Shown: positions 1 to 36,310 of the stretch, in pieces
Numbering within the stretch: position 1 is the first letter of the stretch
Layout of the letters: every line of letters starts with the position of its first letter
From: Nitrospinota bacterium
GTDB taxonomy: Bacteria; UBA8248
DNA length: 36,310 nucleotides
Reading direction: 5' to 3'
Assembly: GCA_046581755.1 (NCBI GenBank)
Contig: JAYGFR010000250.1
Location: 1-36,310 of the forward strand
Program-made: the position numbers and the translations under genes
The notes under the pieces: model-generated
Told to the model about the DNA's origin: nothing
Seen by the model: only the letters and a program-made list of their open reading frames with translations
The model's database searches: none

Positions 1-2
1 AC

Positions 3-941
3 ATGCAGGCGGGAATCCACTACACCATGGCGCACTGGGCGGACCTGCTGTTGGCCTTCGTGGGCGGAATCGTGAATATTATCGTGGTTTCGGCGGTCAT
101 GCCGCTTTTCGAGGCGGTTTTCAAGCTCACGACCGACATGAAGCTCCTGGAGCTTTCCGATCAGAACCATCCTCTTCTCCGCCAGCTGGTCGTCCGTGCG
201 CCGGGCACCTATCACCACAGTCTTCTCGTGGGGAATCTGGCCGAAGAGGCAGCCGAGGCGGTCAACGCGAATCCTCTTCTTGCCCGCGTCGGCGCCTATT
301 TCCACGATATCGGCAAAATCGATAAACCCGAATATTTCATCGAAAACCAGGGGCCCGTGAATCGCCATGACAAACTGAACCCGAGCATGAGCGCACTCAT
401 CCTCATCAGCCATGTCAAGGAAGGCCTCGAATTGGCGCGAAAACATCAGCTGCCGAAGGAAATCTGCGATTTTATCTGTCAGCATCACGGCACTTCGTTG
501 ATCCGGTATTTTTACGAAAAAGCCAAAGAGCAGTGCGGCGATGGCTCGGATGCCCGCGAGGAGGTCTTCCGCTATCCCGGCCCACGCCCCCAGACCCGCC
601 AGGCGGGGATTATGATGCTCGCCGATATGGTGGAGGCGGCGTCGCGATCTTTGTCCGACACCTCGCCGGCGCGCCTGGCGGGGCTCGTTGAGCGCATTGT
701 GCACACGGCATTTTCGGACGGCCAGCTGGACGAATGCGACCTGACCCTCCGCCACCTGAGCCAGATTCAAGAGGCCTTTCTCCGAGTGCTGGCGGGCATT
801 TACCATCACCGCGTAGTCTATCCCGAACAACCGGGATTTGAGCGGAAAGGAACCAATGGGGATATCCGTCACAAACCGGCAAAGGAGGGTGCGGCTCAAC
901 CGCGCGCAGTTGAGCAGGCGGGCGGAGGCGGTGCTGGATAA
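3..941 (+). CDS. 7TM-HD family phosphohydrolase (PgpH-like HD domain), probably 5'-truncated by the window edge
   Basis: A TM helix followed by APGTYHHS, HDIGK, SHVKEG, QHHGT and MLAD motifs; sits upstream of ybeY, the usual context. Confidence 0.88.
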   Translation: MQAGIHYTMAHWADLLLAFVGGIVNIIVVSAVMPLFEAVFKLTTDMKLLELSDQNHPLLRQLVVRAPGTYHHSLLVGNLAEEAAEAVNANPLLARVGAYFHDIGKIDKPEYFIENQGPVNRHDKLNPSMSALILISHVKEGLELARKHQLPKEICDFICQHHGTSLIRYFYEKAKEQCGDGSDAREEVFRYPGPRPQTRQAGIMMLADMVEAASRSLSDTSPARLAGLVERIVHTAFSDGQLDECDLTLRHLSQIQEAFLRVLAGIYHHRVVYPEQPGFERKGTNGDIRHKPAKEGAAQPRAVEQAGGGGAG

Positions 942-1359
942 ACTCCGGGCCTCTGAAAAGTCCATCGATGTCGCTATTGTGGGCGACCGGGCCATTCGCT
1001 CGCTGAACCGGAAGTATCGCAAATTGGATGAGGTGACGGATGTTCTTTCGTTTCCCTCCGGCCCCTTTCCGACCGAAGCGTCTCCGGGCTTTGCGCCGGA
1101 CGATTTTCATTCCGCCCAGGATCTGAATCATATCGGCGATGTCGTCATATCGATAGACGAGGCCCAGCGCCAGGCGGCGGAAGACCGAGTTTCCCTCGAT
1201 GTGGCGATCGATCGCCTTCTCATTCACGGGTTTCTACACCTTCTTGGATTCGAACACGAAACCGCCCGCGGCGCGGCGCAGATGCGTCGAAAAGAATCCC
1301 GGCTGCTGGATTTACTTCACGGCGCAGGCCTTCCGGGGTATGCCGGACAGGGAAAATAA
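856..1359 (+). CDS. ybeY: rRNA maturation endoribonuclease YbeY
   Basis: LNRKYR..TDVLSF, GDVVIS and HGFLHLLGFEH (H3xH5xH) motifs; ATG at 856 follows GGAAAGGA. Confidence 0.95.
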   Translation: MGISVTNRQRRVRLNRAQLSRRAEAVLDKLRASEKSIDVAIVGDRAIRSLNRKYRKLDEVTDVLSFPSGPFPTEASPGFAPDDFHSAQDLNHIGDVVISIDEAQRQAAEDRVSLDVAIDRLLIHGFLHLLGFEHETARGAAQMRRKESRLLDLLHGAGLPGYAGQGK

Positions 1360-1417
1360 TCCCGAGAGGCCGGGGCCGCACGCCTCGCAGCGATGGGAAA
1401 TGGACAAAGGATCGTAG

Positions 1418-1930
1418 ATGAAGTCATTTTGGGCCCCTTGGCGCATGGAATATATTTTGCGGGACAAGCCAGATGCGTCCGCTCCGGTCACGGAGGGGAG
1501 TCCCTGCGTGTTTTGCGACTTGCTCCAGGACGCGGACGGTCCCGGGAATCTCGTTCTTTATCGCGGTGAAGCGGCTTATGTGGTGATGAATAAATTTCCC
1601 TATTCCAACGGCCATCTTTTGGTGGTTCCGATCCGCCACGAAAAAAATTTCGAGTCCCTCTCAGATATAGAGGGCGCCGAAATTTTCCGGCTGGGGCAAA
1701 AGTGCATCACCGTTCTTCGCCAGACTCTGAAAGCGGACGGGTTCAATATGGGCCTGAACCTCGGCCGGGCTGCCGGAGCGGGGATTGCTCCCCATCTGCA
1801 TTTCCATGTGGTTCCAAGATGGGAGAACGATCATAATTTCATGGCGGTTCTGGGGGATGTCCGGATCATCCCCGAGCATATTCAGACGACCTACAAAAAT
1901 TTAAAACGGACTTTTTCGGAAAATTTGTAG
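1418..1930 (+). CDS. HIT family hydrolase (Ap4A phosphorylase-like)
   Basis: WAPWRMEYI, CVFC, NKFPYSNGH and the HLHFHVVPRW histidine triad. Confidence 0.92.
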   Translation: MKSFWAPWRMEYILRDKPDASAPVTEGSPCVFCDLLQDADGPGNLVLYRGEAAYVVMNKFPYSNGHLLVVPIRHEKNFESLSDIEGAEIFRLGQKCITVLRQTLKADGFNMGLNLGRAAGAGIAPHLHFHVVPRWENDHNFMAVLGDVRIIPEHIQTTYKNLKRTFSENL

Positions 1931-1961
1931 GCATCGGATCAACTTTCGGGGACAAGGGCGA

Positions 1962-2369
1962 ATGGGTGCTTTGCGGTTGATTCTGGGTTTGCTGCTGGCG
2001 GTGGCTGTCGTCAGCTTCGGGGTGATGAACATGGACCCCGTGTCGGTAACCTACCACCGGATTGGTACCTACAAGGTACCGCTCTTTTATGTCCTTATCG
2101 CCTTTTTCGCCTCCGGCTTCGTGGTGGCCTGGGTGGGCGGGCTGTTCGACCGGCTCCGCTTTTACGCCCGTCTGATGGGCTACCGGAGGGAAGTCCGCTC
2201 GCTCAAGCGGGACCTGGAGGAAGCCCGGCAAAAAAGCGACCACCTTTTGCCGCCCCCGGCGGCGGGGGCCAACGGTGAGGCGCCGGGACTCTCTCGCCCC
2301 TCGGGCGCGGCAGGTTCTTCGCCATCCGGGACTCAAAATAGAGAGGGCGGAAATGTCTCCGTCAATTAG
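1962..2369 (+). CDS. LapA-domain membrane protein
   Basis: Two TM segments with an N-x-x-x-V motif after TM1, then a basic coiled coil (RREVRSLKRDLEE). Confidence 0.7.
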   Translation: MGALRLILGLLLAVAVVSFGVMNMDPVSVTYHRIGTYKVPLFYVLIAFFASGFVVAWVGGLFDRLRFYARLMGYRREVRSLKRDLEEARQKSDHLLPPPAAGANGEAPGLSRPSGAAGSSPSGTQNREGGNVSVN

Positions 2370-5097
2370 AGGGGCTGGGGAGGCTCCCCCCGTCCAGGCC
2401 GCCATGCCCGGGCGCATCCGGGAAGCCCCCAAAAAGGGAGGGGCCGGCAGCAACAGCCCGGCCATGCGCCAGTTCCTAGAAATCAAAAGCCGTCATCCCG
2501 ATTCCCTGCTGTTTTTTCAGATGGGCGATTTTTTCGAGATGTTTTTCGAGGATGCCCTTGTCGGCGCAAAGGTTCTCGAACTGACCCTGACTTCCCGCCA
2601 AAAGGACTCTGACGGCGGGCCCATCCCCATGTGCGGCGTTCCGGTGCATGCACTCGATTCCTATTCCTCGCGGCTCCTCGAGGCAGGCTATAAGGTCGCT
2701 ATCTGCGAGCAGGTGGGAAACGTTTCCGAGGCAAAAGGAATCGTCAAGCGCGAGGTCGTCCGGATCCTCACACCCGGAACGGTCAACGATCCGAAATTGA
2801 TGGACGGAAAGGAGCCATGCTATCTGGCGGCGCTTTTTGGCGACGAAGCCAAGCCAAATTCGGGATGGGGCGTTGCCTGGGTGGATTTATCCACGGGCGA
2901 ATTTTGCGCCAGCGAGATTGCGGGAAACCGCGCCGGTATGCTCCTGGCGGATGAGATCGAGCGGCTGCGGCCGAGGGAACTCTTGATTTCCGAAGAAGCC
3001 GCCCTGCCGGAACCGGCGATGGGTCTTTTGACGGAAATCGGGGCCCGGGTGGAACGCCGGGGTGTGGATGCATTTCGAGGCCCCTCGACGGCATCGCTCC
3101 TTTCCGAGCAGTTCGGCGAAGACGAAGACATCGATGCGGAAGCGAAAAGGCATCCATTGGCCTCAGCCGCCGCCGCCGCCCTGATTTCCTATATCCGGGA
3201 AAACCAGCCCGGCGATCTTCCCCATCTGCGGCCCATTTCCTTCCAGCGCCATTCGGACACCATGCTGTTCGACGCCGCCACCCAGCGGAACCTCGAACTG
3301 GTTCGATCCTCCCTGGACGGAGGACGAAAGGGAACGCTCCTGGATCTGATGGATGAAACGCTGACGGCCATGGGCGGACGCTTGATGAAGCGATGGGTTC
3401 TGTCGCCGCTAATTTTGGTGAAGGCTGTGGCGCGGCGCGCCGACGCGGTGGAGGAACTGGTCGAGGCCCGTGCCCGCCGCGATGCCCTGCGGGCCGCGCT
3501 CGGTGATATCCAGGACCTGGAACGGATCCTGGGGCGGGTCGGCATTCAAACAGCGAACGCGCGGGATCTTCTGGCGCTGGGAAACTCCCTCGCCGCCCTG
3601 CCGGCGCTTCGTGAGGCGCTGGATGATTCGCGTTCGGCTTTCCTGGCCGATATCCGGGACGAATGGGATTCGATGGAGGATTTATCGAAAGAACTCTGCG
3701 ATTCGCTTCAGGAAAGTCCTCCCCTGACGATTCGCGAGGGGGGGATGATTCGGGACGGAATGGACCCCGAACTCGACCGCCTGCGGGATGCGAGCCGGGA
3801 GGGGAAATCCTGGATCGAGTCCTACGTGATGAAGGAGCGCGAGCGGACCGGCCTGCCGCTGAAGGTAGGGTTCAACCGGGTATTCGGTTTTTATCTCGAG
3901 TTGTCAAAGCGTTATTCGGATGATGCCCCCATCGAATACACCCGAAAGCAGACTCTGGTGTCCGCCGAGCGTTACGTGACCCCGGAACTGAAAAAAATCG
4001 AGGACGATGTCCTGGGGGCCGAGGAGAAAGCCAAGGAACTCGAATATCTCCTCTTCGGGCGGCTCCGGGCCTGCGTCGCATCCGAATCCAGGCGAATCCT
4101 GCAGGCCGCGGACCGGGTAGGGCGCCTCGATGCCGCGGCATCGATGGCGGAACTCGCCTTCCTCAGGGGGTATGTGCGGCCCGAGATCGACGAGGGAGAG
4201 GGCATCGAAATTATCGAGGGGCGGCATCCCGTAATGGAGGCCTATCTTGCGGCGGCATTTGTTCCCAATGACCTGCGCATCGGGGGCGAGAGGCAAATCC
4301 TCATCGTGACGGGCCCCAACATGGCGGGAAAATCCACCTTTCTCCGCCAGGCGGCCCTGACGATTCTGATGGCGCAGATGGGCAGTTTCGTCCCCGCGAA
4401 ATCGGCTAGAATCGGTTTGGTGGATCGGGTGTTCACTCGCGTGGGCGCGCATGATCGCCTCCTCGAGGGGCAAAGCACCTTTATGGTGGAGATGATCGAG
4501 ACGGCCACCATCCTCCGGGAGGCCACTTCGAGGAGTTTCGTCGTACTCGATGAGGTGGGCCGGGGGACCAGCACCTACGATGGTGTGAGCATCGCCTGGT
4601 CCGTGGTCGAGTATCTCCACGAATCCCCCGAGCACCGGGCGCGCACCCTTTTTGCCACCCATTATCATGAGTTGGCCGAGCTTACGAAGCTCTGGCCCCG
4701 GGTGTCGAACCTGACGGTGGAGGTGCGGGAATGGGGGGATGAAGTGGTATTCCTTCGAAAAGTCAGTGAGGGGAGCAGCGACCGGAGCTACGGAATCCAT
4801 GTCGGCCGCCTGGCGGGCCTGCCCGATGAGGTCATCAGGCGGGCCAGGGAAATCCTCGCCGGACTCGAATCCGGAGAGAATTCGCCCGTTGCCCGCCCGA
4901 GGACGAGCGTTGGCAGAAAATCCGGCGGGCCGACGGAAAATCAGCTTCCTCTCTTTGAGGATGTATCATCGGCGATAGTGGCCGAGTTGAGCCGGATCGA
5001 CCCCGACAGGCTGAATCCGCGCGAGGCCTTGGATCTGCTTTACGATCTGAGCGCCCGGGCAAAAGGCCGGGGAAACAATTCATTGATTGAGCCCTGA
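2353..5097 (+). CDS. mutS: DNA mismatch repair protein MutS
   Basis: GDFFEMF, PMCGVP, Walker A TGPNMAGKST, STFMVEM, DEVGRGTS, FATHYHEL and a C-terminal QLPLF clamp-binding-like motif. Start uncertain (2353 or 2404). Confidence 0.97.
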   Translation: MSPSIRGAGEAPPVQAAMPGRIREAPKKGGAGSNSPAMRQFLEIKSRHPDSLLFFQMGDFFEMFFEDALVGAKVLELTLTSRQKDSDGGPIPMCGVPVHALDSYSSRLLEAGYKVAICEQVGNVSEAKGIVKREVVRILTPGTVNDPKLMDGKEPCYLAALFGDEAKPNSGWGVAWVDLSTGEFCASEIAGNRAGMLLADEIERLRPRELLISEEAALPEPAMGLLTEIGARVERRGVDAFRGPSTASLLSEQFGEDEDIDAEAKRHPLASAAAAALISYIRENQPGDLPHLRPISFQRHSDTMLFDAATQRNLELVRSSLDGGRKGTLLDLMDETLTAMGGRLMKRWVLSPLILVKAVARRADAVEELVEARARRDALRAALGDIQDLERILGRVGIQTANARDLLALGNSLAALPALREALDDSRSAFLADIRDEWDSMEDLSKELCDSLQESPPLTIREGGMIRDGMDPELDRLRDASREGKSWIESYVMKERERTGLPLKVGFNRVFGFYLELSKRYSDDAPIEYTRKQTLVSAERYVTPELKKIEDDVLGAEEKAKELEYLLFGRLRACVASESRRILQAADRVGRLDAAASMAELAFLRGYVRPEIDEGEGIEIIEGRHPVMEAYLAAAFVPNDLRIGGERQILIVTGPNMAGKSTFLRQAALTILMAQMGSFVPAKSARIGLVDRVFTRVGAHDRLLEGQSTFMVEMIETATILREATSRSFVVLDEVGRGTSTYDGVSIAWSVVEYLHESPEHRARTLFATHYHELAELTKLWPRVSNLTVEVREWGDEVVFLRKVSEGSSDRSYGIHVGRLAGLPDEVIRRAREILAGLESGENSPVARPRTSVGRKSGGPTENQLPLFEDVSSAIVAELSRIDPDRLNPREALDLLYDLSARAKGRGNNSLIEP

Positions 5098-5116
5098 GGG
5101 ATAAAGGGGATATAAT
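5087..5116 (+). promoter_or_regulatory. Putative sigma70 promoter for the DUF4390-kinase-REC/LpxC operon
   Basis: TTGAGC-18 nt-TATAAT. Confidence 0.4.
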
Positions 5117-5140
5117 CCTCCCTTGATTATGGGAGAGGGC

Positions 5141-5755
5141 ATGAGCGGTAAGTTGATGTATTTCACCACATTATGGCGATCGATCTTAACGGCTGGCTCC
5201 ATTTTGTTGCTGGCGGGGACCGGGTTACCAGCCATTGGTGCATCGGAAAACGGGAGTTCGCCCGAGATTCGGGATATGGTGGTCGTGGAAAAGCAGGGCC
5301 GCCTCCTCGCATTTGTATCGTTGCGCGGTGCATTCTCGCCCAAGGTGTTCGAAGCTCTTCAAAGCGGGGTGACCACGCGTTTTACCTTCGAAATCGCCTT
5401 GATGCGGCACAGAGTCCTCATCTACGACACCGAGGTGGACCGCCAAACGCTGGTCCACATGATTAAATATGACACCCTGAAAAAGGCGTATACCTTCACC
5501 TCTCAAAATGGTTCGGATGAAAAAATCGAGAAAGTTACGAAAAGCCGGAAGGAAATGATGAACTGGATGGCGGATATCAATGGCCACGAGATAGCGCAGG
5601 TCGGCGATCTGAATCCCAACGAGCGCTATTATATCCAGGTCCGCGCCAAGCTTAATTCGGTGGATTTCTCATTTCCTTTCAACTACATGCTCTCCTTCCT
5701 GGCTAACAAGACACCGTGGGCCGCTTCTCCCCTCTTCGACGCAAAGGGCATGTAG
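5141..5755 (+). CDS. DUF4390-like exported protein
   Basis: Signal-peptide-like N-terminus; EALQSGVTTRFTFEIAL and IKYDTLKKAY segments; directly upstream of an NtrY-like kinase. Confidence 0.75.
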   Translation: MSGKLMYFTTLWRSILTAGSILLLAGTGLPAIGASENGSSPEIRDMVVVEKQGRLLAFVSLRGAFSPKVFEALQSGVTTRFTFEIALMRHRVLIYDTEVDRQTLVHMIKYDTLKKAYTFTSQNGSDEKIEKVTKSRKEMMNWMADINGHEIAQVGDLNPNERYYIQVRAKLNSVDFSFPFNYMLSFLANKTPWAASPLFDAKGM

Positions 5756-5758
5756 GCG

Positions 5759-8023
5759 ATGTATCCCACGAGCCTGGATTACGAGGAAATCACCGCACGC
5801 CGGCGAAAGAATATTCGAAGGGCGACTCTCGGCCTGATCGGCATTACGGTCCTTTTGTTGACCGCCTGGATTTATTTCAAGGAACTGGAGCCGGGAACGC
5901 CGCTACTGAACAATGTGGTGGTGTTCGCTCTCGTCAATCTCAACATCATCCTTTTGATGGTCTTGGGCCTGCTGATCGTTCGAAACCTCGTTCGTCTTTA
6001 TCAATCCTCGCAAAAGGGACCGGGCGGCCTTCGGCTTCAGGTGAAGCTCATTGGTGCGTTCGTCGGTTTCACCTTGGTGCCCTCGGTGGCCTTGTTCCTG
6101 ATCGCGAGCGGCCTCATTAATCAAAGCTTCAACACGATCTTCAACATGGAAGTCGAAGGCGCCCTCAAAGGCTCGGTCCTGGTGGTCGAAACCTATTACC
6201 GCGAGACCGAGCGGGACGCGCTGGCCAGTGCGAAGAGTTTGGCCAAGGATATCGAGGAAAGAGGGTGGAGCGGCCTCAAGAATGCCCGCCTTTTGAAGGC
6301 CCATATCAAGGCCGTCAGGGGAAATTACCGAGCGGACGCGATTCAGCTGTTCAACGCCGATCGCAAAAGTCTGGCCTACGACATTCGGGAAAACATCCCC
6401 TCGGCGATGGTTTTTTCCCCCAATCAGGCCTACGTCGAGAAGGTACTGCAGGGGGAGATCCGATCAAGCGTGGAAAGTTGGGGCGATGGCGATGCCATTC
6501 ACGGCGTTGTGCCCATCAAGTCGCGCTCCAAGGTGACGGGTTTCGTCGTGGTTTCCCGGTATATTCCAGAGCGGCTCGCCGCGAAGATGAAGGACATGAT
6601 CATTGCCTACAAGGACTACAAGGAAATCGAACTGTCGAAAAATCCAATCAAGGCGAGCTATATCATTACATTTCTCCTCATCACGCTCCTGATCCTGTTT
6701 GCGGCCACTTGGTTCGGCTTCTACATCGCCCGCGGCATCACGGTGGCGATAGAAAAACTGGCCGAGGCCACCCGCTCCGTCGCCGAAGGCGACCTGGACC
6801 AACGGGTGGATGTCCAGGCCGACGGCGAAGTGGGAATCCTGGTCGATTCGTTCAACATCATGACGCAGGAACTGATGGCCAATAAAAGGAAAATCGAAGA
6901 CGCGACCTTGGACCTCCAGCGATCGAGCGCCGAAATAGACCAAAGACGCCGCTACATGGAGGCCATGCTCGAACATATCGGTACCGGCGTGGTGTCCATC
7001 AACCGCAGGGGAAGGGTTACCATCCTGAATAACGCCGCCGGCGAACTTCTCCGCATTGAGCCGGAATGGGCCCTCGGCAAGCCGTTCAACCAGGTATTCA
7101 AGGCCCAGCACCTCGAGCCCATCCGGCGGTTTCTGCGGACGATGCGCGAGGAGGGCCGCAAGAGCGTTTCCGAACAGGTCGATGTCCTGATCGACGGTCA
7201 GCTCCTGGCCCTGCGGGCGAGCCTCACATTGCTCCGGGACGCGGACGAGAGGCATCTCGGCGCGGTGGTCGTTTTCGACGATCTGTCGGCCCTCATTCGC
7301 GCCCAAAAAGTGGCGGCATGGCGGGAGGTGGCCCAGGGCATCGCCCACGAAATCAAGAACCCGCTCACGCCCATTCAGCTTTCCACCGAAAGAATGCGCC
7401 GAAAGTTCGAGCAAAAGGCGGTGGATTTTCCCGAGGTATTCGAAATTGCCACCGACACCATTATCCATCAAGTGCAGGGGCTCATGGAATTGGTGAACGA
7501 ATTCAGCCGCTTCGCCCGGATGCCCGAACCGCGCCTTCGGCCCTGCCTGATTGCCTCGCTCATCGATCAGGTGGTCGATCTTTACAGGAGCCGCCGGGGG
7601 GATTTGTCGCTCGGCCAGGAAATCCGCGGCAAGCTGCCTTCTATCATGGCCGATCCCGATCAAATTCAACGCGTCTTGATCAACCTGCTGGAAAATGCAT
7701 TTGATTCCATGGATGCCGAGGGAGAGGTCAAGGTTCACGCCCATTTGAACACCGAACGGAATCAGGTGGTCATCGAGATTTCCGACGAGGGGAAGGGAAT
7801 CCCCGTGGAGAACAAGGAGCATATTTTCTCCCCTTATTTCTCCACCAAATTCCAGGGCTCGGGTCTTGGCCTTGCTATCTGCCACCGGATTGTGGACGAT
7901 CACAACGGTACCATCACTGTGCGGGATAACCGGCCGCAGGGTTCTATATTCCGAATCGATCTCCCCGTCGCATCATCAGCGCCCATACCCGCAGAAATCG
8001 AGAGGACGGCAGCGATTGGATAA
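5759..8023 (+). CDS. ntrY: NtrY-like membrane sensor histidine kinase (TM-periplasmic-HAMP-PAS-HisKA-HATPase)
   Basis: Several TM helices, HAMP (EGDLDQRV..DEVGILVDSFN), PAS, H-box AHEIKNPLTPIQL, N-box NLLENA, DEGKGI, GSGLGLAI. Confidence 0.88.
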   Translation: MYPTSLDYEEITARRRKNIRRATLGLIGITVLLLTAWIYFKELEPGTPLLNNVVVFALVNLNIILLMVLGLLIVRNLVRLYQSSQKGPGGLRLQVKLIGAFVGFTLVPSVALFLIASGLINQSFNTIFNMEVEGALKGSVLVVETYYRETERDALASAKSLAKDIEERGWSGLKNARLLKAHIKAVRGNYRADAIQLFNADRKSLAYDIRENIPSAMVFSPNQAYVEKVLQGEIRSSVESWGDGDAIHGVVPIKSRSKVTGFVVVSRYIPERLAAKMKDMIIAYKDYKEIELSKNPIKASYIITFLLITLLILFAATWFGFYIARGITVAIEKLAEATRSVAEGDLDQRVDVQADGEVGILVDSFNIMTQELMANKRKIEDATLDLQRSSAEIDQRRRYMEAMLEHIGTGVVSINRRGRVTILNNAAGELLRIEPEWALGKPFNQVFKAQHLEPIRRFLRTMREEGRKSVSEQVDVLIDGQLLALRASLTLLRDADERHLGAVVVFDDLSALIRAQKVAAWREVAQGIAHEIKNPLTPIQLSTERMRRKFEQKAVDFPEVFEIATDTIIHQVQGLMELVNEFSRFARMPEPRLRPCLIASLIDQVVDLYRSRRGDLSLGQEIRGKLPSIMADPDQIQRVLINLLENAFDSMDAEGEVKVHAHLNTERNQVVIEISDEGKGIPVENKEHIFSPYFSTKFQGSGLGLAICHRIVDDHNGTITVRDNRPQGSIFRIDLPVASSAPIPAEIERTAAIG

Positions 8024-9359
8024 GGGGCAAATTCTTATTGTCGACGACGAAGAAAGCATAATCTCCAGTCTCGAGGGCATCCTTGAAGATGAGGGCTACC
8101 GCACGCTCAAGGCCACATCTGGGGAGACGGCCCTGGACCTGGTTCGCTCGGAATCTCCCGATGTCGTGTTGGTGGATGTCTGGATGCCCGGAATCGACGG
8201 AATCAAGACGCTTCAGGCAGTTAAAAACATGCATCCGGAAACCGAAGTGGTCGTCATGTCCGGGCACGGGACCATCGAGACGGCGGTCGCTGCGACAAAA
8301 ATGGGAGCTTTCGATTTCATCGAAAAACCTCTTTCCATGGAGTCCGTTCTCCGCGTCATCGGGTTGGCGGTGCGCAATAGAAGGCTCAAGGATTCCGGTG
8401 CGGCCTCTGGAAAAAAACCGCGCCGCGCAAAACGGAAGCCTCGCGTTGTCAATCATCGCGAAAGCGCCTGGAATGTCCCCGGTCAGGAGGCTGTCTCATC
8501 CGTGGGTTCGGCCAATTCTTTCTCTTTCGAGCGGCCCCAGAGAACGATCGACAAGAGCGTGGTCCTCTATGGCCGTGGGCTTCACTCGGGCCTGAAAACG
8601 GGTTTAATTCTCGAGCCTCTTCCCCCTGGCAGCGGGATTCGCTTCGGGAGCCTGACCACGAACGAAACCGTGGGGGCCCGGGCGGAGTTCGTCGATAATA
8701 CCAATCACGCCACCAATCTCAGGGATGGCGAAATCGTTGCCCGGACAATTGAGCACTTGATGAGCGTCCTCCATGCCTACGGAGTTTCCAATCTTCTGGT
8801 AAAGCTGAGCGAAGAGGTGCCGAACATGGACGGATCGTCGCTGGAGTTTTGCCGCTTGATCGAGGACGCCGGCCTTGTCGATCAGCCGGACGAACTGCCT
8901 TCCATCGTTATCGAGGACGTACTCGAATATGGCGATCCCGGATCGCCGGATGGATATATCCGGGTGGAACCGGGCGAGGGTTTCTCCGTCTCCTACGACC
9001 TGGACCTGCCCAGGCCCATCGGCAAGCAATCATTCGAGTACCGCCACGATAGCGTCGAATCCTTTCAACGGGAAGTCGCTCCCGCACGGACATTTAGTTT
9101 TAGCTGGGAGCTCGAAGCGCTGGAGGAGATGGGCCTGGGGGAGGGCGGCCGCTGGGGCAATGTCATCCTTGTCGATAAGGAGCGAGTGGTAAACACCGAA
9201 CTTCGCTTCGAGGACGAGTTTGTGCGCCATAAAATTCTCGACATTTTCGGCGATATATATTTGTTGGGCCGCCCGGTGGAAGGAAAAATTATCGCCTCGC
9301 GTTCGGGCCACCGCCACAATGTCGGCCTGGTTCGGCTCATCGGCAAAGCCCTCCTTTAA
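8016..9359 (+). CDS. lpxC: Fusion protein: response-regulator receiver domain plus UDP-3-O-acyl-N-acetylglucosamine deacetylase (LpxC)
   Basis: TTG start overlaps the kinase stop, with GAGAGGA upstream. REC motifs: ILIVDDE, D54 in LVDVWMPG, MSGHG, FIEKP. LpxC motifs: QRTI, GLHSG, TIEHLMS, MDGSS, ARTF, HKILD, SGH. Confidence 0.93.
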   Translation: MDKGQILIVDDEESIISSLEGILEDEGYRTLKATSGETALDLVRSESPDVVLVDVWMPGIDGIKTLQAVKNMHPETEVVVMSGHGTIETAVAATKMGAFDFIEKPLSMESVLRVIGLAVRNRRLKDSGAASGKKPRRAKRKPRVVNHRESAWNVPGQEAVSSVGSANSFSFERPQRTIDKSVVLYGRGLHSGLKTGLILEPLPPGSGIRFGSLTTNETVGARAEFVDNTNHATNLRDGEIVARTIEHLMSVLHAYGVSNLLVKLSEEVPNMDGSSLEFCRLIEDAGLVDQPDELPSIVIEDVLEYGDPGSPDGYIRVEPGEGFSVSYDLDLPRPIGKQSFEYRHDSVESFQREVAPARTFSFSWELEALEEMGLGEGGRWGNVILVDKERVVNTELRFEDEFVRHKILDIFGDIYLLGRPVEGKIIASRSGHRHNVGLVRLIGKALL

Positions 9360-9401
9360 CCGGGAGGCATACCTGAAACGACTTCTCCAAAGGAACCGGA
9401 A

Positions 9402-10466
9402 TTGAGCGATCGACCGGCCCTGACCTACCAATCGGCAGGCGTGGATGTGGCCGCCGGTGAGAATTTCGCCGATAAAATCGCAAGCGCCTTGCGCTCCACC
9501 CACGGGGCGCATTCGAGCCGCATTCTCGGAGACGGATCCGAATTCGCGGGGTTGTTCCGGCTCGGAGAGGGGTTGCGCGATCCCATCCTCGTTTCGGGGA
9601 CGGACGGCGTGGGCACCAAACTGAAGGTAGCCCAGCGCCTCGGCCGGCACGCCACCATCGGAATCGACCTGGTGGCGATGTGCGTGAACGATGTCTTGAC
9701 GTCGGGGGCCACCCCCTTATTTTTCCTCGACTATATCGCGGCTGGAAAGCTTGATTCCGAAGTGCTGGCTGCGGTCGTCGGCGGCATTGCCGATGGTTGC
9801 CGGCAGGCGGGGTGCGTTTTACTCGGTGGGGAAACCGCCGAAATGCCCGATTTTTACGAGCCCGGCGTGTACGACATCTCAGGGTTTGCGGTCGGCGTCG
9901 CCGAGGGGAAAAAAATTTTGGGGGCTGCGAAAGTTCGAGCGGGAGATGTGCTCATCGGCTTGCCCTCATCGGGCCTGCACAGCAACGGCTACTCCCTGGT
10001 CCGCCGAGTGTTCGAGGATCCGGCCGAATGGGCATCGGAATCAGTTTTTTCCAAACCGGGACCCACTCTGGGAGAGATACTGCTCGAGCCCACCAAGATA
10101 TACGCGGGAGCCATCGCCGCCATTCGTGAGAACCCGGCGGTGCACGCGGTTTCCCATATAACGGGGGGCGGCCTTCCCGGAAACGTCGCCCGGATCATGC
10201 CGCCCGGATCGCAGGCGGTGTTGAAACCCCCAAGCTGGCAGGTGCCCGGAATTTTTCGAGAAATCGAAAAACGTGGACCCGTCGAGCGCGCCGAAATGTT
10301 CAGGACCTTCAATATGGGTCTCGGGATGGTCATTGCGGTAAGCCCCGGGGGGGCCGATGGCGCATTGGCGGCATTGGCAGAGGCTGGCGAGACCCCTTGC
10401 CGGGCCGGAGAGGTTCGAGAGGGGAAGGTTGGCGGTGCCGTGCGCATCGAGGGAGTGGACCTGTGA
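9402..10466 (+). CDS. purM: Phosphoribosylformylglycinamidine cyclo-ligase (AIR synthetase)
   Basis: YQSAGVD, TDGVGTK, GGETAEMP, SGLHSNGYSL, HITGGG, TFNMG. Confidence 0.97.
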   Translation: MSDRPALTYQSAGVDVAAGENFADKIASALRSTHGAHSSRILGDGSEFAGLFRLGEGLRDPILVSGTDGVGTKLKVAQRLGRHATIGIDLVAMCVNDVLTSGATPLFFLDYIAAGKLDSEVLAAVVGGIADGCRQAGCVLLGGETAEMPDFYEPGVYDISGFAVGVAEGKKILGAAKVRAGDVLIGLPSSGLHSNGYSLVRRVFEDPAEWASESVFSKPGPTLGEILLEPTKIYAGAIAAIRENPAVHAVSHITGGGLPGNVARIMPPGSQAVLKPPSWQVPGIFREIEKRGPVERAEMFRTFNMGLGMVIAVSPGGADGALAALAEAGETPCRAGEVREGKVGGAVRIEGVDL

Positions 10467-10477
10467 GCCCGGAAGGA

Positions 10478-11161
10478 ATGGGAGACAGACTCCGGGTGGC
10501 CGTTCTGGCCTCTGGCCGGGGTTCGAATCTTCAGGCCCTGCTCGATGCGGCCCGCGAGCCGTCGTTTCCAGCCAAAATGGTGTGCGTTTTCAGCGATAAA
10601 TCGGACGCCCCTGCGCTGGATCGTGCCAGAAAAGCCGGCATGCTCGCCCGGTGGGTGGACCCTTCCGGTGATGGGTACGAGAATCGCCTGGCCCGGGAAA
10701 TCGAGGCGGAAAACTGTGGATTAATCTGTTGCGCGGGGTATATGCGTATTTTATCGCCCGAATTTGTCACGCGTTTTTCGGGAAGAATTATCAATATTCA
10801 TCCCTCGCTTTTGCCGAGTTTTCCCGGATTGCACGCCCAGCGAAAGGCCCTCCGCGCAAGGGTTCGAATTGCGGGATGCACCGTCCATTATATCGACGAG
10901 GGCGTGGATACAGGGCCCATCATTCTTCAGGCTGCGGTGCCGGTTCTATCGGATGACGATGAGGATACACTTTCCGCGAGAATTCTTGGATTCGAGCATC
11001 AAATTTACCCGCTGGCCGTCAGCCTCATCGCCGAGGGCAAGGTTCGCCTGGAAAAAAACCGGGTCTGCCTGGAAAATATGCACGAAGGCGTTGTCGATGG
11101 ATTCTGGTCTCCACCTACAGGTCTCTCGCCGTCTTCGCGGCAGGGTTCCCGCTTGATTTGA
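10478..11161 (+). CDS. purN: Phosphoribosylglycinamide formyltransferase
   Basis: ASGRGSN, AGYMRIL, NIHPSLLP, GCTVH, DTGPII. Start is 10478 (ATG) or 10463 (GTG). Confidence 0.96.
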   Translation: MGDRLRVAVLASGRGSNLQALLDAAREPSFPAKMVCVFSDKSDAPALDRARKAGMLARWVDPSGDGYENRLAREIEAENCGLICCAGYMRILSPEFVTRFSGRIINIHPSLLPSFPGLHAQRKALRARVRIAGCTVHYIDEGVDTGPIILQAAVPVLSDDDEDTLSARILGFEHQIYPLAVSLIAEGKVRLEKNRVCLENMHEGVVDGFWSPPTGLSPSSRQGSRLI

Positions 11162-11255
11162 ATAAATCTCAAATCAAATATCGCGGAAAAGAAACAAAAA
11201 TGCCTGTAAGCGATGGAATTTAGTGACCTTTCTCGCATTATGGATTATTCATTCC

Positions 11256-11285
11256 TTGACAGGCATCAGGGGGCGTTTCTAGAAT
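11256..11285 (+). promoter_or_regulatory. Putative sigma70 promoter upstream of lolA-rseP-ispG-proS
   Basis: TTGACA-18 nt-TAGAAT in an AT-rich intergenic region. Confidence 0.65.
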
Positions 11286-11313
11286 GCGGTGGATGGCTGA
11301 AAAGGGCATTTTA

Positions 11314-12084
11314 ATGAGGGTAAACACGCAATTGCGGGCTAATCGGGGGGAGGTTTTCGGGAGCGCACTCATCGTATTGCTCTTGTTTTATGCGCCGGCC
11401 GCAGTCGGCGGCGCGGAACTTTCTCCGTCCAATTCGCGGCGGGGCCAGGCCGATCGACGAACCGCGGAGATTATCTCCCGTATCCAGAAAAAATATGAAG
11501 AGACCCGGACGCTAAAGGCCAATTTTGAGCAAGAAAACCACCTCCGCTCTCTCGGCCGGATTACACGCTCGAAAGGGCGAATCATTCTTTACAAGCCCGG
11601 GCGGATTCGGGCCGTTTACACCGAGCCGGAAAACCAGCTCATCGTCTCGAACGGCAAACGGCTCTGGATTCACACGCCTCGCCTCAACCAGGTGATCGTG
11701 AGCGACTTGGGGGGGCGGGGCGCGGCTTCGTTGCCCCTACTTTTTCTTGCCGGCAAGGGAAAGCTGACCCGGGAGTTTCGTATCGAGTTGGTGGACGAGG
11801 GTGTCTCCCCGAGGAAAGGGGGGGCATGGAAAGCGGGTCAGCCCCACCGTCTTTTGCTCAAGCCGGTTCGCTCCGTGGCGGGGTTCCAGAAAATGTGGAT
11901 CGAGGCCGATCCGGTAAGCTTTCAGATTTCCGGCATCGAATACGCCGATGAATTAGGGAATACAACCCGCATACGATTTTCGAATATCAATGAAAATGCC
12001 GCCGTTTCCCCGGAGCTTTTCGAGTTTGACATACCGCCGGGAGTCGAAGTATTGAAGACCCCCGGCCAGAGCGGCCCCAAATAG
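11314..12084 (+). CDS. lolA: Outer-membrane lipoprotein carrier protein LolA family
   Basis: Signal peptide, ANFEQ, KPGRIR..Y, IVSNGKRLW, LNQV, FEFDIPPGVEV. Start placed downstream of the predicted -10 box. Confidence 0.88.
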   Translation: MRVNTQLRANRGEVFGSALIVLLLFYAPAAVGGAELSPSNSRRGQADRRTAEIISRIQKKYEETRTLKANFEQENHLRSLGRITRSKGRIILYKPGRIRAVYTEPENQLIVSNGKRLWIHTPRLNQVIVSDLGGRGAASLPLLFLAGKGKLTREFRIELVDEGVSPRKGGAWKAGQPHRLLLKPVRSVAGFQKMWIEADPVSFQISGIEYADELGNTTRIRFSNINENAAVSPELFEFDIPPGVEVLKTPGQSGPK

Positions 12085-12099
12085 AGCGAAGGAAGTAAA

Positions 12100-13236
12100 A
12101 TGCCTGTCCAGAATTTTGCGTGGTTATCTCCATATATCGACTGGATCTCCAGTTTCGGATATGCCGTTTTCGGGATGGTGGTCGTCCTGGGAATGCTCAT
12201 CTTCATCCACGAATTGGGACACTTTCTCGTTGCCAAGAAGCTGGGCATCGGCGTCACGACGTTTTCCCTGGGATTCGGAAAGCGAATTTGGGGGTTCCGG
12301 CGCGGAGAAACCGAGTACTGTCTCTCAATTCTTCCCCTGGGCGGATACGTGAAGCTCATGGGCGAGGACCCCGAGGCGAGCCGCGAGGACCCCGATGAAC
12401 CCGCCGAGCCGGAGGATCCGGAAAAATCATTCTATCTCCGCCCCGTCCACCAACGGATGGCGGTCATAATAGCGGGACCGTTATTCAATATTCTCTTTGC
12501 CCTGGTTCTTAGCTGGCTCCTATTCATGGTGGGCCAGCCGGTTCCGGGCACATGGGTGGGCAAAGTAGTTCGCGATACGCCGGCCCAATCCGCCGGCCTT
12601 CAGGCGGACGATCATATCGTCGGCGTCGGCGGCAAATCCATTCTCCAGTGGTCGGAACTGGTGGCGATCATCCGGGTGAATGCCGGAAAGCGCCTGTTGC
12701 TCCGGGTGGAGCGCAAGGGGCGGACCCTCGTGGTTCCAATTACACCCGCCTCGAAAAGCCCCGATGGGAAGGAATTAGGCTTTGGGCGTATCGGTATCCA
12801 GAGATCTTCCCGGGTTCATAAAATACGTTATGGGCCGATCGACAGTATCCGGCAGAGCGCACGCCAAAATTACAACATCATTCGCCTAACGGTCGTGACC
12901 CTCTATGGCATGATCAAGCGGCCCCAATCAGCGGATATCGGCGGTCCGATTCGAATCATGGGCATCGCCGGGGAGCAGGCCAAGCGGGGGTTGAGCTTTC
13001 TCGTCGGACTTTCGATTTTGCTGAGTCTGAACCTGGCCATCTTGAATCTTCTCCCCATTCCTATTCTCGATGGCGGACATTTGGTTTTCCTGATCATCGA
13101 AGGTTTGCGGGGCAAGCCCTTGAGCCTCCGTTTCAGGGAAATGTCTGCCCAGGTAGGAATTGTGATGCTGATCGGCGTGATGCTGATCGCCACCTACAAG
13201 GACACGATGTACTATTTCCTCAAGTGGACGCGTTAG
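12100..13236 (+). CDS. rseP: RIP metalloprotease RseP
   Basis: HELGH, PLGGYV, AGPLFN, a PDZ domain, NLLPIPILDGG. Confidence 0.96.
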   Translation: MPVQNFAWLSPYIDWISSFGYAVFGMVVVLGMLIFIHELGHFLVAKKLGIGVTTFSLGFGKRIWGFRRGETEYCLSILPLGGYVKLMGEDPEASREDPDEPAEPEDPEKSFYLRPVHQRMAVIIAGPLFNILFALVLSWLLFMVGQPVPGTWVGKVVRDTPAQSAGLQADDHIVGVGGKSILQWSELVAIIRVNAGKRLLLRVERKGRTLVVPITPASKSPDGKELGFGRIGIQRSSRVHKIRYGPIDSIRQSARQNYNIIRLTVVTLYGMIKRPQSADIGGPIRIMGIAGEQAKRGLSFLVGLSILLSLNLAILNLLPIPILDGGHLVFLIIEGLRGKPLSLRFREMSAQVGIVMLIGVMLIATYKDTMYYFLKWTR

Positions 13237-13255
13237 GATCCGCGGCAAAGGCGGC

Positions 13256-14539
13256 ATGATGGAAGATTGGTCGGCCCAGAAATTTACGGATAGTGTATTT
13301 TTCGAAACCCCCATTCCCGGCGTGGGCCTTCCGTCCCGGAATTCTCCGGGGGGCGGAGCCACCCGGCTTCCCGTCCTGAATTCGCTCCCGGAGGCCGGAG
13401 AGCCTGTCCCTTGCGCCGACCCCTCCCAATTTGTCCTTGCGCGCCGGAAGAGCCGCCAAATTAGCGTCAAGAATGTAAAAGTGGGCGGCGGCGCCCCGAT
13501 TGCCGTCCAGTCGATGTGCAATACCTACACCCACGACATTGAGGCAACGGTCTCCCAAATTGAACGCCTCGAGGTGGCCGGATGCGAGATTGTACGCGTA
13601 GCGGTCCCTGACGAAAGGGCGGCGAACGCCTTGGCCGAGATCAAAAGGCGCATCCGCATTCCCCTGGTCGCCGATATTCATTTCGACTACCGGCTTGCGC
13701 TGATGGCGGCCGAGGCGGGGGTTGATTGCCTCCGGATCAACCCGGGCAACATCAACGGCGAGGACCGCGTCAATGAAGTGGTGGCCGCCGCCAAGGACCA
13801 CGGCATTTCGATTCGAGTCGGCGTGAACGCCGGGTCGCTCGAAAAGCATCTGCTTGATCGCTATGGAGGCGCAACGCCCCAGGCCATCGTCGAAAGCGGG
13901 CTGCGCCACATTGTCATGCTCGAAAAGCGGGGTTTTTATGAAACCAAGATATCCCTGAAGGCCTCGGACGTGGCCCGGACGGTTCTCGCCTATCGCATCA
14001 TGGCCCAGAAGGTAGATTACCCCCTCCACCTGGGAATTACCGAGAGCGGCAGCCTTCGGTCCGGCAGCGTCAAGTCCGCGGTCGGGCTTGGAATTCTCCT
14101 CTCCGAGGGAATCGGAGATACGCTGCGCGTTTCGCTGGCATCGGATCCCGTCGATGAGGTGACCGTGGCATTCGAGATTCTCAAAAGCCTCCGCCTTCGC
14201 CAGAAGGGGGTGAATGTCGTGGCCTGTCCCTCCTGCGGGCGGGTGCAAATCGACGTGGACAAGCTGACGCTCGAAATCGAAAAAGAGCTGTCCCATATCG
14301 ACGCCCCCATCACGGTGGCGGTGATGGGGTGCGAGGTGAACGGGCCTGGCGAGGCGCGAGAGGCGGACATCGGCGTAGCCGGTGGCCACAAGCGCGCCTT
14401 GATGTTCATGAAGGGAGAAAAAGTGGGCCTCGTCGAGTATGCGGACATCAAGAAAAACCTGGTACGCGAGGTGGAAATTCTGGCCGCGCAATGGGCGGAA
14501 GCTTCCGCCAAGGATATGTCCGGAAGCGGGGACGCTTAA
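13256..14539 (+). CDS. ispG: 4-hydroxy-3-methylbut-2-en-1-yl diphosphate synthase
   Basis: VQSM, ADIHF, RINPGN, GVNAGSL, PLHLGITE, CPSCGR, GCEVNGPGEA. Start uncertain. Confidence 0.96.
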   Translation: MMEDWSAQKFTDSVFFETPIPGVGLPSRNSPGGGATRLPVLNSLPEAGEPVPCADPSQFVLARRKSRQISVKNVKVGGGAPIAVQSMCNTYTHDIEATVSQIERLEVAGCEIVRVAVPDERAANALAEIKRRIRIPLVADIHFDYRLALMAAEAGVDCLRINPGNINGEDRVNEVVAAAKDHGISIRVGVNAGSLEKHLLDRYGGATPQAIVESGLRHIVMLEKRGFYETKISLKASDVARTVLAYRIMAQKVDYPLHLGITESGSLRSGSVKSAVGLGILLSEGIGDTLRVSLASDPVDEVTVAFEILKSLRLRQKGVNVVACPSCGRVQIDVDKLTLEIEKELSHIDAPITVAVMGCEVNGPGEAREADIGVAGGHKRALMFMKGEKVGLVEYADIKKNLVREVEILAAQWAEASAKDMSGSGDA

Positions 14540-16263
14540 TGCGGTTCCGCAAAGCCTTTTTCCCCACCTTAAAAGAAGCGCCGGCCGAGGCCGAGGTGGT
14601 GAGCCACCGCCTCATGATTCGGGCGGCGATGATCCGGCGGCTCGCCGCCGGCATTTATATACTTCTTCCCCTCGGCGTCAGGGTCCAACGCAAGGTCGAG
14701 CGGATTTGCCGCGAGGAGATGGACCGTGCCGGTGCGCAGGAAGTATTCCTCCCCACATTGAATCCGGCCGAACTCTGGCAAAAGACCGGGCGCTGGGAGG
14801 TTTACGGCAAGGAACTTATTCGCCTGCAGGATCGGCACGGGAGGGAATTTTGCCTTGGGCCGACGCACGAGGAGGTCATCACCAATCTGATTAGCCGGGA
14901 AGTCCGCAGCTACCGCGACCTTCCCCAAAACCTCTACCAGATTCAAACCAAATTCCGGGACGAAATCCGCCCCCGCTTCGGGGTGATGCGGGGGCGCGAA
15001 TTCACCATGAAGGACGGCTACAGCTTCGACTGCGACGAAAGCGGCGCCGAGCGAAGCTATGGGCTGATGGTGGAGGCCTACAAACGGATATTCGCGCGTT
15101 GCGGCCTGGTCTATGGCGTCGTCGCGGCCGATTCAGGGGCGATCGGGGGGAGTTTTTCTCACGAGTTCATGGTCATGGCGGATACCGGCGAGGAAGCGAT
15201 TAGCATTTGCGAGAAATGTGGCTATTCGGCCAATACCGAGAAAACGCCTGTCGTCATTTCCCTGCCCGATAACGGGGGCGGGAAGATGGAAAAAGTGCAC
15301 ACCCCGGGCGCGCATACGGTGGAAGAGGTGGCCTCTTTCCTCCAATTTCCCAGCGCGCAGGTTACCAAAACGCTACTCTACATGGCGGACGAAAAACCCG
15401 TTGCCCTCATGTTACCGGGCCACCGGGAGTTGAACGAGATCAAGGCCAAAAACGCCCTCGGTGCAATCGATTTATATTTGGCCGATGCGGCGACGGTGGA
15501 GCGGCTGACGGGTGCGGCGGTGGGCTTTGCCGGGCCGGTGGGGCTCAAGGAGGAGGTGCATATCCTGGCCGACAGCTCCCTGGAGGGCCGGGGGGGGCTG
15601 GTTCTCGGTGCGAACGAAACCGACCACCACTACACCGGGGCCGAGGAAGGCCGGGATTTCAAGGCAAATGCCTTCGCCGATCTGGCGCAGGCCCAAGAGG
15701 GCGATGCGTGTCCCGATTGCGGCCACGGCATGAACTTCCGCCGGGGCATCGAGGTAGGGCATGTTTTCAAGCTGGGGACGAAGTATAGTGAAGCGCTCGA
15801 TGCGACCTACCTGGATGAAGACGGAAAGGCGCAAACCATCGTCATGGGCTGCTACGGTATCGGCATCGGCCGGACGGTGGCGGCCGCCATCGAGCAAAAC
15901 CATGACGATGACGGCATCATCTGGCCTGTACCCATCGCTCCCTATCACGCGGACGTCATCATCGTGAACATGAAGGATGCCGAATGCGGGGAGGTGGCGG
16001 ATAAATTCCATGCCGACCTCTGCCGCCTAGGGGTCGAGGCCGTCCTGGACGACCGGGACGAGCGCGCCGGCGTTAAGTTCAAGGATGCGGATCTGATCGG
16101 GTTCCCCTATCAGATCATCATCGCCCCCAGGAGCCTCAAAGAGGGAAATATCGAGCTCAAATTCAGGGAAACGGGGGAGAGGGAATACCTGCCCATCGAT
16201 ACGGCGGCGGAAACGATCAGGGCCTATATTTCAAAAGAACTCGAAGAGGCCGCATCGGCCTGA
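14539..16263 (+). CDS. proS: Proline--tRNA ligase (bacterial type with editing domain)
   Basis: ATG overlaps the ispG stop (TAATG); GPTHEE, FRDEIRPRFG, GIEVGHVF, MGCYGIG, GVKFKDADLIG. Confidence 0.97.
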   Translation: MRFRKAFFPTLKEAPAEAEVVSHRLMIRAAMIRRLAAGIYILLPLGVRVQRKVERICREEMDRAGAQEVFLPTLNPAELWQKTGRWEVYGKELIRLQDRHGREFCLGPTHEEVITNLISREVRSYRDLPQNLYQIQTKFRDEIRPRFGVMRGREFTMKDGYSFDCDESGAERSYGLMVEAYKRIFARCGLVYGVVAADSGAIGGSFSHEFMVMADTGEEAISICEKCGYSANTEKTPVVISLPDNGGGKMEKVHTPGAHTVEEVASFLQFPSAQVTKTLLYMADEKPVALMLPGHRELNEIKAKNALGAIDLYLADAATVERLTGAAVGFAGPVGLKEEVHILADSSLEGRGGLVLGANETDHHYTGAEEGRDFKANAFADLAQAQEGDACPDCGHGMNFRRGIEVGHVFKLGTKYSEALDATYLDEDGKAQTIVMGCYGIGIGRTVAAAIEQNHDDDGIIWPVPIAPYHADVIIVNMKDAECGEVADKFHADLCRLGVEAVLDDRDERAGVKFKDADLIGFPYQIIIAPRSLKEGNIELKFRETGEREYLPIDTAAETIRAYISKELEEAASA

Positions 16264-16315
16264 CGCGTTTTCTCGGTGCCCTTCGATGCGGGCCCTGCCG
16301 TCAGCCCACTGATAG

Positions 16316-16345
16316 TTGACGGTCCCGCTTTTACTCTTTTATATT
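16316..16345 (+). promoter_or_regulatory. Putative sigma70 promoter for the small ORFs, tRNA and tilS
   Basis: TTGACG-18 nt-TATATT. Confidence 0.45.
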
Positions 16346-16404
16346 TCATGCTGCAGAGGTGGAGAACTGCCGACTGGACCGTGCGGCAGGGAAGGGAAGT
16401 GGTC

Positions 16405-16593
16405 ATGGTTTCTCCGGATATCCGCGAATGCGCGGTTTGCGCCTGGCGCGAAACCTGCCGCCTGAAGTGGAGAAACGAGCCGAACGGGGCGCTTCATTGC
16501 CCGGAATTTACATTTGACTTGCGGTTGGCGCAGGCGCAACAGCAGGTGGAAAAGAGTCCAAGGCAGACTTCCGAACAGGAGGCCAACGACTGA
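16405..16593 (+). CDS. Small Cys-rich hypothetical protein (62 aa, CX2CX5CX13C)
   Basis: ATG after purine-rich AGGGAAGGGAAG; MVSPDIRECAVCAWRETCRLKWRNEPNGALHCPEF... Confidence 0.75.
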   Translation: MVSPDIRECAVCAWRETCRLKWRNEPNGALHCPEFTFDLRLAQAQQQVEKSPRQTSEQEAND

Positions 16594-16748
16594 TGCGACG
16601 AGAAATCGAGATCCTTTGCCTGATATTTATCGGCTATATTTGCGTTGTGCTGGGGCTCCGCATGGACGACATCGGGTTCCGGACATTCTTCTACATCCTC
16701 TCTGGAGTATTCATCCTCGCGATTTTTCGTCCCAAGGAATCGCCCTGA
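16593..16748 (+). CDS. Small two-TM membrane protein (51 aa; absent from the ORF track)
   Basis: TGATG coupling to the upstream ORF and an AGGAGG RBS. My translation: MRREIEILCLIFIGYICVVLGLRMDDIGFRTFFYILSGVFILAIFRPKESP. Confidence 0.7.
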   Translation: MRREIEILCLIFIGYICVVLGLRMDDIGFRTFFYILSGVFILAIFRPKESP

Positions 16749-16767
16749 ACCGGACGAGATACCTTCC

Positions 16768-16844
16768 GGCGGTGTAGCTCAAGCGGTTAGAGCACGCGGC
16801 TCATATCCGCGGTGTTGGGGGTTCGAGTCCCTCCACCGCCACCA
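16768..16844 (+). tRNA. tRNA with CAT anticodon, most likely elongator tRNA-Met
   Basis: Cloverleaf: acceptor GGCGGTG/CACCGCC, D arm GCTC/GAGC, anticodon stem CGCGG/CCGCG with loop CTCATAT, T loop TTCGAGT, encoded CCA. G1:C72 is paired, so it is not an initiator tRNA. Confidence 0.95.
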
Positions 16845-16874
16845 ATTCCTTTCGTCGGCCGAGGAGGGCGCGGG

Positions 16875-18398
16875 ATGCCCGAAAACCTCCCGGAAAGGCG
16901 TCATTCAACAACCATTCGCGAATTTGAGGCTAAGGTACGCGAGGGATGCCGCCGTTGCGGCCTCGAAGAGTTCAGGGGCCCCCTCCTGGCCGGCTTCTCT
17001 GGCGGCGCCGATTCAACGGCCCTGATCCTCTCTCTTTCATCGCTCATGAGCGGCCGGGGCGGCTGGCCCTCATCGCTCACAGCCGTTCATGTCGATCATG
17101 GCCTGCGCCCCGGGGGGGCCGAGCGGGACGCCCTCCATGCCGAACAGTTCTGCAAAACCCACGATATTCCATTTTTCCTCTGCCGCGCCGCCGTCGATCC
17201 GGCCCAGGGCTTCGGCCTGGAGGATGCTGCCAGAAAAGCCCGCCGGGATTCGTTCCTTCAAGCGGCTCAAGAAAGGGGGGCCAAGGTCATCGCTCTGGCC
17301 CATACCCAGGACGAGCAGGCCGAAACCGTCCTCATGCGCCTTTTCGAGGGCGCAGGACCCAAAGGCCTCGCCGGTATTTCTTCCCAAACCCTTCTTCGGG
17401 AAGAATCCGCCCAGGGGGACCCCTCGCGGGGGGAACCCGCGCTGTCAAAGAGTTTGAAGGTTTTCATCGTACGCCCTCTTTTGAGGGTATCCAGGGCCGA
17501 GGTCATGGCATATCTCGAAGCCCGGGGCGCGCAATGGGTGGAGGATGAGACGAACTCCGATGAAACCCGGCTCAGAAACCTCGTTCGGCGAAGAATTATT
17601 CCCATTCTGCGCGAAACCATGGGGGGGGCCGTCACCGAGCGAATCGCCGGCAGCGCAGACCATTTGAGCGATGCGATCGAAACCCTCGAGGCATCGGTCG
17701 ATGACGCGTGCGGGGCGTTTCTTTCAAAAGAGGGGAATCATGTCCGCATTTTCCCGCTATCGGGGGTCAGGCTCCTCCCCAGCGCCGTACGGGCGGGGCT
17801 CTGGTCGGCGGCCCTGAAAACCGGTGGCGGAGCCGCCGGCCGCCGAATGGCACTGGAGAGAATCATTAAGAGTATCGACCGTCTGGCACTCGAAAGTGGT
17901 CCCTCCGCCACCCTCAGCCTACCGGGAAAGTCACGGGCATGGCGGCGGTACGACTCGATTTTCATCGGCATCCCGGACGAAGAATCCCCCTTGCCGGAGG
18001 ATGAGGTTTCTCTCGCCATTCCGGGCCGGACCGTCCACCCCGGGCTGTGCATCGAGATAGAAGCAAGCCCGCCCGTGGAGGGGGGCGAGGCGCCGGACGG
18101 CAAGTTTGCGGCTGATCTGGATTCCCTCAGCCTTCCGGAGGGGATCATTGTTCGAACCAGACGCCCCGGAGATCGGTTTTATCCTCCTGGAGGAGCGGGA
18201 GAGCGAAAATTGAAGGAGTTTTTCATAGACCGGAAGATACCCCGTCTCGAACGGGAATATATCCCGCTCCTCGCCTCCGGAGATGAGATAATCTGGGCGG
18301 TGGGGCATGCTGTTTCGGAAAAATACCGCTCCCGCCCCGGATCGCGTCAATTTGTGGCTCTGACAGCCCGAACGGTCAAGGATATCCGAGACCTATAG
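16875..18398 (+). CDS. tilS: tRNA(Ile)-lysidine synthetase
   Basis: SGGADS PP-loop, HVDHGLR, AHTQDEQAET, RPLL, DETN..RN, C-terminal RRPGDRF..KLKEFF. Confidence 0.95.
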   Translation: MPENLPERRHSTTIREFEAKVREGCRRCGLEEFRGPLLAGFSGGADSTALILSLSSLMSGRGGWPSSLTAVHVDHGLRPGGAERDALHAEQFCKTHDIPFFLCRAAVDPAQGFGLEDAARKARRDSFLQAAQERGAKVIALAHTQDEQAETVLMRLFEGAGPKGLAGISSQTLLREESAQGDPSRGEPALSKSLKVFIVRPLLRVSRAEVMAYLEARGAQWVEDETNSDETRLRNLVRRRIIPILRETMGGAVTERIAGSADHLSDAIETLEASVDDACGAFLSKEGNHVRIFPLSGVRLLPSAVRAGLWSAALKTGGGAAGRRMALERIIKSIDRLALESGPSATLSLPGKSRAWRRYDSIFIGIPDEESPLPEDEVSLAIPGRTVHPGLCIEIEASPPVEGGEAPDGKFAADLDSLSLPEGIIVRTRRPGDRFYPPGGAGERKLKEFFIDRKIPRLEREYIPLLASGDEIIWAVGHAVSEKYRSRPGSRQFVALTARTVKDIRDL

Positions 18399-18469
18399 AT
18401 AGACGAACCCCACAAATCCTGATATTCTATGGTAACTGTAGTCTTATCCATGATTTTTGAGGGAATGCA

Positions 18470-20398
18470 TTGGATCAATTTTATAAAAACCTAGCCATGT
18501 GGCTTATCATCGGTCTCGTCATGGTGGGGCTGTTTCAGGCCTTCAATAGCACCCGGACGCTGGACCGCAAAATCGTCTACAGCGACTTTCTCCAGTCCGT
18601 GAATCAGGGCAAGATTACCGAGGTCCTCGTTCAGGGGGACAATATCCGGGGCCGCTATCTCAACGGCAAAATATTCCAGACCTATGCGCCCAAGGACCCC
18701 AACTTGATCGACACGCTCCGGAAAAAGGGCGTACGTATCAGCGCGGAGCCTGTGGAGCAGAATTCATGGTATGTGAATCTTCTCCTGAGCTGGTTACCGA
18801 TGCTGGTTCTGCTCGGGGTGTGGATATTCTTCATGCGTCAGATGCAAATGGGCGGGTCGAAGGCCCTTTCTTTCGGAAAGAGCAAGGCACGGCTGGTGGC
18901 CGAGCCCGATAAGAAAAAAGTGACTTTCAAGGACGTCGCCGGAATCGAGGAGGCGCAAGAGGAACTCGAAGAGATTGTCGACTTCCTTCGGGATCCGCCG
19001 AAATACACCCGCCTCGGCGCGCGGATTCCCAAGGGCGTGCTCATGATCGGCCCTCCTGGAACGGGGAAGACCCTCCTTGCCCGTGCCATCGCGGGAGAGG
19101 CGGACGTTCCCTTTTTCCAGATCAGCGGCTCCAGCTTTGTCGAGATGTTCGTCGGCGTCGGGGCTTCCCGCGTCCGCGACCTCTTCGAGCAGGGAAAAGC
19201 CAATGCCCCATGCATCATCTTTATCGATGAAATTGATGCGGTTGGCCGCCACCGCGGCGCCGGGCTGGGCGGCGGTCACGATGAACGCGAGCAAACCCTG
19301 AACCAGCTTCTTGTCGAGATGGACGGCTTCGAGTCGAACGACGGCGTGATACTCATATCCGCCACCAACCGGCCCGACGTTCTCGACCCGGCCCTTTTGC
19401 GCCCGGGGCGGTTCGATCGCCAGATTGTCGTGTCCTTGCCGGACATCATCGGCCGCCTCAAAATTCTCCAGGTGCATTCCAGGGAAATCCCCCTCGACGA
19501 TTTGGCAAATCTCGAACTGATCGCGCGGGGCACGCCCCGGTTCTCGGGTGCGGATCTAGCCAACCTCCTGAATGAAGCCTCTCTGATCGCGGCCCGGCTC
19601 AGAAAGGACGCCGTGGAGATGTCCGACCTGACCGAGGCCAAGGATAAGGTTCTGATGGGCAAGGAAAGGCGGAGCCTCGTTCTGAGCGAGAAAGAGAGGG
19701 AAAACACCGCCTACCACGAGTCGGGGCACGCGCTCGTCTCTGTTCTCACTCCGGGCACGGACCCGGTGGAGAAAGTGACGATCATTCCGAGGGGATTTTC
19801 ACTGGGGAGCACCTGGTCGTTTCCGGAAGAGGACCGCTACAGCGAAAACCGGACATTCCTGCTCAAACAACTGAATATCCTGATGGGCGGCCGCGCGGCG
19901 GAGATGTTGGTCTTCGACGAAATGACCACGGGCGCCAAACAGGATATCCAAAGCTCCACGGAGATCGCGCGGAACATGGTTTGCGAGTGGGGGATGAGCG
20001 AAAAGCTTGGGCCGCTTTCCTACGGGAAGAAGCAGGAGCAGATTTTCCTGGGGAGGGAATTGTCTCAACACCGCGACTATAGCGATTCCATCGCCAGGGC
20101 CATCGACGAGGAAGTAAAGAAATTGGTCACCAATGCGTACGAAAATGCCATCAATCTTCTGAGGGACAACCGGGACAAGCTCGACCTTCTGGCCAAGGGG
20201 CTTCTGGAATTCGAGACCCTCGATAGAGAGGACATCGAAGCCCTGCTCGAAACGGGTGAGGCGCCGGTGGCGCTCAAAAAGAAACAGGAAGCCCGCCAAA
20301 GCGAATTACGCCCTTCTCCGCGGACCAAACCGGAGAGTTCTCGCCCCCAGGCCGGCTCCAAACCCTCTCCCCCGGATTTGGCGCCGGGACAGGCATAG
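18470..20398 (+). CDS. ftsH: ATP-dependent zinc metalloprotease FtsH
   Basis: Two TM helices, [29 protein letters not shown]. Confidence 0.98.
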
Positions 20399-20549
20399 CA
20401 ACCGGTGGCGGGCGGGGCGGGGTTTCCGCCTCACACGAGCCGTCAGCGGTATACGCTTCCAACCAAGTCGCCTGACAAAAAAACCGATTTAATTCCCCGG
20501 CAAGCCAGGCGCGCAGCCTGGCGGCTCGCCCATCATCCGGAGGAGCGGA

Positions 20550-21278
20550 ATGCCCAAGCTCTGCGTTAACGTCGATCATGTGGCGACCGTCCGCCAGGCC
20601 CGCAAGACGGACGAGCCGGATCCGGTGGCGGCCGCGCTCATCGCCGAGCGGGCCGGGGCTGTGGGGATCACCATCCATCTTCGGGAGGACCGCCGCCACA
20701 TCCAGGATCGGGATCTCCGCCTCATGCGCGAAGTCGTTCGCGGGAAACTCAACCTGGAGATGGCCCCGATTCCGGAGATGAGGGATATTGCCCTTAACGT
20801 CGGCCCGGAACAGGTCTCTCTTGTCCCGGAGCGCCGGGAAGAGGTGACGACCGAGGGAGGCCTCGACGCCGCCGGACAGACGGATCGCCTTCCCGAGATC
20901 ATCGTCCCCCTGCGGGAGGCGAAAATTCTTGTCAGTTTGTTTATCGATCCAGATGATTCTCAAATCGAGGCCGCCAAAAAACTGGACGCCGATTCCGTGG
21001 AACTGAATACGGCGGCCTATTCGGAGGCCCGTGGAGAGGCTGCGCGCAAATCTGAAATCGCCGCGCTTCGCCACGCCTGCGAGCGGGCGCACGCCCTGGG
21101 CCTGGGGGTGTACGCAGGCCACGGATTGACCTATCTGAACGTTGAACCCATCGCAGATCTTCCGCATCTGGAGGAATTAAATATAGGCCATAGCATCGTG
21201 GCGCATTCCATTTTTGCCGGCTTTGAGCGGGCGGTGCGCGAAATGGCGTGCCTTGTCGATCGGCCGAGGAGGGGCTGA
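20550..21278 (+). CDS. pdxJ: Pyridoxine 5'-phosphate synthase
   Basis: [38 protein letters not shown]. Confidence 0.97.
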
Positions 21279-21280
21279 TC

Positions 21281-22855
21281 GTGGCACTCCCGATAGCAAC
21301 CGCCGAGGAAATGGGCCGGGTGGATACCCGGGCCATCGAGAGCTTCGGCATCCCTTCGGCGGCGCTCATGGAGACGGCGGGCGGGCGAGCCGCTCAGATT
21401 ATCTGGGAGCGGTTCGGAAAGCCTGGCCTCCGCGTTTTGGTTCTGGCCGGGAAGGGAAACAACGGCGGCGACGGTTTCGTGATTGCCAGACATCTCCTGA
21501 ACCGGGGAGCGGCCGTTCGCGTGATGGCGATTTTTCCGCTGGAGGAGGCCTCGGGCGATTCGGCTATTTTTCTGAGTATCCTTCAAAAAATGGACATCGG
21601 CATTGAAGAGGCTGGGGGAGAGGAGGGCATATCTGCTCTCGCCTCGGCAGCCCGCCATTGTGATCTGGTGGTGGATGCTCTTCTGGGCACCGGTTTCACC
21701 CCGCCCGCCCGGGGTTTCATCGGAGAGGCGCTCTCGGCCCTATCCGGAGTTCGGACTCCCATCGCTGCGGTGGACATTCCCTCGGGCCTGGATGCGACAT
21801 CGGGAGCGGCCGAACCGCCTTTTTTGAGCGCAGAACTCACTGTGACGTTCGGTGCCCTCAAGCGCGGGCACTATCTGATGCCCGCGGCCGGATACGCGGG
21901 AGAAGTCCGGCTCATCGATATCGGCATTCCCCGTGCCTGCCTCGATGAGGAAAATATTTCCCTCCGCCTGATCGAGCGGAGCGACGTTGCCGGGTTTCTT
22001 CCGATCCGCCGCGTGGATGCCCACAAAGGGGATGCCGGACACCTGTTGGTATTGGCCGGCTCGAAAGGAATGATGGGGGCGGCCCTCCTGGCGGCCTCGG
22101 CGGGGCTCCGGATGGGGGCGGGAAAAGTCACCTTGGCGGTGCCGGAATCTCTCACGTTCGCGGTCGAATCCGGCCCCCCCGAAATCATGGCGCTCTCGCT
22201 TCCAGAGACTTCGGCCGGGACGGCGGACCAGGCGGCCTTCGACCTCATTCTCGAAAGCGCCCTGGGAATGGACGCCCTGGTCCTGGGCCCAGGTATGTCC
22301 ACCCATCCCCGGACGGTCGAGTTGATTCAGCGCCTAATCCAGCACATTGAGATACCTCTGGTCCTGGACGCGGACGGGCTGAACGCCCTGTCCCAGGACA
22401 TCACGGTTTTGGATGGGACTCGCCAGGGGCTTGTGCTCACCCCCCATCCGGGGGAGATGGCACGCCTGGGCCGAATCAGCACCGCCGAGGTTCAGGCAGA
22501 CCGGGTAAACCTGGCCATCGATTTCGCGGTGCGCTACAAGGTACATCTCGCCCTCAAAGGGGCCTATACCATTACCGCCCTCCCGGATGGCGCCGCCTGG
22601 CTGAATCCCACCGGAAATTCCGCCCTGGCCTCGGGCGGTACGGGCGATGTGTTGGCCGGAGCGGTCGGGGGACTCCTGGCCCAGGGGGTTTCGCCCGAGG
22701 GGGCCCTTACCGCGGGGACCTATCTTCATGGCCTGGCGGGAGATATCGTCGCAGGGGAGGGCGGAGATACCGGCCTGGCGGCCACCGACCTGCTCCCAGC
22801 GCTTCCCCTGGCACGAAGGCGGGTGCTCCAAGAGGAGCGGGAGGAGAGGCATTGA
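21281..22855 (+). CDS. nnr: Bifunctional NAD(P)HX epimerase/dehydratase
   Basis: LMETAG, GKGNNGGDG, DALLGTG, DIPSG, HKGDAG, DADGLN, TPHPGE, GGTGDVLAG. Confidence 0.95.
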   Translation: MALPIATAEEMGRVDTRAIESFGIPSAALMETAGGRAAQIIWERFGKPGLRVLVLAGKGNNGGDGFVIARHLLNRGAAVRVMAIFPLEEASGDSAIFLSILQKMDIGIEEAGGEEGISALASAARHCDLVVDALLGTGFTPPARGFIGEALSALSGVRTPIAAVDIPSGLDATSGAAEPPFLSAELTVTFGALKRGHYLMPAAGYAGEVRLIDIGIPRACLDEENISLRLIERSDVAGFLPIRRVDAHKGDAGHLLVLAGSKGMMGAALLAASAGLRMGAGKVTLAVPESLTFAVESGPPEIMALSLPETSAGTADQAAFDLILESALGMDALVLGPGMSTHPRTVELIQRLIQHIEIPLVLDADGLNALSQDITVLDGTRQGLVLTPHPGEMARLGRISTAEVQADRVNLAIDFAVRYKVHLALKGAYTITALPDGAAWLNPTGNSALASGGTGDVLAGAVGGLLAQGVSPEGALTAGTYLHGLAGDIVAGEGGDTGLAATDLLPALPLARRRVLQEEREERH

Positions 22856-23286
22856 AGGCTGATACCCTCATTCTGGAAAGCCGCTCTCCCGCCAAGACCG
22901 AGGCCATCGGGCGCGATCTTGCCAAAAATTTAACAGCCGGCGATGCCATTCTCTTGTACGGAGACCTGGGCGCGGGAAAATCCGTTCTTGCGCGCGGAAT
23001 AATCCAGGCCCTTCCGGGCGGAGAAAACCGCACGGTCCCTAGCCCCACGTACGTGTATATCCGCCACCATCCCACACGGCCCCAGGTGCATCACCTGGAT
23101 TTGTACCGCTTGCCGAAAAATTTCGACCCCCAGGACCTGGGCCTGGAGGAATTGATTGATTCGGAGAGCGTAACCATCGTGGAGTGGGCCGAGCGGCTGG
23201 AGGAAGGATTATTTCCAAGGTTTACCCGAGTGCGCCTGGAAATCCTGAACGAGGACCGGCGAAGAATTCACATCCAAAAAGGATAA
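22852..23286 (+). CDS. tsaE: tRNA threonylcarbamoyladenosine biosynthesis ATPase TsaE
   Basis: GDLGAGKS, SPTY, HLDLYRL, VEWAE. Confidence 0.95.
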   Translation: MKADTLILESRSPAKTEAIGRDLAKNLTAGDAILLYGDLGAGKSVLARGIIQALPGGENRTVPSPTYVYIRHHPTRPQVHHLDLYRLPKNFDPQDLGLEELIDSESVTIVEWAERLEEGLFPRFTRVRLEILNEDRRRIHIQKG

Positions 23287-23392
23287 TTCGCCAAACCCCC
23301 GGTATCCCCAAAGCCGATAAGCGCCGGTAATCAAGGCGATCCCTCCAACAGCTTTTCTTTGCATTCTCGATCGAGATGTGGCATCGTGTTTA

Positions 23393-23408
23393 CGGCATTA
23401 CAATTGCA
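23393..23408 (+). promoter_or_regulatory. Putative sigma54 -24/-12 promoter upstream of lptC
   Basis: CGGCATTACAATTGCA: GG-N10-GC with GGCA and TTGCA half-sites. Confidence 0.5.
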
Positions 23409-23665
23409 GGCATTATTTTTACTCGGACTTGAAATTCTCAATGATTCGCGGAATTTTTACCGATCCATGCAACCCACCGCAATCGAAGTTGCCGTGAATT
23501 ATGCATGGAATCCTTTTGGCGCAATGGATTTGGGCAAATGAATAAATTCTTGGCCGAGTGGGCATGGAAAATGGTTTCGGTTATGGAGCAATCCGTACTT
23601 TTGAGAAAATATCGAACTCCGGCTATTCCGCCAATTGCCCGGAAATGCTTGCATCGGAATAAGGT

Positions 23666-24316
23666 ATGATCTCCAATCTTCATATTCGCAGAATTCTTCT
23701 TGGAGTGCTTCTTCTCGTGGGCGGAACCGTCGCCTATTATCTCCTTCGCCCATCCGGTTACTCGATCCAGGCTGAAAATATCTCCTTCCTCGGATCGGAT
23801 GCTGACATGACGATTGATGAAATGCATGTTGTGCAAAATAAAAAGGGCGAAAAAACATGGGAAATGTGGGCCGATTCGGCAAAATTGTACCGCAAAAAGA
23901 AACTGACGAAACTCGAAGCCATTCATATCCGTTTTTATCCGAAGAACGGCCAGCGGATGGAAATCACGGCCGATAGAGGCGTGATGGAAACCGGCACCCG
24001 GAACATGAATGTACGCGGAAATGTCGTGATTAAAACGTTCAATGGTTTTTCTCTTCGAACCGACCACCTGCGTTTCATGCCCAAGGCGAACCGCATTGAA
24101 ACCGACGCCAAAATAGCCGTGACGGGAAAATCATTCACCCTCACCGGGATCGGCCTCCATGCGCGGACCGACCTGGGCCGCTTTTCCTTGAAAAACAAGG
24201 TGGAAGCCGTGATTCACAACATGCAGGCGGGAATCTTCGCCGCCCCCTCCGAGCAGATCAACGCATCGCCGCTTTCGGGTGGCGGTGCGTTGCCGCAAGG
24301 GAGAACAGGGCCATGA
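23666..24316 (+). CDS. lptC: LPS export ABC transporter periplasmic protein LptC
   Basis: Single N-terminal TM helix; WEMWADSA, ITADRG, GNVVI, LRTDHL beta-jellyroll pattern; upstream of lptA and lptB. Confidence 0.9.
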   Translation: MISNLHIRRILLGVLLLVGGTVAYYLLRPSGYSIQAENISFLGSDADMTIDEMHVVQNKKGEKTWEMWADSAKLYRKKKLTKLEAIHIRFYPKNGQRMEITADRGVMETGTRNMNVRGNVVIKTFNGFSLRTDHLRFMPKANRIETDAKIAVTGKSFTLTGIGLHARTDLGRFSLKNKVEAVIHNMQAGIFAAPSEQINASPLSGGGALPQGRTGP

Positions 24317-24987
24317 TGCTTCCCCGGATCACCCGAAAAAAATCTGCCGCGCCTTTTCGCCCGGCAATGTGCTCTTGCCGCGGCCTGATGGCGCTCTTCT
24401 TTTTCATTCCTCTGCTTTGGAGCCCATCCGCCGGGGCGGCCCCATTCCGGGCCGGAGGGAACTCCGCCTCCATGAAAAACAAGAAAGAGCCCATCAAAAT
24501 CAGATCCGACCGGATGGAAGCCTACAACAAAAAAAATCTGATCATTTTTATCGGGACCGTCATCGCCGTCCAGGGCCAAATGGAGATTCGATCGGACCGC
24601 CTTGCGGTACATCTCAAAAAACAAAAGAAAAATTCCGGCGAATCCCAAAAGCGATCCGGCCCAGCCGGCACCTCGGCGTCTTCCTCCGGGCGGGGGCAGG
24701 GGGGGGTCGAGCGTCTCATCGCAACCGGGAATGTCCGCATCACCCAGGGAAAGGAAAAATACGCCACCGCCGATCGCCTCGATTACAACGAAACGGCAGG
24801 GCGCGCTGTTCTCACCGGAAATCCCCGTGCCTGGGAGAAAAACAACCAAATCATCGGAACGAAGATAGAAATTTTCCTTCGCGAGGGCCGCACCATCGTC
24901 TACGGCAGCCCCAAGCGCCGGGTCAACGTCACGCTATTTCCAAACAACCGCCCTAACGTTCCCGCAGCCGGCGTCAATGGAAGATAA
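24313..24987 (+). CDS. lptA: LPS transport periplasmic protein LptA
   Basis: Signal peptide, [32 protein letters not shown]. Confidence 0.9.
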
Positions 24988-25747
24988 CGGCCATATCCGC
25001 GCCCCATCGTCCAACGGTGCTGCCCGGATGCGCCTGGGGATACGCGCGCTGGTCAAGAGTTATTCCGGAAGACGGGTGGTGGACGAAGTGGACCTTGATG
25101 TCTCTCCGGGCGAAATTGTCGGCCTTTTGGGACCGAACGGGGCGGGAAAGACCACAATTTTTTACATGATCGTCGGTTTGATCGAACCCGAGGCCGGCGA
25201 TGTTTATTTGAATGAAAAAGCCATCACCGACATGCCGATGTTCCAGCGCGCCCGCCGGGGGGTGAGCTATCTTCCCCAGGAGGCATCGATATTCCGGCGC
25301 CTCACGGTGGAGGAAAACATCATGGCTGTCCTCGAAATCATGCCCGGCACCCATTCCAGCCGCAGAAAAAAAGCCGAAGAACTCCTCGAAGATCTGAATA
25401 TTGGCCATATCCGCACTTCAAAGGGTTTTTCCCTTTCCGGCGGAGAGCGGAGGCGGGTAGAGATCGCCCGGGCTTTGGCGACCTCACCAACGTTTATTTT
25501 GCTCGACGAGCCGTTCGCCGGGATCGATCCTATCGTCGTCAATGACATTCAGAATATCGTCATCGGATTGAAGGAACGCGGAATTGGGATTCTCCTTACC
25601 GACCAGAATGTCCGCGAGACGCTTCAGATTTCCGACCGGGCGTACATCATCAACGAAGGCAGGATTCTGGAATCCGGCTCGCCAGACGTCATCGCGTCGA
25701 GCGATCGGGCCCGGAAGGTCTATTTGGGAGAGAGTTTCCGGCTTTAG
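24977..25747 (+). CDS. lptB: LPS export ABC transporter ATPase LptB
   Basis: [43 protein letters not shown]; the H-loop reads TDQN. Confidence 0.96.
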
Positions 25748-25776
25748 CCGAATTTCGTTGTTTTTGGAGATTCGCC

Positions 25777-27228
25777 GTGGTGCTTCAGGCAAGAATGGAT
25801 TTGAGCGTGGGGCTCAACCAGCATCTCGTCATGACTCCCATGCTGCAGCAGGCGATCGCCATGCTGCCCATGACACGCATGGAGCTCCAACAAAAAGTCC
25901 AGCAAGAACTGATGGAAAACCCTACGCTCGAGGAAAACCTCGACGAGATCAAGGAGATCGTCGATGGAGAAATGCCTGAGTTGCGCGACGATCTTCCCAG
26001 CACGGAAACAGACGAGCGGGGCGAGGTGGAGATCGACTGGGAGAACATCGTCCACGACACCTATGGGCTCGATAATTTCGCCCCGCCCGCGGGCAATGAT
26101 GATTTGCCATCCATTCAGGAGACGATGTCCGTTCCCGAATCCCTGCCCGACCATCTGGAGTTTCAATTAAAACTGAGCTTCGTCAGCGAGATCGTGCAGC
26201 GGGTGGCGCAGGAAATCATCTGGAATATCGACGACTCAGGTTATTTGCGCTCTGACCCCGCCGAATTTATTACATTTAATGGATACTCCCCCTCTCACCT
26301 CGCCGAAGCCCTCGCCTTGGTGCAATCCTTCGACCCGCCCGGAGTGGGAGCGAGGGATTTAAAGGAATGCCTGCTTCTCCAATTGAACTTGCTCGATTTT
26401 CAGGCCGAGGAGCACCAACCCCTTCTCCGGCTTGCCAAAATGCTTGTCGAGGAACAGATCGAAAACCTTTTCGAGCGAAATTATCAGCGCCTCGCCCGCG
26501 CCTTTAAGGTCGATTTGGGGCAAATTCAACTGGCGATTGTCCTGATCCGATCCTTGAGCTCCCAGCCGGGGGAGAAATTTACGCAAGAATTGGTGGAAAT
26601 AGCCGAACCCGATGTCACCGTGACCAAGCGGGGAGACGATTACGAGGTCATCTTGAACGATGACGGATTGCCGCCCCTTCGAATTAGCCAGACATACAGG
26701 GCAATGGCGGCCAACCGGGACAACGTGTCCCCCGAGACCAAGAAATTCATTGTGGGGAAGGTGCAGGCGGCTCTATGGTTCATCAAAAGCATCGAGCGCC
26801 GGCGCACGACCATCTTGAAGGTCTCCCAAAGCATCGTCAAATTTCAGCGAGGTTTCCTGGATCGGGGGATTAGCGGCCTGAGGCCGCTGGTCTTGCGCGA
26901 TGTGGCCGACGATATCGAAATGCATGAATCGACTGTCAGCAGGGTGACCACCGGAAAATACATGGAAACGCCCCAAGGGGTTTTTCACTTCAAATACTTC
27001 TTTCACAGCGCCTTGGGCTCAAAGGACCGAGGGGGTGCTTCTTCCGTTGCCGTACGGGAAACTATTCGGCAGATGGTCGAAAAAGAGAACAAACAAAAGC
27101 CCTTAACCGACATTCAACTGATGGAGCGTCTAAAGGAAGCTGAAATAAAAATTGCCCGGCGGACTGTAACCAAATACCGAAAAGAGCTTCAAATCCCCTC
27201 GGCGAGTCACCGGCGTCAAATTCACTGA
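25777..27228 (+). CDS. rpoN: RNA polymerase sigma-54 factor
   Basis: MTPMLQQAI, DPPGVGAR, HESTVSR, RpoN box ARRTVTKYR. Confidence 0.97.
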   Translation: MVLQARMDLSVGLNQHLVMTPMLQQAIAMLPMTRMELQQKVQQELMENPTLEENLDEIKEIVDGEMPELRDDLPSTETDERGEVEIDWENIVHDTYGLDNFAPPAGNDDLPSIQETMSVPESLPDHLEFQLKLSFVSEIVQRVAQEIIWNIDDSGYLRSDPAEFITFNGYSPSHLAEALALVQSFDPPGVGARDLKECLLLQLNLLDFQAEEHQPLLRLAKMLVEEQIENLFERNYQRLARAFKVDLGQIQLAIVLIRSLSSQPGEKFTQELVEIAEPDVTVTKRGDDYEVILNDDGLPPLRISQTYRAMAANRDNVSPETKKFIVGKVQAALWFIKSIERRRTTILKVSQSIVKFQRGFLDRGISGLRPLVLRDVADDIEMHESTVSRVTTGKYMETPQGVFHFKYFFHSALGSKDRGGASSVAVRETIRQMVEKENKQKPLTDIQLMERLKEAEIKIARRTVTKYRKELQIPSASHRRQIH

Positions 27229-27251
27229 CGAAAGTCACGCATACACAATTT

Positions 27252-27264
27252 TATCAAACGGTTA
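27252..27264. promoter_or_regulatory. IHF-binding consensus match
   Basis: TATCAA-ACGG-TTA matches WATCAANNNNTTR exactly. Confidence 0.4.
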
Positions 27265-27489
27265 TGCTAATTACCTGCCCAGATACGTGAGATTGTTCAT
27301 TTCGCAAACCTGGCAAAAATATGTCCTTGCCCTCCATCGAGATTGAATTATTTGTGTATCTTCATAATTACCAATTGGTTAAATGGTAAATATAAGAAAA
27401 ATAATCGCATTGAGGATGTAACTAGATGTATATAAATCGATTATTATAAAATAATGGGCAAGAATTTGTAATTTGATACTCTTGAATCT

Positions 27490-27519
27490 ATGTCATTTCA
27501 TCCCTATTTTGACTATAAT
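27490..27519 (+). promoter_or_regulatory. Putative sigma70 promoter for the hprK operon
   Basis: ATGTCA-18 nt-TATAAT at the end of the AT-rich block. Confidence 0.4.
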
Positions 27520-27713
27520 GATATCGGACGAAAGAGGATTGGGTGAATTTCTCCTGATTTGGATGCGAGTCGAACAGGATACCATTTCGCGGAATTTCGC
27601 CGGAATGGAAGCCCGGCGATGGCTCGCTCCGGAGGAATTGCCCTAAATTTCTTTTCCTACTGCCCTCATTTTAAGCTCATTGCCTTCCCTCCGAGGCGAG
27701 GGAGAGGTCTAGC

Positions 27714-28688
27714 ATGACACAAATTTCAGTCTCTCAGTTTTTCGAAGATATGCGGGAAGAGTTGCACCTGGAGTTGCTTGCCGGCGCGAATGGCCTGACC
27801 AAGAAAATTCTCGAAAAACGATTTCAGAAAAACAGCGTGGCCCTGACTGGATTTTTGAAGTCCGTCCACCCGGATCGTATCCAGGTTTGGGGAAATACAG
27901 AACTTACCTATCTCGGGAGTTTGGACCCCACCGCAAGGAAAGAGGCCGTATCGCGGTTTTTCTCCCTTCCGCTATGCGCATTGTTGGTATCGGGCGGCGA
28001 GGCGCTTCCCGAGGGAATTCTCGAACTCGCCGAGGGCGAAGGCGTCCCCCTGATTCGTTCCAGCCTTCAGGGAGAAGAGTTGCTCCCCCAGGTCACAACC
28101 TACCTGGAATCCAGGCTTGCCCCCCATGCCCTAATGCATGGGGTCCTCATCGACCTGTACGGAGTCGGCGTCCTCATTTTGGGAAAAAGCGGGATCGGAA
28201 AAAGCGAATGCGCCCTGCACCTGGTCACCCGGGGCCATCGGCTGGTGGCGGACGATGTCGTGGATATGCAGCTTCATGGACAGGAACTGGTCGGGCACAG
28301 CACGGACCTGCTGAAGCATCACCTTGAGGTTCGGGGTCTTGGAGTATTGAATATAAAAGACTTATTTGGAGTCGTGGCCATCCGCTATGAAAAAAACGTT
28401 GAGATGATTGTTGAACTGGTTCCATGGAGTTCGGATCAGCCCTTTGAGCGTCTCGGGATGGATTTGGAATCCAAGGAAATTTTGGGAAAATCCTTACCCC
28501 TCGTTCGGATTCCGGTGGCTCCCGGCCGAAATGTACCCACTTTGATCGAGGTGGCGGCTCGGAACCAGATTCTCCAGCGGATGGGATACTTTTCCGCACA
28601 GGATTTCAGCCGAAATCTGACGGCTCAGATCGCCATGGAAAATTCACGCCTGTCTGAGGTAAGCGGGGCGTCCAGGGCCGAACATTGA
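27714..28688 (+). CDS. hprK: HPr kinase/phosphorylase
   Basis: HGVLID, GKSGIGKSE, LVADD, LEVRGLG, PGRN. Confidence 0.96.
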   Translation: MTQISVSQFFEDMREELHLELLAGANGLTKKILEKRFQKNSVALTGFLKSVHPDRIQVWGNTELTYLGSLDPTARKEAVSRFFSLPLCALLVSGGEALPEGILELAEGEGVPLIRSSLQGEELLPQVTTYLESRLAPHALMHGVLIDLYGVGVLILGKSGIGKSECALHLVTRGHRLVADDVVDMQLHGQELVGHSTDLLKHHLEVRGLGVLNIKDLFGVVAIRYEKNVEMIVELVPWSSDQPFERLGMDLESKEILGKSLPLVRIPVAPGRNVPTLIEVAARNQILQRMGYFSAQDFSRNLTAQIAMENSRLSEVSGASRAEH

Positions 28689-29116
28689 TCGGTTTGGTGG
28701 TGGTGGGACACGAGGATTTCCCCGACGCCCTCCTGAAGGCCGCGGATTCGGTGCTCGCGGGCGTGGCCCAGATGCGAGCCGTGGGTCTGCATCCTGGAGA
28801 CGACCCGAGTACGCTTTCGGCCCAAATCGAGGCGGCGGTCGAGGGGGTCGATACGGGCGAGGGAGTCATCATCATGACGGACATGATGGGGGGTATGCCC
28901 ACCAATGCTGCATTGGCGATGCTGAACCGCCCGGGCGTGGAAGTCGTCACGGGGGTCAACCTGCCCATGTTGCTTAAAATGCCGTTCATCAAAGGAATGA
29001 CGGCCCATGAGGCCGCGAATTTTCTAGTCGAATACGGAAGACGCAACCTGGCCCAGCCTAGCGAAATGCTGAAATCCATGAAAACCCGCCCCGAGAGCGG
29101 ACGCGACAAGGATTAG
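28685..29116 (+). CDS. PTS EIIA component, mannose/fructose family
   Basis: IGLVVVGH (phospho-His), TDMMGGMPTN, VVTGVNLPML. Confidence 0.92.
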   Translation: MIGLVVVGHEDFPDALLKAADSVLAGVAQMRAVGLHPGDDPSTLSAQIEAAVEGVDTGEGVIIMTDMMGGMPTNAALAMLNRPGVEVVTGVNLPMLLKMPFIKGMTAHEAANFLVEYGRRNLAQPSEMLKSMKTRPESGRDKD

Positions 29117-29118
29117 AG

Positions 29119-29388
29119 GTGCCCGAAAAAACCGTAGCGATCAACAACGAACTCGGTCTCCACGCCCGGGCGGCCGCCCAATTCGTGCGGGTATCCACCC
29201 AGTTCGAATGCGACATCTTCGTGTCCTGGCGGGACATCGAGGTGGACGGCAAGAGTATCATGGGGGTCATGATGCTTGCCGCCCCGATGGGGGCCGAAAT
29301 CAAGATTCGCGCCGATGGAGAAGATGCCCAATCCGCCGTTGAACAGCTCGCCGCCTTGGTGAAAACCCGCTTCGGCGAGGAAAAATAG
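29119..29388 (+). CDS. ptsH: Phosphocarrier protein HPr
   Basis: GLHARAAA (His15) and GKSIMG (Ser46 equivalent). Confidence 0.95.
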   Translation: MPEKTVAINNELGLHARAAAQFVRVSTQFECDIFVSWRDIEVDGKSIMGVMMLAAPMGAEIKIRADGEDAQSAVEQLAALVKTRFGEEK

Positions 29389-29640
29389 CCGCGCGGTTTC
29401 GGGGGGGGATGGAGGCACTTGATTCATCTCCTGAGGCAGTGTACGTGTACGGGCCAGGCGCAGGGGCGGGAGTAATGCCCGGAAGAGGGGTGGGGGCTCC
29501 TTTCGCCGCCCATAGGCTCGCAAAGTTCCGGCGCCGAATTCTGGCCGTCTTTTCGTCATACCGCCCTTGATATTGAGTCTGAGCCGAGCGGTCCGCCGCC
29601 CGGTTCCGAATGTCAACAATATATATTCGGGAGAGGTTGA

Positions 29641-30819
29641 ATGGCATCCGTTGGAAACAAGGATTTTATATTTACATCGGAGTCGGTCTCAGAGGGCCAT
29701 CCGGACAAGATGGCGGACCAGATCAGCGACGCTGTCCTGGACGCTATTTTCGAGCAGGACCTTCAGGGAAGGGTGGCCTGCGAGACGATGATCACGACCG
29801 GAATCGTATTTCTCGCCGGCGAGATCACCACCACCGCGAATTACAATCCCAAGACCATCGCCCGCGAGACCATCCGGCGGATAGGCTACGACAACGCCAC
29901 CTACGGGTTCGATTGCGATACTTTCACCATGGTGAATTCAATCGACCGCCAATCGCCCAATATCTCCCAGGGCGTGACCGCCGGAGAGGGGCTCCACAAA
30001 GAACAGGGCGCCGGCGACCAGGGCATGATGTTCGGTTTCGCCTGCCGGGAGACCGAGGAACTCATGCCGCTCCCCATCATGCTCGCCCATAAGCTCGTCG
30101 AGCGCACCTCGGCCGTCCGCCGGGACGGCACGCTTCCCTATCTCCGCCCCGACAGCAAAAGCCAGGTTTCGGTCCGCTACAAGGATAGCCTGCCGGTTTC
30201 GATCGAAAACGTCGTCATCTCGGCCCAACATTCAGAAGAAGTCGGCATCGAACAAATCCGCAAAGACATCATCGAGCACGTCATAGAGCCCATTGTTTCC
30301 AGCGAAATGATCACCAAGGATACGATCTATTACGTCAATCCCACCGGCGTTTTCATCATCGGCGGTCCGATGGGCGACACCGGGCTGACCGGCCGCAAAA
30401 TCATCGTGGACACCTACGGCGGGTACAGTCGCCACGGCGGAGGCGCTTTTTCCGGCAAGGACCCATCGAAGGTGGATCGCTCGGCCGCCTACATGGCCCG
30501 CTACGTCGCAAAAAATATCGTCGCCGCCGGCCTCGCCGAACGCGCCGAGGTCCAGTTCGCCTACGCCATCGGTGTGGCCGAACCCGTTTCCGTCCTCATC
30601 GACGACTTCGGGACCGGGCAGGTGGCGCCCGAGAAGCTCTCCAAGGCCATCCGAGCTGTTTTTGGCCTCAAACCCAGGGAAATCATCGACGATCTGAACC
30701 TTCAGCGCCCCATATTCGAAAAAACCGCCGCCTACGGGCATTTCGGCCGGGATCTCCCCGATTTCACCTGGGAGCATACCGACAAGGTGGACGATCTGCG
30801 AAGCGAACTCGGCTTATAA
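29641..30819 (+). CDS. metK: S-adenosylmethionine synthetase
   Basis: [37 protein letters not shown]. Confidence 0.98.
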
Positions 30820-30828
30820 ATCACGTGA

Positions 30829-32136
<1,308 letters not shown>

Positions 32137-32176
32137 GCTTTTTCCGTTTTTCAGCCCCTGCCGCCCAACCGGAGGG

Positions 32177-33553
32177 ATGACTGTGGATTGCGGCGGGTCC
32201 GCGGGCCACTTTGCGACGCGACGGATCGGCGGCCGCCGGCCGTCCGCCTTTCTTCTGACCCTCGTGGTTTGGGCGGGGTTCATATCGCCTTCCGGTTCTT
32301 TTGCCGCTGGGGCGACCCGCGTTTTGTCCTTCCGGCATTTTTCGACCGAAGGCTACACCCGTCTCGTTTTCGTCCTGAACCGGGAATCCAATCAATTCCG
32401 GAACGGCCGCTTAAACGACCCACCACGAATTTTTGTGGATATCCCCTCCGGGCGCCTCCAGTCAGGGATTCGCCTACCTCGCTTCAAGAAGGCCAGCCTG
32501 GCCCGAAAGATCCGGGTTGGCCGCCCGGACCGGAAACGGATGCGGCTGGTCATCGAGTTGCGCCACGCTGAAATTCGCCACCGCGTATTTACACTTCCGG
32601 AACCGGCCCGAATCGTGATCGATTTGCGCGATACGCGCCCGGCCCAGGCAAAAATGCCCACGGAAAGGGACCGGACAGGGGACAAATCCCCACCCCCGAG
32701 AGCCATTCCGGACAGGCAGGTGAGCCGTCCCGAGGAACGCCCTCTAGCGGATGCCCCCCGATCCAGGAGGGAGCGAAGGAGGCGTTCGCTGAACATGACG
32801 GCGCGCTTTCGAGCGGGTCTGGGGCGAATTGTGCTGGATCCCGGGCACGGGGGGAGAGACCCCGGCGCGGTCGGTTTGTACGGGCTGACCGAAAAACGCT
32901 TGGTCCTGGATATTTCGCGGCGAATCTCCCGCTCGTTGCGGAGACTTCTGCCGCCTGGAAACCGGGTTATCTTGACGAGGACCCGGGACCGCTTCCTCGA
33001 CCTCAAGAAGCGGACTGCGTTTGCCAACAAACACGACGCGGACGTTTTCGTCTCCATTCACGTTAACAGCTCGCCGATCAGGAGCACTCGGGGCGTCGAA
33101 ACCTATTTGCTCGCCGAAGCCTCCACCCCGCGGGCACTGCGATTGGCCGCGCGGGAGAGCGGAACCACCGTCAGCGAGATGAGCGATTTGCAAAAAATCC
33201 TGGACGACTTGATGCTCCGGTCCAAGGTGACCGAATCTCATCAGCTGGCCAACCACGTTCAGGGCGCTATCATCTCCCGGCTGATCGAGACGTATTCGAA
33301 CATCAACGACCTGGGCGTCAAGCGCGGCCCGTTTTATGTTTTGGTCGGTGCCAAAATGCCGAGTATTCTCGTGGAAATGGCGTTTGTCACCAACAGATCG
33401 GAGGCCAGACGCCTAAAAACCCGAAAATTCCGGCAGAATATCGCCGAAGGCATCGCCATGGGAATTTCCAAGTTCATCGGGGCCACCCCCCGGCGGGCCT
33501 CCGTTCCGGGCGGGCGGGAGATTTTTCAAAATACCGAGGCAACCCGGCCTTAG
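32177..33553 (+). CDS. N-acetylmuramoyl-L-alanine amidase (AMIN plus Amidase_3; AmiC-like)
   Basis: Signal/TM segment, PPRIFVD and PARIVID AMIN motifs, DPGHGG, SIHVN, LVEMAF. Confidence 0.93.
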   Translation: MTVDCGGSAGHFATRRIGGRRPSAFLLTLVVWAGFISPSGSFAAGATRVLSFRHFSTEGYTRLVFVLNRESNQFRNGRLNDPPRIFVDIPSGRLQSGIRLPRFKKASLARKIRVGRPDRKRMRLVIELRHAEIRHRVFTLPEPARIVIDLRDTRPAQAKMPTERDRTGDKSPPPRAIPDRQVSRPEERPLADAPRSRRERRRRSLNMTARFRAGLGRIVLDPGHGGRDPGAVGLYGLTEKRLVLDISRRISRSLRRLLPPGNRVILTRTRDRFLDLKKRTAFANKHDADVFVSIHVNSSPIRSTRGVETYLLAEASTPRALRLAARESGTTVSEMSDLQKILDDLMLRSKVTESHQLANHVQGAIISRLIETYSNINDLGVKRGPFYVLVGAKMPSILVEMAFVTNRSEARRLKTRKFRQNIAEGIAMGISKFIGATPRRASVPGGREIFQNTEATRP

Positions 33554-33604
33554 CCGAATCTTTCCGGCCGGTCAATTGCCCACAACCCTTCTTTCAGGTT
33601 CGCC

Positions 33605-35011
33605 ATGCCGCTTCCGGTTCTCGTCATTGTAGGCCGCCCGAACGTGGGGAAATCCACGCTCTTCAACCGCATGATCGGCCGGCGCAAGGCCATCGTCGAA
33701 GCCGCTCCGGGAGTTACCCGCGACCGCCACTACGGAAGGGGGGAGCGCGGGGATACGCCTTTTCTGGTGGTCGATACGGGCGGCATCGCGGCCGTGGAGG
33801 AGGACCCCTATCGCTCGTCGATTGTCCGCCATGTCGCCGCCGCCATCGGCGAGGGGGATGTGGTGCTGTTTCTGGTGGATGGCCAGGAAGGCCCGCTTCC
33901 GGGCGATGTCCAGATTGCCGATATGGTTCGAAATTCGGGCAAACCGGTCCTCCTCGCCGTCAACAAAACCGATACGAACATCGCTCGGGATTCGGTGTGG
34001 GATTTTTTCGGATTGGGTTTCGGGGAGCCTCGCCCCATCTCGGCGGAACATGGCGCTGGTGTCGCCGATTATCTCGACGAGGCGCTTGGCGTGCTTCCCG
34101 AATGGGAGTCCGAGGAGGAGTCCGAGGAGGGGGAGATTCGTGTCGCCGTCGTGGGTCGGCCCAACGTGGGAAAATCATCCCTCATCAACAAGCTGCTGGG
34201 CGAGGAGCGAAATCTAGTGAGCCCGGTTCCGGGGACCACCCGCGATCCGATCGACTCCGTTTGCCGGAGGGGGGAGGGCGTTTACCGGTTCGTCGACACG
34301 GCCGGAATTCGAAAACGCGGAAAGGTGGGCGACAACAAGGTTGAGGTGGTCAGCATGATTCTCGCCTACCGGAGCATCGAGCGCGCCGAGGCCGTTTTGC
34401 TGGTTCTGGACGCCACCGAGGGCCCGCTTGCGATTGATGCCCAGATTGCCCGGCATGTGGTCGATTCCGGACGCGCCTGCGCCATTTTGCTAAACAAATG
34501 GGATCTGGTGAAAAAGGACACGAAAAGTTTCGATGAAAAAGTCCGGACCATTCACGAGAAGTTGGTGCATGTGGATTTTGCCCCCGTCGTTTCAATTTCG
34601 GCCTTGAGCGGGCAGCGAATCGAGCGGATTTTCCCGGTCATCGACCGGATCATTTCCTCCCACCGGCGGCGCATCCCGACAGGAAAACTCAACAAGGCCC
34701 TTGAGCGATGGACAATGGCCCATCCGCCGCCATCGGGCCGAACCGGCCGGCGCCCGAAGCTTCTCTATGCCACCCAGGCCTCGGTGGCTCCTCCGTTAAT
34801 CGTCATTTTTGCCGCTCGGACGGAAAGGCTCCCGGAGGAGCAATACCGCAGGTATCTCGTCAACCGGCTTCGCGAGGAATTCGATTTCGAGGGAACGGCC
34901 ATGCGCTTGAGTTTCAGGAAACGCGCCTCGAAGGGGGGCAGGGGCTCCAAAAGCGGCGGTTCCCGTCCGTCCAAAAGAAATACCAAGGGCAGGCTCAGGC
35001 CCGCCCGATAG
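33605..35011 (+). CDS. der: Ribosome biogenesis GTPase Der (EngA)
   Basis: Two G-domains (GRPNVGKS twice, DTGG/DTAG, NKTD/NKWD) and a KH-like C-terminus. Confidence 0.97.
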   Translation: MPLPVLVIVGRPNVGKSTLFNRMIGRRKAIVEAAPGVTRDRHYGRGERGDTPFLVVDTGGIAAVEEDPYRSSIVRHVAAAIGEGDVVLFLVDGQEGPLPGDVQIADMVRNSGKPVLLAVNKTDTNIARDSVWDFFGLGFGEPRPISAEHGAGVADYLDEALGVLPEWESEEESEEGEIRVAVVGRPNVGKSSLINKLLGEERNLVSPVPGTTRDPIDSVCRRGEGVYRFVDTAGIRKRGKVGDNKVEVVSMILAYRSIERAEAVLLVLDATEGPLAIDAQIARHVVDSGRACAILLNKWDLVKKDTKSFDEKVRTIHEKLVHVDFAPVVSISALSGQRIERIFPVIDRIISSHRRRIPTGKLNKALERWTMAHPPPSGRTGRRPKLLYATQASVAPPLIVIFAARTERLPEEQYRRYLVNRLREEFDFEGTAMRLSFRKRASKGGRGSKSGGSRPSKRNTKGRLRPAR

Positions 35012-35182
35012 CGGGCCGAATCATAAAATCCTTTTCCAACCCGGCGTTTTCCATAATTTGACGAAGAATTTTCCGGCGGCAACCGCGAATCGCGCCGAAT
35101 TCCCGTTTGCTGAAAAGCCCGCCATATCGCCAGGACGGCTCCGGCGGCCGGGAAATCGCTCATTTATGGTGGAATTCCGGTA

Positions 35183-35962
35183 TCAAACCCCTTTCGGCGC
35201 GGCCTCTCCATCCACGAAAATATCCTCCACGCGATCGGGATAGAAGGCCAAAAGCCCCTTGATTTTAGAACACTCCGGGAGCGGGTCGGGATAGCTCCAC
35301 ACCACGTCCTCGAATGTTTCACCGTTCACTTTGGCGGACCAATAGATGGCTTTCCCCTTGTAGGGGCAGCCCGAGGTCCTCTCTGACCGCACCAGCAAGT
35401 CCATTCGGACATCTTCTTCGGGAAGGTAGTATCGGGCCGGGAGTCCCGTCTCGAACAAAAGATGGGGGCTCCGGCTCTCGGCGATGGTTTCTCCACCGAG
35501 GAGAACGCGGATGTGGCGACTGCTTCCCAGCGCATCCACGCGCTTATAGGGATCGCGCGCGTGGACGAATATCTCATCCTCCTCTTCGTGCCAGGAATCC
35601 ATCTTGCCCCAATAAAAAGCGATATATCCGGCGATTTCAGGGACGCTCTCGATGGGGTCCTCATAGCTCCAAACCGCGTTTTCCGCCGTCCGGTCCCGGA
35701 CGGTCAGCGTCCAATAGGACGCCTCTCCCTTGACGGGTCAATGGGTGAGGTTGTCGGTCCGCTCCATGAGGTCCATCCGGACGTCCTCGGGAGGGAAATA
35801 GTATACGGGCCGGTGCCATGCCTCGCGCATCAAAAGGGCGCGCTTGCTGTCTGCGACGGTTTCTCCGTTAAAGGCCACCCGCACCCTCCTGGGGGATATT
35901 TCGTTATTCACCCAATGGTCCCCATCGCCCCCGTCACTCGGATTTGCTTTGGATGCCATCAT
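35183..35962 (-). CDS. Tandem DUF427-domain protein, 259 aa, with an in-frame TGA at codon 75 (probable selenocysteine; otherwise a nonsense-split gene)
   Basis: GGGAGG RBS before ATG 35962. Two repeats of the RV..GET.A.S / YY.P.EDVRMDL / CP.KG.A.YW / WSY.DP pattern. The first repeat reads TH*PVKGEASYW and the frame stays open to the stop at 35183. Confidence 0.85.
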
Positions 35963-36310
35963 CCAATTCCTCCCTATTCGGTAAAATTCCAAAATCCCGC
36001 CGCGAGGCGGGTCCGACAATTGCCCGGTTCCCGGCGATTCCATCCAAACGGATTCAGGACACTTTAATTCCATTCCAGGTATGATGAAAGTGTCTAGTCC
36101 CTCAAGGCAGAATTCCTCGAACCGGCCAGAGAGAGGGCTGGCGGGGCAGGGGAGTTCCCGGAATACCCTAAAATGGAACGGCTTGGCGGGATGGTGAGAA
36201 AATGCAATGAATATCAAATATTTATCATGCAAAAACCTGACGTTGCGCTTTAAATTTACCCTCTCAAATGATTCATTTTGATTGACAAATCAGGTGTTGA
36301 AATGGCACAT

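What the first reader, a model, noticed from the sequence alone, without database searches (positions are those of the whole stretch)
8016..9359. Response regulator fused to LpxC: candidate two-component switch on the committed step of lipid A synthesis
Seen: one 447-aa ORF carries an NtrX-like REC domain (D10/D11, phospho-acceptor D54, Ser of MSGHG, Lys of EKP), a linker, and from about residue 175 a full LpxC domain with intact Zn/catalytic motifs (EH, HKILD, GH). It has no AAA+ or HTH domain and overlaps the kinase stop. Established: NtrY normally pairs with a REC-AAA+-HTH regulator, and E. coli LpxC is controlled by FtsH/LapB proteolysis. Inference: the kinase phosphorylates LpxC directly to tune its activity, oligomeric state or stability. 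I know of no characterised example, but I cannot check how common the architecture is.
Basis: partly seen in the sequence, partly recalled or inferred. Interest (0 to 1): 0.88.

Follow-up and report, generated by a model that had tools for sequence, protein, structure and literature searches.

The report
Phospho-receiver fused to LpxC enzyme
The enzyme that commits this bacterium to making outer-membrane lipid A is built as one protein with a phosphorylation switch taken from a signalling regulator, which suggests a way of controlling membrane synthesis that has not been described and can be tested in a test tube.

Summary
Confirmed. 8016-9359 encodes one 447-aa protein, receiver (REC) plus LpxC. 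It is the only lpxC found in the genome, follows an NtrY-type kinase and a DUF4390 gene, and contigs from two other runs span the junction. Most relatives carry REC-AAA+-HTH-LpxC with a dead ATPase (no GAFTGA in 104 of 104). The short form here arose by deleting that middle part, which happened at least three times in this family. REC survived each loss: D54 in 149 of 149, and fewer amino-acid changes than LpxC in 7 of 7 short-form pairs. Fused LpxC domains carry a surface signature (119 of 122, against 1 of 107 free LpxC) that one free LpxC nested in the clade lacks. Best reading (0.6, inferred, no biochemistry): NtrY sets REC phosphorylation, which directly gates LpxC activity; direction unknown. 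I found it in no paper, but this scan reported the same fusion family before on other genomes. New variant of a known kind.

The parts
5087..5116 (+). Sigma-70-like promoter candidate (TTGAGC, 18 nt, TATAAT) just before the DUF4390 gene
   Evidence: 10 of 12 consensus matches, but 2 sites found against 2.0 expected by chance, so a lead only
5123..5755 (+). DUF4390 protein (PlrP-like), probable periplasmic modulator of the kinase
   Evidence: PF14334 E 1.8e-28; upstream of ntrY in 21 of 32 in-phylum regions, not detected in 4, contig cut in 7 (30); role inferred from PMC13001219 passages
5759..8023 (+). NtrY-type membrane histidine kinase (NtrY_N, HAMP, PAS, HisKA, HATPase), H530 in HEIKN at 7346-7348, four predicted membrane segments
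   Evidence: only NtrY N-terminal match in the genome; H, N and G boxes intact in relatives
8000..8006 (+). Shine-Dalgarno-like GAGAGGA inside the kinase gene's 3' end; with the 8-nt overlap suggests translational coupling
   Evidence: sequence; coupling is inferred
8016..9359 (+). REC-LpxC fusion gene, 447 aa, the only lpxC found in the genome
8031..8354 (+). NtrX-type receiver domain (residues 6-113): D10, D11, D54 (8175-8177), S82, K104
8394..8531 (+). Disordered, fast-evolving linker (about residues 127-172) that replaces the AAA+ and HTH domains of long relatives
   Evidence: pLDDT under 50 at 131-168; dN up to 0.95 (42); 22-63 aa in short forms
8538..9341 (+). LpxC domain (residues 175-442) with E246, H247, T359, H405, K406, D409, H432
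   Evidence: TM-score 0.92-0.93 to Aquifex LpxC by target length
8562..8804 (+). Fusion-specific signature on the first LpxC beta-sheet: V183, G196, I198, K263 (discontinuous); candidate docking surface
   Evidence: outward-facing position inferred from strand alternation and from polar residues in free LpxC

Best explanation
A signalling circuit that controls lipid A synthesis at the enzyme. The membrane kinase/phosphatase NtrY, probably tuned by the periplasmic DUF4390 protein, sets the phosphorylation of D54 in the REC domain. The REC domain, tethered by a flexible linker, acts on its own LpxC domain, most likely by docking on the outer face of the first beta-sheet or by changing dimer state, and so changes deacetylase output. 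I lean slightly (about 55:45) to unphosphorylated REC holding LpxC back and phosphorylation releasing it, by recalled analogy with CheB and NtrC1-type regulators. Shown by computation: the fusion, single copy, intact motifs, synteny, repeated loss of AAA+/HTH, constraint on REC, the sheet signature. Inferred: phosphotransfer, domain contact, effect on activity, direction, signal.
For: (1) One lpxC in a 96.5% complete genome that also has lpxA, lpxB and lpxK, so the enzyme half is probably needed. (2) ntrY directly upstream in 30 of 32 in-phylum regions, the other 2 cut by contig ends; no other NtrX-like partner in the genome, the next REC is 46% identical and lies beside another kinase. (3) The transcriptional output is dead in long forms (GAFTGA 0 of 104, arginine-finger motif 0 of 104, Walker B DE 4 of 104) and was deleted repeatedly: 4 short groups in this family, single origin rejected (p-AU 5e-113 for 11 rows, 0.0036 for 10 rows without P0059); an independent NtrY+PurM+PurN tree needs 3 changes, p-AU 0.0004. 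(4) REC was kept: D10, D11, D54, S82, K104 in 54 of 54 short forms; dN of REC below dN of LpxC in 7 of 7 short-form pairs. (5) At least 3 of 4 signature features in 119 of 122 fused against 1 of 107 free LpxC; at 30-43% identity 19 of 20 against 1 of 107. The one free exception lies on a 925-bp contig and may be a cut fusion. Free P0178 nests beside a fused sequence (support 97) and has none of the four. (6) AlphaFold2 pTM 0.69 and 0.73, above the 0.60-0.64 that my simple model gives for unplaced domains; weak. (7) NtrYX and a sigma-54 regulator already control lpxC transcription elsewhere.
Against: No biochemical or genetic data. REC constraint is explained by the kinase interface alone and does not show action on LpxC. 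The signature positions were picked after seeing the data, the fused proteins form essentially one clade, and the reversion is one case whose genomic context I could not fetch; the surface could serve LpxC self-association or another partner. The linker is disordered and not conserved. Seven distant loci (L034-L038, L045, L143) have no ntrY match in the flanks held. D54 is replaced in 3 of 193 fusions. The dN pairs are not independent, gene-wide dS is saturated in 2 of them and 2.45 in a third, and one pair gives REC omega 0.31 on 3 and 3 changes.
Confidence: 0.6

Rival explanations
1. REC controls where LpxC sits or how long it lasts, not its catalysis: it tethers the enzyme to NtrY at the membrane, or gates access by a protease.
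For: Membrane recruitment (Ght) and proteolysis are known LpxC controls (PMC12444477 sections 5 and 10). ftsH and a LapA-domain gene lie in the window. The linker is long and disordered.
Against: No conserved C-terminal tail: in most of 63 rows the protein ends 13-19 residues after the last GH motif. No LapB over cut-off (best 43 of 363 bits), no LapB zinc ribbon, no YejM DUF3413 match. Tethering alone does not explain the sheet signature.
Confidence: 0.16
2. Passive fusion: two co-expressed envelope genes joined; LpxC works constitutively, and REC is kept because it signals to some other protein or buffers NtrY phosphate.
For: lpxC lies next to ntrY and a free ntrX in L108 (73), and upstream of a regulator operon in S. 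fumaroxidans (PMC3333781), so adjacency can precede fusion. Flexible, unconserved linker.
Against: Splitting would cost nothing under this view, yet I found one credible free LpxC inside the fused clade (82), and it lacks the signature. The fused enzyme's sheet surface changed and stayed changed down to about 35% identity.
Confidence: 0.15
3. Signal runs the other way: the LpxC domain reports substrate or product load to REC and NtrY; in long forms the HTH then regulates envelope genes.
For: Long forms keep Walker A (101 of 104) and often a Fis-type HTH. The HTH is under some constraint (omega 0.03-0.69).
Against: The short form has no DNA-binding part, and it was lost at least three times. 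It could apply only to long forms or to feedback on the kinase.
Confidence: 0.08
4. Assembly chimera or chance read-through.
For: The genome is a 400-contig assembly.
Against: Contigs of two other runs span the junction; the same fusion is in 30 of 32 in-phylum regions.
Confidence: 0.01

Closest known systems
NtrY/NtrX two-component systems (Brucella NtrX, PDB 5m7n; Rhodobacter, Caulobacter)
   Same: Kinase architecture and HEIKN box; REC closest to NtrX among NCBIfam models; 4d6x and 5m7n are the best solved REC matches; NtrYX lowers lpxC transcription in R. sphaeroides and C. crescentus.
   Different: No AAA+ or HTH here; output domain is an enzyme. Known NtrYX control of lpxC is transcriptional, and indirect in R. 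sphaeroides.
PlrP-PlrS-PlrR of Bordetella (PMC13001219)
   Same: DUF4390 gene, kinase with HEIKN, regulator, in that order.
   Different: PlrR ends in a DNA-binding domain; that paper's main text has no mention of lpxC (54).
DVU2934 of Desulfovibrio vulgaris (PMC3333781)
   Same: A response regulator whose single mapped target is lpxC (21).
   Different: It binds DNA upstream of a separate lpxC; no fusion. I did not test orthology to this REC.
Response regulators with enzyme outputs (CheB, PleD, RpfG; recalled)
   Same: REC and enzyme in one chain, phosphorylation expected to gate activity.
   Different: Their outputs are signalling enzymes; here it is the committed step of a biosynthetic pathway.
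Known LpxC controls: FtsH/LapB/YejM, MurA activation, Ght; LpxC-FabZ fusion
   Same: Post-translational control of LpxC (28, 29, 87); LpxC tolerates fusion.
   Different: None uses phosphorylation or a receiver domain. LapB and YejM were not found here.

Membership tests
LpxC | Full-length match over curated cut-off | tested here: met
   TIGR00325 213.8 against 187.25; PF03331 1-266 of 268 (6)
LpxC | Zinc ligands and catalytic residues (roles recalled from E. coli E78, H79, H238, K239, D242, H265) | tested here: met
   E246, H247, H405, K406, D409 in 149 of 149 (41); H432 invariant in 140 rows; aligned to Aquifex LpxC (44)
LpxC | LpxC fold | tested here: met
   TM 0.92-0.93 by target length, rmsd 2.0 to Aquifex LpxC (68)
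LpxC | Deacetylase activity | not testable with these tools
   inferred from single copy plus lpxA, lpxB, lpxK (9, 34-36)
Phosphorylatable receiver domain | Acidic pair, acceptor Asp, Ser/Thr, Lys | tested here: met
   54 of 54 short forms; D54 in 190 of 193 wider set
Phosphorylatable receiver domain | Phosphorylated by NtrY | not testable with these tools
   inferred from adjacency and NtrX-like helix 1 and DHp sequences
NtrX regulator | NtrX-type REC next to ntrY | tested here: met
NtrX regulator | Whole-protein NF051870 score over cut-off; AAA+ and HTH output | tested here: not met
   124 against 600 bits; no AAA+ or HTH. Derived from NtrX, not an NtrX
Sigma-54 activator (long relatives) | GAFTGA loop, Walker B DE, arginine finger (motifs recalled) | tested here: not met
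   0, 4 and 0 of 104; free NtrX of L108 and L081 have all three (72)
PlrP-PlrS-PlrR subset | DUF4390 gene directly 5' of the ntrY homologue | tested here: met
PlrP-PlrS-PlrR subset | DUF4390 protein limits kinase phosphatase activity | not testable with these tools
   shown genetically in Bordetella only
FtsH/LapB/YejM-controlled LpxC | C-terminal degron tail, LapB, YejM | tested here: not met
   no conserved tail; none found in a 96.5% complete genome; divergent forms could be missed

The most novel reading that the evidence does not exclude
A dedicated three-part circuit (periplasmic DUF4390 protein, NtrY kinase, REC-LpxC) in which phosphorylation switches the committed enzyme of lipid A synthesis allosterically through a surface that evolved for the purpose. 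It arose from a transcription factor fused to its target enzyme, which then lost its ATPase and DNA-binding parts repeatedly, and it does the job that FtsH/LapB/YejM do in E. coli.
Probability: 0.45. Interest if true: 0.83.

Novelty: new variant of a known kind. Interest (0 to 1): 0.68.

Why it matters
LpxC is the main control point of lipid A synthesis and an antibiotic target. The 2025 review says very little is known about its regulation outside Proteobacteria and expects unknown strategies (PMC12444477 section 12). Direct phospho-control would be a new mode, would give the NtrY signal a single measurable output, and would point to an allosteric surface on LpxC. The 447-aa form is the minimal natural version, so it is the easiest to test in vitro. 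The long-to-short series also shows a transcription regulator turning into an enzyme regulator.

Tried and rejected
Complex prediction of REC (1-128) with LpxC (170-447) as separate chains gave no verdict (score 0.02 in two runs, mark 0.32, controls not folded); it says nothing either way. Covariation between REC and LpxC on 193 sequences (effective number 81) gave no coherent signal and was too shallow. A metagenome scan for the locus of free P0178 found nothing. Promoter and terminator counts did not exceed chance. RNA run X15 gave four short contigs, which show neither transcription nor an operon; runs with small word shares were not used. Searches for LapB and YejM found none. G031 (93% complete) gave no lpxC match. 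Literature: searches for the fusion listed no paper describing it (search 18 listed 20 of 95; listings only, except papers named in the report); others were for context. Main text and 10 supplementary files of PMC4558063 have no LpxC term. Subscription papers and bioRxiv supplements were not searchable, so a passing mention in a domain census cannot be excluded.
Full report
Observation. The ORF 8016-9359 translates to 447 aa without a stop. It carries a receiver domain at 6-113 and a full LpxC domain at 175-442, passes the lpxC equivalog cut-off, and its REC is closest to NtrX. The upstream kinase overlaps the start by 8 nt. Of four runs laid, two hold the junction inside one contig, one gave nothing and the RNA run gave short pieces only. 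It is not a chimera.

Genome context. The order is lapA-like, mutS, DUF4390, ntrY, fusion, purM, purN, lolA. The genome (96.5% complete) has one lpxC and lpxA, lpxB and lpxK on another contig. It has one NtrY N-terminal match and no separate NtrX-like partner; the next REC is 46% identical and lies beside another kinase. LapB and YejM were not found. The nearest named proteins are labelled Nitrospinota or Candidatus Tectomicrobia, none with a name that mentions the receiver; the DNA holders are marine metagenomes.

Spread. All 120 listed homologues carry both domains. In the phylum 50 of 51 genomes match. Of 32 in-phylum regions fetched, 30 show REC and LpxC in one frame directly behind ntrY; 2 are cut by contig ends. 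Of 147 new representatives at 50% clustering, 52 were REC-LpxC (many are fragments), 12 REC-AAA-LpxC, 6 AAA-LpxC fragments, 53 LpxC only and 24 REC only. Named records extend it to Acidobacteriota, Desulfomonile, Syntrophorhabdaceae and Spirochaetota. In seven distant loci no ntrY was matched in the flanks held.

History. Most relatives have a 290-360 residue middle part with a sigma-54-type AAA+ domain and often an HTH. It cannot activate sigma-54: of 104 distinct middle parts, 101 keep Walker A, none has GAFTGA or the arginine-finger motif, and 4 have Walker B DE (19 were not matched by that pattern); free NtrX proteins in L108 and L081 have all of these. On a 63-row tree of REC plus LpxC (149 distinct sequences thinned at 88% identity; 6 partial ones dropped earlier) the short/long label changes 7 times, at least 5 forced by strong branches. 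Within this family, rooted on long outgroups, short forms fall in 4 groups (3 forced), and one origin is rejected. A tree from NtrY, PurM and PurN of 25 genomes agrees: 3 changes, p-AU 0.0004, and the window's genus is sister to a long-form genome. P0059 still carries the last helix of the HTH in its linker, as an in-frame deletion would leave. So the window's gene is a reduced ntrX-lpxC fusion. L108 shows free lpxC, ntrY and ntrX side by side, in a different order and with an LpxC outside the fused clade: it shows the association, not the ancestor.

Selection. REC was kept each time. The phosphorylation residues are present in 54 of 54 short forms; D54 and K104 in 149 of 149, D54 in 190 of 193 in the wider set. 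In 7 of 7 short-form pairs REC has lower dN than LpxC, while the linker reaches dN 0.9; in 9 of 9 long-form pairs the AAA+ part has higher omega (0.15-0.42) than REC. These pairs are related, and dS is saturated in some. The kinase keeps its H, N and G boxes in the short-form lineages. With no DNA-binding part left, LpxC is the only output in the chain. That is the main argument, and it is an inference.

A changed surface on LpxC. Comparing 63 fused with 68 free LpxC domains showed alternating strand positions that are polar and variable in free enzymes but fixed in fused ones: V183, G196, I198, K263. With the added representatives, 119 of 122 fused and 1 of 107 free sequences have at least 3 of the 4 features; among sequences 30-43% identical to the window, 19 of 20 against 1 of 107; 11 ambiguous rows were left out. 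The one free exception lies on a 925-bp contig. P0178, a 283-aa free LpxC on contigs up to 35.8 kb, nests beside a fused sequence and has none of the four. Caveats: positions were chosen after looking, the fused set is essentially one clade, the reversion is one case, and the partner of this surface is not identified.

Structure. AlphaFold2 gives two well-folded domains and a disordered linker; pTM rose from 0.69 with 51 sequences to 0.73 with 140. My simple calculation gives 0.60-0.64 for unplaced domains, so there may be partial inter-domain confidence; no error matrix was available, so this is weak. The LpxC part superposes on Aquifex LpxC. There is no conserved C-terminal tail.

Mechanism. 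Most likely (0.6): NtrY, tuned by the DUF4390 protein, sets D54 phosphorylation, and REC changes LpxC output directly. Direction is open; I lean slightly to release of inhibition, by recalled analogy. Rivals: control of location or stability (0.16), passive fusion (0.15), reverse signalling (0.08), artefact (0.01).

Literature. PMC12444477: abstract, sections 5, 9, 10, 12 and passages read; it lists proteolysis, MurA, Ght and transcriptional control by NtrYX and ChvGI, and has no occurrence of 'fused' or 'fusion'. PMC7240162, passages: lpxC up 8.8-fold without NtrYX, judged indirect. PMC3333781, passages: DVU2934 has lpxC as single target. PMC13001219, passages: DUF4390 protein PlrP as third component. 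PMC3087551, passages: only LpxC-FabZ fusion. 10.1101/2021.11.05.467447, one passage, no fusion. PMC4558063: term search of text and supplements, no hit. Searches listed no description of the fusion.

Earlier notes. The scan reported this family on other genomes, short and long forms. Those notes gave me the leads to DVU2934, PlrP and Brachyspira; they are not support. What I tested here on my own data is the count of independent losses, the selection by domain and the surface signature.

Verdict. Real, conserved, apparently undescribed. It works like an enzyme-output response regulator, is an LpxC by every sequence test, and is derived from NtrX without being one. New variant of a known kind; interest 0.68.

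Noticed in passing
window 1962-2369: LapA-domain gene (PF06305) followed directly by mutS, with no lapB beside it and none found in the genome; also seen before mutS in several relatives.
   Followed up: partly
window 11284-27228: Envelope genes cluster downstream on the same strand: lolA, rseP-like protease, ftsH, lptC, lptA, an ABC ATPase (lptB position), rpoN.
   Followed up: no
window 35462-36067 and 16276-16593: ORFs of 201 and 105 aa without a Pfam match; may not be genes.
   Followed up: no
L145 978-3289 (G002): ntrY is split over two frames next to a short fusion; assembly error or a real break.
   Followed up: no
G048:C10:577839-579197: A short fusion inside genus g8, where most other genomes carry the long form: a recent deletion.
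   Followed up: partly
L140 4962-5179 and L142 4894-5200: A 200-300 base gap between ntrY and the fusion frame, and no DUF4390 match, in family f4.
   Followed up: no
L108 2600-7356: Free lpxC, ntrY and an intact sigma-54 ntrX in one run of genes.
   Followed up: partly
P0145, P0137, P0201: Fusions with D54 replaced; P0145 has lost the other phosphorylation residues too, a pseudo-receiver.
   Followed up: no
L036 285-2118: AAA_21 ATPase plus DUF4276 pair and an IS110 transposase upstream of an orphan fusion.
   Followed up: no

Follow-up and report, generated by a model that had tools for sequence, protein, structure and literature searches.

The window, the whole 36,310-nucleotide stretch of DNA that was analysed, carries near one end a DUF427 gene interrupted by an in-frame stop codon. 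On the minus strand, the frame running from 35962 to 35183 comprises 259 residues, ends at a true TGA stop and contains a single internal TGA at codon 75 (35740-35738), which is followed by 45 open codons up to Met121 (35602), where the downstream ORF fragment begins. This translation agreed with the preliminary description, which had placed two fragments in one frame, separated by this TGA and the 45 open codons. The read-through protein matched the PF04248 profile in two stretches (237.8 bits, E 6.7e-72 in a profile search), and translation, profile match and predicted structure together mark 35183-35962 (minus strand) as a probable tandem DUF427 selenoprotein gene. Its start, ATG ATG, lies 5 nt downstream of a Shine-Dalgarno-like sequence, AGGGAGGA (35968-35975, minus strand), read from the sequence as a putative ribosome-binding motif. 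Homolog comparison delimited domain 1 (35609-35884, minus strand), which holds the putative Sec site and the invariant residues E47, Y54, Y55, K78, G79, W98 and Y100, and domain 2 (35234-35512, minus strand), which holds Cys199 in CPYKG and Cys231, the latter found in 103/120 listed homologs.

The internal TGA (35738-35740, minus strand) falls in the domain 1 motif T-H-U-P-x-K-G, where U is the predicted Sec75. Repeat 1 reads RTDNLTH*PVKGEASYW and repeat 2 reads RSERTSGCPYKGKAIYW, so that the stop in T-H-*-P-V-K-G aligns with the Cys of S-G-C-P-Y-K-G, exactly as had been claimed for the internal paralog, and 118/120 listed full-length database homologs have Cys at this site. In the window the gene and der/engA converge, so that no operon is shared on that side; in close relatives it is flanked by der and a translation GTPase. 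A promoter and terminator scan at the gene gave no signal above shuffles, and no second DUF427 gene was found in the source genome (labelled G000; 96.5% complete, 400 contigs). Elsewhere in the window, downstream of a histidine kinase, 7866-9359 (plus strand) is a single ORF that by eye joins a response-regulator receiver to an LpxC-like deacetylase.

Among 36 further genomes of the family, 14 were found to hold a DUF427 gene, which makes 15 carriers with the source genome. Each of the 14 shows TGA at codon 75 without any further stop, across seven genera and at 58-76% identity. One of them (G019) has a single-domain DUF427 gene with the TGA, and another (G014) has lost 1 nt after the TGA, a frameshift that is compensated about 50 nt further on; a second, partial DUF427 copy in G001 begins past codon 75 and is uninformative for the TGA. 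Contigs from two other studies (sequencing runs X3 and X5) cover codon 75 and keep the TGA unchanged despite 7 and 13 differences elsewhere, while an RNA run (X15) yielded two short contigs that both lie outside the TGA. The strain differences, 9 silent and 4 amino-acid changing, carry no weight at such small numbers. In the 80 top-scoring GTDB loci, Cys fills site 1 in 72 (72/77 of the non-TGA loci), five have some other residue there and three have TGA, and Cys fills site 2 in 80/80; the three TGA loci, one of them labelled Nitrospinota, belong to family genomes included above and did not enter the totals again.

The preliminary description had named TGC or TGT in relatives, or a TGA unique to one assembly, as findings that would speak against selenocysteine. 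Neither was observed: no same-family carrier has TGC or TGT, the contigs of the two other studies keep TGA, and the same-column TGA that it had proposed seeking in independent genomes occurs in 14/14 relatives, in 11 Dehalococcoidia genomes and in 78/107 metagenome matches. At the level of sequence comparison, the codon-75 TGA is confirmed as real, being neither an error nor a pseudogene. That it reflects a nonsense mutation, a pseudogene or an assembly error is barely conceivable, even with an assembly in 400 contigs, TGA as the commonest stop (778/1742 long ORFs) and one locally frameshifted relative, given TGA without any other stop in 15/15 family genomes at 58-76% identity, in two other studies and in unrelated lineages, and the conservation of sequence on both sides of it.

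It is also most improbable that this is a conserved split gene, in which UGA is a true stop and re-initiation at Met121 produces a separate one-domain protein. The in-frame ATG at 35602 is preceded by a weak GGGG, and single-domain DUF427 proteins are common (for example, 3DJM), but a stop at codon 75 would split domain 1 mid-fold in the predicted structure, and the 45 codons left untranslated would hold the best-conserved stretch. Moreover, Met121 is replaced in 6/15 genes, by Ala in two of them, and in single-domain TGA genes only half of the domain would be made.

The source genome encodes the four genes for which the preliminary description had suggested a search: selA, selB, selD and tRNA-Sec (selC) all scored above curated cut-offs, and selD itself carries one in-frame TGA. 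Among the family carriers, selA was found in 14/15 and tRNA-Sec in 12/15, the genomes without a match being only 67-90% complete; since selA occurs in 34/36 family genomes, its presence is necessary but does not discriminate. Screening the source genome for motifs of catalogued selenoproteins revealed at least 25 additional in-frame TGA codons, which, by this motif screen only, we take to be 4 OsmC-like, 3 deiodinase-like, 10 CMD/AhpD-like and 7 thioredoxin/peroxiredoxin-like sites together with selD; no match to the FdhA-type U-H-x-P motif passed the screen. Example sites are C208:22273 (minus), C290:22289 (plus), C110:4598 (minus) and C99:18313 (plus). The source organism is predicted to be selenoprotein-rich.

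Three further loci of the source genome were noted in passing. On contig C136 (2003-6397, plus strand), a gene resembling by eye an alpha/beta hydrolase lies between selA and selB. At C43:8257 (minus strand), an in-frame TGA in LIEILGP*PIEEMP has high coding potential on either side and a context that looks glyoxalase/VOC-like by eye; a simple screen detected no G-loop hairpin there, and the locus may hold a further Sec site missing from the lists, or two adjoining genes. At C86:30464 (minus strand), a TGA lies within NAGDG*HEHPTQALLD, presumably an aspartate carbamoyltransferase motif, and this stop in a probably essential gene is perhaps an assembly error.

An altered code or a suppressor tRNA that decodes UGA as Cys, Trp or Gly rather than Sec would also give a full-length protein. 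Cys does occupy the homologous position, UCA tRNAs inserting Cys exist, and the hairpin spacing described below is atypical. However, TGA terminates 778/1742 long ORFs in the source genome, as it does the DUF427 gene itself, and tRNA-Sec is the sole UCA tRNA among 45, and therefore UGA is not reassigned. Features of UGA-reassigned genomes (tables 4 and 25; a UCA-reading Trp or Gly tRNA) were not found in this genome, and canonical G-U apical loops at +19/20 accompany the UGA in other DUF427 lineages. Decoding as another amino acid thus has very little probability left.

The nucleotide sequence following the TGA is more constrained at silent sites than the same stretch of the Cys homologs. In a silent-site comparison of 14 TGA genes (G014 was omitted for its frameshift) with 72 Cys homologs, silent-site identity in the TGA genes was maximal at codons 74-91 (0.74 versus 0.55 for the median window). 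Codons 76-95 were the most conserved stretch of the TGA genes, both in amino acids (0.82 versus 0.67 overall) and at silent sites (0.70 versus 0.56), whereas in the 72 Cys homologs the silent identity of the same codons was 0.50 versus 0.56 overall. Two hairpins, H1 and H2, lie in this region, and the whole 66-nt stretch that contains them gave a z of -2.88. Folding energy was -7.5 or lower in 15/15 family genes, a non-specific property in that 58% of the 72 Cys homologs also reached it over the same span.

The hairpin nearer the TGA, H1 (35706-35723, minus strand), was characterized by pairing and folding comparison: 98.9% of cells are paired, and the mean energy given for it is -11.3 kcal/mol in TGA genes versus -4.2 in the 72 Cys homologs. 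It is conserved, but its loop (TATT/TACT) lacks the G called for by the bSECIS loop rule and it shows no two-sided change; it was rejected as first choice for the SECIS, and may have a helper role. The second hairpin, H2 (35686-35703, minus strand), has a 7-bp stem and a GGAC loop 41 nt past the UGA, and both covariation and loop position mark it as the candidate. Two of its pairs show two-sided changes in 7 cells, a score reached by 0/500 shuffles, which is to be read with the caveat that kin sequences are not independent and related sequences can beat such shuffles; its apical loop lies at +41 in 13/15 family genes.

H2 agrees with the consensus bSECIS model (PMC13188914, Fig. 2A) in loop, stem and energy. 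For most elements that consensus places the apical loop 16-37 nt from the UGA, with a subset departing from the model, as stated in the available portion of the same paper; H2, at 41 nt, falls beyond this range and is therefore filed as an atypical candidate, a non-canonical SECIS. The hairpin of the source genome's selD, by comparison, is 17 nt from its UGA.

Chance has to be considered, as such loops are frequent by chance in GC-rich DNA: G-loop hairpins occur within 45 nt in 38/72 Cys homologs and within 37 nt in 24/72. The weight appears to come from the constant position of the loop inside each UGA lineage, not from the presence of a loop.

That constancy could be followed outside the family. 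A degenerate TGA pattern matched 107 metagenome loci. Of these, 78 are DUF427 genes in tandem, single-domain and second-domain UGA forms, with 66 different sequences surrounding the codon; the other 29, with domain 1 scores below 80, were discarded as unrelated. The one TGA-pattern match among viral contigs was not a DUF427 gene. Apical loops containing G occur at +19/20 in three DUF427 groups (23/23, 6/6 and 3/3 members), at +33 in 8/9 and at +36 in 2/3 members of other groups, so that the 16-37 nt spacing holds in these lineages; among ungrouped loci, a G-loop lies somewhere within 45 nt in 7/11. In the group of L224-L230 and its metagenome members, the Ser after K-G-x-A is replaced by Gln or Arg, and the Gln/Arg codons make up the G-U-A apical loop found at +19/20; in this lineage the amino-acid change was apparently driven by the SECIS. 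In Dehalococcoidia, the TGA form was detected by pattern in 7/401 genomes, and a protein search of 100 genomes added four single-domain carriers that the pattern had missed. All 11 carriers have selA versus 62/101 at baseline, the carriers being kin.

A quick tree of 173 domains over 96 columns had seven Sec-label changes; branches with strong support make at least two of them unavoidable, UGA being found in both N-type and C-type domains. The Cys-to-Sec conversion of DUF427 is accordingly placed by this tree at a minimum of two origins, and further origins are likely because SECIS positions differ between lineages. In the model we propose, the Cys of C-P-x-K-G would have been converted to Sec more than once in selenium-rich marine lineages, with read-through guided by a hairpin in the coding region, most likely H2 in the present gene.

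The reading of UGA75 as selenocysteine thus withstood each of the comparisons that the preliminary description had named, with relatives, with other sequencing runs and with the sel genes. We estimate at about 0.95 the probability that UGA75 is translated as selenocysteine by SelB and tRNA-Sec to give the full-length two-domain protein. Only slightly less secure is the explanation as a whole, in which Sec75 is read through and Cys was repeatedly replaced by Sec.

The preliminary description had further proposed a two-site Sec/Cys protein. A predicted Sec site and a Cys site are indeed both present here, but the two are unlikely to be needed as a cooperating centre, given that relatives retain just one of them. 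Site 2 is non-Cys in 12/14 distinct metagenome sequences and 6/7 genomes of the Dehalococcoidia-type Sec lineage, and actinobacterial-looking loci have a domain 1 without the motif and the UGA in domain 2. In a sister family (f4: L099, L105, L107 and L108), the tandem DUF427 proteins have His at site 1 in 4/4. These four genomes were also observed to have selA and tRNA-Sec despite the His.

The AlphaFold2 model of the read-through form had a mean pLDDT of 90.1. Its best structural match was 3DJM (Z 19.1, rmsd 1.3 over 113 residues; Foldseek E 9e-11), which was also the sole match of the read-through protein among PDB sequences (E 5.6e-18). The best matches outside DUF427 were Mis18 (Z 9.0 and 8.3), YPEL5 (6.7), CULT (6.0-6.2) and MsrB (5.0-6.0), those with Z below 8 possibly mirroring only a shared arrangement. 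DUF427 has been placed in the beta-tent fold, without the zinc site, and the binding cradle of that fold lies between the strand 4-5 loop and an inserted hairpin, across strands 5-7, according to the accessible text of PMC4287342. Judged by strand order in the model, the U-P-x-K-G turn and the E47 hairpin would form the sides of this cradle and W98-x-Y100 its floor.

In the proposed mechanism, each DUF427 domain would be a zinc-free beta-tent whose cradle is lined by the invariant E47, Y54, W98 and Y100; the turn at the cradle rim would carry the Cys/Sec together with the invariant Lys78. As a lone reactive thiolate or selenolate, the Cys/Sec would attack a small oxidised compound of sulfur or selenium and would then be re-reduced by an external thiol or a thioredoxin-type partner, and each of the two domains would act on its own, with no Sec-Cys pairing. 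A single independent nucleophile in each domain is favoured because domain 1 has no second Cys, only the single Cys/Sec at the motif, and because relatives lose either site. We lean toward this function, a beta-tent domain with a single, externally re-reduced thiolate or selenolate per domain, as the somewhat more probable one. Among named substrates, oxidised ergothioneine- or selenoneine-type compounds are the leading candidate, which is itself a long shot.

Two literature leads contributed little. Little weight was given to the 71-fold SigH dependence of Rv0140 (PMC4803200), a presumed DUF427 protein. An association of DUF427 with deoxyhypusine monooxygenase (PMC5307852) is a low-scoring automatic one and was dropped.

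The main rival for the role of the residue accepts selenocysteine but has it coordinate a metal or an Fe-S cluster, or serve a structural role without catalysis. The His that takes its place in 4/4 sister-family genes, the frequent His74 and His50 nearby, and the occurrence of Sec as a metal ligand in several catalogued selenoproteins (PMC13188914) all point in this direction. On the other hand, there is one Cys/Sec per domain, the beta-tent zinc site is missing from DUF427 as far as the available part of PMC4287342 describes it, and Ser, Asp, Ala and Asn also occur as substitutes, in apparently degenerate domains. A ligand or structural role seems to us unlikely.

A still less likely proposal, and a doubtful one, again takes Sec as real and makes the protein a dedicated selenoneine/ergothioneine partner that recycles the oxidised form or handles a selenium or sulfur intermediate. 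In the accessible part of PMC13674229, 5.7% of NHISS (egtB/senA) genes have DUF427 within 5 kb, and the source genome has an egtB/senA-like gene (below cut-off) directly upstream of senB on contig C118 (3633-5863, minus strand), a probable selenoneine cluster by sequence. The distribution of the genes is also suggestive: across the 37 genomes examined in the class, tandem DUF427 and senB co-occur in 16, DUF427 stands alone in 3 and senB in 1, and 17 lack both, and in Dehalococcoidia senB is present in 5/7 tandem-Sec carriers versus 0/100 sampled genomes, none of which has a tandem match. Yet the cluster is unlinked to the DUF427 gene in the source genome, and no sen or egt gene is among the recurrent annotated neighbour families. 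Furthermore, senB occurs in just 22/50 genomes with non-TGA tandem homologs (50 of 77 loci, after near-duplicate clades were thinned and with G483, which is marked unpublished, included) and is missing in the four single-domain Sec carriers of Dehalococcoidia. Kinship, genome reduction or a selenium-rich lifestyle could give the same profile, which has no control gene. The association of DUF427 with senB is partial and possibly lifestyle-driven.

Neighbourhood comparison gave no partner of DUF427 across lineages, either in Pfam and NCBIfam scans of 94 and 35 neighbour frames or in the clustering of 3346 frames from 185 loci. Two neighbourhoods were noted as observations. The egtB/senA-like gene and senB on contig C118 adjoin an apparent betaine-type ABC transporter. 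At L124:126-3251, a ferredoxin-thioredoxin-reductase-like/rubredoxin gene and an OsmF-type betaine ABC transporter flank a short DUF427 gene of the UGA type with a single domain.

Comparison with published catalogues suggested that DUF427 has gone unlisted as a selenoprotein family. Neither DUF427, PF04248 nor U-P-x-K-G has an entry in the 119-family Table 1 of a 2026 catalogue (PMC13188914), and there were no DUF427 matches in four deep-Sep supplements. DUF427 is likewise absent from the accessible portions of PMC12013277, PMC9312934, bioRxiv 2022.07.06.499078 and PMC13326102, the comparison with the last covering material other than BSepDB Table S2, and NCBIfam has 0 models for DUF427. Full-text searches of openly accessible papers found none joining DUF427 to selenocysteine; 'DUF427' matches in PMC5897793 include DUF4277 and have no selenoprotein link. 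An Actinomarina preprint, as far as it was accessible, lists 69 mostly unnamed families. DUF427 is most likely a selenoprotein family new to the catalogues searched, while the recoding mechanism itself is textbook.

The family would add to the bacterial selenoproteome in lineages among the most selenoprotein-rich, UBA8248 'Nitrospinota' and Dehalococcoidia being among the ten most selenoprotein-rich genomes of BSepDB in the available text of PMC13326102. Every UGA member is truncated by annotation pipelines. The closest relatives, at 68-76% identity at the DNA-locus level, are missing from the 120 listed full-length proteins, which reach 65%, as expected if gene callers cut at the UGA. The SECIS hairpins of DUF427, at about +20, +33, +36 and +41, also form a naturally graded set with which to test the spacing tolerance of SelB. 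Speculatively, and with the same low confidence as the dedicated-partner proposal, DUF427 could be a second beta-tent redox-enzyme family with a reactive site unlike that of MsrB, the missing recycler or handler of oxidised selenoneine or ergothioneine, upgraded repeatedly to Sec, each time with a new SECIS at a different coding position and here beyond the accepted spacing.

The present gene shares with catalogued bacterial selenoproteins an in-frame UGA at a conserved Cys, the Sec machinery and a downstream hairpin with G in the apical loop, and differs from them in the 41-nt loop spacing, theirs usually being 16-37 nt in the accessible part of PMC13188914. No sequence similarity to MsrB was found, since Pfam gave PF04248 only and the PDB sequences 3DJM only. 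Mammalian MsrB1 is itself a selenoprotein. MsrB shares with DUF427 the beta-tent fold (Z 5.0-6.0, rmsd 3.8-4.5) and, under the mechanism proposed here, would share a reactive Cys/Sec at a small-molecule cradle, but has a zinc site and its catalytic Cys on strand 7 (PMC4287342, available in part), whereas the DUF427 residue would, by strand order, lie on the strand 4-5 turn of a domain with no zinc site. The W98-x-Y100 of DUF427 recalls W99/Y101 of CULT and W82/Y84 of yippee (same source, same portion); CULT/cereblon and yippee/Mis18 are, unlike DUF427, zinc-bound non-catalytic binding modules.

The closest known system is Cys-type DUF427 itself (PF04248; 3DJM from Rhodobacter sphaeroides), the same domain by HMM, sequence and fold, with the same C-P-x-K-G. 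Tandem Cys-type proteins are abundant (5061 matches among 8000 scored candidates), and the present gene differs from them in its predicted Sec in domain 1 and in the RNA-level constraint past the codon. The repeated replacement of Cys by Sec singles out one residue as the probable reactive centre of a widespread domain of solved structure, and its function is therefore directly testable.
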